Source: Candidatus Babeliales bacterium
GTDB taxonomy: Bacteria > Babelota > Babeliae > Babelales > JBFXEV01
Length of the DNA stretch: 64,000 bases
Assembly (NCBI GenBank): GCA_963716425.1
Contig: OY970310.1
Coordinates: 1,110,769-1,174,768 of the forward strand
Reading direction: 5' to 3'
Positions within the stretch are counted from its first letter, which is position 1. Every line of letters begins with the position of its first letter. The notes below the pieces were generated by a model, which worked only from the letters and a program-made list of their open reading frames with translations, was not told where the DNA came from and made no database searches. Shown piece by piece: positions 1 to 64,000 of this stretch. Position numbers and translations under genes: made by a program.

Positions 1-1809
1 AATTCGTTTAAATTTCTTTTCAATATCATGGGTTGGTAATAGCCATCCCGTGGGTCTTCCATGCGCACAAATGAATCTATTTTCACATGCATATAATTCA
101 TCAAGTAAAGCATGCATCTTTTCTAGAGTGAGAATATCGCCAGCTTTTATTGCAGCTTTGCAGGCCATCTGAGCATGTAATTTTTCATTAATCTGTTCAT
201 GGAGTTGCTCTGTGGTTACATCATGAGCGGCATCTACCCAACTGAGTATTTCCTTAATCAGTTCCTTGAAGGGAATTTCTTTTGCATGCACTGGCGTGCT
301 GGTGATACGTAATTGAGTGGAGCCAAATTGTTCAATGCCAATGCCATGGGTACACAGCAGTTCAAGGTGGGGTGCAATGAGTGCCAAATCGTCCTGAGAC
401 ATATCAATCAGGTGCGGGAACAGCAATTCAATAGTAGGCACATTGCCAAAGCGTGATTTAAATCGCTCATATAAAACGCGCTCATGTGCTGCATGCTGAT
501 CAACAATAAAAAGGCCGTCCTCGTGTTCAAGGAGAATATAGGTGTTCGATAACTGGCCGATAATAGTAAAGTTGTGATGCGGGTTCGTTTTTGTTTGAAT
601 TTCAGTATACGATTCAGGGGTACCATAGACCGGGTTGTGAGAATACGGTGATCCATGTACAGTTTGGAGTGAACTTAATATTGGTCTGAATGGCGGCACC
701 GGCCTGAGTGGTTGTGGCGGGATAATCAGTGACGTATCGGGGCCATTAAACGGATCATCGGGCGGCAACGTGGTGCTGCGTGATGGAGCAAAGGTAATAG
801 TACGCGCAAGTTGTTTTGAAAGATGATTTTCTAATGTTGCTTTTACTGCGGTGGTGAGCAAACTTGCAACGCGGCGCGGATGCACAAAAGAGACTTCCTC
901 TTTGCGAGGATGCGTATTGATATCCACATCGCACGGGTCTACTGTGATTGAAATACACCCTGCAGGATAGCGACCTGAGGGTAAAACATTCAAGTAACCG
1001 TTGAGCATTGCGCTCATTAATTCTTTATTTTTGACCCAGCGATTATTCACAAACAAAAAGATAGTATTGCGATCATAGCGGAAATATTGGTGATGTGTAA
1101 TAGCTCCTGTCACAAGAATCCCTTTTTGCTCATGTGGCACAAGTGCAATGGTGGTAGTGGACATTGCTGCAGGTAGCAATTGAGCCACACGTTCAATCAG
1201 CGTTGCTACCGGCGGGCAATTAAAGAGCTGTTTGCCGTCGTGCCACAGTATAAAATGCATTGATAAAAAGCTGAGGCAAAACGCTTCAAATTGTTGTTCT
1301 ATTGCGCGCCACTCGGTCACTTCTTTTTTAAGAAATTTTTTGCGGGCAGGGACGTTGTAAAATAGTTCTTGTATGCAAATATCCGTGCCAGTGGTTGCAC
1401 TTACATTGGTAACCGTTGTTGTGCCATCGGTAATATACACTTTAGTGGCCAGTTCATCGGTTGCCAGTTTGGTGATCAGTGTTACTTTGCTTACCGCTGC
1501 AATGCAAGCAAGAGCTTCACCACGAAAGCCGAATGTAGAGATGGTAGAGAGTTGATCAATAGTGGAAAGTTTGCTGGTTGCATGTCGGTCAAAACATTTT
1601 AGCGCATCGTCTGGTGACATGCCACACCCATTATCAATAACACGTATAAGGTGCGTGCCACCTTGTTCAATAAAGAGCTCAATGCGTGAAGCTTTAGCAT
1701 CAATGCTATTTTCTACAAGCTCTTTTACAATATTTGCGGGTCGTTCTACCACCTGGCCTGCAGCAATTTGATTGGCTTGCTCTGGTGGTAATTGTTTTAT
1801 TATGTTCAT
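1..1809 (-). CDS. mutL: DNA mismatch repair protein MutL (C-terminal few codons run off the left edge)
   Basis: Absent from the ORF track because it is edge-truncated. Manual minus-strand translation from the ATG at 1809 gives MNIIKQLPPEQANQIAAGQVVERPANIVKELVENSIDAKASRIEL, a GHKL ATPase N-terminus. DQHAAHER lies at approx 478-501 and FICAHGRPTGWLL at approx 40-78. The frame is still open at base 1. Confidence 0.9.
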   Translation of the reverse strand, partial: MNIIKQLPPEQANQIAAGQVVERPANIVKELVENSIDAKASRIELFIEQGGTHLIRVIDNGCGMSPDDALKCFDRHATSKLSTIDQLSTISTFGFRGEALACIAAVSKVTLITKLATDELATKVYITDGTTTVTNVSATTGTDICIQELFYNVPARKKFLKKEVTEWRAIEQQFEAFCLSFLSMHFILWHDGKQLFNCPPVATLIERVAQLLPAAMSTTTIALVPHEQKGILVTGAITHHQYFRYDRNTIFLFVNNRWVKNKELMSAMLNGYLNVLPSGRYPAGCISITVDPCDVDINTHPRKEEVSFVHPRRVASLLTTAVKATLENHLSKQLARTITFAPSRSTTLPPDDPFNGPDTSLIIPPQPLRPVPPFRPILSSLQTVHGSPYSHNPVYGTPESYTEIQTKTNPHHNFTIIGQLSNTYILLEHEDGLFIVDQHAAHERVLYERFKSRFGNVPTIELLFPHLIDMSQDDLALIAPHLELLCTHGIGIEQFGSTQLRITSTPVHAKEIPFKELIKEILSWVDAAHDVTTEQLHEQINEKLHAQMACKAAIKAGDILTLEKMHALLDELYACENRFICAHGRPTGWLLPTHDIEKKFKRI

Positions 1810-1829
1810 AACAAACAGGATACTCAATA

Positions 1830-2372
1830 TTACAGTGATTGCAATTGTGCAGTAAGGGTAAAGCGTGAGTGCGTTACCTGTTGAGCACTCTCAGGTTGCA
1901 AACTTGCAAGCTCTAGAGTACCAAAAATACGTGATCTGCGCAGAGCTTCTATAAATTGTTGCAATGAATGCGAGGATTCAGTGTAGCCAGAAAGTTGTAT
2001 ATTCTTTTTTTTGTGTAAGTCCGCAATAAATAAGCAGGTATCATCAGGAATGGTGGTTGCAATGGTGCGCAAATAGACTGCAGGTTTAAAACTTTTTTCA
2101 GCTTGTGCGCTTAAAGATGCTTCTTGCCCCTTAAGTTGTTCATGAGTGGCGGTAAGTTGTTTAATGCGTTCGCTTGCTAGATTAATGTGTTCGGTAACTT
2201 GTTTGAGTTCTTGAGCGCTCGCATCTGCAGTTTTGATCTGATAAAACTGATATGCATTGGTGAGCAAAAAGAGTACAGAAAGTGCTGCTGCCATGTTCAT
2301 GGTGATGCGATACCAATAGTATACAGCTTGTTGTTTTTCAGGTGGTGGTGTGTTGATAAAGTTAATGGTCAT
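1830..2372 (-). CDS. hypothetical membrane protein with PilN-like layout (type IV pilus assembly?)
   Basis: 180 aa. N-terminal INFINTPPPEK is followed by one TM helix (NMAAALSVLFLLTNAYQFYQI), a coiled-coil stretch and an alpha/beta tail. This resembles the PilN INLLP-TM-coiled-coil architecture, judged by eye only. Confidence 0.4.
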   Translation of the reverse strand: MTINFINTPPPEKQQAVYYWYRITMNMAAALSVLFLLTNAYQFYQIKTADASAQELKQVTEHINLASERIKQLTATHEQLKGQEASLSAQAEKSFKPAVYLRTIATTIPDDTCLFIADLHKKKNIQLSGYTESSHSLQQFIEALRRSRIFGTLELASLQPESAQQVTHSRFTLTAQLQSL

Positions 2373-2374
2373 AG

Positions 2375-2836
2375 TTAGTTCCTTGCCATGCTATAACATC
2401 CAATGCTACACAAAAGATCATCATATGCAACAGCATTATTCTGTAACAGAGGAATTTTTGCCCCTTCGCTGAGTGCATGCTGTTGTGCCAAGGTATACGT
2501 AGTAATACCTGCACAATGAAATGGTGTATTGATTGCAAGGAGTTGGCAGGCAAGCAGCTGATGTGCTGGAATATCATCTTTTTGGTGTAACATATCTGGT
2601 CTGAGTGCGATTGTTACAAATGCATGCGGTATCTTATGCTCGTTTAAAAATGAACGAATCGTCTGTTCAATCAGTATTGGTTGCGCAAAGGTGATTGGGG
2701 TGGGCATATGCGCTTTGCTATAAGCCTTAATATTGAACATGCCTTTATTGTGATGAAGCCAGATGCATTGTATACATTGTGTACCAAGAATCACGTTTAT
2801 AATTTGATTGGTGCATGGTGCAATAGGCAATACCAT
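2375..2836 (-). CDS. hypothetical protein
   Basis: 153-aa ORF packed exactly between prmC (ends 2837) and the PilN-like ORF (starts 2372). No recognisable motif. Confidence 0.45.
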   Translation of the reverse strand: MVLPIAPCTNQIINVILGTQCIQCIWLHHNKGMFNIKAYSKAHMPTPITFAQPILIEQTIRSFLNEHKIPHAFVTIALRPDMLHQKDDIPAHQLLACQLLAINTPFHCAGITTYTLAQQHALSEGAKIPLLQNNAVAYDDLLCSIGCYSMARN

Positions 2837-3724
2837 TTAAAATCTTCCCCATACCACACGATCTTTACCTTCAAGATCTTTTTGTATATCCACATGATGG
2901 AATCCCGCTTGCTTCATAAGTTCTTGGACTGCAGGTCCTTGCTTGTAACCAATTTCAATAACAAGGCGAGGCAAATGGCGCATATGGAGTTCAGAATCGG
3001 GATTCAAATGTGCGCTTGCTCTTCTAATAATACGTTCAATGATTGCAAGACCTTCGTGTATCGCAATAAGCGCATGGGGGTTTTCCCATTGAGTCACTGA
3101 TGGATCAAGAGTTTTCCATTCTTCTTGAGTAACGTAGGGTGGATTGCTTACAATAAGATCAAAGGTATCATGGGCTCCTAGATTGTCATATACATCGGAT
3201 TCAAGGAATGCAATATTATTAATATGATTGTGATGTGCATTGGTGCACGCAAGATCAAGTGCCTGTGGATCTACATCAAGTGCGGTTACCATTGCATTGG
3301 GTAATGCTTTTGCAAGTGCCAGTGCGATACAGCCCGATCCTGTACCAATATCCAAAATAGATAGATGTTGGTTTTTCAATGGGGTAAGCATATCAATAAG
3401 TTTGTATACGAGTTCTTCAGTTTCTGGTCGGGGAATGAGGATGGGCGGTTGTACAATGATATCAAGATCTGCAAAAGGGACTGTGCCCAAAATATATTGC
3501 AGTGGTTTATGATGCATTGTCAATTGTGCAATCCAAGCATCAAGTTGCTTTTGTTGTTGAGGTGATAGTTCAACCTCTTGTTGAGCTATTAACTTTGCTT
3601 GGGGCAATTTAGTAAGCGCTTCAACAAGCCACCATGCAGTTTGTTGCATGAGAATGGGGTCACGATATTCAGAATGTAGTTGTTTGGTGATCTCATCAAT
3701 AAGTGTGTTTATGTTTTGCTTCAT
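2837..3724 (-). CDS. prmC: release factor glutamine N5-methyltransferase PrmC/HemK
   Basis: 295 aa. SAM motif ILDIGTGSGCIALALA and catalytic IVSNPPYV (NPPY). Confidence 0.9.
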   Translation of the reverse strand: MKQNINTLIDEITKQLHSEYRDPILMQQTAWWLVEALTKLPQAKLIAQQEVELSPQQQKQLDAWIAQLTMHHKPLQYILGTVPFADLDIIVQPPILIPRPETEELVYKLIDMLTPLKNQHLSILDIGTGSGCIALALAKALPNAMVTALDVDPQALDLACTNAHHNHINNIAFLESDVYDNLGAHDTFDLIVSNPPYVTQEEWKTLDPSVTQWENPHALIAIHEGLAIIERIIRRASAHLNPDSELHMRHLPRLVIEIGYKQGPAVQELMKQAGFHHVDIQKDLEGKDRVVWGRF

Positions 3725-3887
3725 GTTTGTATCCTCCAGGATAAAAGGGTGCCCTTTTTATTGCAAGTGTACTGATAATACGCACAAAAGTGAATTGTTT
3801 TGTAAGAAACCGTTGGAAAAAATATATAAATACGGTACAGTATGGATAGTTTGTAATTATTTATTATGCTTAACTTAAGGGTTTTTT

Positions 3888-4448
3888 ATGTATATGAGAA
3901 AGTTTTTTGTACTGTTTGTGCTCGGTGCATGTATGCGATTGAGTGCTATGGACCAAGGGAGTGTAGTGGTTGCGGTGCAACAGATGCCTCAGCAAGAAAA
4001 ATTTGTACAAGGCGTAGTTATGCAGGTGTATCCTGGATTCATTACCGGGACATGTATTGTCCAGCAAAAATCACGCTCAGAAATAGCACTACATGAAGCA
4101 GCGCTATCTTTAATAACACAGCAGTGTAAAGCGATTAATCTTATTCCAGTCAAGGATATGGGATTATGGCATATGACACTTCCACATCCAGTTTCTTTGG
4201 AACACATAAAAAAATTGTGTGCAGCTTTGCCTGGACTTGAAACAGTACATGATGTAAAGGATTATGCTGATGATAAAACGGGTCTAAAAGAAGCTATTTT
4301 TGAAACTCGTTTGCAACAACTTGATGAGAATGAAAGGGAGCTCAAGGCCCAAAAACGACGAGATGAAAAGTTAGTTCGTTTGGTTACATTAAAAAAGCTT
4401 TCAAAAGGCCACGGAGCGTTGCCTAAAGAAGATTTAGTTGCCAAGTAG
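3888..4448 (+). CDS. hypothetical secreted protein
   Basis: 186 aa. N-terminal leader MYMRKFFVLFVLGACMRLSAMD. Charged coiled-coil C-terminus. No family recognised. Confidence 0.55.
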   Translation: MYMRKFFVLFVLGACMRLSAMDQGSVVVAVQQMPQQEKFVQGVVMQVYPGFITGTCIVQQKSRSEIALHEAALSLITQQCKAINLIPVKDMGLWHMTLPHPVSLEHIKKLCAALPGLETVHDVKDYADDKTGLKEAIFETRLQQLDENERELKAQKRRDEKLVRLVTLKKLSKGHGALPKEDLVAK

Positions 4449-5321
4449 TTGTTCTACATATTCTTGTTTATTAAATGGTTTCATTTGCTCCACCTGTTCA
4501 CCATATGAAATATACTGCACAGGAATACCCAGCTCTTGGGTGATGGCAAATACTATGCCACCTTTACCTGTGCCATCCATTTTTGTGAGCACCAGGCCAT
4601 TAAGCTTGGTGCTTTCATTAAATAGCTTTGCTTGATCAAATGAATTTTGCCCGAGCATAGCATCCACTGTAAGGAGGGTGCACACTGTTTGATTTGGCAA
4701 CTGTTTTTCTATCACCTTTTTTATCTTCTCAAGTTCTTTCATTAAATTTATTTTTGTTTGCAACCGGCCTGCAGTGTCAATGATAAGGACGTCAAAGCCT
4801 TCTTGTTTAAAACGTGTGCATCCTGCAAAGATAACGGAGGCAGGATCTTGTTCAGGCGTTCCTATAACGATGGGCACATCAATTTTTTGGGCCCAAACGG
4901 ATAATTGTTCAACTGCTGCTGCACGGAACGTGTCTCCCGCCACAAGTAATACTCTTTTGCCTTCAGCTTTTAATTTAGAGGCCAATTTGGCAGCGCAAGT
5001 TGTTTTACCACTCCCATTAATGCCCACAAGCATATATATGGAGCAAGCTTTTGTGCTTGGTTCTTTGAGGATCTCAAGGAGTTGCTCTTTGACCGCTTGG
5101 TGTAAGTCAGCTCCTTCTTTGATTTTGCCTTGTTGCCATGCGGTGGTGACGCTTTTTAAGATTGTTCGGGTGGTGATCACACCAGCATCTGCTTGAATGA
5201 GGATCTTTTCCAGCTCGCAAAGCGCTTCTTGGTCAATAGTTTTTTTGGAAAAAAGAGAATTGAATTTCGCGGTGACTTGGGTGAATACTTTGGTGAGTTT
5301 GTCTTTGATAAAACCGAACAT
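4434..5321 (-). CDS. ftsY: signal recognition particle receptor FtsY (NG domain only)
   Basis: 295 aa. SRP GTPase motifs GINGSGKTTCAAKLA, DTAGRLQ and TKMDGTGKGG. Confidence 0.92.
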   Translation of the reverse strand: MFGFIKDKLTKVFTQVTAKFNSLFSKKTIDQEALCELEKILIQADAGVITTRTILKSVTTAWQQGKIKEGADLHQAVKEQLLEILKEPSTKACSIYMLVGINGSGKTTCAAKLASKLKAEGKRVLLVAGDTFRAAAVEQLSVWAQKIDVPIVIGTPEQDPASVIFAGCTRFKQEGFDVLIIDTAGRLQTKINLMKELEKIKKVIEKQLPNQTVCTLLTVDAMLGQNSFDQAKLFNESTKLNGLVLTKMDGTGKGGIVFAITQELGIPVQYISYGEQVEQMKPFNKQEYVEQLLGN

Positions 5322-5490
5322 GGTGTGTCCTCAAGGTGTTTTAGGTTTGGCTTAGCCTTAGTATAGCATGTTTTTGGCGAAGTTTAATAAATTGTCACGG
5401 GTGTGAAAAGGCATATAAATGCTTGAAAAATCGCATTGAGTCTATATTCTGAGATATAGCATATTGTTTTTTACTTATATGGAGTTGTTT

Positions 5491-5865
5491 ATGCAACAGT
5501 TTTTTAAAAAAATAGTATTGATAGTGCTCCTAGCAGGTTTTCAGGGAAGTTTTGCGAGTGAGCATCAAAGCGACCCAGAGTTAAACGCAGCAAAGTATGA
5601 TGTTTTCATGAAAAGTCTGATGTATAAAAGCGGGCAAGACGTATATTATAGGTTTGTGAATTGTGTGGAAGTAGAGCTAATTTACAGGCAGGCCAATATG
5701 TTTGGTATTGCTCGCAAAGAGATCGCAGATCTTGCAAGAAATGCTGCAGTTGAATTGCATGATAAATTAAAAAAATCTAATAGAGATTGGACAGATGAAG
5801 AGATTCAAGCATTAGCGAATGCGATTAAGATTCGCTATCTCGTTTTATATTGTTCAAATAGATAA
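5491..5865 (+). CDS. hypothetical secreted protein
   Basis: ATG at 5491 is preceded by GGAG (tatatGGAGttgtttATG). Leader MQQFFKKIVLIVLLAGFQGSFA. The longer track ORF from 5464 uses an upstream alternative start. Confidence 0.55.
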   Translation: MQQFFKKIVLIVLLAGFQGSFASEHQSDPELNAAKYDVFMKSLMYKSGQDVYYRFVNCVEVELIYRQANMFGIARKEIADLARNAAVELHDKLKKSNRDWTDEEIQALANAIKIRYLVLYCSNR

Positions 5866-5885
5866 ATTTTTAGCAATAATATTAT

Positions 5886-5922
5886 AGCTGCAAGAGGGAC
5901 GATTCTTTTTTGCAGCTTTTTT
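5886..5922 (+). terminator. Rho-independent terminator candidate
   Basis: AGCTGCAA..(loop)..TTGCAGCT stem followed by TTTTTT, about 20 nt after the stop at 5865. Confidence 0.55.
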
Positions 5923-5942
5923 ATGCTTAAGGCACAATATAT

Positions 5943-6710
5943 TCACATGGGGAGATTAAGTTTTTGTAATTCTCGTTTAAAAGAATGTATATCTTTATAC
6001 AGTATACTTCTGATACCAAGTTCTTGAGCGCTGGCGATATTTTCTTGTTGATCATCAATAAACAGACAGGTGTGTGGTACCAAGTTATGGGTTTTCAACA
6101 CGTAGTTATAAATATCATGCCCGGGTTTCATCATGCCAACCTCTGCCGAAATTACTGAATCTTTAAACAAAGCAAATATTTCCCGGTAGTTGGTGCGTAA
6201 ATGTTCATACGTACCCATATCAAGATTAGAGAGGATATAGCTTGTTGCTATCCCTTTTTGCTGTATATTTCTGATGATGTTAATTAAAGCATAATTTGGT
6301 TGCATGATAGACGTTTTTGTTTTGCAATCAACAAGAATATCTGCAAATCTCTTCATTATGTTTATTTCTAGTTTACTGTTAATAGAGCCATCTTCAATTA
6401 ATTCATGCACTTGAGCGGATAACTGCCTTTGCGCTTCTTCAGGGCTTATAAGGCCTAAATGAGAAGCTGCAATGCATGAGGGTTGTTGGTACCCTTTGTA
6501 GCACAAAATGGGCAACGCATTATTTTTTTCACGTTTGGCGATAACGTCCTGAAGAATAAGAACTTGTTTAAAAGGGTTTTTAAAATGAGTAAGGGCATAC
6601 AATGCTACGTTCTTTAGCCCTAACAATCGCAATGCTTTGCGCTGATCTATAAGAAATAATACGCCGGTCAAATCGAGAATGAGCGTATTGATATTGTTTT
6701 GGTTAGTCAT
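5943..6710 (-). CDS. HAD-superfamily hydrolase
   Basis: 255 aa. N-terminal LILDLTGVLF (motif I-like) and C-terminal CLFIDDQQENIASAQELGI (motif IV-like). Confidence 0.7.
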   Translation of the reverse strand: MTNQNNINTLILDLTGVLFLIDQRKALRLLGLKNVALYALTHFKNPFKQVLILQDVIAKREKNNALPILCYKGYQQPSCIAASHLGLISPEEAQRQLSAQVHELIEDGSINSKLEINIMKRFADILVDCKTKTSIMQPNYALINIIRNIQQKGIATSYILSNLDMGTYEHLRTNYREIFALFKDSVISAEVGMMKPGHDIYNYVLKTHNLVPHTCLFIDDQQENIASAQELGIRSILYKDIHSFKRELQKLNLPM

Positions 6711-7338
6711 GCATCAACTCTTTATGATTAGTTTGAAAAATAATTGGCTGTGCGCGTTGCAAGAATAATTTGAGGCGACGGTAATCGTTGCCAGAAAGAA
6801 GTGAAATAGTTTCAACGATGGCGCTTACCCGTTCGGGAGTGAGAATGCCAAGTGCTGCCTGCTGTTCTAATAATGCCAAAAGGAGTTCGTCCATGTAAAG
6901 AATTTGGTGAGAGAGGCCAAAAAGAACATGAAGGTACTGAGGGTTGGCTAAAAATTGTTTGCTTATATCAACGGCAGCAGGTTGCACAAACGCGTGAATC
7001 TTGGGTGGCTGCGGTGGTAATTGATACCGGACGCGCGCTTTATCAAGATAGCCAAGAGGGATACACGTGAACGTAGTTTTTAAGAATGCAAAAATTTGTG
7101 GCTGCTCTGCATGTAATTCTTCTTCAGTCTTTTGATAGGGTATGGGCGAGCGTGAAGCATCAGAAGATCCTGTTTGTATGCTGTTTACAATGGCCACCAG
7201 CGTAGTTTGTTGGTGAGAGAGGGTAACCAGATGGCCAAATGAGGGAATTACATTCCAATGCCAGCTTTGGGCAATCCAGCAAGAAAGTGAACTTTCAATT
7301 ATTTCAGCAAATGGTTTGTTGCTCGTGAGAGTCTGCAT
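6703..7338 (-). CDS. hypothetical protein (start uncertain, 7338 or 7455)
   Basis: The track ORF 6703..7455 overlaps rnhB by about 150 nt. The internal Met (MQTLTSNKPF) at 7338 reduces the overlap. No motif recognised. Confidence 0.45.
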   Translation of the reverse strand: MQTLTSNKPFAEIIESSLSCWIAQSWHWNVIPSFGHLVTLSHQQTTLVAIVNSIQTGSSDASRSPIPYQKTEEELHAEQPQIFAFLKTTFTCIPLGYLDKARVRYQLPPQPPKIHAFVQPAAVDISKQFLANPQYLHVLFGLSHQILYMDELLLALLEQQAALGILTPERVSAIVETISLLSGNDYRRLKLFLQRAQPIIFQTNHKELMHD

Positions 7339-7990
7339 CTTTGCCACAGGGAGTCCTTGATAAATAGGTTGTGCGGTGAATAAATGATTTTCCAAGCGTC
7401 CAAATGGCCTGTTTGTGCTTTTTGGTGCTATATCCCTTGTGATCATCAAGTCCATAACCAGGTATAAGGGTATTGTAATGGGTGATCAGGGCATCCCGGT
7501 ATACTTTGGCAAGAATTGAGGCTGCAGCAATGGATATTGATTTGCTTTCACCTTTTGCAAAATAGGCAACAGGAATGTCCCCATAGCCGGTGGTAGTAAG
7601 CTTTAGGGGCATGGCATCAACTAAAATATGAGAAGGTCGTGCTTTTGAGAGGGCACAAACCTGGAGTACTGCCCGCTTCATAGCAATGAGGGTGGTCCTG
7701 TAAATATTATGAGTATCAATCAGGCGATGGTGCAGAGGGACTACGCTATAAATACAATTTTTCTTTATCCAGCGATCAGCAAGCAGTAATTCTTTTTGAG
7801 AAAGTTCTTTGGAGTCCTTTAAAAGCCGATATGACGGGTTTGGAGGCAAAATCACACAGCCTACTACCAAAGGGCCTGCCAGGCACCCCCTACCCACCTC
7901 ATCTAACCCGCAAATCAGCTGATTCTGGCTCCAGGAGGCCTTTTCAAAGCTGTTTTTTAAAAAATTTGGCAGATATTTGACGGTAGTCAT
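7304..7990 (-). CDS. rnhB: ribonuclease HII
   Basis: 228 aa. Catalytic-site motif GLDEVGRGCLAGPLVV and a conserved DSK segment. Confidence 0.9.
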   Translation of the reverse strand: MTTVKYLPNFLKNSFEKASWSQNQLICGLDEVGRGCLAGPLVVGCVILPPNPSYRLLKDSKELSQKELLLADRWIKKNCIYSVVPLHHRLIDTHNIYRTTLIAMKRAVLQVCALSKARPSHILVDAMPLKLTTTGYGDIPVAYFAKGESKSISIAAASILAKVYRDALITHYNTLIPGYGLDDHKGYSTKKHKQAIWTLGKSFIHRTTYLSRTPCGKDADSHEQQTIC

Positions 7991-8097
7991 TATTTAATTT
8001 TCCATTTGACAAGTTCTTAAGTTATCAGTACTATTAGAATATAAAGCTGTGTTAATCTGTACTATACCATACAATACTTTACCAGGAGGAACTGGCT

Positions 8098-8772
8098 ATG
8101 TCATCTTCTACAGAGTTACGTGTAAAAGAATTACTACGTGAAAAGGGTTGGACTACCAAGATATTGGCTGAAAAAACAGGCATGTCTGAGAGTTATTTAA
8201 CCCATATAAAAAATGGCACGCGACGCTGGAACGAAGATTCTTTGCGAAAACTTGCCAATGCTTTTGAATTAAGCCCTATTGAACTATTTGCTCAACGCCG
8301 TGGTCGCACTGATAACGTGGAGAGCAATGTGAGCCTGCCTGAATCAACGGAAGTTGATCTAAAGGTTCAAGTTGTACCAATTGTGGGCGAAATCCCTGCA
8401 AATCCATCACCTTATAATAACCAGCTCGCGCAAGTGACATCTGGCCATAAGGACGAATTTGTACCAGTGTTGAATGCTAATGATTCTGCTATGTTTGCAT
8501 TATCAATCAATGATAACCAGATGTCTCCTACTTTTGTGAAGGGTGATATTCTTATCATTTCTCCAGAAGTATGGACTCGTTCTGGCGACATTGCAGCAAT
8601 TGAATTTGGCAATGAAACCCCGGTTCGCGGTATTATGCAGGTTACATTTACTGAAGATTTTGTGGTTCTGGAATCAGTAAACCATAAGCAAGCGCCTATT
8701 GCGCTCGTTCGTGGTAAAGACCATTTCAGAATTATTGGTAGGGTGGTGCAACGTCAACAAAAGATGACGTAA
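8098..8772 (+). CDS. XRE-family HTH regulator fused to an S24 (LexA/CI-like) C-terminal domain
   Basis: N-terminal HTH LLREKGWTTKILAEKTGMSESYLTHIKNG. C-terminal S24-like block NQMSPTFVKGDILIISPE ... FRIIGRVV. Confidence 0.75.
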   Translation: MSSSTELRVKELLREKGWTTKILAEKTGMSESYLTHIKNGTRRWNEDSLRKLANAFELSPIELFAQRRGRTDNVESNVSLPESTEVDLKVQVVPIVGEIPANPSPYNNQLAQVTSGHKDEFVPVLNANDSAMFALSINDNQMSPTFVKGDILIISPEVWTRSGDIAAIEFGNETPVRGIMQVTFTEDFVVLESVNHKQAPIALVRGKDHFRIIGRVVQRQQKMT

Positions 8773-8946
8773 CCATCAACCTACCTATAGAATTTATACC
8801 GGAAAGATTCGCAATTTAGCGCCTTTCTGGTATACTTTTTTAATATATTGTACTAAATAAGGCAGATGGACTGCCTTATAGTGCATACCCCATGGTAGAG
8901 ATATCTGGGGTTGTATCATTTCCACTTAGTACCAAGGGTTAACCTA

Positions 8947-9414
8947 ATGCAACGTTATGAAGTTCTTATACTTGCTATTCCTGAGATTACCTCAGATGAA
9001 ACTGCTACTTTAGAAAAAGAGTTTCAAAAAGCAGTACAGCAAGTTGGTGGTTCAGTAATTTCTTATGAACGATGGGGTAAATTGCGTCTTGCATATCCTA
9101 TCAAAAGAAATGACTATGGCATCTACTTTTTGAGTCGTTTTGAAGTCTCTGATGCTCAAAAGCATCCTTTGATTGAAACTCTTAAAGCATTATTCGCAGT
9201 GAAATATAATCACCTTGTAGCTCGTTATATGGTATGTAAGCTTGATCCACAAGCTTCACTTGAATATCAACGCCCTGATTCAGTAGAAGATGTGCCAACA
9301 CGTGATGTTGGTCAATTCTTACGTGATAACAAAATGGAAGGCTTGCTTTCTCCAGGTATGTCACGAGAAGAAGCTGCACATGGTGAAGATCAAAACGAAT
9401 ATAACGCTTATTAA
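8947..9414 (+). CDS. rpsF: 30S ribosomal protein S6
   Basis: [18 protein letters not shown]...[22 protein letters not shown] is the typical S6 core, with an acidic C-terminal tail. ATG at 8947 chosen over the upstream alternative start at 8911. Confidence 0.9.
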
Positions 9415-9425
9415 GGAATAGTTTC

Positions 9426-9713
9426 ATGGTTAAAAAAGCAAAACTTAAAATTAGTGCACGTTTAATACGTAAAAAATCTCGCCGTAAAACATTTTCGCCA
9501 CCTAAAAATTGTCGTTTTTGTGGTAGCGTAGAAAAAGCAGGAACAATTGACTATAAAAATGTTGGTTTGCTCCGTGCGTTCTTGACTGAGCGTGGTAAAA
9601 TATTACCATCACGCATTTCAGGTAACTGTTGCTTCCATCAACGCCAATTATCTGGTGCTATTCGTCAATCGCGAACTATGGCATTGATTGCATACTGTGC
9701 ACCACGATATTAA
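9426..9713 (+). CDS. rpsR: 30S ribosomal protein S18
   Basis: 95 aa. [60 protein letters not shown]. Confidence 0.92.
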
Positions 9714-9736
9714 GATATTAAATAGAAACAACAAGA

Positions 9737-9763
9737 AAGCCTGCAATGATGCGGGCTTCTTTT
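9737..9763 (+). terminator. terminator candidate after rpsR
   Basis: AAGCCTGC-aatgat-GCGGGCTT stem (one G-U pair) followed by CTTTT. Confidence 0.45.
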
Positions 9764-9783
9764 ACCTTATTTTCGGATGATAA

Positions 9784-11580
9784 ATGAAAGATAGCTCAAA
9801 GCTTCGTAATATAGCCATTATCGCACACGTTGACCATGGCAAGACAACTCTTGTGGACCAATTGTTAACCCAGTCAGGCACACTTACTGAAGTTGCTGAG
9901 CGTGTTATGGATTCCAACGTTCTTGAAAGAGAGCGTGGTATTACTATTTTGGCAAAACAAACTGGTATTCGTTTTAACAATCATGCAATTAACATTGTTG
10001 ATACACCGGGTCACAGTGACTTTGGTGGTGAAGTTGAGCGAACGCTCCAAATGGTAGAAGGGTTTCTTCTTCTGGTTGATGCTGCAGAAGGAGTGCTACC
10101 TGGTACTCGTTTTGTGCTTAAAAAAGCATTAGAGCTCAATCTTTCACCCATAGTATTTATTAATAAAATTGATCGTAAAGATGCTGATATTGAAAGAACG
10201 GAATCTTCTATACAAGATTTGTTTTTAGATTTGGCAACAAATGATTCTCAGCTTAATTACCCCGTGCTTTATGGTTCTGGAAGACAAGGCTTTGCAGGAT
10301 TTGATTCTAAAGCAACGTCTGGTGATATGACCCCACTTCTTGAAACTATTATTGAAAAAATTCCTGCACCAACACCAAAGAGTGCGCATTTGCAAATCTT
10401 AGTCACCAGTTTGGACAACTCTGACTTTTTAGGCCTTATTGCCATTGGCCGGGTATTTAGCGGTTCATTAAAGGTTGGTGATCAATTTACGCTTTGTAAA
10501 GATGATAAAGTAAGCCGCCCTATGAAGTCTACTAAGTTATATACGTTCATTGGCCTTGATCGCTGTGAAACTGAAGAAATTGGCGTTGGTGATATTATTG
10601 CCATGACTGGTTTTACCGAACCAGTTTCTATTGGTACCACGTTATGCCAGCCTGACTTTCCAGCACCGTATCCATACGTTACTGTTGATGAGCCTACGCT
10701 TTCTATGTTCGTTTCTGTCAACGATTCCCCTTTTAACGGGCGTGAAGGCAAGCTGCTGACATCTCGTCAAATTAAAGAACGTCTTGAAAAAGAACTTAAA
10801 ACTAACGTGGCATTGCGTGTGGAACCAACTGATTCTCCTGAAACGTTTAAGATCTCTGGTCGTGGACAGCTTCATTTGGGTATTTTGATGGAAAACATGC
10901 GCCGTGAAGGGTTTGAGTTGCAACTTTCTGCCCCTGAAGTTATTTATAAAATGGTTGATGGTAAAAAGTATGAACCAATTGAGCACGTGATCGTTGATGT
11001 TGATCAAGCATACCAAGGTATTGTTATTGAACGACTTGGCATCAAAAAAGCGCAACTTAAAGACATGCAAATGTATGATGATGGCCGTTGCCGTTTGGAA
11101 TTTGAAGTACCTTCACGCGGTCTTATGGGCTTTAAAAGCCAATTTATGACAGATACGCGTGGTACGGGGTTATTGAACTTCCAATTTGCAGGATATGAAC
11201 CATATAAAGGTGATATTCCCATACGGATTAAAGGTGCGCTTGTTTCTATGGAAAATGGCGCTGTTACTGCATATGCCCTTGATACGCTTAAAGAACGCGG
11301 TATTCTCTTTGTGGAACCGACTGATAAGGTATATGAGGGTCAGATTGTTGGCGAACATAGCCGTGATAATGATTTAACGGTAAATCCGTGTAAACTTAAG
11401 AAACTTTCTAATATGCGTTCTTCCGGTACTGATGATGCTGTGCAATTGGCACCCGTTCGTAAGTTGGAACTAGAAAAATGTATGGAATGGATTCGTCCGG
11501 ATGAATTAATTGAGATTACTCCGTTATCAATTCGATTACGTAAAAAGGTTCTCAAGGAAACGTTCCGTAGAAAGAACTAA
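9784..11580 (+). CDS. typA: translational GTPase TypA/BipA
   Basis: 598 aa. [34 protein letters not shown] and NKIDR GTPase motifs, with BipA-length C-terminus. Confidence 0.95.
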
Positions 11581-11610
11581 TCGACCGCTCATCCTGAGCC
11601 TGTCGAAGGG
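11581..11610 (-). repeat. short form of dispersed REP-like element (inverted orientation)
   Basis: The reverse complement reads CCCTTCGACAGGCTCAGGATGAGCGGTCGA. It shares CCTTCGA...CTCAGG..GAGCGGT with the copies at 17273, 22058, 61035 and 61161. Confidence 0.5.
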
Positions 11611-11620
11611 TAAGATATTC

Positions 11621-11662
11621 AAGCTGCTCATTTTTTGAAAATAGAAATGAGCAGCTTTTTTA
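11621..11662 (+). terminator. Rho-independent terminator of typA
   Basis: AAGCTGCTCATTT-(loop)-AAATGAGCAGCTT perfect 13-bp stem followed by TTTTTATT. Confidence 0.7.
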
Positions 11663-11988
11663 TTAAAGACCCTGTTTTTGTTTTGCACTTTCTTGTGCTT
11701 CATAGAGTTTAGCAAGTTCTTCAAAATGCCATTTGGGTACCGCAAAAGGCATCACTACTCCGTTGCTGAGAGTAGATCCATAGTGCTTTTCTGTTCCTTT
11801 ATTATACTGCGCGAGTTCAATTTCTTTGTATGCTGGAGGCACTAGTCGCTTGTAAGTAATATCATATTCTGTTTCCTCTCTTGTGATTTTAGGTGGGATT
11901 TGCATGGTATACAGACTTGTTGATTGCAAAAGTATAAAAGTTACATATTGTGTAATATGTCTGACCTGCTGAGTTTGTGTATTCATAT
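11663..11988 (-). CDS. hypothetical protein
   Basis: Internal start MNTQTQQV at 11988 is preceded by AGGA (aaAGGAatcaatATG). The longer track ORF to 12091 runs through a palindromic AT-rich stretch. Confidence 0.4.
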
Positions 11989-12144
11989 TGATTCCTTTCA
12001 AGCTATTCATTTTCATGAAAATAAAAGCGAGCAGCTTTTTTGTAAAGTTAAAAGAGCTTATTTCATTGATTTTTTCCCTAAATAATGGCATTTTGAATAT
12101 GAATAAATGTTATGAGAAGTTGTTGATCAAATTATAAAGAATTA

Positions 12145-13458
12145 ATGCGTAACTTACTATTATTTATCTATTGCGTATGCCCTCAATTTATCTTTGGTAT
12201 GGATTTGCCTTCGGCAAGTTCAATAAGAGCACAGGAGAAAGCTTCTGAGGAGCGGGTGGAACCTAGATCGCTGTGCAAGTATTTCAAAATTTCTGAGCGA
12301 ACTCCTGGTGATATTAAAAATTTATTTGTGCAAGAAATTGTTGGTGCTGGTGGGTGGTGGTATAAAAATGCAACGTTGCCGCAGGAAGATGAGGTATATG
12401 GGGTAGCATTCCATTCACAAGGCAAGATAGTAGCAACAGCATCAAAAAACAAAACAGTATGTTTCTGGGATATGAAAGGTAATAAATCGAATACATTACA
12501 GCATAGTGCTTGTGTTAATGCAGTAGCATCTCACCCACATTGGAATAGAGTAGCAACAGCGTCTGATGATGGAACTGCATGTGTGTGGAATCTGCAGGGT
12601 AAGAAATTGCATACATTATTGCATAATGCTGCAGTAAATGCGGTAACGTTTCATGCACAAGGGAATATGGTAGCAACAGCATCAAATGATTGTAGAGCAT
12701 GTTTGTGGGATCCGGAGGGTAAGAAATTGCAGACATTACAGCATGATGCTTCAGTAACTGCAATAGAATTTCAGTCACAAGGTGATACGGTAGCAACAGC
12801 ATCAAATGTGAAAGTATGGTTGTGGGGTCTGGATGGTACTAAACGGTATGCATTGCCGCATGGTAGTCTCATTAATGCAATAGCATCTCATCCACAAGAG
12901 AATATGATAGCAACAGCATCAGATGATTATACAGCATATTTATGGGATTTAAAGGGTAATATATTGCATGCCTTGCGCACATTGCGTCGATTGCGGCATA
13001 GTGGCCGTGTGAGTGGAGTAGCGTTTCATCCACAAGGCAATATTATAGCAACAGCATCACAAGATAAAACAGTCTGTTTGTGGGATATAAAGGGTAATAA
13101 ATTGCGTGTATTGCGGCACGATGGTTGGGTGCGTGCAGTAGTATTTCATCTACAAGGCAATATATTAGTAACAGCATCAGATGATAAGACAGTATGTTTC
13201 TGGGCTCTGCATTCAAATCCAACATTGGAACAAGTGTTATTGCGCCAAGTGCTTAAAAATTACTTACTTGAATGTATTGAACATCGCCAAAAACCAGAAG
13301 TGACTTGTACAAATAAAGATGATATGGTGCCTTGGATGGCACAGAAATTTAATCTTAAACAAGATGAGTTGAATAACGTGTGGAAAACTTTTCCACTTAG
13401 AGAAAAAATGAGCATTGTAGCAACTTTATTACACCGAGCGAGTCAAATTGCAAAGTAA
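12145..13458 (+). CDS. secreted WD40 (seven-blade) repeat protein with family-specific C-terminal domain
   Basis: Leader MRNLLLFIYCVCPQFIFGMD. Seven approx 40-aa repeats of the form H.QG..VATAS.D.T...WD..G..L. C-terminal TLEQVLLRQVLKNYLLECIEHRQKPE..MVPWMAQKFNLKQDELNNVW. Confidence 0.85.
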   Translation: MRNLLLFIYCVCPQFIFGMDLPSASSIRAQEKASEERVEPRSLCKYFKISERTPGDIKNLFVQEIVGAGGWWYKNATLPQEDEVYGVAFHSQGKIVATASKNKTVCFWDMKGNKSNTLQHSACVNAVASHPHWNRVATASDDGTACVWNLQGKKLHTLLHNAAVNAVTFHAQGNMVATASNDCRACLWDPEGKKLQTLQHDASVTAIEFQSQGDTVATASNVKVWLWGLDGTKRYALPHGSLINAIASHPQENMIATASDDYTAYLWDLKGNILHALRTLRRLRHSGRVSGVAFHPQGNIIATASQDKTVCLWDIKGNKLRVLRHDGWVRAVVFHLQGNILVTASDDKTVCFWALHSNPTLEQVLLRQVLKNYLLECIEHRQKPEVTCTNKDDMVPWMAQKFNLKQDELNNVWKTFPLREKMSIVATLLHRASQIAK

Positions 13459-13580
13459 AGTTCAGTTATTTGTTGCATGGAAGATAACATCTCTTATTGT
13501 TTTAAGGGATTATGTACTTTTTGGGCCGATATAGAGCTTTGCAAAAAAAATATTTACTTTTAATTTCCGAAAAATAATAC

Positions 13581-14897
13581 ATGTTCATGATAAAAAATAA
13601 CTTTCTTTCAACTTTGATTCTCATTCATATTTTTTACATACAGTGTCTCTTTGGCATGGATGAGATATGTAAGGCGCCAGACGACCAGAAGAAATCTTTC
13701 ACATTGCAGACATATTACAAAAACGCGTTGCCAGGTTGCTTAGAAGCAGTGATTGAAGATGGTAAGTTTAGTCATTGGTTTCAAGCCGGCACTTATCCAC
13801 ATACATCTGCTGTTAAAGCCGTTGCTTTATTGCCCAGTGGTGATGTGCTTGTAACAGGAGCTGACGATGGCATTGTACGTTTATGGAACCTTCATAAGAG
13901 AAAATTAATCACTGCAATGCAACATGGCTCGAGTGTAAAATCCGTACTATTTAATCAAGAGGGTACTCGGCTTGGCGCAGTTTCTCGTGCGAAGGCTGCA
14001 GTATGGGATCTGGAGGGCAGGGGTATTTTTACAATACCTCTCTTAGATGGGGAAATTTCTGGGTTTGCATTTGTACCGATGCAAGATAAGGTAGCTTTGT
14101 CGGCAAGGGGTGGATCAACTGTAGAATTATTTAGCTTTGATGGTGAGCGTGAAACAGTTCATAATATTTCAGGCCATCAGATTGTTAATTTTTCCTATAA
14201 CGTGCAAGGCACAAAATTAGCTGTAGCTGTTCGTGGTAAAAGGATAGGGGTGATGGTAGCTGATTTAATACATGAAAAATGGACTGTTTTCCCACAGAAG
14301 GGTACGGGGGATGTAGACTTACAGTTCAATCCTCAGGATGAAAACGTATTGATGGTAGCATCTGAGACAGCACCCGGAAACAAAAGATTTCAAACGTGGG
14401 ATCTTGAGAATAAAGAACCTATAGAAACAGAAGCAGATTATAACCTTATTTCTGCGTTTCTTTGTTATCCAAATGGTCGCGATTGTGCTACTATTTCTCC
14501 AGATAGAAAGCAAGTAACCTTGTGGCAAGCTTGCCGGGAAATTATTTTGGAATGTGATGGTGCGGTCAATGGGCTTGCAATGTGTTCTAAGGGCCGCGTG
14601 CTTGCTACAGCGTGTGAAAATAATACAGTAGTTATCTGGAATCGATACAAAGGTCTTGATTTAGCCCTTGTGCGTGAGATTTTGCGTCAACATGTAACTA
14701 AGTGTAAAAATATGGAAATAGAACCACATATACCGGCAGATAAAGATAGATTGATGCCATGGTTGGCAGAAACTTTTAATATTAATCAAGTAGAACTTGA
14801 TCTTATTTGGAATACCGTGCCAGATAAGATGAAAATAGGTAATTTAGATTGGTTAGTAAAGTTTGATCTTGAGGAGTCGCACGATGATACAGAATAA
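13581..14897 (+). CDS. secreted beta-propeller (divergent WD40) protein, same C-terminal domain family
   Basis: Leader ...IQCLFGMD. WD-like blades (LVTGADDGIVRLWNL, LATACENNTVVIWN). C-terminal LVREILRQHVTKCKNMEIEPH..LMPWLAETFNINQVELDLIW. Confidence 0.7.
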   Translation: MFMIKNNFLSTLILIHIFYIQCLFGMDEICKAPDDQKKSFTLQTYYKNALPGCLEAVIEDGKFSHWFQAGTYPHTSAVKAVALLPSGDVLVTGADDGIVRLWNLHKRKLITAMQHGSSVKSVLFNQEGTRLGAVSRAKAAVWDLEGRGIFTIPLLDGEISGFAFVPMQDKVALSARGGSTVELFSFDGERETVHNISGHQIVNFSYNVQGTKLAVAVRGKRIGVMVADLIHEKWTVFPQKGTGDVDLQFNPQDENVLMVASETAPGNKRFQTWDLENKEPIETEADYNLISAFLCYPNGRDCATISPDRKQVTLWQACREIILECDGAVNGLAMCSKGRVLATACENNTVVIWNRYKGLDLALVREILRQHVTKCKNMEIEPHIPADKDRLMPWLAETFNINQVELDLIWNTVPDKMKIGNLDWLVKFDLEESHDDTE

Positions 14898-15065
14898 TTT
14901 GTTTTGTATGATTCTATTCACTTTTATTTTTTGTGGGCAATTACTATTGGTGTGCTGAATGGGTGGCATCTGGCTTTTTGGAAATTGCAGAACCTTCACG
15001 TAAGGGTAGAATGTATAAGCTTGCAAAAAAGATGAACCATTGCTGAGTGAGGTTGTAAAATTATC

Positions 15066-16529
15066 ATGACACAATATCGCCGCTTTTTAATATTTTTATC
15101 TTTTATGAGTGTGTCTCTTTCTGCTATGGACAGCAATCTTGCAAGAAGGTTTCATTATCATTATGATGGCACCACTTCTTATCAAGACCTTCTGCCACCC
15201 ACACAACCTACGCGCAGAACAAAAAAGCCTACCCTACTATTTGAGTATTTTGGACTTCCTGAATCCTATGCGCAAAGTGCTGCAGTGAATGCAAAGCAAG
15301 TTATTGTAGAAAAGATATTGAATGCCCAGCCTATTTGGCGTAAGAAAATAACAATCTGCCATCAAGATGTTCATAGTGTTGTCTATAGTAATGATGGCCG
15401 CACGATTGTGACTGCAGGAAGTGATAATGCTGTCTGTTTGGCAGATCAGGCTGGAAGAATTATTACAACAAAGAAATATCATCAGGGATTATTAAGGGAT
15501 GCAGTATTTCACCCAACTGATCAAAGTCTTATTGTTTGTTTAGATCAAGTATTTGATAAAATTGATGCTCAAGGTAAAACATTAAAAACAATTCGCACAG
15601 GATTGGATCCTATAAAATGTGCGGTGAATGCAAAGAAAAATGAATTGGTAGCTATTGATGGGCATGGACTCCTTAAAGTCTGGTCGCTTTCTGGTGGAAT
15701 GCCTTTTGAGAAGAAGTTTGATATGCAAGCCGTGTTCGATCTTGCGTGCCATGACTCAGGTGATCTCTTTGCGGTAGTGAGCGGTGGTGTACAGCTTTTT
15801 GAAAGAAGTACCGGGCAACTAGTTAATTTGCCACATGCTGCTCTCGTAAAAGCTGCAGCGTTTCAACCTTGCGGCAATATGCTTGTTACCGGTTCTGAGG
15901 ATGGATTATTGACCTTATGGAAACAAAAGAAAGCCGATGCGAAGAAATCACTTAGTACGTTGGATTGGGAGGTTACAAAGATTATTCCTAATGAAAAACG
16001 TTTTCCAACAATTGACCTGGTCCAATTTCACCCGCGAGGCCACTTATTTGCTACATTGCATTCTGCATGGAATAGAATAACATTATGGGATAGTATGGGT
16101 AATAGTATTATCAAAATTCCGCATACAAATGGCATGCGATCTCTTGCTTTTCATCCAAACAATCATGAATTTGCCGTTGGACATCAGCCTGGTACGCCCG
16201 TTGTCTTATGGCAGCAGGAAAAGTTTCCCACGTTAGAGCAAGTTCTGTTACGATTAATTTTGAAGCAATATATTATCAAATGTGTAGCGGCAAGAAGAAA
16301 ACCGGGCTTTCCTTCAAATGCATCAACAGATAAATTTATCGACTGGATGTGTGACTGGTTTTATCTGGAAAAAGAGACACTTCTCAAGGTGTGGAATACT
16401 TTCTCTGAGAAACAACGGGTTATTATTGGAAGAACGTATGCAGAACATGCACGCAACGTTGCGGATACGGTACAACGGAGAGCAGATTATGAGAGATATA
16501 ACTGCACAAGAATGAATAATGAACTATAA
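15066..16529 (+). CDS. secreted beta-propeller (divergent WD40) protein, same C-terminal domain family
   Basis: Leader MTQYRRFLIFLSFMSVSLSAMD. Blades such as IVTAGSDNAVCLAD and LVTGSEDGLLTLWK. C-terminal TLEQVLLRLILKQYIIKCVAARRKPG..FIDWMCDWFYLEKETLLKVW. Confidence 0.7.
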   Translation: MTQYRRFLIFLSFMSVSLSAMDSNLARRFHYHYDGTTSYQDLLPPTQPTRRTKKPTLLFEYFGLPESYAQSAAVNAKQVIVEKILNAQPIWRKKITICHQDVHSVVYSNDGRTIVTAGSDNAVCLADQAGRIITTKKYHQGLLRDAVFHPTDQSLIVCLDQVFDKIDAQGKTLKTIRTGLDPIKCAVNAKKNELVAIDGHGLLKVWSLSGGMPFEKKFDMQAVFDLACHDSGDLFAVVSGGVQLFERSTGQLVNLPHAALVKAAAFQPCGNMLVTGSEDGLLTLWKQKKADAKKSLSTLDWEVTKIIPNEKRFPTIDLVQFHPRGHLFATLHSAWNRITLWDSMGNSIIKIPHTNGMRSLAFHPNNHEFAVGHQPGTPVVLWQQEKFPTLEQVLLRLILKQYIIKCVAARRKPGFPSNASTDKFIDWMCDWFYLEKETLLKVWNTFSEKQRVIIGRTYAEHARNVADTVQRRADYERYNCTRMNNEL

Positions 16530-17259
16530 ATTTGTTGTTGCCTTTGACGGCACTGGTTTTTCTGGTTGGGCCAAGCAACCACATAAAAATTCAATTGATG
16601 ATACGTTACATGATGCATTTGTGCGCTCCTTTGGAGCAGAGCCAAAAATTATTGGTGCATCACGAACAGATGCGGGCGTGCATGCGCTGGGCCAGGTTGT
16701 GCTACTCAAAACAGAGCTTGCGTTAAAGCCAGAAGATATTAAGGCGGCCATGAGCAACTTATTGCCGGAGTCAATTCTTATTCGTTCTATTGATGTAGCA
16801 CCAGAAAAATTTCATCCCTTTTACAATGTGGATTATAAGATCTATTGGTATCACATCTTTCCAGAACGACCACTGCCTTTCTTTGCACGCTATGGCTGGT
16901 ATTATGAATGGCCCATTGATATCGAAAAGCTCAAGCTATGCTTAAAGATTTTTGAAGGGACGCATGATTTTAGATCATTTTCATCTGGGTGGCAGCGCGA
17001 GAATACGGTCCGTACTATTGATTCAATTAACGTTCATTATATTAAACGATATAATGTATACAGAATTGAGTTGGTGGGAGAGAAATTTTTGCAGCACATG
17101 CTCAGGCGCGTTGTGGGAGCATGTGTGAAGGTGGCAGCAACACAGCATTTATCGTGTGATACGCTTCGAGAGGCCTTAGCACAAGAACATCCACGTCAAC
17201 TATTGCCAAATGCCCCAGCTCAAGGATTATTATTATACAAGATACGATATAATGAATAA
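16519..17259 (+). CDS. truA: tRNA pseudouridine(38-40) synthase TruA
   Basis: 246 aa. Catalytic motif GASRTDAGVHALGQV. Overlaps the upstream gene by 11 nt. Confidence 0.92.
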   Translation: MNYKFVVAFDGTGFSGWAKQPHKNSIDDTLHDAFVRSFGAEPKIIGASRTDAGVHALGQVVLLKTELALKPEDIKAAMSNLLPESILIRSIDVAPEKFHPFYNVDYKIYWYHIFPERPLPFFARYGWYYEWPIDIEKLKLCLKIFEGTHDFRSFSSGWQRENTVRTIDSINVHYIKRYNVYRIELVGEKFLQHMLRRVVGACVKVAATQHLSCDTLREALAQEHPRQLLPNAPAQGLLLYKIRYNE

Positions 17260-17272
17260 GTTTCCACTCAAA

Positions 17273-17318
17273 CACTTCGATACATTTTTCCGGTGGAAAA
17301 ACACTCAGTGTGAGCGGT
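17273..17318 (+). repeat. REP-like dispersed element (long form with internal hairpin)
   Basis: CACTTCGATACATTTTTCCGGTGGAAAAACACTCAGTGTGAGCGGT. The internal stem TTTTTCC-GGT-GGAAAAA corresponds to TTTTCCC-CAT-GGGAAAA in the 61035 copy. The stem sequence differs but pairing is kept. Confidence 0.6.
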
Positions 17319-17343
17319 GGCAGAAAATGTTTCGGAGAAAAAC

Positions 17344-17943
17344 ATGAATATATTTAAATCAAGAGTGTTTCAATTTACTTTGCTTCTTGCAGCGCTTGCA
17401 GGTATTGCCGGCACTATTTTGTATATTAGCCAAAAAGAAGAAGAAGCAATTGTTAGTACCCCTTCGCAAGCCACTAAAGGTGAGATTCTCGATTTTAGCT
17501 ATGATCGTGATCATGACTATATTAATTCAGTGTTTGCCAGTGATGAAAACTGGTATTGGTTAGTAGAGGGCACCCGGGAAGATTTTTCTCCCGAAGAGAT
17601 GATGCAAACCATGAGCTCTGCACGCTATCCGGGATCTCCAAAGAATCTTATTATTAAGATGCTCTATGTTGATGGCAAACCGGTAGGGTTCTTAGCATAT
17701 TACATGAAGAACTTCTATTTGGGCAAAATTCGCTTTGTATTTGTTGATCCAGCCGAACGGGGAGCAGGCTACGGCGCTCAATTAGTCAATTATGCAATAA
17801 ATGATTTAAAGGCTCATGGCGCTACCAAAATAGCGCTCATTACCCGTTCAACCAATTTGGCTGCTCAGAAAATTTACAAAAAAGCTGGGTTTGAAACTGA
17901 GAAATCGCCTGAGGGGTTTGCGAATTTTTCCAAGATTCTCTAA
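17344..17943 (+). CDS. GNAT-family N-acetyltransferase with N-terminal TM anchor
   Basis: ATG at 17344 (MNIFKSRVFQFTLLLAALAGIAGTILYI). Acetyl-CoA motif VDPAERGAGYGAQLVNYAINDL and KIYKKAGFE. Confidence 0.8.
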   Translation: MNIFKSRVFQFTLLLAALAGIAGTILYISQKEEEAIVSTPSQATKGEILDFSYDRDHDYINSVFASDENWYWLVEGTREDFSPEEMMQTMSSARYPGSPKNLIIKMLYVDGKPVGFLAYYMKNFYLGKIRFVFVDPAERGAGYGAQLVNYAINDLKAHGATKIALITRSTNLAAQKIYKKAGFETEKSPEGFANFSKIL

Positions 17944-18006
17944 AACTTGCCAAATAGTCATTCAGAGCATACACTAAAGCTATCCGATTCATTCGTGTAG
18001 TTGTAT

Positions 18007-18036
18007 ATGCGCGTTATACCGCGCATTCTATTTTTT
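18007..18036 (+). terminator. Rho-independent terminator candidate
   Basis: ATGCGCG-ttatac-CGCGCAT stem followed by tctaTTTTTT. Confidence 0.6.
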
Positions 18037-18052
18037 AAAGGGTATCCATAAT

Positions 18053-18481
18053 ATGTGTTATGATTGTGATTTTGATAAACAGGTATTGAGCAGGCTTAAG
18101 TTCCATATTATGTGTGGGCCGATTGCTCAATCTCGTGTGATCCAAGGGCCGCTTGCAGATAAGATCAAGCAACTAATAGAGGAGTGCGCAGCAGAGAATC
18201 AGTGGCAACTTGAAGAAGTTGCAATCCATGATAACCTGGTGCATATAGTTCTTGAACTACCGCACACGATCAGTCTTGATGCAGCGATGAAAATCCTCAA
18301 GACGTTCACCAATAAAGGTCTGAAGGCCGCATTTCCAAATTATGAAGAATTTGGCCAACCTGCAGGTTTTTGGGCAGAAGGCTATTTTGCGCAAACACTT
18401 GATGGCTTTACTTCTGAAGAAGACTTTTTGGAATTTATCTCTGGCACTGAAGACGCGGAAGATGAATCAGAAGAAGAATAG
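18053..18481 (+). CDS. IS200/IS605-type TnpA (Y1 HUH transposase) homolog, apparently catalytically dead, with acidic tail
   Basis: By eye it is collinear with IS608-type TnpA: FHIMCGP.. (cf YHIVWCPKYRR), NLVHIVLELP (cf DHIHIL), LKTFTNKGLKAAFP, FWAEGYFAQTLDG (cf LWTNSCFISTVGG), EDFLEFISG (cf VVKQYIENQ). Confidence 0.7.
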   Translation: MCYDCDFDKQVLSRLKFHIMCGPIAQSRVIQGPLADKIKQLIEECAAENQWQLEEVAIHDNLVHIVLELPHTISLDAAMKILKTFTNKGLKAAFPNYEEFGQPAGFWAEGYFAQTLDGFTSEEDFLEFISGTEDAEDESEEE

Positions 18482-18575
18482 TAAATACTTGTTTTTACAA
18501 GGCATAGTAGAGTACATTGATTTTTGTAAAACCTATGGCATGGTATATTAACCTAAACGGACTGAAGGTTGTAGA

Positions 18576-19967
18576 ATGTTTAACTCTCTGGTGAATTATT
18601 TTTATCCGGATTTAAAGCAAGATGAAATAAGAAAATTTACCTTGCTTGGGTGCACTCTATTTCTTACCGTAGGTGCTTACTGGTTGTTACGCCTTTTAAA
18701 GGATACCCTCTTTTTTAAGGTGTGCTTTCCAGAAGACCTTGGTTGGTTACCTTGCCAAGGGCGGTTACTCCAACCTACTGCAAAATTTTGGTCGCCTATT
18801 GTAGTTTTGGCCCTTGTGCTTGTCTACTCAAAATTGGTAGATTTGGTTAAAAAACATGTTCTCTTTTATATCATTTGTGCAGTATATGCAGTGCTCTTTG
18901 GCACCTTTGCCGTCGCATTATTTTTACGTCAAACGCATGGCGACATCTATTTGGGCAAATCAGCACTTGCTCTGCTTGGGTGGGTCTCCTACTTTGCCAT
19001 CGAAAGTTTTGGATCATTAATTATTGCGCTCTTTTGGTCCTTTACCAATAGTATTACCACCTCGGATGCTGCAAAGCGTGGGTACCCGCTCATTATAGCA
19101 GCGGCCCAGATGGGTGCTATAGGCGGATCGTCACTTATGTTCCTTGCGCATAAGGTTGGTCTTTGGCAGCTGTTTGCTTTCGTGACATTGTTCACCTTGA
19201 GCATTATACCCATGATGTACTATTTCATGAAAACAACCCCTTCCTCGCAAATGGTCAGCGATACTCAATTGCATGAGCATGGCAAAGAACCGAGCCATAG
19301 AGGATTTATGGAGGGTATTCGGTTACTTGCCACAAAGCCATATTTAATGGGCATCTTGCTGGTTACTACGTTGTTTGAAGTTATAAACCAGATACTTGAA
19401 TATCAAATGAAGTCACAAGCTGACATGTTCCCCGCATTTGAAGGAGAAATAGGGTTTGCACATTTTCAAGGGCTCTATGGCGTTTCTACTAATATTCTCT
19501 CATTCTTGATGGCACTTCTTGGTACCAGCTATTTGATTAAGCATTTTGGTTTACGCTTTGGCCTGCTCTTTTTCCCTATGTGCTTAATTAGCGCACTTAT
19601 TGGGTTGCTTGCCTTTTACGTGGTGGGTATGCCCAGCGCTGGTGCGTTGTTACTTGCTACTTTTTTGGTCATGATCATGGCAAAAGGGCTTGGCTACGCG
19701 GTCAATAATCCCGTGAAAGAAATGATGTATATTCCCACAAGCAAAGATGCCAAGTTTAAAACTAAAGGTTTTATTGATGTATTTGGTGGCCGTATGGCAA
19801 AGCTTGGTGGTGCTCAAATAAATGATATGTTTAAGCATAATTTGGGTGACTTGCTGGTGTACGGTACGTTGTTTAGTTTTGGCCTGTCTGCCGTATGGAT
19901 TATAGCGGCAATCTACGTGGGCAACAAAAATGCTCAACTTGTTCGCGACGGTGAGATTGTAGAGTAA
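18576..19967 (+). CDS. nucleotide transporter of the ATP/ADP translocase (NTT/Tlc) family
   Basis: 463 aa, multi-pass membrane protein. N-terminal signature KFTLLGCTLFLTVGAYWLLRLLKDTLFF resembles the Tlc/NTT family start (F.Y.ILR.LKD.L). Confidence 0.8.
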   Translation: MFNSLVNYFYPDLKQDEIRKFTLLGCTLFLTVGAYWLLRLLKDTLFFKVCFPEDLGWLPCQGRLLQPTAKFWSPIVVLALVLVYSKLVDLVKKHVLFYIICAVYAVLFGTFAVALFLRQTHGDIYLGKSALALLGWVSYFAIESFGSLIIALFWSFTNSITTSDAAKRGYPLIIAAAQMGAIGGSSLMFLAHKVGLWQLFAFVTLFTLSIIPMMYYFMKTTPSSQMVSDTQLHEHGKEPSHRGFMEGIRLLATKPYLMGILLVTTLFEVINQILEYQMKSQADMFPAFEGEIGFAHFQGLYGVSTNILSFLMALLGTSYLIKHFGLRFGLLFFPMCLISALIGLLAFYVVGMPSAGALLLATFLVMIMAKGLGYAVNNPVKEMMYIPTSKDAKFKTKGFIDVFGGRMAKLGGAQINDMFKHNLGDLLVYGTLFSFGLSAVWIIAAIYVGNKNAQLVRDGEIVE

Positions 19968-19971
19968 GTTC

Positions 19972-20403
19972 ATGATATTCAATCCACTTGTTCCTGAATT
20001 CTACGTTTTAGATTTCCAAAAGAGTTTAGATTTTTATGTTAAGGTACTGGGTTTCAAAGTCGAGTATTGGCGTGATAATCCCCAATTTGCTTTCTTATCT
20101 TATCAAGAGAGTCAGCTTATGATTCAACAGGAGGAGGAGAATGATGATTGGCATAATGGCATACTTGAATATCCCTTTGGGCGTGGCATTAACTTTCAGA
20201 TTCGCACTGATGATGCGGAGCGATTGGCAAACGTATTAAAAAATAATGGGTATCCTTTAAAGCGAGGATTAAAAGAGAGTTGGTATCAAGCACATGATAG
20301 GCTCTATGGCTATCGAGAATTTTTGATCATGGATCTTGATGGATATCTTTTGCGTTTTTCTCAGCCTCTTGCCATTCGTGCTTCTCATTCCAATGTTGAC
20401 TAA
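19972..20403 (+). CDS. glyoxalase/bleomycin-resistance (VOC) family protein
   Basis: 143 aa. PEFYVLDFQKSLDFYVKVLGFKVEY ... REFLIMDLDGYLLRF, the typical VOC beta-alpha-beta-beta-beta modules. Confidence 0.75.
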   Translation: MIFNPLVPEFYVLDFQKSLDFYVKVLGFKVEYWRDNPQFAFLSYQESQLMIQQEEENDDWHNGILEYPFGRGINFQIRTDDAERLANVLKNNGYPLKRGLKESWYQAHDRLYGYREFLIMDLDGYLLRFSQPLAIRASHSNVD

Positions 20404-20420
20404 CAGGGTTTTCGTAATTG

Positions 20421-20840
20421 TCACTTTTTTGGTGACTCTTGCGCCCAAAGCTTTTGGAATTCTTGTACTATGCCTGGATAATCTTTTAATATAACGGTAA
20501 GTACTTCTTTTTTGTAGTAATCTGCCAGTCCTTGTACTCCACTTAAAGTGCCCACTTCCTGAAGTGCAAGAGCTCTATAATGCCGTGTTAATGCTGCTAC
20601 TACTCTATTCTCAACTTCAAAGACAAATTCCTTTTTACCACCCAGCACATGCGCCAGATTATATGTTTCAGTATCTTGCTCAGTAAGAACAGTATTGTTT
20701 GTCAAACGCTGAATAATAACTTCTTTGGTAGGCATTTGGCACTCTGTATTGAGAAATTCGGGTTTTGTAGGGGCGTCCATTCCATGGCAACTCGCTCCGC
20801 TCAATAGTATTACGCCGATTATCATAACGTTAAGCTTCAT
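20421..20840 (-). CDS. small secreted protein, module-B family
   Basis: Leader MKLNVMIIGVILLSGASCHGMD. Body CQMPTKEVIIQRL...LKDYPGIVQEFQKLWAQE is paralogous to 22351..22710 and to internal segments of 20856..22238. Confidence 0.6.
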   Translation of the reverse strand: MKLNVMIIGVILLSGASCHGMDAPTKPEFLNTECQMPTKEVIIQRLTNNTVLTEQDTETYNLAHVLGGKKEFVFEVENRVVAALTRHYRALALQEVGTLSGVQGLADYYKKEVLTVILKDYPGIVQEFQKLWAQESPKK

Positions 20841-20855
20841 GTGTATCCCTTTATG

Positions 20856-22238
20856 TTACTTTTCAGTTCCAAGTTCTTCTAATTTCTTTAATATTGCTGG
20901 GTAATCTTGCATGAGGGCCCGATACAGAAATTTTTTTGCTGTTTGTGAGATAACGTCTGCCTGCCAGGGCTTTTGACCGCCTTGGATCAAAAAACTTTTA
21001 TATTCATCTATTGCGGCATTTACTTCTTGGCAAAATTCATCCCCAGTAAATGATTCACCAGCAAAACGGGCAATTACAGACGTTCTTGCCTTCAGGTGAT
21101 CAAGTGGTGGTTCTTGTAATCGTGTACTTAATGTTTCTTCGGTAGCCATATGAAGTCGGCCAGAAGTTGCCCGTTGTGCTACCATAATTTCCGTTTCTTT
21201 TGCCATCACTTTTTGCAGAGTTTTATATTCGCGGGGATAGCCTTTAAAAATAAGCGGCAGTAGCTCATTTTGAATTCGAGCGCCTTCTTCAATACTTTCA
21301 TCTTCGGTATAATTTTTATTTTCTTGAAGGTATGTGCGATAATCTCCTAATGCCATTTGGAATTGGGCTCCAATTACGAGCGTAGGAAAATCTTTGCCAG
21401 CAAGGCGCTCAAGTAAATCGCAATGGTTTAGAACGTCATCAAAATCAGCCAGTTGCTTTCTCAGTTCCTGTCTTGCGGGCAGCTGACATTTTGTGTGGAG
21501 AGGTTTTTCGAAGTTTTTTACTTCTGTTTTAATATAGGTTGCAAGCAGTGGGCATGATTCTTCCAGTGCAGCAAGTTTGGTGCGCTTTGTGTTTAGATAA
21601 ACGTCTGTAATTATTTCATCTAAACAGGCATTTAAACAGCCACAACTTTTTTCTCTTAAGAGTGGCACTATTCTACTCGTGAAGCCGGAATTAAAAAAAC
21701 CTGAAAATTCATCTGTAATATCAATGTGATTTTTTAAGTCAATGGAGACTGGTGTAATACGTAACGTTTCATCCTCATAGCAAACCTGCGTAATTCGAAG
21801 GAGTGTTTTAAGAGCTACTTGCGAGCTGATGGTAGAGCACCCTTTAGGAAATTGTGTATCTATTGATTGGGCGAGTAACGCTACTTTTTCAGGAAATATT
21901 GATGTTGCAAAGTGTGATTTATACGTTTCAATGCAAAGAGCTCTAAGGGATGATGGACAGTCTGGTCTCTTTACCTCGTCCATCCGCCGTTGCTCCTCCG
22001 GAGCGCCCGCTACGCCTAAGCTAGGGCTTGGCCAGATGGCGTGATTGGTATCGTTACGTCCTTCGACAAGCTCAGGGTTCGCGGTCCTTGGCGAAGTTTG
22101 ATCCATTGCATAACAATTGGTGAGAGTAGTTAACAACGCACCAATAATACTCATTTTTAGACTCATAGGGTTCAAAAGCACCCCCAACATGACAACTAAC
22201 AATCTCATAGCGCTTCTTTGGTTGTGAGATACATGCAC
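20856..22238 (-). CDS. secreted modular protein (module A + repeated module B); start uncertain
   Basis: 460 aa. Leader ..MSIIGALLTTLTNCYAMD. The segment SLRALCIETY...LRITPVSIDLK...LLATYIKTEVKNF parallels the 197-aa protein at 22721..23314. Two B-like segments end in KGYPREYKTLQKVMAKE and QDYPAILKKLEELGTE. Confidence 0.65.
   Translation of the reverse strand: MHVSHNQRSAMRLLVVMLGVLLNPMSLKMSIIGALLTTLTNCYAMDQTSPRTANPELVEGRNDTNHAIWPSPSLGVAGAPEEQRRMDEVKRPDCPSSLRALCIETYKSHFATSIFPEKVALLAQSIDTQFPKGCSTISSQVALKTLLRITQVCYEDETLRITPVSIDLKNHIDITDEFSGFFNSGFTSRIVPLLREKSCGCLNACLDEIITDVYLNTKRTKLAALEESCPLLATYIKTEVKNFEKPLHTKCQLPARQELRKQLADFDDVLNHCDLLERLAGKDFPTLVIGAQFQMALGDYRTYLQENKNYTEDESIEEGARIQNELLPLIFKGYPREYKTLQKVMAKETEIMVAQRATSGRLHMATEETLSTRLQEPPLDHLKARTSVIARFAGESFTGDEFCQEVNAAIDEYKSFLIQGGQKPWQADVISQTAKKFLYRALMQDYPAILKKLEELGTEK
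22058..22087 (+). repeat. REP-like element core lying inside the coding region of 20856..22238
   Basis: GTCCTTCGACAAGCTCAGGGTTCGCGGTCC, compared with CCCTTCGACAGGCTCAGGATGAGCGGTCGA (11581 copy, reverse complement). It encodes ..ANPELVEGR.. on the gene strand. Confidence 0.5.
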
Positions 22239-22350
22239 ATAGTGTTATTGTACCGGGGTCGCATAAACTATGCAAGCACTGTTATGGGGCAGTTTATCCA
22301 TATATTGAGGGGTTAATTTCATTATTTCAAAAGTGATTGCACCTATAGAA

Positions 22351-22710
22351 TTACTTTTTAGGTTCTTGTGCTTGCGCCCCTTCAAGTGTGAGTAGCGCCT
22401 TCGGGTGATTGCTGAATAATATTGCTAGTAACGTTTGTCTATCTTGCAGCAATTCTTGGTGGTTTGCATAGAGATTGGTGAGCGTTGCATCAACGGTCTC
22501 TTTTACTTCTTCAATAAGCATTTCTTCGTCTGCAAGCTTCTGCACTAAATCAGTAGTATGGGTAAGCCTTTTTAAGATAGGATTACCAGAGGCTGCCAAG
22601 CGCTTGCAAAGAACTTCTGCGGTGGGCATTTGATATAAGGTGAACTCCATAGCAAAGCAATGCAGTGTTCCACTTAATAACATACTGATCATAATATATT
22701 TTATTTTCAT
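22351..22710 (-). CDS. small secreted protein, module-B family
   Basis: Leader MKIKYIMISMLLSGTLHCFAME. Body YQMPTAEVLCKRL...LFSNHPKALLTLEGAQAQE. Confidence 0.6.
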   Translation of the reverse strand: MKIKYIMISMLLSGTLHCFAMEFTLYQMPTAEVLCKRLAASGNPILKRLTHTTDLVQKLADEEMLIEEVKETVDATLTNLYANHQELLQDRQTLLAILFSNHPKALLTLEGAQAQEPKK

Positions 22711-22720
22711 TAATCTTCCT

Positions 22721-23314
22721 TTATGGGCACCATTGAATAGCAGCCTCGTACTTTTTTATCTGAAATTGCGAATATGCTTTAAGTTCACTTTGAATAAAGG
22801 TAATTAATACAGGATCAGCTTCTTTAAAAAGGTCATGCTTTTGCCAATTTCCATTTTTATATAATTCTACTACAACAAGTTGCGTGCATAGGTGTACTAC
22901 GCCGCTTCTATTTTCTTTTAGCCTTGGTAATATTTCCGCAGTGAGTTGCCCAAGAAGAGATGGAAATTTATTAAGAACATCCTTCGGAATGACTTTTATT
23001 TCAGTTGAGATTGGTGTAATGCGCAACCAATCGCTTTCTTCTTTAACTTCCCTAGATATTTCAATTAATGTAGAGAGAGCTTTTTCCTTGCTTATGGAAT
23101 TAGGGTTTTTCAGGTCGTTAGTGTATTTTTTTTCAATGGCTTCAGACAATTTTTTACAGTGCTCTGGAAGCGTTGAATGCAAAGTCTTAATGCACAGTTC
23201 AACAAGGGATTTTGGTTGGTTTGGTTTTGTTGGTAATACTGTTACTTTTCTAGGAGGTTCCATAGAATGCATAGCAGAGGGAAGTAGAAATAAAAGTATT
23301 AAAAATTTTCGCAA
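22721..23314 (-). CDS. secreted protein, module-A family
   Basis: Leader MRKFLILLFLLPSAMHSME. SLVELCIKTL...WLRITPISTEIK...VLITFIQSELKAY is paralogous to the N-terminal half of 20856..22238. Confidence 0.6.
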   Translation of the reverse strand: MRKFLILLFLLPSAMHSMEPPRKVTVLPTKPNQPKSLVELCIKTLHSTLPEHCKKLSEAIEKKYTNDLKNPNSISKEKALSTLIEISREVKEESDWLRITPISTEIKVIPKDVLNKFPSLLGQLTAEILPRLKENRSGVVHLCTQLVVVELYKNGNWQKHDLFKEADPVLITFIQSELKAYSQFQIKKYEAAIQWCP

Positions 23315-23487
23315 GGGCTGCTCATAGAGTAGAATGTTGTTTTCTTTCTAATTTATAGCCAAATACCGCTAAAGTAAAGGCTTTTTTGAGTATTGTGGTG
23401 CGGTGAGGGATTGTCTATCATACAGATTAAAAAGAAGGGGGACAAAAGGCAAGAGGTATTGGTAACAAGGAGCTTTGATTATTGAGT

Positions 23488-23520
23488 AAGAAAAAGGGGG
23501 TGATACATATATCACCCCTT
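23488..23520 (-). terminator. Rho-independent terminator of 23527..23922
   Basis: GGGGTGATA-cata-TATCACCCC perfect stem. On the minus strand it is followed by a U-run (plus-strand AAAAA at 23491-23495). Confidence 0.7.
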
Positions 23521-23526
23521 AATTAA

Positions 23527-23922
23527 TTATTGAACTTTGTTTGCATTCAAAGTAATTCTAAGAGCGTCAACTTGCTCACCTTCAGGTGATTGTGCTCCCA
23601 TTGCAATTGTTCCTGTATCACCAAGAGCTACACAAAGTGTAGGAGCTGATACAAGTTCATAGTCGCCCGCAGCATTTGCACGAAACACTGAGTATTCAAC
23701 TGTTGTAAGGTCTTCTTGCTCAGAAATTACTTTAGTTTCAATGCGCATACCATTGGTATTGTAAATAACAGCTGATTCATTTGTATCAAGCTGGATTTCA
23801 GTAACAATAGTTTGTGCGGCATCGTTGCAATCCACTTCAATGCATGAAGTTAATTGTACGCGCGCCAATGCAGGTTGGCATGCCATGAGCAAACCAAGTG
23901 CAAGTAATTTGGAGGTAGTCAT
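23527..23922 (-). CDS. hypothetical secreted protein
   Basis: Internal start MTTSKLLALGLLMACQPALA is a classical AxA signal peptide. The upstream 52 codons of the track ORF look non-coding. Confidence 0.6.
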   Translation of the reverse strand: MTTSKLLALGLLMACQPALARVQLTSCIEVDCNDAAQTIVTEIQLDTNESAVIYNTNGMRIETKVISEQEDLTTVEYSVFRANAAGDYELVSAPTLCVALGDTGTIAMGAQSPEGEQVDALRITLNANKVQ

Positions 23923-24080
23923 TGTAAAACCCTTTCTGTTGTTGTTATTATAACTGACTGTCTGTAGATTACCCTTTGGCAGAGGAAAGTCAATGCAATT
24001 TGCAGGAATAAATACACCGGAGTACACTGTTAACACATGGTGAAATATATTGCAAAAATTAAATATTATAAGATACACAT

Positions 24081-24755
24081 ATGGTAAAAAAACAAATTAT
24101 TGCGATTGGTGGCAGTTTTGAATCGCCTTTTGCACTTGAGCGTTACATACTCTCACAAATTGAAAAAACGAACCCCAAAGTGTGCTTCTTGCCTCAAGCG
24201 AGCGCTGAGTCTAAGGAATACATTGTCAGATTTTATGATATGTTGACTGGAGTTGGCGCACATCCATTTACTGTTTCTTTATTTGGTAGAGTTGCTCCAA
24301 ATTGGAAAGAACGTCTTTTGTCTGCTGATATTATTTTTGTGGGTGGCGGCAACACGCGTAGCATGCTTGCCTTATGGCGTGAATGGGGTGTTGATAAAGT
24401 GCTCAAGGAAGCATATGAAAAAGGAATTGTTTTAGCTGGCGTGAGCGCCGGGGCCATTTGTTGGTTTGAGCAAGGCATCACCGACTCAGTCTGGCCGCTT
24501 GGTGTGCTCGAATGTTTGGGATTTTTGCCTGGCAGTAGTTGTCCGCATTACGATACGGAACCAGAACGGCGACCTACTTTTCTTAAACTCATGAGTGAAC
24601 GTGCAGTAAAGCCGGGTATTGCATTGCCTGATCACGTTGCGGCCCATTACGTTGATGGTGTATTGCATCGCGTAGTGAGCGCCAAACAAGGCAAGCAGGC
24701 AGTCCATGTGACCCATGAAGGTGAAATCGATTTGGAAACTATTGTGTTAGATTGA
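24081..24755 (+). CDS. S51-family peptidase (dipeptidase E-like)
   Basis: 224 aa. IFVGGGNTRSMLALW, nucleophile elbow LAGVSAGAICWFE, and a downstream PHYD His. Confidence 0.8.
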   Translation: MVKKQIIAIGGSFESPFALERYILSQIEKTNPKVCFLPQASAESKEYIVRFYDMLTGVGAHPFTVSLFGRVAPNWKERLLSADIIFVGGGNTRSMLALWREWGVDKVLKEAYEKGIVLAGVSAGAICWFEQGITDSVWPLGVLECLGFLPGSSCPHYDTEPERRPTFLKLMSERAVKPGIALPDHVAAHYVDGVLHRVVSAKQGKQAVHVTHEGEIDLETIVLD

Positions 24756-26393
24756 GCTAGTTCCTCTTAATGCTTCTTGGAGTGTATCAAATACGCATCC
24801 AGTATCTTGTAACTTTCTAAACGCTTTGCTTTGTAACACCATATTTTTAATGTGTGCAGTAGGAGCAATGAGCGCTATAGTTTGCCCGCGATTTTGTAGC
24901 AGTTCAATAATTTCTTCTATTGCATCAACGCCATCCAAATCAATGTAATATATGTTCTGTAATTCTAAAATTACGTATTTATAGTGCATAAAGTCGGTTT
25001 GGAAGCGCTCGATATGTGCTTGGCTATTAAGGTATACCAATTTTCCTTTAAATGCATACACAAGAATATACTGTTTTTCCGCTTCCTTTACACTCTCCAA
25101 AGATCCTTGAGCTATTTCATGCACACTGGTTTCATAATAACTTTCTGCCAATTTATTAATGAGTAGCAAAAGGGCCATAGTAGCACCTGCGAGTATGCCA
25201 ACGACTGCGTCTTCGTACACCATCAAGCCTGCGACCATCAATGCAATAAAAAAATTACTTTTGTCATGTTTATATAATCTATTAAAATGTTCTCGCTCAA
25301 TCATATTGAATGCAATAAACACCAATATTGCAGCAATAACTGCCATGGGCATATAGGCAAAGTAAGATAAAAATAGAAATGAGATAACCACCATGAATAT
25401 ACTACTGAGCACCCCAGAAAGAGAGCTCGTTGCATGTGCTTTTATATTATAAGTGGTTTGAGCAAGGGCTGCTGTGGTGGGTATGCCACCAACTAGGCCA
25501 GACACAACGTTGGCGATTGCAAGACCAAACATTTGTTTGCGAGGATTATGCTTTGTTTTGGTGAGTACGTCGCCAAGTTTGGCAGCAAGCATGGCCTCAA
25601 GGATTGCCACAAATGCAATAATAAGTGCGGGTGTGATAAGGCTCATGTGAAAAGTAATGCAAGGCACGTGAAAAAGCGCAGGCTTAATTGCGCCAAATTG
25701 GCCGCCCAGTGTTTGTACGGAGAATGGTAAAATTCCCTGAGTAGCCATATATCCTACTGCAATACCAATGGGTGATACTATGATTGCTCCAGGAATAGAA
25801 GGAATTATTTTTTTAAGGAGCAAGAGAGCGATTAAAAATAAGCAAAAGAGTGCACATGCTGGAAGATACAATTGGTGTATGTTTTTGAATGACTCAAAGA
25901 TGTTTTCAAGTAAGGTAGGATGCTTAGGCAATTTTTCAAGCCCTAATGCGGCATTCAATTGCGTAAGTATAATAATTAATGCAATGCCTAACGTGAATCC
26001 ATGGATTACGCTTGAGGGAATAAAAATAAGATAATGTTCTAATTTTGCAAAGTAAGCAATTAACATAAAAATACCAGAAACAAGTGCCAAGCTGGGAATT
26101 TGCTCGGGACCATGCATAAGTGCATACGCTGCAACAAAGCTTGAAAGTGCTCCCGTAACACTGAGTATAGTATAATTACTGCCGCCAAATAGTGCCCCCA
26201 TAAAACCTACCCAAATTGCAGTAATAATGCCGGTAACAGGATTCACACCGGAGGCTACCGCAAGGGAAATAGAAACGGGCAGTGAAATGAGTGCGACGGT
26301 AAGCCCGGACTTCCAGTTTGATTGAATGAGGTCAAAGCTTAAAAATGAGTGTTTCATAAAATCTTTATTGTTGAGGTTGTTTGGGCTATTCAA
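24747..26393 (-). CDS. SulP-family anion transporter with C-terminal STAS domain
   Basis: 548 aa, multi-pass. GLAIANVVSGLVGGIPTTAALAQT. The C-terminal STAS-like YILVYAFKGKLVYLNSQ...LQNIYYIDLDGVDAIEEI. Confidence 0.88.
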   Translation of the reverse strand: MNSPNNLNNKDFMKHSFLSFDLIQSNWKSGLTVALISLPVSISLAVASGVNPVTGIITAIWVGFMGALFGGSNYTILSVTGALSSFVAAYALMHGPEQIPSLALVSGIFMLIAYFAKLEHYLIFIPSSVIHGFTLGIALIIILTQLNAALGLEKLPKHPTLLENIFESFKNIHQLYLPACALFCLFLIALLLLKKIIPSIPGAIIVSPIGIAVGYMATQGILPFSVQTLGGQFGAIKPALFHVPCITFHMSLITPALIIAFVAILEAMLAAKLGDVLTKTKHNPRKQMFGLAIANVVSGLVGGIPTTAALAQTTYNIKAHATSSLSGVLSSIFMVVISFLFLSYFAYMPMAVIAAILVFIAFNMIEREHFNRLYKHDKSNFFIALMVAGLMVYEDAVVGILAGATMALLLLINKLAESYYETSVHEIAQGSLESVKEAEKQYILVYAFKGKLVYLNSQAHIERFQTDFMHYKYVILELQNIYYIDLDGVDAIEEIIELLQNRGQTIALIAPTAHIKNMVLQSKAFRKLQDTGCVFDTLQEALRGTSSI

Positions 26394-27994
26394 TTGGCTT
26401 GACGCAAGATTTCTTGTAGATTAGCAACTATAAATCCTTTAGCTTCTAATTCTTTATATCGCGGGCATCCTTGGAGCATGTTGCCAATGGGTGCTGATGG
26501 TGCAATAATATATACTGTTTGACCTCGTTTTTCTATCATCTCAATAATTTCCTCGAGTGCATCAATACCATCAAGATCAATGTAATACAAATTTTGTAAC
26601 TCCAAGACCACGTAATCATATTGGGTAAAATCTGTTTGAAATCGTAAAATGTGTGCTTGGCTATTAAGGTATACTAATTTGCCTTTAAACGCGTACACAA
26701 GAATATTTTTCTTTTTTGCAGCATCAAGTGTTTGCTCGGTATCTTTATGTAGTTCATGTATTACCACTTCATAATTACATTCAGCCAATTTGTGGATTAA
26801 AAGAAGCAGGGCCATCACTGCTCCTGAGAGTATGCCTATAATAGGATTTTCTGCCACCATAATGAGCGCCACAAGTACTGCAATATAAAAATTGGGTTTA
26901 TCGTGGATATAGAGCCGCTTGAAATGCTCTTGCTCAACCATGGTGATTGATATAAATATTAACATTGCAGCAATTGCAGTTACGGGCATATAGGCAAAAT
27001 AAGATAAGCACACAAAGGCAATACCTATCATAGAAATGCTTGAAAAAAGGGCGGACAAGGCATTGGTAGCCCCCGCATTAATATTGAAGGTAGTGCGGGC
27101 AAGCGCAGCGCTTGCGGGAACGCCACCAACAAGCCCTGAAACAATGTTGGCTATTGCAAGGCCAAACATTTCTTTGCGAGCATTATGTTTGGTTTTGGTG
27201 AGCACGTCTGCAATTTTTGCAGCAAGCATGGTTTCCAGAATGGCAATAAATGCAATCACAATCGCAGGTGTTATTATATCTTGCGTAAAATAGAAAGTTG
27301 GTATTTTAAATAACAATGGGGTGATCGTACCAAACTGATTACCAAGCGTTTGAAGCTTGAGTGGCAGTATTTGAATGCTCGTGAGGTATCCGATAACAAT
27401 ACTTAAAGGAGCTACTATAATGGCTCCTGGAACTCTGGGCATCAGTTTTCTAAGTAGTAAGAGACAAAGAAAAAAGAAGCAAAAAGCGAACACGGAGTGC
27501 CATGCATATTCATGCACATGCTTAAATGATTCGATAACGTTTGCGAGAAAATTACTCTTTTTTGGCACATTTTCAAGGCCAAGTGCACCGTTTATTTGAC
27601 CCAAGAAAAGCATTAATGCAACACCGAGCGTAAATCCGTGGATTACACTTGAAGGAATAAAGATTAAATACCGTTCTAACTTGGTAAGATATGCTCCTAA
27701 TATGAATATCCCCGAGACAACTGCTAAGGTGGGTACGGTTTCTGGGCCATGTTGCAATACATATGATGCAATAATGCCTGTCAGTGCACCGGTCATGCCA
27801 ATCACATTATAATTACTGCCACCACATAATGCACCAATGATCCCTGCCCAAATTCCGGTGATCATACCGAGCACGGGATTAACACCAGAGGCTACAGCAA
27901 GTGAAATTGCTGAAGGCGTTATCACCAGCGCAAGCGTGAGCCCTGATTTAACATTGGGAGTAAAGGAAGAAAATGAGTAAAATGACCGCGCCAT
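26390..27994 (-). CDS. SulP-family anion transporter with STAS domain (tandem paralog)
   Basis: 534 aa, collinear with 24747..26393 (e.g. IFIPSSVIHGFTLG, AKIADVLTKTKHNARKEMFGLAIANIVSGLVGG). 4-nt overlap with the downstream paralog. Confidence 0.88.
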   Translation of the reverse strand: MARSFYSFSSFTPNVKSGLTLALVITPSAISLAVASGVNPVLGMITGIWAGIIGALCGGSNYNVIGMTGALTGIIASYVLQHGPETVPTLAVVSGIFILGAYLTKLERYLIFIPSSVIHGFTLGVALMLFLGQINGALGLENVPKKSNFLANVIESFKHVHEYAWHSVFAFCFFFLCLLLLRKLMPRVPGAIIVAPLSIVIGYLTSIQILPLKLQTLGNQFGTITPLLFKIPTFYFTQDIITPAIVIAFIAILETMLAAKIADVLTKTKHNARKEMFGLAIANIVSGLVGGVPASAALARTTFNINAGATNALSALFSSISMIGIAFVCLSYFAYMPVTAIAAMLIFISITMVEQEHFKRLYIHDKPNFYIAVLVALIMVAENPIIGILSGAVMALLLLIHKLAECNYEVVIHELHKDTEQTLDAAKKKNILVYAFKGKLVYLNSQAHILRFQTDFTQYDYVVLELQNLYYIDLDGIDALEEIIEMIEKRGQTVYIIAPSAPIGNMLQGCPRYKELEAKGFIVANLQEILRQAN

Positions 27995-28377
27995 GCAAAG
28001 TCCTTAGTTATGGAGAAATGATAGTTCACTCTCTAGTATAAATCATTGGTAGCGATTATCCAAAGAGTTGCGAGATTTTTTTGAGAAAAACGTTCGCTAG
28101 AGCTTATTTGTTAAACCAGTTGCTGTCTGTTGCCTAGTAATTCTTTTAATGATCAGCTGTTTTTTTAGAATAGGATGTATAAAAGTTCCTTGCCATAGCG
28201 CCGTAATGCGAAATAATATTGTTTTATCAAATGAGTGCAGTGCTTTTGCACACAATATACAAGCTGATATTGCATATTGTAGTGTGAAATTATTAAAATG
28301 CATATGAAATAATTGGAATTTATTACAAGTAGGGTAAGCTAAAATAAATTATTACTAGCAAGAATAGGGACTTTTTT

Positions 28378-30012
28378 GTGAGATTGCGTATTCAGGTGCT
28401 TACGAGCATCATATTAATTTTTTGTTCCATGTGTCATAGTGAACTATTACGCGGAATGGATGTGTCTGAATTTAATCCTAATATACCGGAAAAATTTCTG
28501 TATAAGCCAAAGGATGGAACTGCGAGCTATATTGAGATCCCACTATTCTTTGGAACAACAAATAAAGAGAAAGCTCGTGCACAACGGGAAGCCGGTGCAG
28601 ATTATAGTTTACGAGGGGGCGTTGATAATGGTACCGTGCTGCATCATTTTTGTAGAATGGGTTTTCGCGAACCTTCTGCCATAGAATTATTACAGTTTTA
28701 TTTGGCGCATGGTGCAGCGGTAAATGCAGTTGATGCAAAAGGGCGTACCCCGCTTCATATTCTTGGTCAACAAGTAGCTACAATTGGTCATGAAAATGCA
28801 ATTGCGTATGCGGTAATGCTTTGTGCACATAGAGCAGATCCGCGGGCAAGAGATGTTACGGGCGCAACATGTACGGATTACGCTGGTCATAACAAATATG
28901 TGCCCTCACCAGGTCATTTTGAGCGGAATGTTTTTTCTTCTTTTATGAGAGCCTATTTGAGTGATGCGACGCCAAAAATGCCATTTAAAGCTGCGTTGTA
29001 TTATGGATTTGGATCATGTACATGTCATACAAGAATTGCAGAAGAGACGTTGAATAAAAGGCCGGTGAGCATAACAGAACGTAAAGGTGTAAAATCAGTT
29101 TATGTACGGGGAAAAGCACCGCAGACTAAAGTTGTTGCCATTACACCAGCCTATATAAAAGAATGGAAGCCCATTTTGCCAGAGCCTCGATTGGCATTGA
29201 ATTGTAATGAATTACGCAAACATCGAAAATATCCTTTTTGGCAACGTATTGTTGCAATCCAAGATTCCAGTGAATTTCACGAAGGTGCCGGTGACGTGCT
29301 ACTTGACGAGTTTGCTCCGGTCTTTTCAGCGTGGAAGCAAGTGCGTGTGCTGATTGCCATGGTTCTTGCAATAGACAAAAACTATTTTAATGAGGATTTT
29401 AATGATTATGAGTTTGGTACTCTAGCATTGCTTGAAGATGATGTTGAATTAATAAAATATTTATTAGAACATGGTGTTCGTAAAATTAATTCTACCTATT
29501 GGGCACAGTCACTTGCTATGGCCAAGCTTCTTGCTACTTACTCGGAAAAATTAGTGGATCCTACAGGGGGCAATGTACTTCATCATCTCTCGCGGTTTGG
29601 TGTTCTTTGTGATCCTGATGTTTTTCTATATTATCTACAGCAGTTTAATCCCCACTTGGAAAATAAAGAAGGGCAAACGCCACTCGATGAATTGGTTCAA
29701 TATAGTTATAGATATGCGCGTCATGGAAAAAAACTGATAGAATACGCACGCATGTTATTACTTGCAGGAGCTGATCCATGCAGAATACAACGCAAAACAA
29801 AAAAATCGGCTATTGCTGCTGCACATGATGTGCATGATCTTTGGAAACTAGCGGTGACTGGCGCTTTGGTGAGATTGCTAACTGTTGCAACTGATGAGCC
29901 GCAAACCAATGGCGGAATTTTTGGATTCATTTTTGGTAACAAGGAACGCACCATGGAAGAAAAGAGAGCGGCGATTGTAAAAGAAGCCTCATCGATTTTG
30001 AGAGAATTATAA
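28378..30012 (+). CDS. secreted ankyrin-like protein, family shared with 38254..40314
   Basis: GTG start. Leader ..IFCSMCHSELLRGMD. ANK-like GRTPLHILG, NGTVLHHFCR and LLLAGADP. Shared blocks GADYSLRGG.DNGTVLH, LPEP...CN.LRK..KYPFWQRI.AI and LV.LLTVA..EPQ. Confidence 0.7.
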   Translation: MRLRIQVLTSIILIFCSMCHSELLRGMDVSEFNPNIPEKFLYKPKDGTASYIEIPLFFGTTNKEKARAQREAGADYSLRGGVDNGTVLHHFCRMGFREPSAIELLQFYLAHGAAVNAVDAKGRTPLHILGQQVATIGHENAIAYAVMLCAHRADPRARDVTGATCTDYAGHNKYVPSPGHFERNVFSSFMRAYLSDATPKMPFKAALYYGFGSCTCHTRIAEETLNKRPVSITERKGVKSVYVRGKAPQTKVVAITPAYIKEWKPILPEPRLALNCNELRKHRKYPFWQRIVAIQDSSEFHEGAGDVLLDEFAPVFSAWKQVRVLIAMVLAIDKNYFNEDFNDYEFGTLALLEDDVELIKYLLEHGVRKINSTYWAQSLAMAKLLATYSEKLVDPTGGNVLHHLSRFGVLCDPDVFLYYLQQFNPHLENKEGQTPLDELVQYSYRYARHGKKLIEYARMLLLAGADPCRIQRKTKKSAIAAAHDVHDLWKLAVTGALVRLLTVATDEPQTNGGIFGFIFGNKERTMEEKRAAIVKEASSILREL

Positions 30013-30072
30013 AATTACTTATTTGCCATGCGTTCAATCTCTGATTCCATTGAGCATAGGATCCTGAATATA

Positions 30073-31398
30073 TCACGTTGGGCCTTTTGGTGCGCCTTGA
30101 AGAGCATGGTGGATTTGTGTTTGCCATACAGGGTAATACTGACTCACCTGTGCAGGATCAAATTTATTTACTATTTCGGCAAAATCATCAAACTCAAGTT
30201 TATTAGGTTCAAGCTGTGAGCATATTGTTGTGGCGCGTTCATGTTGATGTTTTAAAATTGCTGGCGCAATGGAATATTTACAAAGCATCTTTCGTAGGTC
30301 TTGGGGGAACTTCCTTAAGCGATTCAAGCAAAGCAGAAGGGGGAACGCGATTTCTTTTATTTGTTTTCTGGTTGGCCAACGTGGTACATGAGTGATCAAC
30401 AATTCTGCCATTTCAAGACCGCCGCTGTATTTAAGGGCATATGTTACCGCCGAATCATGTAGAACTGATTTTATACCTAGAAGCGTATTAACTGTGTAAT
30501 TGACACTTTCTTTTGTTGGATCGGCGCCTGCATCAAGCAGCATGCAGACTCCTTTGGCATTATCATGCCAGAAAGTAGCAATATTTAATAAGCATGGTAC
30601 ATGATGATTGTTGCCTTCAATATCTTTAAGCTCAAAGTTTGGGTCGGCTCCTTGAGCAAGTAAGCGTTGAGTTGTACAATGATCTCTCACATCAACTGCT
30701 TGTACTAATGGGGTATAAATATGCTGCGCAATAATTGGATCAGAATGATCACAAGAAAGTTTGCCTTTTGCATTTCTAATATCTATGCGAGCGCCTGCTT
30801 TAAGCAGTTGCGTAACCTTACTATTTGCCTCACCAATACTCCATGTTGCATAGAGACTGGAGAGTAGATGTAGTGGCGTATCGAGCGCACCATTTTGTAT
30901 GTTTATGTCTGGTTTACATGCAAGCAGTGCTTTCGTGGCCATATCCCACTTATCCAGAACAGCAAAATGCAATGGTGTATTGCCATGCGCACTTTGTGCA
31001 TTAATCAAGGCGCCTTGAGCTGCAAGAAGGGTAATTGATGCAGACCAGCCACCCAGCGCTGCAGCGTGAAGCGGGGTTTCGCCTTGAGCATTTTTGGCAT
31101 TGACCAGTGCTCCTTGTCGTACTAGAAGCGTAATAATGGCATCATAACCTTCCCCTGCAGCAAGATGCAGTGCGGTATTGCCAAGCTTATCTACAACATG
31201 CACGGCATTCGGTATTTGAGAAAGCAGTTTCTCTATGGTTGTAGAGTCACCTTTCTTTGCCGCTTTGAGAAATTTTGCATCGAGCAGCGCGTGCTTGCTC
31301 ATGAAAGTTCTAATTCTTTCTTTCATGCCAAAAGCAGAGGAGCTTGTGAGTAAAGCTCCAATAAGTAAACAGCGTACTATGGTCGCTAAACATATCAT
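30073..31398 (-). CDS. secreted ankyrin-repeat protein with C-terminal F-box-like region
   Basis: 441 aa. Leader ..LLTSSSAFGMK. Repeats GNTALHLAAGEGYDAIITLLVRQGALVNAKNAQGETPLHAAALGG... C-terminal FPLLLCLNRLRKFPQDLRKMLCKYSIAP...YYPVWQTQI. Confidence 0.88.
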   Translation of the reverse strand: MICLATIVRCLLIGALLTSSSAFGMKERIRTFMSKHALLDAKFLKAAKKGDSTTIEKLLSQIPNAVHVVDKLGNTALHLAAGEGYDAIITLLVRQGALVNAKNAQGETPLHAAALGGWSASITLLAAQGALINAQSAHGNTPLHFAVLDKWDMATKALLACKPDINIQNGALDTPLHLLSSLYATWSIGEANSKVTQLLKAGARIDIRNAKGKLSCDHSDPIIAQHIYTPLVQAVDVRDHCTTQRLLAQGADPNFELKDIEGNNHHVPCLLNIATFWHDNAKGVCMLLDAGADPTKESVNYTVNTLLGIKSVLHDSAVTYALKYSGGLEMAELLITHVPRWPTRKQIKEIAFPLLLCLNRLRKFPQDLRKMLCKYSIAPAILKHQHERATTICSQLEPNKLEFDDFAEIVNKFDPAQVSQYYPVWQTQIHHALQGAPKGPT

Positions 31399-32639
31399 GT
31401 GGAGCCTTTTGGTTTATCTTTAAGAGCGTTGTGAATTTGGTGTTCCCATAGCGGATAATATTGCGCTACTTTTGTTGGATCAAATCTACTTTTAAGTTCA
31501 TCAATTGCAGTTCGAAGTTCAAACTTTGCTTGTGAGCATATTATTGTGGCGCGTTCATGTTGATGTGTCATTATTGCTGGTGCAATGCAATATATACAAA
31601 GCATCTTGCGTATGTCTTGAGGGAAATTACCTATTTGTTTTAAGCAAAGCAGAAGGGGAAAAGCGATGTTTTTAATTTTTTCTTTTACAAGCCAGCGTGG
31701 TACATGGGTGATTAATAGTTCTGCCATTTCAGGGCCACCATACCTTAGGGCATGTGTTAGAATTGACTTATGTAGAACAGATTCTGATACTGAAGGGGTA
31801 TCAAAATGGTAATGGCTGGCTTCAGGACTTTCTTGTGTTGGATTGGCACCTGCATCCAGCAGCATACGTACATCTCTGGCATTATGCCGAAAAGTGGAGA
31901 TTTGTAATAGAAATGGTACATGATGGCCATTGCCTTCAAGTTTTAGAATATTAAAGTTCGGGTTAGCGCCTTGGGCAAGATATGCTTGGGCATGGTGAGT
32001 ATTTCCTTGTTCAAGTGCCTGCATTAAAGGAGCATAAATATGCTGTGCAATAATTGGGTCAGAATGATCACAGGGCAGTTTGCCTTGTGCATTTTTGATA
32101 TCTATGCAAGCGCCTGCATTAAGCAGCTGAGTGACTTTACTATTTCGCGCACCAATATTTCTTACTTTAGAGGAAGCGCAGAATAGATATAGTGGCGTAT
32201 CGAGCGCCTCATGAACAGCAAAATGCAATGGTGTATTGCCGTGCGCATCTTGTGCATTAATCAATGCGCCTTGAGCTGCAAGAAGGGTAATTGATGCAGA
32301 CCAGCCACCCAGTGCTGCAGCGTGAAGCGGGGTTTCGCCTTTAGCATTTTTGGCATTGACCAGTGCTCCTTGTTGTACAAGAAGGGTAATAGTGGCTTCA
32401 TAACCTTCCCCTGCAGCAAGGTGAAGTGCCGTATTGCCACGCTTATCGATAGTATTTACGAAATCATGAGCTTGAATAAGCATTCTTTCCACCATTGCAA
32501 GGTCACCTTTTTTTGCTGCTTTGAGAAATTTTGCATTGAGTAACGCTTGCTTGCTCATGAAAGTTCTAATTCTTTCTTTCATCGCAAAAGCTGATGCGTT
32601 GCTGAGCAAGGTTATGCAAAGAAGGAGGGGGAGTATCAT
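31395..32639 (-). CDS. secreted ankyrin-repeat protein with C-terminal F-box-like region (tandem paralog)
   Basis: 414 aa. Long stretches are identical to 30073..31398 (MKERIRTFMSK, GETPLHAAALGGWSASITLLAAQGALINAQ). C-terminal FPLLLCLKQIGNFPQDIRKMLCIYCIAP...YYPLWEHQI. 4-nt overlap with the downstream gene. Confidence 0.88.
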   Translation of the reverse strand: MILPLLLCITLLSNASAFAMKERIRTFMSKQALLNAKFLKAAKKGDLAMVERMLIQAHDFVNTIDKRGNTALHLAAGEGYEATITLLVQQGALVNAKNAKGETPLHAAALGGWSASITLLAAQGALINAQDAHGNTPLHFAVHEALDTPLYLFCASSKVRNIGARNSKVTQLLNAGACIDIKNAQGKLPCDHSDPIIAQHIYAPLMQALEQGNTHHAQAYLAQGANPNFNILKLEGNGHHVPFLLQISTFRHNARDVRMLLDAGANPTQESPEASHYHFDTPSVSESVLHKSILTHALRYGGPEMAELLITHVPRWLVKEKIKNIAFPLLLCLKQIGNFPQDIRKMLCIYCIAPAIMTHQHERATIICSQAKFELRTAIDELKSRFDPTKVAQYYPLWEHQIHNALKDKPKGST

Positions 32640-32647
32640 GGTCGCCT

Positions 32648-33541
32648 TTATATGTTATCAGAGGATTTTCGTATGCATGGCGATTTTCTTATTACTCTAT
32701 GTATACTTTCTATAACTGCAGCTCGCAATGCATCTTCAGAATCATCTTGCAGATATGCTGTTGCCACAATCATTTTTGTGCATATAACTTCTTGCATTAA
32801 TTTAGCTACTATTGTTTTACCAATATCTATGCTACCACAAACTATTTTTCTATGAATAAATAGAATGCAGCTTGGTAGTATATGCCTTACTTCTAGGGGA
32901 GTTACTGAGGTTATTACTGCCTCTATTATCGAAGGTGTTGCACTTTCTAATGCGGTAAATAGGGGTAGCCTTGGATTGCGTGATTCTACATAAGGCGAAT
33001 AGGGCATCAACCAATTCCACATGACTTGAGGTTTTTTGTCATCTACTAAAATATCTGTATCAGCACCAGCTTCAATTAGCGCTTTGATTGCTTCTTTATT
33101 ACCATGGTTATAGGCTTTAGCGAGTGGCGTCTGCTTTCTCTTGTTGCAATCTTCTAATTGAGCATCCCGTTTTAAAAGAGCTTCCAGTACTCTACTATTT
33201 AGAGGATTTTCTGAGGCTACATGGAGAAGGGTGTCGCCAGAATCATCAGCTGTATTAATATCGGGTACTTGTGCAATGAGGTAAAGTGCTGCTTGGATAT
33301 TGTTTTTTGAGATTGCAACGCGTACTAATGTTTGCTGCCAAGATACATGCTGTATGCAAGGTACGCGGGCGCCGGCATTAAGAAGGGCTTCTATTGCGGT
33401 GGGGGTGCCGGTTTGGGCTGCTACTATTAAACGTTTATTTAGGGTAGATTGTAGAGATTTATTTGATTGGTCCATAGAAACTAATAATCTTGGTAGCAAA
33501 GAGAGAAGAATTACGCACATTACTATTTTGTTTTTGATCAT
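32648..33541 (-). CDS. secreted ankyrin-repeat protein
   Basis: 297 aa. Leader MIKNKIVMCVILLSLLPRLLVSMD. ANK motifs GDTLLHVASEN, ALLKRDAQLEDCNKRKQTPLAKAY and ALIEAGADTD. Confidence 0.8.
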   Translation of the reverse strand: MIKNKIVMCVILLSLLPRLLVSMDQSNKSLQSTLNKRLIVAAQTGTPTAIEALLNAGARVPCIQHVSWQQTLVRVAISKNNIQAALYLIAQVPDINTADDSGDTLLHVASENPLNSRVLEALLKRDAQLEDCNKRKQTPLAKAYNHGNKEAIKALIEAGADTDILVDDKKPQVMWNWLMPYSPYVESRNPRLPLFTALESATPSIIEAVITSVTPLEVRHILPSCILFIHRKIVCGSIDIGKTIVAKLMQEVICTKMIVATAYLQDDSEDALRAAVIESIHRVIRKSPCIRKSSDNI

Positions 33542-33699
33542 AAAATCTCAAATATGTTGTGTAATACTATTTAAATTACAAAGCGATTTTTATTGTTATT
33601 ACACATATAGGTTATTCTTACTATAACAAAAATTGATTTTTTGGGTACGCTAGAAACATAAAAAAGTTGTATTGCTTAATATCAAGCCAAGGAGTTTAT

Positions 33700-34617
33700 A
33701 TGCAAAAATTGTTATACACCGTGAGTATGGTAACTATTTTTAATATTCAAGCTATGGAGCTGCAAAAAGATTCGGTGCAACCTGATGCGGTTCGTTTATG
33801 TAGGGCAATTTATAGTGGTAAAAAAGAAGAGTATGAAGCTCTTCTTAAAAGCGAAATTCCAGTGAACTGCAAGGTTCCCGATGATCTCCGGGAAGAAAAA
33901 ATTGATGCGTTTATTGCAGGTAAAACGCCTTTACAGATTGCAGTCAGGCGCAGGCGTTATGATGTAGTTTGCCTGCTGCTTGCAAAAGGTGCTCATGCTA
34001 TGACCGCATATGTGCCACATAATCATGATACCGAATGGGATTGTTATCCGATTGGTTCAGAAATTCCTACTGGTGGGGATACTGCGCTGCATATGGTGAC
34101 ACGGTCCATGCTATTTGAATGTGATTTAGCATTGAGGCCAAGGGACGGCAGTTTTGATGCTACACAATATTTGCAGTGTGTTAGTGCACTGCTTGCACAT
34201 GGCGCACAAATTACGGCCCGCAATAATTTGGATGAGACGCTATTTCATGTATTTTGGAAAGATCGGCCGCGTGACAATGTGCGTATAGGTATAGATAGAA
34301 CAAACCTTTATACTCAGTTATTAGAAACGATTTTACTGTCTCAAGCTGGCAAAAGTAAAGATCGCAAAGAACAGCGTGCAGCATATTTGGCGATGGTTCA
34401 GGTTATTAAAAGTTGCTTGGAAAAGAGTGAAAGAGGTCGTGCTGTTAGTGACCCCGTTTGCTCTCAATATGAATTAATGAAAATTGATAAATCTGGTTGG
34501 GATATTTTTTGCAATCATACTGATTGTGCTGCCCGACAGACGTTAGGGTTATGTGGTGGGTTAGAAAAAATTGCGAATAAGTTGCCACTACCATCGTTTA
34601 ATGAAGAAAAAGAATAG
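33700..34617 (+). CDS. secreted ankyrin-repeat protein
   Basis: ATG at 33700 preceded by AAGGAG. Leader MQKLLYTVSMVTIFNIQAME. GKTPLQIAVRRRRYDVVCLLLAKGAHA, GGDTALHMV and ALLAHGAQITARNNLDETLFH. Confidence 0.7.
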   Translation: MQKLLYTVSMVTIFNIQAMELQKDSVQPDAVRLCRAIYSGKKEEYEALLKSEIPVNCKVPDDLREEKIDAFIAGKTPLQIAVRRRRYDVVCLLLAKGAHAMTAYVPHNHDTEWDCYPIGSEIPTGGDTALHMVTRSMLFECDLALRPRDGSFDATQYLQCVSALLAHGAQITARNNLDETLFHVFWKDRPRDNVRIGIDRTNLYTQLLETILLSQAGKSKDRKEQRAAYLAMVQVIKSCLEKSERGRAVSDPVCSQYELMKIDKSGWDIFCNHTDCAARQTLGLCGGLEKIANKLPLPSFNEEKE

Positions 34618-34622
34618 TTTTT

Positions 34623-35273
34623 ATGCATACACAATCAACCATAATACTTATCAGCGGGATTTCCAGTTCTGGAAAAACCAGTACTGCAACAGCACTTCAA
34701 AGAACACTTGCAGTGCAAAATAAACCATTTGTGCATCTACCCATTCATACATTTGTAAGTCTTTTACCAACAAAATGGTTTAATTGGTCTAATCCTGATG
34801 TGAATAAACCAATTGCGCAAAACCCCGAAGGCATTGTGTTTAAACGGGTTGATGATGATAAGGGAGTAAGTATTGAACTTGGGCCGGTGGGCATAAGGTT
34901 GCTACAAGCATATATGCCTATTGTTGCAATTATCGCCTCATATGGCTCTCATATTATTATTGATGGTGTATTTAATACATCGTATTTGCACGAGGCTGCC
35001 AAACATTTTGCAAATTACCGTGTTTATTGTATTGGTATACGTTGTCCACTGAGTATAGTAGAAGAGCGAGAGAGAAGTCGTGGTGCAATAGGCGGCATTA
35101 TAGGGCTTGCGCGGGGGTATACTCAAACCAGTGATGCTCACACACATAACCATTATGATCTTTTGGTTGATACGAGTACGGTAACTGCAGAACAAGCTGC
35201 ACAAGAAATTATAGAGTATATGGAGCGCGTGGATGAGCCACAAGCGCTTAAGAAGTTTAGAGAACAGAGCTAA
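34623..35273 (+). CDS. P-loop kinase of the chloramphenicol-phosphotransferase-like (CPT) family
   Basis: 216 aa. Walker A IILISGISSSGKTSTATALQ. By eye it is collinear with Streptomyces CPT blocks (HIIIDGVF, YCIGIRCPLSIVEERERSRG, YDLLVDTS). Confidence 0.7.
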   Translation: MHTQSTIILISGISSSGKTSTATALQRTLAVQNKPFVHLPIHTFVSLLPTKWFNWSNPDVNKPIAQNPEGIVFKRVDDDKGVSIELGPVGIRLLQAYMPIVAIIASYGSHIIIDGVFNTSYLHEAAKHFANYRVYCIGIRCPLSIVEERERSRGAIGGIIGLARGYTQTSDAHTHNHYDLLVDTSTVTAEQAAQEIIEYMERVDEPQALKKFREQS

Positions 35274-35321
35274 TAACAGTTAACAACAGTTTTTCTTGAG
35301 CAAAAAGATAAAGGTAAAAAT

Positions 35322-35687
35322 ATGCATAAACTAATATTTGTTTTTCTTCTTACATGTGGCCTTCTTAATGCCGTTGGCGATGAGCCTAGTACTTCTTATG
35401 AGAGATGGTACAGGCAGCAACTGAATGATGTGCGTTGTGATAGAAATAATTATAGAGGTTTTGCGAGTAAACTCAGCAAACGATCTATGCAGGAAGAGGG
35501 GGATTGCTATACGGTGAACAATGATGGTGGCCATGGAATTGTGCATTGTTGTAAACGGTCGGATGCAGTTAAAGGGTTGATATATTTTTGTAGCGTTATG
35601 GGAGTTGCAGTATCGGGTGTTACTGCTGAGGATATTTTTACCAAATTGAAGCAAGATTGTTCAGAGGGAATGGAGCGTTGCCAATGA
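35322..35687 (+). CDS. small secreted Cys-rich hypothetical protein
   Basis: 121 aa. Leader MHKLIFVFLLTCGLLNAVG, with several Cys residues in the mature part. The stop overlaps the glk-like start. Confidence 0.5.
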   Translation: MHKLIFVFLLTCGLLNAVGDEPSTSYERWYRQQLNDVRCDRNNYRGFASKLSKRSMQEEGDCYTVNNDGGHGIVHCCKRSDAVKGLIYFCSVMGVAVSGVTAEDIFTKLKQDCSEGMERCQ

Positions 35688-36769
35688 TTCGTATTTCATC
35701 TCAATTGGTGTTTGTTGTTTGCATAGTATCTAGTTTTGTATTTAGTCTACACAGTATGCATACAACGAGAGTTGTTGATTCATCCTATGGCATGGGTATA
35801 GTGGTGGGCAGAGAAATGATACAGACTGCTCTCTCTAAGTTGTGTGACGGCAAGATCACTATCATCAAGGAGTTCAGCGTTGAAACAAAGACTGTCACTA
35901 ATTTTGTTGCTTATATCAAGCAGATACTTACTGATGCAAAAGAGCGCGATGGTATTATTATTAAAAGAGTGTGTATTGGTGCTCCCGGAAAGTCCAGTGA
36001 AAAGCATGATGTAATGAAACCATATCGTATTTCTTTTGAAATTAATGCGCACGAGATAAAAAAACATACGTCCCTTCAGCACGTGACCGTTATGAATGAT
36101 TTTGAGATTATCGGATTTGGATTACCTTATATCGATCAACAAAAAATAGTAACCGTGCATAAAGGCAACAGGCGTGCATATGCTCCTGCAGCAATTATTG
36201 GTGTTGGCACTGGTGTTGGCTCTTCCATGATGCTGCGTGATCAGCATAATGCTCTGCATGCATATCCACTTGGGTATTGTTATGCAGATTTTCCTGTGCA
36301 AACAGCGCAAGATCGTACAATGGCGCAGTACATACAAGAAGGTGTTGGGGCACAGCATATGTCATGGGGATATGCGCTTGGTGGAACCGGAGGTATTGTA
36401 AGAATGTATGCACATTTTCGAGCTCAGTTGCCAGCTGGACAAGAAGATGTTCCCGCACATGCGCAGGCTATTTTTGATCGCCGTTTGACAGATGCTGTTG
36501 CAAAGCAAGCAGTTGATCTTTATATGGCATGGTATGTTCGTTTACTCCGTACGGTCGCTTTAACACAGCTTCCATATAATGGACTCTATATTACTAATAC
36601 TGTAGCAGAGCAAAATCCTCAATTATTCTTAAGTAAGGAATTTTTAGAAGCATATTTCAATAGTGGCAATGACATTCTGCGTGAAGTGCTTGAAGAAATA
36701 CCGCTGTTTTTGATACAAGAACCTAAAATAAAATTATACGGCGCAGCAGCTTGTGCGCTGCAGGGGTAA
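35684..36769 (+). CDS. glk: glucokinase-family (Glk, PF02685-like) protein with N-terminal hydrophobic leader
   Basis: Start MIRISSQLVFVVCIVSSFVFSLHSMH. Glk-like blocks CIGAPG, VTVMNDFEIIGFGLPYI, IIGVGTGVGSSMML and GLYITNTV. The N-terminal DxGGT phosphate-1 motif reads VVDSSYGMG. Confidence 0.7.
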   Translation: MIRISSQLVFVVCIVSSFVFSLHSMHTTRVVDSSYGMGIVVGREMIQTALSKLCDGKITIIKEFSVETKTVTNFVAYIKQILTDAKERDGIIIKRVCIGAPGKSSEKHDVMKPYRISFEINAHEIKKHTSLQHVTVMNDFEIIGFGLPYIDQQKIVTVHKGNRRAYAPAAIIGVGTGVGSSMMLRDQHNALHAYPLGYCYADFPVQTAQDRTMAQYIQEGVGAQHMSWGYALGGTGGIVRMYAHFRAQLPAGQEDVPAHAQAIFDRRLTDAVAKQAVDLYMAWYVRLLRTVALTQLPYNGLYITNTVAEQNPQLFLSKEFLEAYFNSGNDILREVLEEIPLFLIQEPKIKLYGAAACALQG

Positions 36770-36772
36770 AAT

Positions 36773-38212
36773 ATGTCTCCATATGTGAATTGGCTATCGT
36801 TTGTTCTTTGTATGTTCCACGCGCATAGTTCAATGTGCATGGAATTATCTCCACAATCGTTACCGCAACACGATGAACTTGAAGTCTCGGAGCAAGCACC
36901 CCAAGGGGTTGGAGATGCATATGCAAAAAACACTATTGGCAGAGCGTGCTGGTGGTATAGAGCTCAATCGCTTGATCATGGCGAGGGCCAATTAGTTAAC
37001 GCTGCAAGGTACTTATCGAATGGCTCTTCTATTGTAACACTCTCAAGTGCCGGGGTTGCAACGGCATGGGATAGTGCGGAATATACGCAGGAAAAATTGT
37101 TCGATGTATCAGGTACAAATCATAAGATGGCAATGTCTGCAGATGGCAAGTATGTTGCGGTATCTGGGGAGAAGAGGTATTTGCCAAAACAGAGCGTAGT
37201 GGCTGTTCTAGGTATGGCTCCTATAAAGAATATGCGACAATATGATGTTGATGTGAGTGTAGGGTCATTGTTGTTTCATCCTTCTCAAAGCAACATACTA
37301 CTTATTGCACTCAATAATCATAACTCTCTGCGGAAAAATTTATGGGATCGTTCCAACGATGAGGTATTAGTAGAAAATGTACAAAATGCGCAAACTGTTG
37401 CGCGGTTAAAGCCGCGCCAGAAGTTACATGGTTCTGATATTTCTGCGATAGCGATTCATCCTAAAGGTTATCAATATTTGGTGGCTTATTGGTATCAGAA
37501 GTTGGGAAAAGAAGTTGCAAAGATCGCAGTGTACAATGATGTATGGCAAAAGATTGGCACGTTAGCACAAGAAGGACCGACGAGTGTGGTGGAATTTCAG
37601 TCACAGGGCAAGTTACTCGCAACAGGTTGTTCTAAAGGCAAAGTAGGGTTATGGGATGCTGATGGTAATAAATTACCAACGTTACGCCACTGGCGTTGTT
37701 CTTTGGAGAATACGTCACATCCTGATCGAGCAGCGGGAATTAATGATATTAAGTTTCATCCCTCCAACAAATTGCTTGCCATTGCATCTGAATGCGGCTA
37801 CGTGCAATTAAAAGATTTTGAGGGCAATGCGGTTGTTGAGTTGCGGCAACAGAGTGCGGTCAGAGAAATAGCATTTCATCCTGATGGCACAAGCCTTGTA
37901 GTAGTTGGGGCCAATGATTCACATGAGTTTGATAATGGAGCAGTCATCTGGAAGCAGCATGAGGAGCTTACATTAAAGCAGGTGTTATTGCGTAAAGTAT
38001 TTCATGCTTATTATAAAGAGTGTATTAAAAGTCGACTAACGCCAGAGATTCCTACAAGCACAGATAACATGGTCCCTTGGATGGCTGACAAATTTGATAT
38101 AGTTCAAGATGAGCTGGCAGATACCTGGAACTCCCTGCCAGAAGATTTAAAGCAAAGCATGATGAACAAACTTATATTTCTTAAAGAAAGAATTGCTCGG
38201 GATATGCAATAA
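36773..38212 (+). CDS. secreted WD40/beta-propeller protein, fourth member of the C-terminal-domain family
   Basis: Leader MSPYVNWLSFVLCMFHAHSSMCME. Blades LATGCSKGKVGLWDADGN and LAIASECGYVQLKD. C-terminal LTLKQVLLRKVFHAYYKECIKSRLTPE..MVPWMADKFDIVQDELADTW. Confidence 0.75.
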   Translation: MSPYVNWLSFVLCMFHAHSSMCMELSPQSLPQHDELEVSEQAPQGVGDAYAKNTIGRACWWYRAQSLDHGEGQLVNAARYLSNGSSIVTLSSAGVATAWDSAEYTQEKLFDVSGTNHKMAMSADGKYVAVSGEKRYLPKQSVVAVLGMAPIKNMRQYDVDVSVGSLLFHPSQSNILLIALNNHNSLRKNLWDRSNDEVLVENVQNAQTVARLKPRQKLHGSDISAIAIHPKGYQYLVAYWYQKLGKEVAKIAVYNDVWQKIGTLAQEGPTSVVEFQSQGKLLATGCSKGKVGLWDADGNKLPTLRHWRCSLENTSHPDRAAGINDIKFHPSNKLLAIASECGYVQLKDFEGNAVVELRQQSAVREIAFHPDGTSLVVVGANDSHEFDNGAVIWKQHEELTLKQVLLRKVFHAYYKECIKSRLTPEIPTSTDNMVPWMADKFDIVQDELADTWNSLPEDLKQSMMNKLIFLKERIARDMQ

Positions 38213-38253
38213 ATGAGGAGCACATACGAGTGATGTAAAAATAGGAGCTTAAA

Positions 38254-40314
38254 ATGAATAAGAGCATTGTTCTTAATGTATTGTTTGCATGCCTTATGTT
38301 TCCAATTTGTGCGATGAATGATGACTCTTGGGATTGGCGCGATGAACCATGTGCTCATGACGATTCATCACATGAAGGAGGTGAGGAGTCATCAGATGAC
38401 AGCAATGTGGCACTCAACGCAACTCGATATGTGCTTGGTGAACTCCTGCGTAGTAGTGAGCGGCATCGCTTTCAGCAAAAGCAGTTACAGCAAGCTGCAG
38501 TGCAACCGTTTACAGAGGATGAAGTTAATTCATTAAAACAATGGCCAGCGCCAGAAGATTTTGCAGAAAGAGAACCGTGGCCATTAGATGAGTTGCTCCG
38601 ACAGCCTGTTGTACAACGGCTAAAAGCTTCATCACAAGATGTTAAAAATCTTGCACTCAAAAGAGTTAAGCATTTAACAAAACCTGGCCAGCGATATATG
38701 GCAGCCTGCGCTCTTTCTGCTGGAGCAGATCCTGAATTGCCATGTGGCCAATCGGTTTCATTCCTTTCTCATGCTGTTCATCAAAGAATGCCTAGATTTG
38801 TGCAAATTCTTGTGCCATTAAAACCAAATCCAAACCGTGTGCAGGCAATAGTGCATAATTCTTCTGGTCTACATATTGATATCCCTCTTTTTTTTCAGGC
38901 AGCCGATACTAAGATGAGCGGATTGCTCAATGCATTAGGAGCTGATTATAGCTTAAGAGGAGGGTATGATAACGGTACGGTGTTGCATTATATGTGTAGA
39001 GTTAATGTAGCCAGCGGGCCTGCAGTGCCGTTACTTAAATATTATTTAGAGCATGGGGCTGATCCTCGTGCAGTTGATGATAAGGGTCGCACGCCTTTAC
39101 ATGTAGTGGGAAGAAACTTAAGTCAGTGTAACTTGGATCTTTCATTATCGTATGCACTGATGTTACTTAAATATGGTACGCCGCCACATGCCAAAGACGT
39201 TGATGGTAAGATGTTCTTGGAGTATGTTGATCAACTTAGGTATAAGCCTGAACGTGGGCATTTGAATAATCGCGTTTTATATGCATGTATGGAACAGTAT
39301 TTAAAAAGGCATACGCTACCGCGACATTCCCCAGATGACGTTGCTCCTGAACAGACTCTCTTGTGTGCATGCTTAAAGTCATCGCATGCAAAAAAGGAAG
39401 AAGTTGAGCTTCCGTTCATTTCACAAGAATATACGCAAGCACATTCGCCACTTTTACCAGAGCCGTGTGCTATGTTAGATTGTAATGCATTGCGCAAACA
39501 ACCAAAATATCCTTTTTGGCAGCGCATCATTGCTATTAAGGATGTTTCCAAAGAAATTGATATAAGTGTCATGAAAATGGTAGATGCAGAAGTGGCACCT
39601 GTCTATTTGGATTGGAATAAAGCTAGAACCCTTGCATCAATGGCAATTGCCGCAGATAATAAGTATTTCCACAACAATTTTAAGGATCTTTATATTGGTG
39701 ATTTGGCATTGACTGAGGATGATGTGCCGTTTATGCGCTTTATGCTTCAACACGACGTACATAGAGTAGAAGGGTATTTTGTGGTGAGATCAGTTGCAAT
39801 GGCCTTACTCCTCAAAAATTATTATCCTATTACAGAATTAGACACTTTGAGTTGTAATCAGCTCCACTGCACGGCAGAATGGGGCGCTATTGTGGATGAT
39901 GATCTTCCAGATTTTTATCGAGCAAATGGAGTTGATCCTCTTTTAGAAAATAAAGAGGGTACAACGCCACTTCACTTGCTTGCAGCTCATAGTTACCGAT
40001 ATATCCGAAGTGAAAGAAAGCTCATTAAGCTTGCTCGCATGTTCCTTCTTGCAGGGGCAGATGTTACCAAAAAGCATCCACGATTAGGTCAGTCTGCGCT
40101 TGAAATTGCCCAATCTGTACATGAGTTATGGGGTGCTACAGCCACTGCATCTCTTGTGAAATTATTAACTGTTGCTGCATCCGAACCTCAATATGCACTC
40201 AAAATGTACGCCATAGAAAAAGAAGCAGGGCTCATGCTTGCAGAATTGGATGCTCAAAAGTTAGCGCGTACAAAAAGGCAGACTTTTGTGAAAATGAATA
40301 GTAATGGTGCATAA
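38254..40314 (+). CDS. secreted ankyrin-like protein, long paralog of 28378..30012
   Basis: 686 aa. Leader MNKSIVLNVLFACLMFPICAMN. Shares the blocks GADYSLRGGYDNGTVLHYMCR, GRTPLHVVG, LPEPCAMLDCNALRKQPKYPFWQRIIAI, FLLAGADV and LVKLLTVAASEPQ. Confidence 0.75.
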   Translation: MNKSIVLNVLFACLMFPICAMNDDSWDWRDEPCAHDDSSHEGGEESSDDSNVALNATRYVLGELLRSSERHRFQQKQLQQAAVQPFTEDEVNSLKQWPAPEDFAEREPWPLDELLRQPVVQRLKASSQDVKNLALKRVKHLTKPGQRYMAACALSAGADPELPCGQSVSFLSHAVHQRMPRFVQILVPLKPNPNRVQAIVHNSSGLHIDIPLFFQAADTKMSGLLNALGADYSLRGGYDNGTVLHYMCRVNVASGPAVPLLKYYLEHGADPRAVDDKGRTPLHVVGRNLSQCNLDLSLSYALMLLKYGTPPHAKDVDGKMFLEYVDQLRYKPERGHLNNRVLYACMEQYLKRHTLPRHSPDDVAPEQTLLCACLKSSHAKKEEVELPFISQEYTQAHSPLLPEPCAMLDCNALRKQPKYPFWQRIIAIKDVSKEIDISVMKMVDAEVAPVYLDWNKARTLASMAIAADNKYFHNNFKDLYIGDLALTEDDVPFMRFMLQHDVHRVEGYFVVRSVAMALLLKNYYPITELDTLSCNQLHCTAEWGAIVDDDLPDFYRANGVDPLLENKEGTTPLHLLAAHSYRYIRSERKLIKLARMFLLAGADVTKKHPRLGQSALEIAQSVHELWGATATASLVKLLTVAASEPQYALKMYAIEKEAGLMLAELDAQKLARTKRQTFVKMNSNGA

Positions 40315-40396
40315 TAAGCTTTAGTTGCTAAAAACGGCAATTTGAACTATCCTATTTGTATTATATCATCTTTTTATACTACAAAATAGGTATTGC

Positions 40397-41605
40397 ATGT
40401 TTTTTCATCAGCATTCAGTTTCTACAATGTTATTCTTTTTTGTCAGCACTTCTGTGCATGCCATGCAGAGACCACCTGGGGATGCTTATCAGGGATATCT
40501 TACAGCTATTGCAGAGAACAATATTCCAGCGGTAGAAGTATCCTTAAGGCATAACCCTGATTTTGTTGATCAATTTGATCGTTATTCGCAAGATACTGCC
40601 GTGCATGCAGCGGTGAAGGCAAAGGGTGATACTACGCAACTTATCACATTATTGCTGCAAGCAGCAGCTCCTTACAAGCCTTGTAAGAACTCCTTTGCCT
40701 CATCAGTACATGCAGCAGCTAAACTTAATAACGTTACAGCACTGGCATTGTTACAAGACGCTGGTGGTGACCTTAATGTTCAAAATGCTTTGGGAGAATC
40801 ACCATGCTATGGGGCTATGGAATCTGATGCTCTGGAAGCGGTTGCTTGGTTGCATACAGCGGGTGCCAACGTGAATAGTACTGATCTGTATGGTGGAGCA
40901 CTAGTGCATTGGGCAGTTATTAAGGGAGAATTAAAAAAGCTTAATCATGTGTTGGCTCATGGTGGCCGGCTTGATGTTCAAACTGAGACCCCAGCATTGC
41001 CACCTAGTGTAATACGAACTAATCTTCCACATGAAATTGGTTTAACTCCTTTCCATGTGGCTGCTTATAATCTTGGTCCAAACACGCAAGATGCTAAGAA
41101 ATTATTATTATATCATGGGTTATGGCATGGTCATCTTAGCCCGGTAACGCATCAAGAACTTTTTACCTTATTGTGTTGTTTGAATAGACTTTGCCCAGCA
41201 TTGTATGCGAATCGCTTTAATCTGTTATTGCCTTATGTAGTGCAACAAGTTACAGCTCAGGGGCTTGTGAAGTTGCTCAGTTCTCCCAAAGAGAGTGGGC
41301 GTGCTTTTGGACAAAAACTGCTACGGCCGCGTGCAATGAATGTGCAGCGTATCTTGTTGATGCAAAGTAATACAGGAAATACTGCACATATGATAGAATG
41401 TCAGCAAAGGGTGCAGGATACTAAAGCACCTGAACCAATGCTTCTGCCTTGCAAAATTGGCAATGACTATAAGCAATTTATCGATGCAGCCAAAACTGGC
41501 ACTCTTACAAAAGTTCCTCTAACTAATGTTTTTAAAGCAGCACTCGACGTAACTGAATCACCATCATGGTCTTCATGGGAATGGGGAAAATGTGTTATTT
41601 GCTAA
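40397..41605 (+). CDS. secreted ankyrin-repeat protein with LLCCLNRL-type C-terminal region
   Basis: 402 aa. Leader ..MLFFFVSTSVHAMQ. ANK motifs LLQDAGGDLNVQNALGESP and AWLHTAGANVNSTDLYGGALVHWAV. FTLLCCLNRLCPALYANRFNLLLPY. Confidence 0.8.
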   Translation: MFFHQHSVSTMLFFFVSTSVHAMQRPPGDAYQGYLTAIAENNIPAVEVSLRHNPDFVDQFDRYSQDTAVHAAVKAKGDTTQLITLLLQAAAPYKPCKNSFASSVHAAAKLNNVTALALLQDAGGDLNVQNALGESPCYGAMESDALEAVAWLHTAGANVNSTDLYGGALVHWAVIKGELKKLNHVLAHGGRLDVQTETPALPPSVIRTNLPHEIGLTPFHVAAYNLGPNTQDAKKLLLYHGLWHGHLSPVTHQELFTLLCCLNRLCPALYANRFNLLLPYVVQQVTAQGLVKLLSSPKESGRAFGQKLLRPRAMNVQRILLMQSNTGNTAHMIECQQRVQDTKAPEPMLLPCKIGNDYKQFIDAAKTGTLTKVPLTNVFKAALDVTESPSWSSWEWGKCVIC

Positions 41606-41633
41606 GCTTTAGAATCAGATTGCACCAACTATT

Positions 41634-42701
41634 TTAAAGAGGGATATCGCTTGCCGCCGTTGCAGTCGCTTTGGTACCTTTCTGTTGCATGACCATGTTG
41701 ATTTGTTGAGTCCAAGTCGGGTGATATTGCGTGAGCTTTTTGCTATCGAATTTATCTTGATCTTCTGCGGCTCGGTGGATATTGTTTGGGTATGTTATGC
41801 TGCCAAAATCTGTGTGTGAGCATACTATCGCTGCGCATTTTTCTTGTTCTTCAAGTATTGGGCCTTTAATGCAATATAAGCAAAGAAGTTTGCAAACATC
41901 TCGTGGCAGCAGAGGATTAACTCTTTTACAACAGAGTAATATCGTTTTACAGAAATTATTTAAACTCAAATGTTTTCGTATGCGAGGTAGAGGAATATAG
42001 GTGACTAATATTTGTGCCATATCGGTATAACCTAACTTAATAGCTTTCTGGCAAATGGATTCAGGGTGAAGCTGGATCACGTGCATGGGACCCGGGTCAT
42101 TTGATTCATACGATTCCAATCTATTGGGATCGGCTCCTGCATCAAGGAGCATGCGCACTGCGGTATGATTGCGGCTATGGAGCGCGATGCTTAAAAGAAA
42201 GTCAGCCCTGTTTATGTTATTTGGAATAGTGACTATATTTTGATTGGGATCTGCCCCTTGGGCAAGAAACTTGCTTACTGTAGTATTATCTTGTGTTTTA
42301 ATTGCTTGGGCAAGGGGTATATAGATACACCACATCACGAGCCTAGAGGTATGGTCAAAGGGTGGTGCGCCTTGTTTATTCTTAATATTAATGCGAGCAC
42401 CAGCTTCCAAAAGGCATATGATTTTTTGTCGGTTTTCCATTTCTTCTTGGCTTTCTGCAAATTCTTGATCGCCTAGTTTTTGGCCAAATGCAAGATGCAA
42501 TGGCGTATCACCGTTATTATTTTGTGCGTTTACATCAGCCTTTGCTTCTATCAGTTTTTGAATCACTGTATCATTGCCAGCATCTTGGCTTATTACGGCA
42601 AGATGCAGTGGCATATTGCCTTTTACATTGGTGGCTGCATCCATACAGAATATTGGAGTGTTGAACAATAAGATAATTAGGTATAAAAGATAAGTAACCA
42701 T
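41634..42701 (-). CDS. secreted ankyrin-repeat protein with C-terminal F-box-like region
   Basis: 355 aa. Leader MVTYLLYLIILLFNTPIFCMD. GNMPLHLAV, LIEAKADVNAQNNNGDTPLHLA. ILLCCKRVNPLLPRDVCKLLCLYCI...YHPTWTQQI. Confidence 0.85.
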   Translation of the reverse strand: MVTYLLYLIILLFNTPIFCMDAATNVKGNMPLHLAVISQDAGNDTVIQKLIEAKADVNAQNNNGDTPLHLAFGQKLGDQEFAESQEEMENRQKIICLLEAGARINIKNKQGAPPFDHTSRLVMWCIYIPLAQAIKTQDNTTVSKFLAQGADPNQNIVTIPNNINRADFLLSIALHSRNHTAVRMLLDAGADPNRLESYESNDPGPMHVIQLHPESICQKAIKLGYTDMAQILVTYIPLPRIRKHLSLNNFCKTILLCCKRVNPLLPRDVCKLLCLYCIKGPILEEQEKCAAIVCSHTDFGSITYPNNIHRAAEDQDKFDSKKLTQYHPTWTQQINMVMQQKGTKATATAASDIPL

Positions 42702-43039
42702 TGCGTATCCCCCTTGGGTATTGGTTAGGGGTTATGCTATCCAACATTGAGTATAAAAGTATTTATTTGGGGGAAGCAAGGGTTTTATAGCATTTTACAC
42801 ATCTATAGAATTTCTGCGTGATCAATCGCATGAGATGCAAAAACTTGATCAAGCATTTTAAGCGTAACTTGCTGATCGTCTAAGCGTGTTCCAATTGGAC
42901 ACGCTAATTTTTAGAGCTGCAACGCTGTGTTATATTAAGCTTGTAAGAGTTATGAAAAGCGCTACACTTGTTCTGATCAATTTAGTCAATCTTTTATTTT
43001 ATATGGTAGAGTGATTGTAAACATAAAAGAGTTATAGCT

Positions 43040-44809
43040 ATGGCATTGAACAAAACTTCTATTATCCTTTCTTTTGTAGCATTTCTTACTATTTTTTTTG
43101 CGCAAGCAGGATTTGTTAAAGGTACAGTAGTCAAAACATCATCAGGATTTGTTCCTATAGAGGAACTTAATATTGGCGATGAAGTGTACTGTTTTGATAT
43201 GCATAATGATGAATTTTTACTGCGGACCATAACAGATGTATCAAGGCATGAAGTTTCGTATCTTTTGTATATTCAAACGAATGGTACTCACATAATTGTC
43301 GATGCCCAGCAACCTTTTTATTTACCGGTGGAAGAAGCGTGGTGTTATGCTGAAGATCTTCAACCCAGTATGGTGCTCTTAAGTTGTGATCAGCAACGCA
43401 TTATGGTACAGAATGTTAATGAAGTGTGCATTAATGCGCTGGTCTATGATATTACCGTTGATGAACTACATAATTTTTGTGTAACAACTGATGGCATAGT
43501 CGTTCATAATTTTTTTTGGGTAGCAATCCCATTAACTCTATCTCTTTCAAAAATTGCATATTCACTTGGAGTTGCTCTAGTAGCATATACCTGTTATGAT
43601 TTTGTACAAAAAAATACTGGAGCATCAAATGATCTTAATATAGATCTTTCTAATGCTCATTTCTCTGGTTTGATTGATCCATATAGTTCTCAAAAAAATC
43701 AACGATATGGTCATGATGGCTATGTGCATTTAGGCAATGAAAGCAGTCATAGTAATGCTGTCTTTGCATCTAATCAATCGCAAGAATCAATTAGTTCAGT
43801 GCCTACTTATGCTGCTAGAAAATTACCACAATCTCCTAGTGTGCATGATACTAGGTCATATGCTGTACCGAAGATTGAATCTGAGAAAATACTTGGTTGT
43901 GGCACTGGATTATTGCCTGCTTCTCCAGAGTTTGATCAGAATAAGCCTTCTTGTATTCAAGGAATTGATAATAATGGTGGCCGGACTTGTAACCCCGGCT
44001 TATTAATACCAGTTCCAAAAACTAATCTTGGTGAGCTTTGTGAAGTATCAGGTAGCAAAGATGATGATGCCGATACTAAGCTGCCAACGTGTGGTATTGG
44101 TTTGCAGCCAATACCTGAATCCAGAACTTTATGTAGTTGGAGTAACAATTCAACAAAACTAACTGTTTATCCTGAAAAAAAAATTGGTGGAAATCAGGAG
44201 AGTGATGCTGAAACTGATGAGGAAGAAGCCTATAAGAAATATGATAGTGAAAAGATTGATGTTGATGTTGGAACAGATCAGCAAGAGCCAGATCATCAAG
44301 ATAAAGAAGAAAATAATGTCCCATTAAAAGAAGAAATTAAAATCTCTTTGGAAGAGACTGTGAGAGCAATTAAAGAATTAGTTGATCAAAATCCTGAAAA
44401 AATTTGGTCAAAAATTACGCCTACTCAAGAATTCCATAATTCACATTCTTTAATACCTAAGTCATTTGTAATTAATGTAGAGGGACAATTAATTTGGGTA
44501 AATCCCAGTGGATCAAAACATCTTATGGAAGAAACCAGTCCCCCTCTTTCCGCGAGTAAAAGAAAAGATGCTAAACCCCTTAGGCAGGAAATTGATCCTT
44601 TGATATCTCCTTGGGATATTCCTGCAAAAGAATATAAATTTTCTCATGAGTTATTGCTTAATGATTTTTATGAAGATTTGCAAGCGGCTATAAAACCTGG
44701 CGTCAAATATGGGGAATTAATAATTATTAATTCATGGGAATTTAAATTTGATTATCCAAGCATTGAAAATGGTCATCCAATTCTTTTTCATGCTTTAAAG
44801 GTGAAATAA
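43040..44809 (+). CDS. signal peptide + Hint (intein-like) domain + TM + low-complexity linker + unknown C-terminal domain; polymorphic-toxin-like protein (type alpha tip)
   Basis: 589 aa. Leader MALNKTSIILSFVAFLTIFFAQA. Hint blocks GFVKGTVVKTSSGFVPIEELNIGDEV ... VYDITVDELHNFCVTTDGIVVHN. TM FFWVAIPLTLSLSKIAYSLGVALVAY. Ser/Gln/Asp-rich linker. C-terminal NPEKIWSKITPTQEFHN...SPWDIPAKEYKFSHELLLNDFY...NGHPILFHA. Confidence 0.8.
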   Translation: MALNKTSIILSFVAFLTIFFAQAGFVKGTVVKTSSGFVPIEELNIGDEVYCFDMHNDEFLLRTITDVSRHEVSYLLYIQTNGTHIIVDAQQPFYLPVEEAWCYAEDLQPSMVLLSCDQQRIMVQNVNEVCINALVYDITVDELHNFCVTTDGIVVHNFFWVAIPLTLSLSKIAYSLGVALVAYTCYDFVQKNTGASNDLNIDLSNAHFSGLIDPYSSQKNQRYGHDGYVHLGNESSHSNAVFASNQSQESISSVPTYAARKLPQSPSVHDTRSYAVPKIESEKILGCGTGLLPASPEFDQNKPSCIQGIDNNGGRTCNPGLLIPVPKTNLGELCEVSGSKDDDADTKLPTCGIGLQPIPESRTLCSWSNNSTKLTVYPEKKIGGNQESDAETDEEEAYKKYDSEKIDVDVGTDQQEPDHQDKEENNVPLKEEIKISLEETVRAIKELVDQNPEKIWSKITPTQEFHNSHSLIPKSFVINVEGQLIWVNPSGSKHLMEETSPPLSASKRKDAKPLRQEIDPLISPWDIPAKEYKFSHELLLNDFYEDLQAAIKPGVKYGELIIINSWEFKFDYPSIENGHPILFHALKVK

Positions 44810-44811
44810 TT

Positions 44812-45360
44812 GTGAATATTATGTATTTTCAATATACCATTATTAACGTTGTGAGTATAGAAAAGTTAATTGATGAGCATATACCCATGGATATACAGTT
44901 TGAATATAGTGAATATTCAAATATCCATAATCGCATTGAATATAGAACTGAAAATTATTACATGTTTTTTAAAATAGGAGACCTATTTGGAGAATTAGTT
45001 GGTATTACCCTTTTATGTAATAAAAATTATAATTTCATCAATGATAATATTTCACTTGATCAATTACCCTATAATAACAGTATTGTTGCACTTAAAATTA
45101 AGAATATTAATCAATTCGCAAAAAGACCGTATCTTGATAATGGCGTTAATTATACTATTTCAGAATCATGTAAAGTTGATGTTTATAAGGATGCTTTGAA
45201 AATATCAATGCCAAATGCACCAGAGCCTGTTTTTTGTATAATGAACAACGATTTCGGTGTTCTTACAGATATTGAATTTAATATTTGTTCATTTGTGTTG
45301 AAGGGTATTACCTTAGTTGAGCATGCTTACTTACAAGATCATGCAAAACGATCTACTTAA
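44812..45360 (+). CDS. small ORF 1 downstream of Hint gene (candidate immunity/partner protein, type alpha)
   Basis: 182 aa. GTG start 3 nt after the upstream stop. No signal peptide and no known motif. The N-terminal half differs between units and the C-terminal half is conserved. Confidence 0.6.
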   Translation: MNIMYFQYTIINVVSIEKLIDEHIPMDIQFEYSEYSNIHNRIEYRTENYYMFFKIGDLFGELVGITLLCNKNYNFINDNISLDQLPYNNSIVALKIKNINQFAKRPYLDNGVNYTISESCKVDVYKDALKISMPNAPEPVFCIMNNDFGVLTDIEFNICSFVLKGITLVEHAYLQDHAKRST

Positions 45361-45724
45361 AAAGAAAGCTATGTTAGAACATAACAATAAAATCATACAA
45401 AAAATTATTGAATTAAAAAAAACAGATATTCTAGAATTGCTGCGGTACGGACTAGAACATGAATTCATTGATGGTGAATTTTGCTCAAGTGTTGTAATAG
45501 AGCTTTTGAGTAAAAATATTATCACAGATAATCCGTATGCCTTAGATATCGCTAGTTTAATTCGTACTAAATATGAAAATCAATATGAAAAAACTCAATT
45601 ACTAATCGTAGAAGCAACAAAGAAGACTGATGTTACCTATAATGAGAGAAAGCAACTTTACAATAAAATATGGTTTTATATATTTCAGCTTAATGATCTT
45701 TTAACATCAGGATTTATAGAGTGA
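45323..45724 (+). CDS. small ORF 2 (second candidate partner protein); start 45323 or 45341
   Basis: About 128-134 aa. Overlaps the end of ORF 1 in another frame. Nearly identical in unit 2. No known motif. Confidence 0.55.
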   Translation: MLTYKIMQNDLLKKKAMLEHNNKIIQKIIELKKTDILELLRYGLEHEFIDGEFCSSVVIELLSKNIITDNPYALDIASLIRTKYENQYEKTQLLIVEATKKTDVTYNERKQLYNKIWFYIFQLNDLLTSGFIE

Positions 45725-45742
45725 GGCCTTGCAATAATGCAG

Positions 45743-45898
45743 TTACTAGATCTGTAGGGGAAATCCATGCTCCCGCAGATAGCACATGATTTTTTCTCCA
45801 ATGTGTGGCATACAGCCTTCTACATTGGTGGCTGTATCCATGCAGAATATGGAAGAGCTGAATTGTAGGGTGATCAAGTAAAAGAGGTGAGTAATCAT
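45743..45898 (-). pseudogene. 5' remnant of an ankyrin gene (paralog of 41634..42701)
   Basis: Minus-strand translation MITHLFYLITLQFSSSIFCMDTATNVEGCMPH..LQI*, compared with intact MVTYLLYLIILLFNTPIFCMDAATNVKGNMPLH. It stops after 51 codons. The upstream region also matches 42702-42790. Confidence 0.7.
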
Positions 45899-46158
45899 TG
45901 CGTATCCCCCATGGATATTGGTTAGGGGTTTTGCTATCTAGTACTGAGTATAAAAGTATTTATTTTTGGACAAGCAAGGGTTTAATTGCAATTAGGCGAA
46001 AGTGTTTAATTGCGCTAGGACACGCTTAATTTTTAGACTGCTGCAGCACTGTGATATATCACGCTTGTAAGAGTTATGAAAAGCGCTACACTTGTTCTGA
46101 TCAATTTGGTCAATCTTGTATATGGTAGAGTGATTGTAAACATAAAAGAGTTACAACT

Positions 46159-47886
46159 ATGGCATTGAACAAAACTTCTATCCTCCTTTCCTTTGTAGCA
46201 TTTCTTACCATTTTTTTTGCGCAAGCAGGTTTTGTTAAAGGTACCGTAGTTAAAACAGCATCAGGATTTGTTCCTATAGATGAACTTAATATTGGCGATG
46301 AAGTGTACTGTTTTGATATGCATAGTGATGAACTTTTACTGCGGACCATAACAGATGTATCAAGGCATGAAGTTTCGTATCTTCTGTATATTCAAACGAA
46401 TGGTACTCACATAATTGTCGATGCCCAGCAACCTTTTTATTTACCGGTGGAAGAAGCGTGGTGTTATGCTGAAGATCTTCAACTCAGTATGGTGCTCTTA
46501 AGTTGTGATCAGCAACGCATTCTGGTACAGAATGTTAATGAAGTGTGCATTAATGCGCTGGTCTATGATATTACCGTTGATGAACTACATAATTTTTGTG
46601 TAACAATTGATGGCATAGTCGTTCATAATTTTTTTTGGGTAGCAATCCCATTAACTCTTTCTCTTTCAAAAATTGCATACTCACTTGGAGTTGCTGTAGT
46701 AGCATATGCGTGTTATGATTTTGTACAAAAAAATACTGGAGCATCAAATGATCTTAATATAGATCTTTCTAATGCTGATTTCTCTGGCTTCATTGATCCA
46801 TGTAGTTCTCAAAAAAATCAACAATATGGTCGTGATGACTATGCGTATTTAGGCAATGAAAGCAGTCATGGTAATGTTGTATTTGTATCTAATCAATCGC
46901 AAGAATCAATTAGTTCAGTGCCTACATATGCTACTAGAAAATTACCACAATCTCCTAGTGTGCATGATACTAGGTCATTTGCTGTACCGAAGATTGAATC
47001 TGAGAAGATACTTGGTTGTGGGACTGGATTATTGCCTGCTTCTGGAGAGTTTGATCAGAATAAGCCTTCTTGTATTCAAGGAATTGATAATAATGGTGGC
47101 CGGACGTGTGACACTGTCTTATTAATACTAGCTCCAGAAACTAATCTTGGTAAGCTTTGTGAAGTATCGGGTAGCAAAGATGATGATAGAGATAGTAAGC
47201 TGCCAACTTGTGGTATTGGTTTGCAGCCTATACCTGAACCCAGAACTTCTTGTAGTTGGAGTAACAATTCAACAAAACTAACTATTTATCCTGAAAAAAA
47301 AATTGGTGGAAATCAAGAGAGTGATGCTGAAACTGATAAAGAAGAAGCCGATAAGAAATATGATAGTGAAAAGATAGATATTGGTGTTGAAAGAGATCAG
47401 CACGAGCTAGGTCATCAAGATAAAGAAGAAATTAAAGTCTCTTTGGAAGAGACTGTGAGAATAATTAAAGAATTAGCTGAACAAAATCCTGAAAAAATTT
47501 GGTCAAAAATTACTCCAACTCAAGAATTTCATAATCCTCATTCGCTTATACCGCAATCATTTACAATTGAAGTAGATGGTCAAATTTTGTGGATGCATCC
47601 AAATGCTACAAAACATTTGATGGAAAATACAAGTCCCGTCAAAGAGGAAAGAGATAAGATTGATGATTTAAGATCTCCCTGGGATATTCCTTCAAAAGAG
47701 TATAAGTTTTCACATGAATTACTTCTTAACGATTTTTATGCAGCCTTACAGGAAGCGATAAGATCGGGGATAAAATACAAACAACGATTAGTTATTAATT
47801 CATGGCAGTTGGAATTTGGTTATCCTCGAATAGACAACGGTCATCCTATCGTTTTCCATGCTCGAAAGGAAAGAGCGCATGGATAA
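46159..47886 (+). CDS. Hint-domain polymorphic-toxin-like protein, copy 2 (type beta tip)
   Basis: 575 aa. The first approx 160 residues differ from copy 1 at only about 8 positions. The C-terminal approx 110 residues are much more divergent (HPNATKHLMENTSPVKEERDKIDDLRSPWDIPSKEYKFSHELLLNDFYAALQEAIRSGIKYKQRLVINSWQLEFGYPRIDNGHPIVFHA). Confidence 0.8.
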   Translation: MALNKTSILLSFVAFLTIFFAQAGFVKGTVVKTASGFVPIDELNIGDEVYCFDMHSDELLLRTITDVSRHEVSYLLYIQTNGTHIIVDAQQPFYLPVEEAWCYAEDLQLSMVLLSCDQQRILVQNVNEVCINALVYDITVDELHNFCVTIDGIVVHNFFWVAIPLTLSLSKIAYSLGVAVVAYACYDFVQKNTGASNDLNIDLSNADFSGFIDPCSSQKNQQYGRDDYAYLGNESSHGNVVFVSNQSQESISSVPTYATRKLPQSPSVHDTRSFAVPKIESEKILGCGTGLLPASGEFDQNKPSCIQGIDNNGGRTCDTVLLILAPETNLGKLCEVSGSKDDDRDSKLPTCGIGLQPIPEPRTSCSWSNNSTKLTIYPEKKIGGNQESDAETDKEEADKKYDSEKIDIGVERDQHELGHQDKEEIKVSLEETVRIIKELAEQNPEKIWSKITPTQEFHNPHSLIPQSFTIEVDGQILWMHPNATKHLMENTSPVKEERDKIDDLRSPWDIPSKEYKFSHELLLNDFYAALQEAIRSGIKYKQRLVINSWQLEFGYPRIDNGHPIVFHARKERAHG

Positions 47887-48424
47887 TTTATATTTTGAAT
47901 TGAGCACAATTCATATGATAAGTATGAAAAAAACGATAGATAAATATATGCCTTTGAGTATCGAATTTAAATATAATACTTATTCACATACTCATAATTG
48001 GATTGAATACCAAACGCCAAATCATTTTATGGAGTTTAGTATTGGTAATGAGTTTGGTGAGTTAATTAGTTTTACACTCGTACGTCATAAAATGTATAAT
48101 TTCATAAGTGGCAATATTGAGCTTAGCCAATATCCTTTGCATGAAGTGATTACTGGAATAAAAATAAAGAATTATGAAAATGTAAAAAAAGAATTTTACA
48201 ATAATGGATTTTATTATACTATTTCAGAATCATGTATAGTTGATGTCTATAATGATGCTTTGAAAGTATCAATGACAAATGCACCAGAGCCTGTTTTTTG
48301 TATAATGAACAACGATTTCGGTGTTCTTACAGATATTGAACTTAATATTTGTTCATTTGTTTTGAAGGGTATTACCTTAGTTGAGCATGCTTACTTCCAA
48401 GATCATGCAAAACGATCTACTTAA
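47879..48424 (+). CDS. small ORF 1, unit 2 (candidate immunity/partner, type beta)
   Basis: ATG overlaps the upstream stop (gcgcATGGATAA). The N-terminal half is strongly diverged from unit 1. The C-terminal half (APEPVFCIMNNDFGVLTDIE.NICSFVLKGITLVEHAY.QDHAKRST) is nearly identical. Confidence 0.6.
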   Translation: MDNLYFELSTIHMISMKKTIDKYMPLSIEFKYNTYSHTHNWIEYQTPNHFMEFSIGNEFGELISFTLVRHKMYNFISGNIELSQYPLHEVITGIKIKNYENVKKEFYNNGFYYTISESCIVDVYNDALKVSMTNAPEPVFCIMNNDFGVLTDIELNICSFVLKGITLVEHAYFQDHAKRST

Positions 48425-48788
48425 AAAGAAAACTATGTTAGAACATAATAATAAAATCATACAAAAAATTATTGAATTAAAAAAAATAGATATTCTAGAA
48501 TTGCTGCGGTACGGACTAGAACATGAATTCATTGATGGTGAATTTTGCTCAACTGTTGTAATAGAGCTTGTGAGTAAAAATATTATCACAGATAATTCGT
48601 ATGTCTTAGATATCGCTAGTTTAATTCGTACTAAATATGAAAATCAATATGAAAAAGCTCAATCACTAATCGTAGAAGCAACAAAAAAGACTGATGTTAC
48701 CTATAACGAGAGAAAGCAACTTTACAATAAAATATGGTTTTATGTATTTCAGCTTAATGATCTTTTAAAATCAGGATTTATAGTGTGA
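48387..48788 (+). CDS. small ORF 2, unit 2
   Basis: Nearly identical to 45323..45724 (MQNDLLKKK.MLEHNNKIIQKIIELKK.DILELLRYGLEHEFIDGEFCS). Confidence 0.55.
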   Translation: MLTSKIMQNDLLKKKTMLEHNNKIIQKIIELKKIDILELLRYGLEHEFIDGEFCSTVVIELVSKNIITDNSYVLDIASLIRTKYENQYEKAQSLIVEATKKTDVTYNERKQLYNKIWFYVFQLNDLLKSGFIV

Positions 48789-48789
48789 A

Positions 48790-48878
48790 GCATTGCAGTA
48801 ATGCCGTTGCTGGATCTGTAGGGGTAATCCATGTTATGCTCCTGCAGATAGTACGTGATTTTTCTCCAATGCGTGGCA
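48790..48878 (-). pseudogene. internal ankyrin-repeat remnant
   Basis: One minus-strand frame reads ATHWRKITYYLQEHNMDYPYRSSNGITAMLH, a decayed ANK repeat. Homologous DNA follows small ORF 2 in units 1 and 3 (..tgcag.a.tgc.gtt.ct.gatctg). Confidence 0.5.
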
Positions 48879-48881
48879 TAA

Positions 48882-49313
48882 CAAAATCCTGAAAAAATTT
48901 GGTCAAAAATTACTCCAACGCAGGAATTTGACAATCCGCATTCTCTTATTCCTAAATCATTCATTATTGATATAGATGTTCAACTTATATGGGTTTGCCC
49001 CAATGCTTCACAGCATCTTATCGGGGAGACAAGCCCATCTGGTTCCGAGAGTAAAAGAAAAGATGCTAAACCACTTAGACAGGAAATTGATTCCTTGATG
49101 TCTCCTTGGGATATTCCTACAAAAGAATATAAATTGTCTCATGAGTTATTGCTTAATGAATTTTATGAAGCAATTCAGAAGGCAATAAAATCAGATATAG
49201 TATATAATGAATTGTTAATTATTAATTCTTGGCAATTAAAATTTGTTTATCCAAGATTTGAAAGTGGGTATCCGGTCCTTTTTCATGATTATAGGGATAA
49301 AAATAGTGAGTAA
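48882..49313 (+). pseudogene. start-less orphan C-terminal cassette of the Hint protein (type alpha tip)
   Basis: The frame opens right after TAA at 48879-48881 with QNPEKIWSKITPTQEFDNPHSLIPKSFIIDIDVQLIWV...SKRKDAKPLRQEIDSLMSPWDIPTKEYKLSHELLLNEFYE...VLFHDYRDKNSE*. There is no ATG before 49098 and no N-terminal part. Confidence 0.7.
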
Positions 49314-49853
49314 GTTATATTTTCAATATGGTATTATAAAACTTAGTAGTGCGGAGAAAACAATTGATGAATATATACCAATGAATATAAAATTTGAATA
49401 TGATATATATTCGGATATTCGCCATAGGATTGAGTATCGCACTGAAAATTATTATATGTTTTTTAAAATAGGGGACCAATTTGGAGAATTAGTTGGTATT
49501 ACTCTTTTATGTAATAAAAATTATAATTTTATCAATGATAATATTTCACTTGATCAATTACCCTATAATAACAGCATTATTGCACTTAAAATTAAGAATA
49601 TTAATCAATTCGTAAAAAGACGTATCTTGATAATGGCGTTAATTATACTATTTCAGAATCATGCATAGTTGATGTCTATAATGATGCCTTGAAAATATCA
49701 ATGCCAAATGCGCCAAAACCTGTTTTCTGTATAATGAACAGCAATTTTGGTGTTCTTACAGATATTGAACTTAATATTTGTTCATTTGTGTTGAAGGGTA
49801 TTACCTTAGTTGAGCATGCTTACTTACAAGATCATGCAAAACGATCTACTTAA
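49306..49853 (+). pseudogene. small ORF 1, unit 3 (type alpha), frameshifted
   Basis: GTG start overlaps the orphan stop as in unit 1. A 1-nt deletion lies near 49614-49626 (aaaaagacgtatc versus aaaaagaccgtatc in unit 1). The downstream frame is otherwise open to 49853. Confidence 0.75.
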
Positions 49854-50210
49854 AAAGAAAACTATGTTAGAACATAATAATAAAATCATTAAAAAAATTA
49901 TTGAATTAAAAAAAATAGATATTCGAGAATTGCTGCGATATGGACTAGAACATGAATTTATTGATGGTGAATTTTGCTCAGCTATCGCACTTGAACTCAT
50001 GAGTAAGAATATCAGCAATGATACTATTGTGGAGCTTGCTAGTTTAATTCGAAATAAATATGAAAATCAATATGAGAAAGCATATGCAATAATGAATGAA
50101 GCAACAAAAAAACTGATGTTACCTATAATGAGAGAACGCAACTTTACAATAAAATATGATTTTATATATTTCAGCTTGATGATCTTTTAAAATCAGGATT
50201 TATAGAGTGA
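49834..50210 (+). pseudogene. small ORF 2, unit 3, frameshift plus nonsense
   Basis: A 1-nt deletion lies near 50105-50112 (gcaacaaaaaaactgatg versus gcaacaaaaaagactgatg). In addition TGG is changed to TGA (aaaatatgatttt versus aaaatatggtttt). Confidence 0.7.
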
Positions 50211-50240
50211 AGCCTTGCAGTACTGCAGTTGCTGGATCTG

Positions 50241-50408
50241 ATGGCAAAAAAACGAAGGCATCCAAAAAATGGAAACATTGGTTGGCCTGATAGGGAAGGA
50301 AATATTTGGGTACCTACGGGACCAAATGATCATGGAGGACGTCATTGGGACGTTCAAGATCGTGATGGAAGGCATAGAAATGTACATCCGAAAAAAAATA
50401 ATAGTTGA
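50241..50408 (+). CDS. 55-codon basic His/Gly/Trp-rich ORF (toxin-tip-like), below the ORF-track cutoff
   Basis: Manual translation: MAKKRRHPKNGNIGWPDREGNIWVPTGPNDHGGRHWDVQDRDGRHRNVHPKKNNS*. It begins exactly where homology to the amplified unit ends (..gctggatctg|ATG). Confidence 0.4.
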   Translation: MAKKRRHPKNGNIGWPDREGNIWVPTGPNDHGGRHWDVQDRDGRHRNVHPKKNNS

Positions 50409-50413
50409 TTATT

Positions 50414-50689
50414 ATGGAAAAAGAATTTTACTTGAAATGCAAACGATTATGGTTTTTTTCTCCCACAGATGAAGATATTTTTTTTGAATGGGTAAAAACT
50501 ATTCCAGCTATTTATAAGATAGATGGCGAGCTTGATGAGGAGCATCTTTATGTTCGCAAAGCAACTTTATCCGATAAAGATCTGAAGGAAATTGTCTCCT
50601 TATTTCGTCGCTATAAAATAGATCGAAAGCAACTGAAAGTTTTTCTTACTGATGATAATAAGCATTGGTTGGCAAAATGGCTTACATAA
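50414..50689 (+). CDS. small paralog A of a four-gene tandem family (candidate immunity-type protein)
   Basis: MEKEFYLKCKRLWFFSPTDEDIFFEWVKTIPAIYKIDG...LVSLFRRYKIDRKQLKVFLTDDNKHWLAKWL. Confidence 0.6.
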   Translation: MEKEFYLKCKRLWFFSPTDEDIFFEWVKTIPAIYKIDGELDEEHLYVRKATLSDKDLKEIVSLFRRYKIDRKQLKVFLTDDNKHWLAKWLT

Positions 50690-50970
50690 TTATTGGGAAA
50701 TATATGGTTGATTTAAATTGTAAAAAAGTACTTTTTTATTCACCTATGGATGAAGCTTTTTTTTTTGATTGGATATCAAGAATTCCAGCAGTAATAAAAG
50801 TAGAAAAAATTTCTGATGAAATTCATTTACATGTGAGAAGTATTCGGATTTCTTATGAAAATTTGGATAAATTAGTATCACTATTTCAACGATATAAAAT
50901 AAAAAGAAGGCAATTAGGTGTGTTTTTAAACGATAGAAATAAACATTGGTTGTCAAGATTGATTAAATAA
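50677..50970 (+). CDS. small paralog B (start 50677 or 50704)
   Basis: ..LNCKKVLFYSPMDEAFFFDWISRIPAVIKVE...LVSLFQRYKIKRRQLGVFLNDRNKHWLSRL. Confidence 0.6.
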   Translation: MAYIIIGKYMVDLNCKKVLFYSPMDEAFFFDWISRIPAVIKVEKISDEIHLHVRSIRISYENLDKLVSLFQRYKIKRRQLGVFLNDRNKHWLSRLIK

Positions 50971-51007
50971 TTTTTGAATATGTAAAGTAACATATTGAGA
51001 TTACCAA

Positions 51008-51280
51008 ATGGATATAGCTAGCATGGAAAAAGATATTGTTATAAGTTGTAAACGTGTGCGTTATTATACAGAAATTGATGAAGAATATTTTTTTGAATGG
51101 ATAGATCAAATTCCTTCTATATATAAGATTGATGGTCAACATGATGAACTGTATCTTCATTTAAAAACACATCAAATATCAGATGAAGAATTTAAAAATT
51201 TAGTGGCATTATTTAAGCGTTATAAGATACCTGCTATAAAGCAATTGCGTGTTTTTTCTAATGTTAATAAGTATTTATGA
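51008..51280 (+). CDS. small paralog C
   Basis: ..ISCKRVRYYTEIDEEYFFEWIDQIPSIYKIDG...LVALFKRYKIPAIKQLRVFSNVNKYL. Confidence 0.6.
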   Translation: MDIASMEKDIVISCKRVRYYTEIDEEYFFEWIDQIPSIYKIDGQHDELYLHLKTHQISDEEFKNLVALFKRYKIPAIKQLRVFSNVNKYL

Positions 51281-51576
51281 GCATAAAGGTTAACGATACC
51301 ATGGAAAATAAACAACTTTTTTTTACTGGAAAAAATGTAATATTTTATTCATCAATTGATGAAGCATTTTTTTATAAATGGGTTAAAAATATTTCATGTA
51401 TTGATGGGGTAGAAAATGTTTCTGGAGATTTTATTTTTTATCTGAAGAATCATAATATAAATAGCCAAGATTTAGATAGATTGGTAGGTTTGTTTGCTCG
51501 ATACTTAATTGATACTAAACAATTAAAAATTTTCTTGACTGATCAAAACAAGCCATGGCTTAAATATTGGGTTTAG
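51277..51576 (+). CDS. small paralog D
   Basis: ATGA overlap with paralog C. ..GKNVIFYSSIDEAFFYKWVKNISCIDGVE...LVGLFARYLIDTKQLKIFLTDQNKPWLKYW. Confidence 0.6.
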   Translation: MSIKVNDTMENKQLFFTGKNVIFYSSIDEAFFYKWVKNISCIDGVENVSGDFIFYLKNHNINSQDLDRLVGLFARYLIDTKQLKIFLTDQNKPWLKYWV

Positions 51577-51582
51577 AAGTAC

Positions 51583-51824
51583 ATAGTGGATCAAAACATT
51601 TGATGGAAAATACAAGTCCCGTCAAAGAGGAAAGAGATAATATTGATGAATTAAGATCTCCCTGGGATATTTCTTCAAAAGAGTATAAGTTTTCACATGA
51701 ATTACTTCTTAACGATTTGTATGCAGCCTTACAGGAAGCGATAAAATCGGAGATAAAATACAAACAACGATTAGTTATTAACTCATGGCAGTTAGACTTT
51801 GGCAATCTGCTCTTCACGTGTTGA
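51583..51824 (+). pseudogene. fourth, truncated orphan fragment of the Hint-protein C-terminal domain (mostly type beta)
   Basis: HSGSKHLMENTSPVKEERDNIDELRSPWDISSKEYKFSHELLLNDLYAALQEAIKSEIKYKQRLVINSWQLDFG, then unrelated NLLFTC*. No start and no following small ORFs. Confidence 0.65.
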
Positions 51825-52925
51825 AGTTGCTTGCAATAGTTTTGGTCTTGTTTGAATTGCACGTGAGATTTGTTCTCTCCAGAGTGGATAGTACGTAGGT
51901 AAGTTAGAGGCATCGAGTATCGCGCTCTGCTCAACCCAAGCCATATACGGTTTTGCTTGTTCACACATTTTCTGAGCGATGCTCAGTTGAGCTTCAAGCG
52001 CCTTGGCTTTCACAAAATAGTGACACAACAGAAGGTGAAGGTCTCTGCAGAGATTTGGCATTTCTCGTTTAAAACAAGCAAGCAACATTAAACCATTGGT
52101 ATTCCATTGATGTCTTATAGTTGATCTTGATACGTGAGTGAATAGGAGTTGTGCCATTTCTGGACTGCCTTCAGAAAGCGCAAGAACGCATATTGGTGTA
52201 GAAATTGATGGTTGATATCCTCTAGAAAATGATGGTTCTTTCAAAAAAGAAGATTTTGCAGGATCAGCACCAGCATCAAGAAGTAAGCATGCAGCTTCCA
52301 CACGTTGGTATGAGGTTGCGATATTTAAGAGGCCAGGCACTTTGACTCCATAGGCAGATCTAAGCGGACAGTTTCCATGAGTATTTATAATAAAATGATT
52401 AGGGTCAGCGCCTTGAGCAAGCAACCGCCTTAACCTTTGAGTATCACTTTCCTCAATGGATGTAATACATCGCGCATATATGTAATCCTCAAAGAGTGGG
52501 TGGTCATGCATTGCCAGGCTTTTAGACATGCTCGGTAAGTTAATGTGTGCTCCTGCCCCCAATAGGATTCTACCTATTGTGTTTGCTGCTTCCATTTTTA
52601 TCATCCCGATACTCAAGACCATACAGAGTGGTGTGCCGCCCATGCGATTGAGGGCATTCACATCAGCACCAGCTTCAACAAGTGCACTAACGCCTTGCGT
52701 AAACAATTTTTGAGCTGCCAAATGGAGAGGAGTATTGGCGTCAGCTCCATGACGCGCATTCACTTGTATTCCCTGAGTCTTGAGAGCTCTTTTTAATTTT
52801 GTGATATCTTTTTTTTGTAGAGCTTCAAATAATTGTCCATCCATGGCCAACTGTGGTGAGCTTATCAGCAGGGCTATAATGAAGGTAAGTGAAGGAATTA
52901 AATTAGTCTTTTGGTTCAGGTACAT
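51792..52925 (-). CDS. secreted ankyrin-repeat protein with C-terminal F-box-like region
   Basis: 377 aa. Leader ..LTFIIALLISSPQLAMD. ANTPLHLAAQKLFTQGVSALVEAGADVNALNRMGGTPL. MLLACFKREMPNLCRDLHLLLCHYFV...YYPLWREQI. Confidence 0.85.
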   Translation of the reverse strand: MYLNQKTNLIPSLTFIIALLISSPQLAMDGQLFEALQKKDITKLKRALKTQGIQVNARHGADANTPLHLAAQKLFTQGVSALVEAGADVNALNRMGGTPLCMVLSIGMIKMEAANTIGRILLGAGAHINLPSMSKSLAMHDHPLFEDYIYARCITSIEESDTQRLRRLLAQGADPNHFIINTHGNCPLRSAYGVKVPGLLNIATSYQRVEAACLLLDAGADPAKSSFLKEPSFSRGYQPSISTPICVLALSEGSPEMAQLLFTHVSRSTIRHQWNTNGLMLLACFKREMPNLCRDLHLLLCHYFVKAKALEAQLSIAQKMCEQAKPYMAWVEQSAILDASNLPTYYPLWREQISRAIQTRPKLLQATSTREEQIAKV

Positions 52926-52982
52926 CGTTGGTATGTCTTATCTAATGGAAAATACAGTGCTTGGGTTAGTACGCAAATAAAG

Positions 52983-53900
52983 CTAATTTCTTGCAGAAAA
53001 TAACTGATCAATATCCGATTTCCATGCAAGATATGTGGCTTCTAGTTCAGCTGCTGTGCATTTGCGGGCGCTTTTGCCCTGCGGCAACTTAAAGTGAATC
53101 GCTTGAAATCCTTCAACAGAGTGTGCGCCATGAATGTTTTCTAGTTTATCATCACTATGTATAAAGAGTGAGGCTGTTGGCACTAATTTGTGGCCTACCG
53201 CTTTAACTGCCTTATAAAAATCTTCATGTGGTTTGTGGCCATTACGTGAACTGGGCATAAAAACGCCCGGTTCTACTTCATGATATATTTCATGCTCGTG
53301 GTAACGTTCTTTTGCTTGCGCTACCGTGTGAGAAACTACAATGGCATCAAATAACTCTTCAATGCACACGCCTTGTTCTTGCATGCGTTTACGGAAATAT
53401 TTGTTATGGCAATAATCTTGGTTAGTTGCACCAATTATAGTGTAACCTTGTTTTTTGAGTTCTTTTATATAATTAATGACCTGCCAGATTGGTTTTGGCT
53501 TTACAAAGTAAGAAATAATTTCTTCAGTATAGGGAGCAATATCTGCATGACGTTGCGCAACCAACTCTTTTGAAAGGGCATGGATAATATTAGTAGCCCC
53601 CTGCATGTGCTCTGATATTTCGTGGCCGCGTTTTTTGATTGCTCGCCAGTTCCACAACAGTTTGGCAGCTTTGTGAGGCTGATGCCAGGTGACTTTCACA
53701 ATGAGTGACATGTAGCTTGCAATCTCTGAAAAACCCATTTTCCCCCTGATATTTACTACGTCATCGCAGTCAAAGGTAAAGATCTGTTTTTGGGTATGAG
53801 CGATTGACAGAGTATAAGTCGAGTAATGTAGAGCAAGCATACTGGTAAGGGCCAATTTAATGAATAGGTTCTGCATATGAGCAACCTTTTTTGAAAACAT
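52983..53900 (-). CDS. HAD-like hydrolase with N-terminal signal/anchor
   Basis: 305 aa. Hydrophobic N-terminus. FTFDCDDVV (DxDxV motif I-like), IIGATNQD, LFIHSDDKLENIHGA. Confidence 0.6.
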   Translation of the reverse strand: MFSKKVAHMQNLFIKLALTSMLALHYSTYTLSIAHTQKQIFTFDCDDVVNIRGKMGFSEIASYMSLIVKVTWHQPHKAAKLLWNWRAIKKRGHEISEHMQGATNIIHALSKELVAQRHADIAPYTEEIISYFVKPKPIWQVINYIKELKKQGYTIIGATNQDYCHNKYFRKRMQEQGVCIEELFDAIVVSHTVAQAKERYHEHEIYHEVEPGVFMPSSRNGHKPHEDFYKAVKAVGHKLVPTASLFIHSDDKLENIHGAHSVEGFQAIHFKLPQGKSARKCTAAELEATYLAWKSDIDQLFSARN

Positions 53901-54042
53901 ATATTGTATAGAAATAGCTTATAGTATAGAGGGAAATTGTCTACTTTATCGCAGATAGTGTGCTCCAGAAGCAGTTATGGGGGACACTTGTCTGGGGGCG
54001 AATTTTTTACAGGTATGTAAACCTGTGAAAAATCACCACATA

Positions 54043-54070
54043 TTGACTTTTTCTTATATTTATATACAAT
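54043..54070 (+). promoter_or_regulatory. sigma70-like promoter candidate for the 54109-60271 operon
   Basis: TTGACT (54043-54048), a 16-nt AT-rich spacer, then TACAAT (54065-54070), about 40 nt upstream of the ATG. GGAG Shine-Dalgarno at approx 54096. Confidence 0.35.
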
Positions 54071-54108
54071 TAGTAATAATAATTATGAATTAACCTGGAG
54101 ATTATAGA

Positions 54109-64000: not shown

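Follow-up and report, generated by a model that had tools for sequence, protein, structure and literature searches.

A Hint domain with glycine at position 1 in a putative Sec-exported polymorphic toxin of a Babeliales bacterium

The window analysed here, a stretch of 64,000 nucleotides from contig OY970310.1 of a Candidatus Babeliales bacterium, carried on its forward strand two related toxin-like genes, each followed by small ORFs, and a series of orphan cassettes (Table 1). The first of these genes (ORF 43040-44809, +) encoded 589 aa and began with MALNKTSIILSFVAFLTIFFAQA, directly followed by GFVKGTVVKT. From N- to C-terminus, its product comprises a putative signal peptide followed by a pretoxin Hint domain, then a hydrophobic helix and a linker, and finally a domain resembling the CdiA-CT(EC869) tRNase; it is likely to be a small Sec-exported polymorphic toxin of this Babeliales (Dependentiae)-type bacterium, which is of the amoeba-parasite kind. 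The immunity candidates were devoid of signal peptides. In public gene calls immunity candidate 1 begins at 44821 and the second small ORF spans 45371-45724; neither displayed any Pfam, NCBIfam or PDB sequence match, and the linker displayed no Pfam match. Ankyrin-repeat genes flanked the toxin locus and secretion-system genes were absent nearby.

Table 1. Features of the toxin locus (positions refer to the window; residues refer to ORF 43040-44809)
Feature	Coordinates	Strand	Remarks
Leader, residues 1-23	43040..43108	+	Lys5, hydrophobic core 8-20, Ala-Gln-Ala; Sec-type signal peptide
PT-HINT / type-A-BIL-like Hint domain, residues 24-157	43109..43510	+	Pfam, TIGR01443, PDB 2lwy, AlphaFold, Foldseek
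Predicted scissile junction Asn157-Phe158 (Asn cyclisation)	43508..43513	+	His-Asn conservation in relatives
Hydrophobic segment, residues 158-189, FFWVAIPLTLSLSKIAYSLGVALVAYTCYDFV	43511..43606	+	AlphaFold helix 165-193
Low-complexity linker, residues 190-430	43607..44329	+	Two CG[TI]GL[LQ]P motifs
C-terminal toxin domain, residues 431-589 and stop codon	44330..44809	+	CdiA-CT(EC869)-like tRNase; opens with conserved junction QNPEKIWSKITPTQE
Immunity candidate 1, 182 aa from GTG	44812..45360	+	Starts 3 nt past toxin stop
Second small cassette ORF, 135 aa	45317..45724	+	Recurs with each cassette (92% and about 76-83% identity)
Toxin copy 2, 575 aa	46159..47886	+	Hint at 46228-46629; Gly24, Asp88, Gln91, His144, His156 and Asn157 unchanged
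Immunity candidate 1' (47858-48424) and second ORF' (48381-48788)	47858..48788	+	tblastn, 62% and 92% versus copy 1 genes
Orphan cassette	48882..50207	+	Toxin C-terminal domain without N-terminus, immunity candidate, second ORF
Parts of this cassette: toxin domain; frameshifted immunity candidate; second ORF	48882-49313; 49306-49850; 49810-50207	+	
Orphan Ntox37 toxin tip	50229..50408	+	Pfam Ntox37, E 1e-9
Four tandem paralogous ORFs, ~95 aa each	50405..51576	+	Candidate Ntox37 immunity proteins
Extra fragment of tRNase-type toxin domain	51567..51824	+	tblastn, 58% identity over 81 aa

The leader was helical over residues 5-18 in the AlphaFold model and, as stated in the initial annotation, terminated in an AxA site, Ala-Gln-Ala, immediately before Gly24. 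Its n/h/c layout (Lys5, hydrophobic residues 8-20, Ala-Gln-Ala) suggests that signal peptidase would cut just before Gly24. A lipoprotein signal was rejected because Cys was absent after the leader, and prepilin-type processing between Gly and Phe because the hydrophobic stretch precedes Gly-Phe instead of coming after it. The idea that a host would N-myristoylate an exposed Gly was rejected as well: the N-myristoylation motif disfavours Phe after Gly and Glu before Gly, and the next residue is Phe here, with Glu preceding Gly in about half of the clade described below.

Residues 24-157 form a genuine Hint domain of PT-HINT type. The Pfam PT-HINT profile matched residues 30-157 over profile positions 1-136 of 137 (E 2e-12), with 48 bits against a curated cut-off of 27.7. 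In profile searches residues 24-54 further matched Hint_2 and residues 135-157 matched TIGR01443 (intein_Cterm, E 4e-7); the Pfam Hint model (PF01079) found no match in this protein and only weak ones in three of 107 relatives. Among PDB sequences, phmmer aligned residues 25-157 end to end with 2lwy, a bacterial intein-like (BIL) domain of C. thermocellum (E 2e-9), the alignment terminating on HN. The Hint core was modelled with high confidence by AlphaFold (core pLDDT 93-98; mean of the model 87.7), and the top Foldseek matches of the Hint model were BIL domains and mini-inteins (6y75, E 1e-13), with a target-normalised TM-score of 0.93 and an rmsd of 1.2 Å for 2lwy. A chance or pseudogene origin of these features was rejected on the basis of E-values, fold and conservation. 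The blocks had been assigned correctly in the initial annotation, and the region was indeed predicted to fold as Hint.

Gly24 (codon 43109-43111) aligned by phmmer to the Cys of the CF.AGT motif, and Asp88 and Gln91 occupied the Thr and His positions of block B in canonical domains, in agreement with the losses read from the sequence. Internal Hint domains in the phmmer alignment displayed Cys1 in 41 of 46 cases, the block B Thr in 35 and the block B His in 42. No substitute nucleophile was encountered in the Hint domain, position 1 being Gly, the F:4 position Asp137 and the +1 position Phe158; class 2 and class 3 intein mechanisms were rejected since Cys was absent at +1 and at F:4. The residues of C-terminal cleavage were complete, namely His144 (HNF motif of block F), His156 and Asn157, the terminal His-Asn being located where it had been reported (Asn157 codon 43508-43510). 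With these three residues intact and no alternative nucleophile, only C-terminal Asn cyclisation appears possible, as anticipated in the initial annotation. The hydrophobic helix expected behind HN was recovered as an uncharged 28-residue run, FFWVAIPLTLSLSKIAYSLGVALVAYTC, and AlphaFold predicted a helix at 165-193; confidence was low for residues 158-171 of the hydrophobic segment. The helix of this protein was moderately hydrophobic (Kyte-Doolittle 19-residue maximum of 1.56, with Lys171 mid-helix), so that stop-transfer and passage would both be possible.

Copies 1 and 2 were 95% identical in the Hint region, 83% in the linker, 66% in the toxin domain and 62% in the downstream immunity candidate, whose divergence thereby parallels that of the toxin domain. 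The 11 differences among the first 210 residues left all key sites untouched (24, 25, 88, 91, 137, 144 and 156-158), as had been claimed for copy 2; changes in the Hint region, four synonymous and seven non-synonymous, were too few for dN/dS. The toxin C-terminus aligned to residues 213-304 of chain 7vmc_B, CdiA-CT from EC869 (phmmer, E 1e-7), and equivalents of the toxicity residues His216 and His281 were invariant in all four toxin-domain copies. The putatively membrane-anchored remainder, from which the Hint module would be detached according to the initial annotation, is a toxin with a CdiA-CT(EC869)-like tRNase domain and immunity-like genes behind it, which had been overlooked. C-terminal cleavage would be no oddity, since PT-HINT domains are by common prediction there to set free whatever follows them.

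One further protein, P0002, was 83% identical over its N-terminal part (leader, Hint and helix) and ended in Ntox37; the orphan Ntox37 tip was near-identical to its C-terminus. The four tandem ORFs behind this tip displayed 31-49% identity to the two ORFs following another Ntox37 toxin of the same genome, P0009, so that Ntox37-linked small ORFs were kept at two loci. Orphan cassettes of toxin tips and immunity-like genes extended over 48882-50207, 50229-51576 and 51567-51824. Fourteen related loci were found, all via the single pattern GF[LVI]AGTLVK, which makes the taxonomic picture partial; in nine of 11 intact related loci from other genomes a small ORF either overlapped the toxin stop by a few bases or began at a distance of about 5 nt or less from it. 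The locus displays what Zhang et al. (2012) consider typical of polymorphic toxins: a conserved N-terminal part, exchanged tips and orphan cassettes.

The family was gathered by an exhaustive search of 1.84 billion proteins, from which the best-scoring 150 clusters were examined. About 120 of these 150 shared a common layout, composed of a leader, a Gly-Phe start, a degraded block B and an invariant His-Asn, after which come a hydrophobic stretch rich in Gly and toxin domains of various kinds. The arrangement, called unusual in the initial annotation, is not rare and defines a large clade, with a minimum of about 120 clusters (50% identity). Leaders considered in 110 relatives had a median of 23 aa, with Lys or Arg in the n-region in 97 cases. 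For the uncharged run after HN the median was 37 aa, Gly and Ala together making up a fraction of 0.33. Toxin domains attached to the same N-terminus were Ntox37 (17), Ntox21 (5), colicin-E3-type Cytotoxic (4) and Ntox33 (1).

Among 107 aligned relatives (mean identity ~30%), Gly24, His156 and Asn157 were invariant and His144 was kept in 99 (93%), which speaks for selection acting on the C-terminal reaction alone. Asp137 of block F reached 55%. The block B Thr position was occupied by Ala, Asp or Ser and its His position by Gln (69) or His (36); the +1 residue was Phe in 63 of the 107 and +3 was Pro in about half. The PT-HINT profile matched 104 of them, and an invariant pair, Trp101/Ala104, was specific to the clade. 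Hint domains starting at most 70 residues from the N-terminus displayed Gly1 in 119 out of 130 cases. In a neighbour-joining tree from which residue 1 was left out, 117 of 121 Gly1 domains formed one clade devoid of any Cys1 domain. By sequence comparison, Gly1 Hint domains are a distinct clade apart from canonical Cys-1 PT-HINT. In five relatives 25-265 residues separate the leader from the Hint domain, which still starts with [E/D]-G-[FLI]; Gly1 thus seems intrinsic to the clade and independent of the signal peptidase site. Glu precedes Gly in about half of the clade, so that leader cleavage probably takes place one residue upstream there. That position 1 is strictly Gly, and not just any small residue, goes beyond what mere loss of function would explain. 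The literature searches yielded no account of N-terminal Gly1 PT-HINT domains or of polymorphic toxins in Babeliales. Within a known family of toxin-releasing domains, the Gly1 clade forms a large branch not described hitherto.

Compared with the PT-HINT (PF07591) or type A BIL domains of CdiA, Rhs and MafB, the domain was alike in profile, fold, His-Asn end and dispensability of a +1 nucleophile, as well as in its location upstream of a polymorphic toxin domain, with a candidate immunity gene next to it and a predicted release function. The predicted role of PT-HINT domains is the autoproteolytic release of the downstream toxin (PMC3113570, PMC3482391), and type A BIL domains with C-terminal His-Asn yield mainly cleavage products (PMC4031507). 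Canonical PT-HINT domains, however, start with Cys and keep the block B Thr..His, in contrast to Gly24, Asp88 and Gln91 encountered here. They are 'sandwiched' in large proteins between pretoxin domains and toxin (PMC3113570), are followed by polar residues and abut the toxin, whereas the present domain would lie at the mature N-terminus without any N-terminal domain, is followed by a hydrophobic segment and is parted from the toxin by a ~240-residue linker. Neisseria MafB is a small Sec-dependent polymorphic toxin comparable to the one proposed here, with an optional Hint domain before the toxin, orphan cassettes and immunity genes (PMC4524018). Its order is signal peptide, DUF1020, optional type A Hint and toxin, with MafI as immunity protein (PMC4524018); its Hint domain is preceded by 260-320 aa of DUF1020 and it needs the MafA lipoprotein, whereas the protein in the window lacks both an N-terminal domain and a Maf-like partner and has its hydrophobic module after the Hint domain. 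Firmicute toxins with two TM segments, HINT and a nuclease were noted by Zhang, Iyer and Aravind (2011), and these too combine membrane-spanning segments and a Hint peptidase in Sec-dependent nuclease toxins; their TM segments precede Hint, however, whereas here Hint comes first and the hydrophobic segment lies past the predicted cut, where it would travel with the toxin.

The CdiA-CT of E. coli EC869 (an EF-Tu/Ts-dependent tRNase of BECR fold, 7vmc) aligned with the last ~100 residues only, and the toxin domain was the sole part homologous between CdiA and this protein. The product of the downstream gene (~180 aa) is similar in size to CdiI EC869 (179 modelled residues), although its sequence resembled no solved chain among PDB sequences. 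The TPS secretion domain and filamentous haemagglutinin repeats of CdiA were absent according to Pfam, no VENN-type junction motif was evident and no CdiB gene was identified nearby. Inteins rely on a nucleophile at position 1 (or a class 2/3 substitute, e.g. Cys at F:4) and Cys, Ser or Thr at +1, and are inserted in a host protein, the two halves of which they ligate; none of this applies to the present Hint domain, which has only a leader upstream. Hedgehog/Hog domains use a Cys1 thioester to release an N-terminal signalling domain and have a sterol-recognition region behind Hint, whereas Cys1 and N-terminal cargo were both lacking here. Engineered C-terminal-cleavage mini-inteins, such as tags of the Ssp DnaB type, carry Ala at position 1 and still perform the C-terminal Asn cut. 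These are laboratory mutants of splicing inteins with Ala; the present domain seems to be a natural counterpart, ancient, clade-wide and based on Gly.

The favoured explanation is that this Hint clade has abandoned the N-terminal reaction (Cys1 replaced by Gly, block B Thr and His lost) while keeping the residues of Asn cyclisation, and there is a reasonable likelihood that the Hint domain of this Sec-exported toxin cuts at Asn157-Phe158 only, freeing a fragment made of helix and toxin. Leader cleavage, self-cleavage, topology, delivery and target are inferred parts of this best explanation and would be connected as follows. The chain would pass the inner membrane unfolded and its leader would be removed at or beside Gly24; Hint would then fold outside the cytoplasm and cut once, between Asn157 and Phe158. 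The released fragment would have the hydrophobic segment as its new N-terminus with the toxin behind it, Hint acting as a removable cap or release device. Once unmasked, the segment would probably aid the toxin in binding or crossing a membrane toward the cytoplasm of the target, where the toxin would cleave tRNA. Several points weigh against this reading. A number of inteins cyclise Asn only slowly when the N-terminal step has not gone before (PMC4031507), so that a Gly1 domain may be slow or need another trigger. Asp137 is conserved in only 55% of the family, Gly1 is stricter than loss of function would require, and ~270 residues lie between the Hint domain and the polymorphic junction (QNPEKIW...), which canonical PT-HINT domains adjoin. 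No outer-membrane secretion partner was identified.

Loss of the nucleophile and of the block B Thr and His could also mean that the Hint domain is catalytically dead and remains as a folded module in a protein acting as one uncleaved chain. Asp137 is poorly conserved, intein Asn cyclisation is often coupled to N-terminal steps and the Trp101/Ala104 pair could mark a binding surface, all of which would fit such a module. An inert domain, however, would be expected to lose its cleavage residues as block B was lost, whereas His156 and Asn157 persisted in 107 out of 107 relatives at such low mean identity, with His144 nearly as stable, and C-terminal cleavage is the only known role of these three residues. 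A dead Hint domain is for these reasons deemed unlikely, and so are the functions it might then assume, e.g. secretion or folding handle, receptor-binding head or solubility partner for the hydrophobic segment. A non-canonical N-terminal reaction, for instance one in which the free alpha-amine of Gly1 (or of Glu-Gly) would attack the C-terminal junction or succinimide, with the signal peptidase cut as chemical trigger or participant, would account for the strict Gly1, which mere nucleophile loss does not predict. The first and last residues of the Hint fold meet at the active site. Ligation by type A BIL domains employs a free amino group as nucleophile (PMC4031507). This non-canonical chemistry nevertheless has no known precedent and would leave out the five clade members with 25-265 residues before Gly1, which have no free amine; it is considered highly improbable.

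Topology raises a separate alternative. A cleaved leader combined with a single stop-transfer helix would keep the toxin in the cytoplasm of the producer, which fits poorly with delivery. The protein could accordingly reside in the producer's inner membrane as a type I protein, with periplasmic Hint, one TM helix and a cytoplasmic toxin bound by the immunity protein; self-cleavage by Hint would then serve shedding or regulation in a membrane-tethered module of toxin and immunity protein (addiction or abortive-type) and not delivery. The leader followed by a single hydrophobic run (28 residues here, 21 in P0009), the immunity candidates without signal peptides, the ankyrin-repeat flanks and the missing secretion-system genes are all compatible with such a module. 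Orphan C-terminal cassettes, diversified tips and poly-immunity arrays are, on the other hand, hallmarks of exported polymorphic toxins, and Ntox21, colicin E3-type and CdiA-CT domains are known as delivered toxins. In most relatives, moreover, the ~37-residue Gly-rich segment would allow a hairpin, which would leave Hint and toxin on the same side of the membrane. Retention in the producer was therefore judged quite unlikely. Single C-terminal cleavage in an exported toxin is thus retained as the preferred reading, and it can be extended to a bolder proposal, tentative and rather doubtful at present, in which the Gly1 clade represents a minimal polymorphic-toxin delivery device that dispenses with a dedicated secretion system in protist-parasitic bacteria (Dependentiae and similar). 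Hint would fold only after Sec export, its first residue being at or next to the mature N-terminus and beside the active site, and signal peptidase would in effect take over the N-terminal cut that ordinary Hint domains make themselves. A single cyclisation of Asn157 would expose the Gly-rich hydrophobic N-terminus, which would insert into the membrane of a target or host cell and bring the toxin to the other side, and the invariant Gly1 would be required for this export-coupled activation.

Chemistry at both ends, either splicing or cholesterol transfer in Hedgehog, is what Hint domains are best known for. The Gly1 clade, as far as its sequences indicate, would be a natural, ancient and widespread Hint group in which only the residues of the C-terminal half-reaction were kept. 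It is a clean system for the control of Asn cyclisation without an N-terminal step and could supply self-removing tags. The clade also explains a set of proteins whose present annotation is 'Hint domain-containing protein' or 'hypothetical protein'. The effectors and competitive weapons of Dependentiae-type bacteria are almost unknown, and the clade points to a compact, Sec-only format of polymorphic toxins, with a still unexplained hydrophobic module, that has expanded in these intracellular bacteria.

The window protein (toxin 1; 589 aa) began with MALNKTSIILSFVAFLTIFFAQA, followed by GFVKGTVVKTSSGFVPIEELNIGDEV, and its residues 30-157 matched the Pfam family PT-HINT across 136 of the 137 profile positions (1-136; E 2e-12; 48 bits, cut-off 27.7). 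A Hint_2 match (Pfam) began at residue 24 and residues 135-157 corresponded to intein_Cterm (NCBIfam). When the PDB was searched with phmmer, the Clostridium thermocellum BIL domain 2lwy aligned end to end with residues 25-157 (E 2e-9), the alignment closing on His-Asn. The AlphaFold model of residues 1-199, computed from a 31-sequence alignment (mean pLDDT 87.7; Hint core 93-98), displayed a leader helix (5-18), an all-beta core (24-156), an ill-defined stretch (158-171) and a helix (165-193). Foldseek ranked BIL domains first among PDB structures (6y75, E 1e-13; 2lwy, target-normalised TM-score 0.93, rmsd 1.2 Å), followed by mini-inteins. The initial annotation had made its reading depend on the Hint block assignment and on the Hint fold; since the blocks had no other placement and the region folded as Hint, both attempts at refutation failed. 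Its positions for Gly24 (Gly1 of the Hint domain) and Asn157 were exact, and copy 2 (toxin 2) was indeed identical at the diagnostic positions, the 11 differences within the first 210 residues all lying elsewhere.

Residues 1-210 were compared by phmmer with 1.84 billion cluster representatives, which yielded 5682 matches at E <= 1e-3 and 651 at E <= 1e-10. The best 150 of the 5682 matches split into a group with N-terminal Hint domains (start within 70 residues of the N-terminus, n=130) and a group with internal ones (n=46), the latter found in large proteins and often as tandem repeats. Position 1 was Gly in 119/130 N-terminal domains, whereas 41/46 internal domains displayed Cys. The block B Thr position was mostly Ala, Ser or Asp in the former and Thr in 35/46 of the latter; the block B His position was Gln (79/130) or His (45/130) as against His in 42/46. 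His-Asn ended nearly all domains of both groups (127/130 and 43/46), followed by Phe in 68/130 N-terminal domains and mostly by Lys or other polar residues in internal ones. Conservation was selective: in an alignment of 107 N-terminal-group sequences, which share ~30 % identity with the window protein across the conserved N-terminal region, no exception occurred at Gly24, His156 or Asn157, and Phe25, Thr29, Ile40, Asp47, Trp101, Ala104 and His144 were conserved in at least 90 %. In a neighbour-joining tree of 170 domains with residue 1 removed, 117 of the 121 Gly1 domains formed a single clade; four N-terminal variants with Ser, Asp or Ile also belonged to it, and none of the Cys1 domains did. 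Trp101 (106/107) and Ala104 (97/107; clade alignment A2, window-protein numbering) formed a near-invariant pair; the C. thermocellum BIL domain has Phe opposite Trp101. This pair may represent a clade-specific functional surface or part of an altered active site.

Leaders of the Gly1 clade resembled Sec signal peptides: their median length was 23 residues, 97/110 had Lys/Arg in the n-region, and the core was strongly hydrophobic. Of the 107 residues preceding Gly1, 46 were Glu, 24 Ala and 12 Gly, and Glu was itself usually preceded by Gly or Ala. This pattern suggests that the leader would be cut either right before Gly1 (after Ala-Gln-Ala in the window protein) or one residue earlier. Five clade members displayed a signal peptide and 25-265 extra residues before an [E/D]-G-[FLI] start; Gly1 is therefore intrinsic to the Hint clade rather than a side effect of where signal peptidase cuts. 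Prepilin-type, lipoprotein and N-myristoylation signals were rejected on motif grounds.

His-Asn was followed in the clade by an uncharged run (median 37 residues, Gly+Ala fraction 0.33), frequently of pattern F-x-P...W-x-F-G-x-G...E-F and in most relatives long enough for a hairpin. The run was shorter (28 residues) in the window protein's own subgroup, and the window-protein helix, which includes Lys171, was only moderately hydrophobic. A Cys-rich motif, CxCGHxCxxGCxCGCxCGCG, possibly metal-binding, occurred ~40-70 residues past the hydrophobic segment in 6/110 clade members (P0024, P0063, P0084, P0085, P0098, P0121), three of them very long (1558-2093 aa). The linker of the window protein displayed the motif CG[TI]GL[LQ]P twice (residues 287-293 and 351-357); it was kept in the closest relatives (P0002, P0003, P0007) and matched no known domain. 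C-terminal polymorphic-toxin domains were detected by Pfam in 27 of the 107 relatives (Ntox37 17, Ntox21 5, colicin-E3-type Cytotoxic 4, Ntox33 1). The Pfam scan gave no match for the window protein's own C-terminus, which aligned with the tRNase domain of E. coli EC869 CdiA-CT (7vmc_B 213-304, E 1e-7). Mutating His216 or His281 lowers EC869 toxicity (PMC9071432); their counterparts, the His of SKHLMEE and that of ILFHAL, were invariant in all four copies of the toxin domain. An AlphaFold model of this domain (four-sequence alignment, pLDDT 44.5) was too poor for use.

Polymorphic-toxin array and surroundings in window coordinates (array mapped by repeat analysis and tblastn)
Feature	Position	Remark
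Ankyrin-repeat flanks	33667-42701, 51792-58931	at least eight ankyrin-repeat genes
WD40 beta-propeller gene	36773-38212	
Ankyrin protein	41634-42701	355 aa
Toxin 1	43040-44809 (+)	
Gly24 codon	43109-43111	
Asn157 codon	43508-43510	
CG[TI]GL[LQ]P motifs	43898-43918, 44090-44110	
QNPEKIWSKITPTQE stretches	44330-44374, 47425-47481, 48882-48926	
Immunity candidate	44812-45360	182 aa; begins 3 nt past toxin 1 stop
Second small ORF	45317-45724	
DNA repeat	45746-45984 (-), 42608-42787	79 % identical
Toxin 2	46159-47886 (+)	
Paralogues of the two small genes	47858-48424, 48381-48788	
Orphan toxin domain	48882-49313	
Frameshifted copies of the two small genes	49306-49850, 49810-50207	
Orphan Ntox37 tip	50229-50408	
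Four tandem ORFs	50405-51576	~95 aa each
Further toxin-domain fragment	51567-51824	

The predicted polymorphic tRNase toxin and its putative immunity genes (see table) were key context absent from the initial annotation. Identity between the two toxins fell from 95 % (leader-Hint-helix) through 83 % (linker) to 66 % (toxin domain), and their immunity candidates were 62 % identical. Such a gradient is the pattern expected of a conserved N-terminus and a putatively co-diverging toxin/immunity pair. Over 44-52 kb, where the immunity candidates and orphan cassettes lie, G+C was 0.29-0.35, as against ~0.40 in the rest of the window, in keeping with horizontal exchange of cassettes. The invariant stretch QNPEKIWSKITPTQE opened every tRNase-type domain copy, orphan included, and by analogy with the VENN motif of CdiA is probably a recombination junction for cassette exchange. 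The duplication from which toxin 2 arose also took in the upstream ankyrin gene at its 5' end, leaving a DNA repeat and a 50-aa remnant ORF (MITHLFYLITLQFSSSIFCMDTATNVEG...) that corresponds to the beginning of the 355-aa ankyrin protein. Several flanking ankyrin proteins displayed signal-peptide-like hydrophobic N-termini; the ankyrin/WD40 surroundings fit the effector-rich genome of a protist-associated intracellular bacterium.

Related loci displayed a similar organisation. P0002, a relative from another assembly, was 83 % identical to the window protein in its N-terminal part and ended in Ntox37. P0009, encoded elsewhere on the same 1.87 Mb contig, was a minimal form of 229 aa (leader, Gly1 Hint, 21 hydrophobic residues, Ntox37), followed by two ~100-aa ORFs with 31-49 % identity to the four tandem ORFs of the array. 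In nine of 11 intact related loci from other genomes, a small ORF started no more than ~5 nt from the toxin stop or shared a few bases with it; at least three such genes were present in one genome of 1.52 Mb. Most named sources were Candidatus Babeliales MAGs; one was 'Candidatus Berkiella', and several were MAGs with loose labels. Contigs JABDBI010000024.1 (L008) and PBME01000006.1 (L004), which belong to MAGs bearing the labels 'Methanobacteriota archaeon' and 'Epsilonproteobacteria bacterium', also carried clade members; as the distribution is otherwise of Babeliales type, the two contigs may be mis-binned rather than come from real hosts.

In inteins and type A BILs, the N-terminal acyl shift is driven by Cys/Ser1 together with the Thr and His of block B, and C-terminal cleavage by Asn cyclisation by the terminal Asn, the His before it and the His of block F. 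As a prediction from sequence, the C-terminal-cleavage-only chemistry of the initial annotation is sound: the sole possible cut would lie between Asn157 and Phe158. Sec substrates are unfolded while they cross the membrane; the Hint domain would hence fold and cut only after export, a simple means against premature cleavage. The products would be a free 134-residue Hint domain and a fragment running from the hydrophobic segment to the tRNase. Membrane binding or translocation toward the target cytoplasm is the favoured role of the unmasked segment, and the immunity protein, devoid of a signal peptide, would act in the target cytoplasm of kin cells. Type A BILs yield mostly cleavage products (PMC4031507), and PT-HINT domains are predicted to release downstream toxins autoproteolytically (PMC3113570, PMC3482391).

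A non-catalytic Hint domain is disfavoured, as the clade, although it freely lost block B, kept His-Asn without exception and conserved the block F His. C-terminal cleavage has its own weak points: the invariance of Gly itself, rather than of any small residue, and the dependence of some inteins on the N-terminal step for faster Asn cyclisation (PMC4031507). A non-canonical N-terminal reaction via the free amine of Gly1 is a rival, against which stand the clade members with internal Gly1. A further weak point is that, if the leader is cleaved and the helix acts as the only stop-transfer segment, the toxin domain would stay in the cytoplasm of the producer. The simplest topology is matched by another rival, a toxin-immunity module tethered to the producer membrane with shedding of the Hint domain, but this does not fit the orphan cassettes or the delivered-toxin families involved.

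The window protein would work like a PT-HINT-bearing polymorphic toxin; it is neither an intein nor a Hedgehog/Hog domain protein, nor is it CdiA, the CdiA-like part being the toxin domain only. It displayed the PT-HINT profile, fold and His-Asn, and lacked two features described for the family: the nucleophile at position 1 together with the block B residues, and the location 'sandwiched' between pretoxin domain and toxin (PMC3113570). The nearest whole-protein analogue is Neisseria MafB, which combines a signal peptide, an optional type A Hint domain and a toxin and also has orphan cassettes; unlike here, a DUF1020 domain precedes its Hint domain (PMC4524018). Firmicute two-TM/HINT/nuclease proteins share the same elements in opposite order. 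No description of the Gly1 N-terminal PT-HINT clade or of polymorphic toxins in Babeliales was found in the open-access literature searched; the arrangement, called unusual in the initial annotation, is so relative to the literature but frequent in metagenomes. The feature is genuine and conserved, and it is not a new kind of system. The clade, from a poorly known bacterial phylum, would represent a natural C-cleavage-only Hint that has an invariant Gly and is followed by a hydrophobic module, and it is open to direct test by simple expression experiments.

Follow-up and report, generated by a model that had tools for sequence, protein, structure and literature searches.

Two tandem toxin genes in the window (the whole stretch of 64,000 nucleotides that was analysed, from a genome that is probably that of an amoeba parasite of the Babeliales, or Dependentiae) very probably belong to a polymorphic-toxin array in which a sharply delimited block of divergence represents old, linked alleles of a tRNase-immunity cassette, moved about by recombination. 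The locus is an ordinary but clean polymorphic-toxin locus of known kind; its carrier, a predicted signal peptide followed by a HINT domain and a putative transmembrane (TM) segment, is unusual. All features described below lie on the plus strand except where noted.

Toxin gene 1 (43040..44809, from the ORF list) encodes 589 aa and ends in what is called here the alpha tip; toxin gene 2 (46159..47886, likewise from the ORF list) encodes 575 aa and ends in the beta tip, its tip domain starting at 47482. Outside the divergent block the two genes are 93-98% identical in nucleotide sequence. Toxin 1 begins with a signal-peptide-like segment (aa 1-24, ending ..FFAQA/G), followed by a PT-HINT domain (aa 30-157; Pfam PF07591, E = 2e-12; NCBIfam intein C-terminal motif, E = 3.9e-7), a hydrophobic segment (aa ~158-190), a low-complexity linker and the C-terminal tRNase domain; the PT-HINT domain of toxin 2 is found in Pfam at E = 1.4e-12. 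The signal peptide and the TM segment are read from the sequence, and under the topology that they predict the tip would stay cytoplasmic. Self-cleavage by the HINT domain and the export route are presumed. Searches of Pfam and NCBIfam for an export or trafficking module (T5SS/TPS, T6SS PAAR/VgrG/Rhs, T7SS LXG/WXG and similar) returned none, the toxin matching PT-HINT and intein motifs only; the same two collections find no TPS domain, FHA repeats or VENN boundary in the 589-aa protein, there is no CdiB, and the neighbours are ankyrin genes.

The divergence between the two units is anything but uniform. In a three-way alignment of the units, the block (44419..45147 in unit 1, the alpha allele, placed by the mismatch map and by dS; 47514..48211 in unit 2, the beta allele, placed by the alignment) contains 225 mismatches in 698 positions (32.2%) and 31 gap columns between units 1 and 2, against 86 in 1493 (5.8%) in the upstream flank (42897-44418) and 23 in 577 (4.0%) in the downstream flank (45148-45724); the excess is significant at p = 1.3e-68 (Fisher exact). 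This is the discrete block that the sequence-only reading had described, set between copies nearly identical on the Hint/TM side and again over the second half of the first small downstream gene (ORF 1) and all of the second (ORF 2); these last two stretches retain 96% nucleotide identity. The block measures ~730 bp: its left edge lies just past the invariant QNPEKIWSKIT codons, its right edge is at the YTISES codons of ORF 1, and between them are most of the tip domain, the spacer of 2-11 nt between toxin and ORF 1, and the first ~110 codons of ORF 1. The earlier placing of the right-hand limit near codon 110 thus stands, and that of the left-hand limit has to be shifted: nucleotide divergence sets in ~15 codons upstream of FVINVEGQ, and the QNPEKIW..SLIPK stretch, conserved as protein, yet has a pS of 0.54. 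The motifs said to distinguish two types are present, a SKRKDAKPLRQEID insert in one against VKEERDKIDDLR in the other, and ELIIINSWEFKF against QRLVINSWQLEF; and the beta tip is indeed followed by a beta-type ORF 1, in unit 2 and again in an independent contig (L005).

How old is the block? Between units 1 and 2, dS is 1.30 in the tip and 1.18 in the N-terminal half of ORF 1, values near saturation that make for rough age estimates; it is 0.07-0.14 in the carrier and linker and 0.05 in the C-terminal half of ORF 1 and in ORF 2. An estimate of dN/dS in the block, which the sequence-only reading had suggested making, gives 0.19 for the tip and 0.34 for the N-terminal half of ORF 1, and the ratio is below 0.35 everywhere. 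A synonymous divergence of 1.2-1.3 against 0.05-0.14 in the flanks, with such dN/dS values, indicates that the block is old and on average under purifying selection, not recently accelerated. The proposal of a co-diversifying surface of cognate toxin and immunity protein accordingly survives in one part, the toxin-immunity pair, which is borne out by homology (see below), and loses the other, recent co-diversification, to the high dS and low dN/dS. Since the tip type and the ORF 1 type are adjacent stretches of one contiguous block, their co-occurrence is evidence of linkage and not, by itself, of an interface.

Flanks and block group differently. In the flanks units 1 and 2 go together. Within the block, unit 2 goes with L005 (95% aa identity in the N-terminal half of ORF 1, 86% in the tip), a beta unit at the same syntenic site in a second genome, and unit 1 goes with L001 and with a downstream orphan (71-87%), alpha and beta being 44-46% identical in the same comparison; the alpha and beta tips share 62% protein identity, and the two ORF 1 proteins 46% in their N-terminal and 91% in their C-terminal halves. 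L001 is a distant Babeliales genome, with 37-40% aa identity in the linker, and it bears an alpha-like pair; the separation of alpha from beta must therefore go back at least as far. Tip and ORF 1 are inherited as matching types in every intact pair observed (unit 1, unit 2, L001, L005). Alpha and beta are old alleles carried as linked cassettes, within flanks that have recently been duplicated or homogenised. An origin of the block in targeted mutagenesis of the DGR type was considered and set aside; the differences include indels and saturated synonymous change, and other genomes have the same alleles.

The alpha tip (toxin aa 450-589; 44387..44806) is of the CdiA-CT(EC869) type, with a BECR fold, by matches of both sequence and fold. 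Alone, it matches chain 7vmc_B at E = 5.8e-8 (phmmer), and a profile of 54 tip-family sequences does so at E = 2.7e-37 over chain residues 192-306. Its AF2 model (pLDDT 88.6, pTM 0.84) finds 7vmc_B as best PDB match in Foldseek (E = 6.4e-9, probability 1.00, target-normalised TM 0.84), the next matches being ParE-type toxins at E >0.2; the model predicts two three-stranded sheets wrapping a long helix, as in CdiA-CT(EC869). The catalytic residues of the latter, His216 and His281 (PMC9071432), align with H494 and H584 of toxin 1, and both are invariant in 54/54 aligned sequences; the two full toxin genes retain this pair and a near-invariant Glu. CdiA-CT(EC869) cleaves the tRNA acceptor stem, stimulated by EF-Tu/EF-Ts/GTP, and contacts EF-Tu through Tyr220, Tyr284 and probably Leu221 and Gln235 (PMC9071432). 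By homology the tip in the window would likewise be a tRNA acceptor-stem nuclease with two catalytic His; the EF-Tu contact residues are mostly replaced in the window's tips, so that use of the cofactor, and even the RNA target, may differ. Mutation of Arg271 lowers the toxicity of CdiA-CT(EC869) (PMC9071432); the equivalent position in the unit 1 tip is Ser, and the unit 1 toxin may be attenuated. An exhaustive search yields 338 representatives of the tip family at E<=1e-3. The tip domain lies <=7 residues from the C-terminus in 149/149 homologues among those listed, and its N-terminal partners include RHS, PT-TG, LXG, WXG100, eCIS core, DUF4280, MuF and PT-HINT. Searches of Pfam and NCBIfam give no family for the tip, for ORF 1 or ORF 2, or for the small ORFs further downstream.

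ORF 1 starts 3-12 nt behind the toxin stop codon. The alpha version has 179 aa from the ATG at 44821 (44821..45360; a GTG at 44812 is a possible start), and an identical 179-aa protein is on record (P0005); the beta version has 181 aa from the ATG at 47879 (47879..48424). Both are assigned to the CdiI(EC869) family by profile match, and both fit its size of about 165-180 aa. The homology emerged only after the ORFs downstream of EC869-type tips had been gathered from 80 genome loci: at 66/76 unrelated loci, in free-living bacteria of many phyla, these ORFs cluster with ORF 1 of the window. A profile of 62 such downstream ORFs, all from outside the Babeliales, matches ORF 1 over its full length (beta, E = 5e-12; alpha, E = 7e-9; Z = 1e6), and a joint profile of the immunity family matches CdiI(EC869) itself (7vmc_C, E = 3.7e-39, residues 4-177). 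When the four ORF 1 sequences from Babeliales are made into a profile, it has no significant match among PDB sequences, so that the link between ORF 1 and CdiI(EC869) is transitive; an AF2 model of ORF 1 from a four-sequence alignment reaches a pLDDT of 31.8, too low for a comparison with the beta-sandwich fold of CdiI(EC869). The homology of the tip with CdiA-CT(EC869), together with the CdiI family at 66/76 loci, makes the toxin-immunity pair, and ORF 1 as a putative immunity protein of the CdiI(EC869) family, well supported. By homology, ORF 1 would neutralise the toxin by blocking the active site of the tip.

ORF 2 (45371..45724 in unit 1, 117 aa from the ATG; 48435..48788 in unit 2, from the ORF list and by comparison) is a conserved partner of ORF 1: it is seen solely beside ORF 1, in Babeliales-like contigs, and its dN/dS between genomes is 0.14-0.19. 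A weak DUF2247 label once attached to relatives of ORF 2 was not reproduced even at E<=10. A conserved junction follows ORF 2 (45725..45812), with a second copy at 48789-48880 and a partial one at 50191-50240, at the points to which the following orphan tips are attached (self-BLAST). A scan for promoters and terminators from 42.5 to 52 kb gave counts at or below the expectation from shuffled sequence.

That the variable residues of the block form the toxin-immunity interface is suggested by their distribution. Alpha and beta differ at 42-62% of positions in the beta-strands and loops near the catalytic His and at 17% in helix alpha3. Across a non-redundant set of 59 pairs that come from other phyla, the distance between tips correlates with distance in the N-terminal part of the immunity protein at r = 0.74 and in the C-terminal part at 0.61 (partial correlations 0.54 and 0.10; 0.72 +/- 0.02 when the N-part is subsampled to the length of the C-part), a gap that could come from the N-part being less saturated and better aligned (mean distance 0.72-0.74 versus 0.80-0.86).

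Downstream of the full genes lie three orphan tip/immunity cassettes (48882-50207, 50241-51576 and 51567-51824). Self-comparison and translation show that the tip of the first (48882..49313) begins exactly at the QNPEKIW codons and has neither start codon nor carrier. The sequence-only reading had taken it for a second alpha tip with an alpha ORF 1; what holds of this is an alpha-like loop insert and an ORF 1 that is alpha-like from about codon 40. It is of a third type over segments corresponding to 44432-44521 and 44657-44926 of unit 1, protein identity to the unit 1 tip is 65%, and Gly occupies the near-invariant Glu position: the orphan is a mosaic of three kinds, in a module undergoing decay. 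Its ORF 1 (49315..49853) is, by translation and alignment, a pseudogene with a frameshift near 49640, and its ORF 2 (49864..50207) is frameshifted near the 3' end (tblastn gives two pieces in different frames). With the tip at 65% identity to alpha and ORF 1 at 87%, this decaying unit also indicates that change in a tip is not always matched in its ORF 1. The second cassette consists of the last 55 codons of an Ntox37 tip (50241..50408; Pfam PF15535, E = 1.5e-9) and four paralogous small ORFs of ~90-100 aa each (50405..51576), which presumably gave immunity to the Ntox37 tip that was displaced. The third is a beta-type tip fragment (51567..51824) with no ORF 1 after it, 95.7% identical to 47609-47819 (self-BLAST); it runs up to, and into, the 3' end of a minus-strand ankyrin gene.

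The origin of the Ntox37 remnant can be read from related genomes. Its nucleotide sequence is 95% identical to the tip of a full Hint-Ntox37 toxin in L003, and the four small ORFs are 93-95% identical (aa) to the four found behind the complete Hint-Ntox37 toxin of L003/L004. In L003, this toxin and its four small ORFs stand at the syntenic site, flanked by the same ankyrin genes. The L003 toxin (P0002) has the carrier of the window (86% aa identity over the first 220 residues); it matches the window's toxin at 83% identity over 60% of the query, and its C-terminus is Ntox37 (PF15535, E = 8e-10). One N-terminal carrier is thus found with alternative C-terminal toxin domains in related genomes.

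A mechanism can be proposed on this basis. Each full gene encodes an unvarying carrier, made up of a predicted signal peptide, PT-HINT (a presumed autoprotease), a hydrophobic segment and a long linker, for a putative RNase of BECR fold, and the 730-bp block would be the specificity cassette: the nuclease domain past the QNPEKIW boundary and the first ~110 residues of the immunity protein. Both alleles are under purifying selection, and in each the toxin would be kept linked to its own immunity gene, since recombinants with mismatched partners would be in danger of poisoning themselves. The flanks that the alleles have in common--carrier and linker upstream, the C-terminal half of the immunity gene and ORF 2 downstream--would then give the cassette a stretch of homology at either end through which to be exchanged. 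As new cassettes arrived, earlier tips were displaced downstream and left as orphans, namely the mosaic with alpha-like parts, the Ntox37 remnant and its four ORFs, and the beta fragment.

Could the block instead have arisen by recent tandem duplication followed by rapid, positively selected, paired change in the tip and the N-terminal half of the immunity protein? Flanks that are 93-98% identical fit such a duplication, the divergence is restricted to the part expected to hold specificity, and dN/dS in the N-terminal half of ORF 1 is somewhat greater between the types (0.34) than within the beta type (0.19). Selection at the level of protein cannot, however, raise dS in the block to 10-25 times that of the flanks; with dN/dS nowhere reaching 0.35, and with the beta allele (L005) and an alpha-like allele (L001) residing in other genomes, one of them distant, we regard this history as very unlikely indeed. 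Gene conversion within the genome, homogenising old paralogues from both ends and leaving the block as the unconverted remainder with no selection on pairs, is another possibility: flanks are closer within the genome (dS 0.05-0.11) than to L005 (dS 0.23-0.47), as concerted evolution would have it, and the orphan contains several internal mosaic junctions. On the other hand, the block's limits are functional ones (on one side the nuclease domain begins, on the other the immunity protein passes out of its variable half), and a comparison across genomes, L005 with unit 1, also finds conserved flanks around a divergent block (ORF 1 C-half 84% aa identity, N-half 46%). Conversion by itself is an unlikely explanation, if one largely compatible with the exchange of old linked cassettes, from which it differs only in denying selection against mismatched pairs.

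A different doubt concerns function: the tip might be a host-directed effector or an inactive relic, ORF 1 and ORF 2 chaperones or export adaptors, and the block an adaptation to host targets. The relatives are Babeliales and the ankyrin-rich neighbourhood is typical of protist parasites; the EC869 EF-Tu contacts are not conserved, the counterpart of Arg271 is missing from unit 1, the locus has no linked interbacterial secretion system, and ORF 2 is lineage-specific and unexplained. Yet both full genes keep the catalytic His pair and the near-invariant Glu; the family of ORF 1 includes a proven immunity protein and follows such tips at 66/76 loci; and stacked orphan tips and immunity genes, along with immunity-only pairs (L088), are hallmarks of interbacterial toxin systems. 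We consider this alternative quite unlikely, and even a host-directed nuclease would need an immunity protein: the target would change and the logic of pairing would stay.

Within the preferred reading of old cassette alleles, one can entertain, tentatively and with more doubt than belief, a further combination: a two-armed cassette that takes in half of the immunity gene, and a delivery route that is possibly undescribed. The CdiI-family protein would then have two modules, an N-terminal one of ~110 aa that varies and sets specificity and a C-terminal scaffold that stays the same; this scaffold and the lineage-specific ORF 2 would together form the downstream homology arm, with the QNPEKIW boundary as the upstream one. 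If so, a single reciprocal homologous recombination could exchange the specificities of toxin and immunity protein at once. In classical CDI/Rhs displacement one end is homologous and the other illegitimate. The self-cleaving carrier of signal peptide, Cys-less PT-HINT and hydrophobic segment would be an apparently undescribed one, and its occurrence in obligately intracellular Dependentiae hints at a new delivery route, perhaps at a target among co-infecting bacteria or host organelles.

The locus extends the structurally characterised tRNase-immunity family of CdiA-CT/CdiI(EC869) to Babeliales-like genomes, where its carrier has no relation to CDI, and draws attention to a tip family that is widespread yet has no matching Pfam-A or NCBIfam model. 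The alleles are a natural experiment in specificity, with differences confined to the nuclease domain and the ~110 N-terminal immunity residues in a background otherwise identical, and their contrast predicts where immunity specificity is located. There is also a caution about method: a divergent block between identical flanks mimicked rapid co-diversification, and it is dS that reveals old variation shuffled by recombination.

The closest known system is CdiA-CT/CdiI of E. coli EC869, the orphan-11 module (PDB 7VMC; Wang et al. 2022, PMC9071432). The tip of the window is its homologue in sequence and predicted fold, with both catalytic His and the same extreme C-terminal position; a ~180-aa gene of the CdiI(EC869) family follows, and orphan tip/immunity modules are stacked 3' of the full gene in both. 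Unlike EC869, the window has no CdiB, TPS/FHA filament or VENN, its carrier consisting of signal peptide, PT-HINT, hydrophobic segment and linker; its tip has a 29-residue loop with an SPWDIPAKEY motif between alpha2 and alpha3 and does not conserve the EF-Tu contact residues; its swapped unit stops in the middle of the immunity gene, not after it; and there is the additional conserved ORF 2. With the CDI system (CdiB/CdiA/CdiI), the locus has the tip and immunity modules alone in common.

The wider framework is that of polymorphic toxin systems, reportedly set out by Zhang, Aravind and co-workers (2012), in which the Pfam families PT-HINT and Ntox37 are in use. A constant N-terminus with alternative tips (EC869-type in the window, Ntox37 in L003), a pre-toxin HINT domain, immunity genes directly downstream and orphan cassettes all belong to that picture. 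PT-HINT usually stands directly before the tip, as in L050; in the window it is at the very N-terminus, with ~290 residues and a hydrophobic segment before the tip, and its first residue, right at the predicted signal-peptidase site, is Gly instead of Cys. Links of the locus to a T5, T6 or T7 secretion system were not found. In the literature library that was searched, no paper has both "Dependentiae" and "polymorphic toxin".

The nuclease colicins offer the closest likeness for the block itself: in the E2/E9 and E3/E6 pairs, divergence is said (Riley, in 1993 and later) to cluster in the 3' end of the colicin gene and in the immunity gene. There as here, a sharply bounded divergent region covers the immunity-binding end of the toxin and the adjacent immunity gene, inside operons otherwise nearly identical. 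The proteins, the organisms and the delivery route differ. In the window, moreover, dS approaches saturation and more than one genome has the alleles, which points to old alleles moved by recombination rather than to recent diversifying selection.

The array occupies 42.9-51.9 kb of the window on the + strand, at a GC content of 0.29-0.36 (about 0.40 in the surroundings), and is flanked by two ankyrin-repeat genes, both on the minus strand. It opens with two tandem sets of three genes. Unit 1, the alpha type, has a 589-aa toxin (43040-44809), a small ORF 1 directly after it (44812/44821-45360) and a further small ORF 2 (45371-45724); unit 2, the beta type, has a 575-aa toxin (46159-47886), ORF 1 (47879-48424) and ORF 2 (48435-48788). 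An orphan unit follows from 48882: its first codons are the QNPEKIW of a toxin tip, with neither start codon nor the constant N-terminal carrier, and its ORF 1 and ORF 2 are both frameshifted. Next come the 55 codons that remain of an Ntox37 tip (50241-50408; Pfam E=1.5e-9), four paralogous ORFs, each about 90-100 aa long (50405-51576), and a beta-type tip fragment (51567-51824), all again on the + strand. The region 5' of toxin 1 (42608-42795) runs into the start of the minus-strand ankyrin gene 41634-42701, and a copy of it at 81% identity lies 5' of toxin 2 (45805-45993); the tandem duplication unit therefore takes in the presumed promoter region. A non-coding stretch of about 50-90 nt is kept 3' of ORF 2 in all three units (45725-45812, 48789-48880, 50191-50240), and each orphan tip is joined to it at a different point. 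This stretch could be a terminator or a favoured cassette-insertion junction; it drew no call in a simple terminator scan.

Self-BLAST and a three-way alignment put units 1 and 2 at 93-98% identity save in one block, whose limits in unit 1 a base-by-base map sets at 44419-45147. Within it 225/698 positions mismatch (32.2%), as against 86/1493 (5.8%) in the upstream segment (42897-44418) and 23/577 (4.0%) in the downstream segment (45148-45724); the contrast between block and flanks has a Fisher exact p of 1e-68. The divergence is thus a discrete block and not uniform, and the sequence-only reading had its coordinates, its motifs and its extension through "half of ORF 1" right. Directly 5' of the block are 29 nt, encoding QNPEKIWSKIT, that are identical in all three units; the 3' limit falls just 5' of the YTISES codons of ORF 1, at about codon 110. 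That the cassette should end inside the immunity gene takes the case above routine. At synonymous sites, divergence sets in about 15 codons before the proteins visibly differ (pS 0.54 over QNPEKIW..SLIPK).

What does the block encode? An exhaustive search with a profile of the tip, the C-terminal domain of the toxin, returned 338 representatives at E<=1e-3. Among the matches listed, the domain ends no more than 7 residues from the C-terminus in 149/149 homologues, and its N-terminal partners include RHS repeats and core, PT-TG, LXG, WXG100, eCIS core, DUF4280, MuF and PT-HINT: C-terminal placement behind such varied partners marks it as a polymorphic-toxin tip. A Pfam domain covers the tip in none of the 10 homologues scanned, and the existence of so widespread a family outside all Pfam-A and NCBIfam models is a second feature above the routine. 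Against solved proteins the profile has a single match, the nuclease chain of the CdiA-CT(EC869) complex (7vmc_B, "tRNA nuclease CdiA"; E=2.7e-37, or 5.8e-8 for the alpha tip alone). The same chain is the only significant PDB match of an AF2 model of the tip (pLDDT 88.6; TM 0.84 on target).

ORF 1 itself matches nothing in Pfam or NCBIfam, and a four-sequence ORF 1 profile matches nothing in the PDB; its kinship emerges from its relatives. When a single genome of each species was scanned for EC869-type tips, 80 loci emerged; their sources include, among others, Bacillota, Actinomycetota, Pseudomonadota, Bacteroidota, Cyanobacteriota, Planctomycetota and Dependentiae. The ORF immediately 3' of the tip was extracted at 76. 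Sixty-six of these 76 ORFs, mostly 160-197 aa long, fall into one BLAST cluster with both ORF 1 proteins of the window. A profile built from the 62 members outside Babeliales finds beta ORF 1 at 5e-12 and alpha ORF 1 at 7e-9, both over their full length, and the joint family profile matches CdiI(EC869) (7vmc_C) at 3.7e-39. By transitive homology and position, ORF 1 is therefore assigned to the CdiI(EC869) family of immunity proteins, and the idea of a toxin-immunity pair holds. ORF 2, which evolves under purifying selection, has turned up solely as a neighbour of ORF 1 and solely in Babeliales-like contigs.

Nine EC869-type tips, mostly from Bacteroidota with a few from Pseudomonadota (L014, L034, L037, L061, L068, L070, L071, L076, L087), have behind them, in place of a CdiI(EC869)-family gene, ORFs of 107-144 aa that make up a family of their own, which suggests a second immunity family for the EC869-type toxin domain. 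A Logan contig from SRR28201383 (L088, 1-3404) carries a related carrier with a different tip and then a 290-aa ORF; further 3' come a beta-like ORF 1 homologue (E=7e-28 to the family profile) and ORF 2, with no EC869-type tip, and lastly a paralogue of the 290-aa ORF. Its ORF 1-ORF 2 looks like an immunity-only pair kept after tip replacement.

Are the two types the product of co-diversification of toxin and partner, as had been proposed? Nei-Gojobori estimates between units 1 and 2 give dS 0.07 (dN/dS 0.31) for the HINT domain, 0.14 (0.50) for the hydrophobic segment and linker (aa 161-474), 1.30 (0.19) for the tip block, 1.18 (0.34) for the N-half of ORF 1, 0.05 (0.80) for its C-half and 0.05 (0.82) for ORF 2. 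A 10-25-fold synonymous excess cannot be produced by selection on protein, so the block must be much older than its flanks; on average it is under purifying selection. The same alleles recur elsewhere: L005, a close relative, has a beta pair (tip 86% and ORF 1 N-half 95% identical in amino acids, dS 0.14-0.24), and L001, a distant Babeliales MAG with a linker only 37-40% identical, has an alpha-like pair (tip 71% to alpha and 64% to beta; ORF 1 N-half 71% and 45%). Flanks thus group by genome and the block by allele. Flank dS between the units (0.05-0.11) is below that of the split from L005 (about 0.2-0.4), which implies recent duplication or gene conversion inside the window genome. Alpha and beta are old alleles exchanged by recombination, and not recent products of co-diversification.

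On whether the block carries the interaction surface, the evidence is indirect. Mapped on the AF2 model, alpha and beta differ by 42-62% in the tip strands, the helix of the first catalytic His and the long loop, and by 17% in helix alpha3, which in EC869 is the side bound by EF-Tu. Over 59 non-redundant tip-immunity pairs, tip distance correlates with N-part distance (immunity residues 1-110; r=0.74) and with C-part distance (r=0.61), the partial correlations being 0.54 and 0.10, though the N-part is also the less saturated, which is sufficient alone to raise r. Subsampling the N-part to equal length leaves r at 0.72 +/- 0.02, and its lead persists after removal of the Babeliales sequences.

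The orphan had been taken for a second alpha tip with its alpha ORF 1. This stands for the loop insert and for ORF 1 from about codon 40, but two segments are of a third type, and the mosaic tip is only 65% identical to alpha at the protein level (alpha and beta share 62%). Since a diverged tip here accompanies an alpha-like ORF 1, tip and ORF 1 are separable. The unit is decaying: besides the frameshifts, it has Gly (around 48990) for a Glu kept in 46/50 family members, and its tip may be inactive.

The beta fragment lacks the domain start and a partner ORF 1, is 95.7% identical to 47609-47819 and reaches into the 3' end of the ankyrin gene 51792-52925 on the minus strand. It may be all that a deletion left of a unit, since in L005 a complete beta unit stands directly ahead of the orthologous ankyrin gene. 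Between the same two ankyrin genes, the related genome L003 carries one HINT-Ntox37 toxin with four small ORFs behind it, 93-95% identical in amino acids to those of the window; over tip end and ORFs, 50241-51576 and L003 9305-10644 share 95% DNA identity. Synteny with L003 and L005 shows how the present array came about: EC869-type cassettes displaced the Ntox37 tip, and orphans were left downstream. The Ntox37 remnant and its ORFs are probably the displaced ancestral module, the ORFs, which match no Pfam or NCBIfam family, forming a four-fold immunity array.

A third feature above the routine is the architecture of the carrier, present here in an intracellular lineage. The sole Pfam match of toxin 1 is a pre-toxin HINT domain (aa 30-157, E=2e-12), and NCBIfam adds an intein C-terminal motif whose last residues are HN. 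The first HINT residue, by our reading, is Gly instead of the usual Cys, directly after the AQA of a signal-peptide-like N-terminus. PT-HINT thus lies at the extreme N-terminus; behind it come a hydrophobic segment some 30 residues long (with HINT, aa 1-190, 43040-43610) and a long low-complexity linker. From this we infer HINT cleavage and a membrane topology in which linker and tip would be left in the cytoplasm. The full toxin, used as the query of a word-indexed protein search, returned four proteins only: the toxin itself; P0002 (458 aa), with this carrier and an Ntox37 tip; P0003, a 585-aa Babeliales protein with a tip of the same family; and a distant HINT protein. P0004, a distant relative, keeps the order HINT-hydrophobic-linker-tip without the N-terminal hydrophobic segment.

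CdiA-CT(EC869) is a BECR-fold tRNase that cuts specific tRNAs in the acceptor stem, a reaction promoted by EF-Tu/Ts/GTP; mutation of His216, His281 or Arg271 lowers its toxicity, the two histidines being proposed as catalytic, and CdiI masks the active site while EF-Tu sits on helix alpha3, on the opposite face (PMC9071432). The histidine equivalents in toxin 1, H494 and H584, are invariant across 54 aligned sequences. At the Arg271 equivalent (aa 574, 44759-44761), Arg or Lys in 43/50 family members, toxin 1 has Ser, and the alpha copy may be attenuated. Babeliales-type tips and their nearest relatives, P0010-P0013, carry, unlike CdiA-CT(EC869), a long loop joining alpha2 to alpha3 (44540-44640, tip aa ~500-528) that ends in a conserved SPW(D/N)(I/V)PAKE(Y/F/L) motif, holds a 9-residue alpha/beta indel and is the sole low-confidence part of the AF2 model. 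Judged by its sequence, the locus is a real toxin-immunity specificity cassette with sharp boundaries, and one of known kind.
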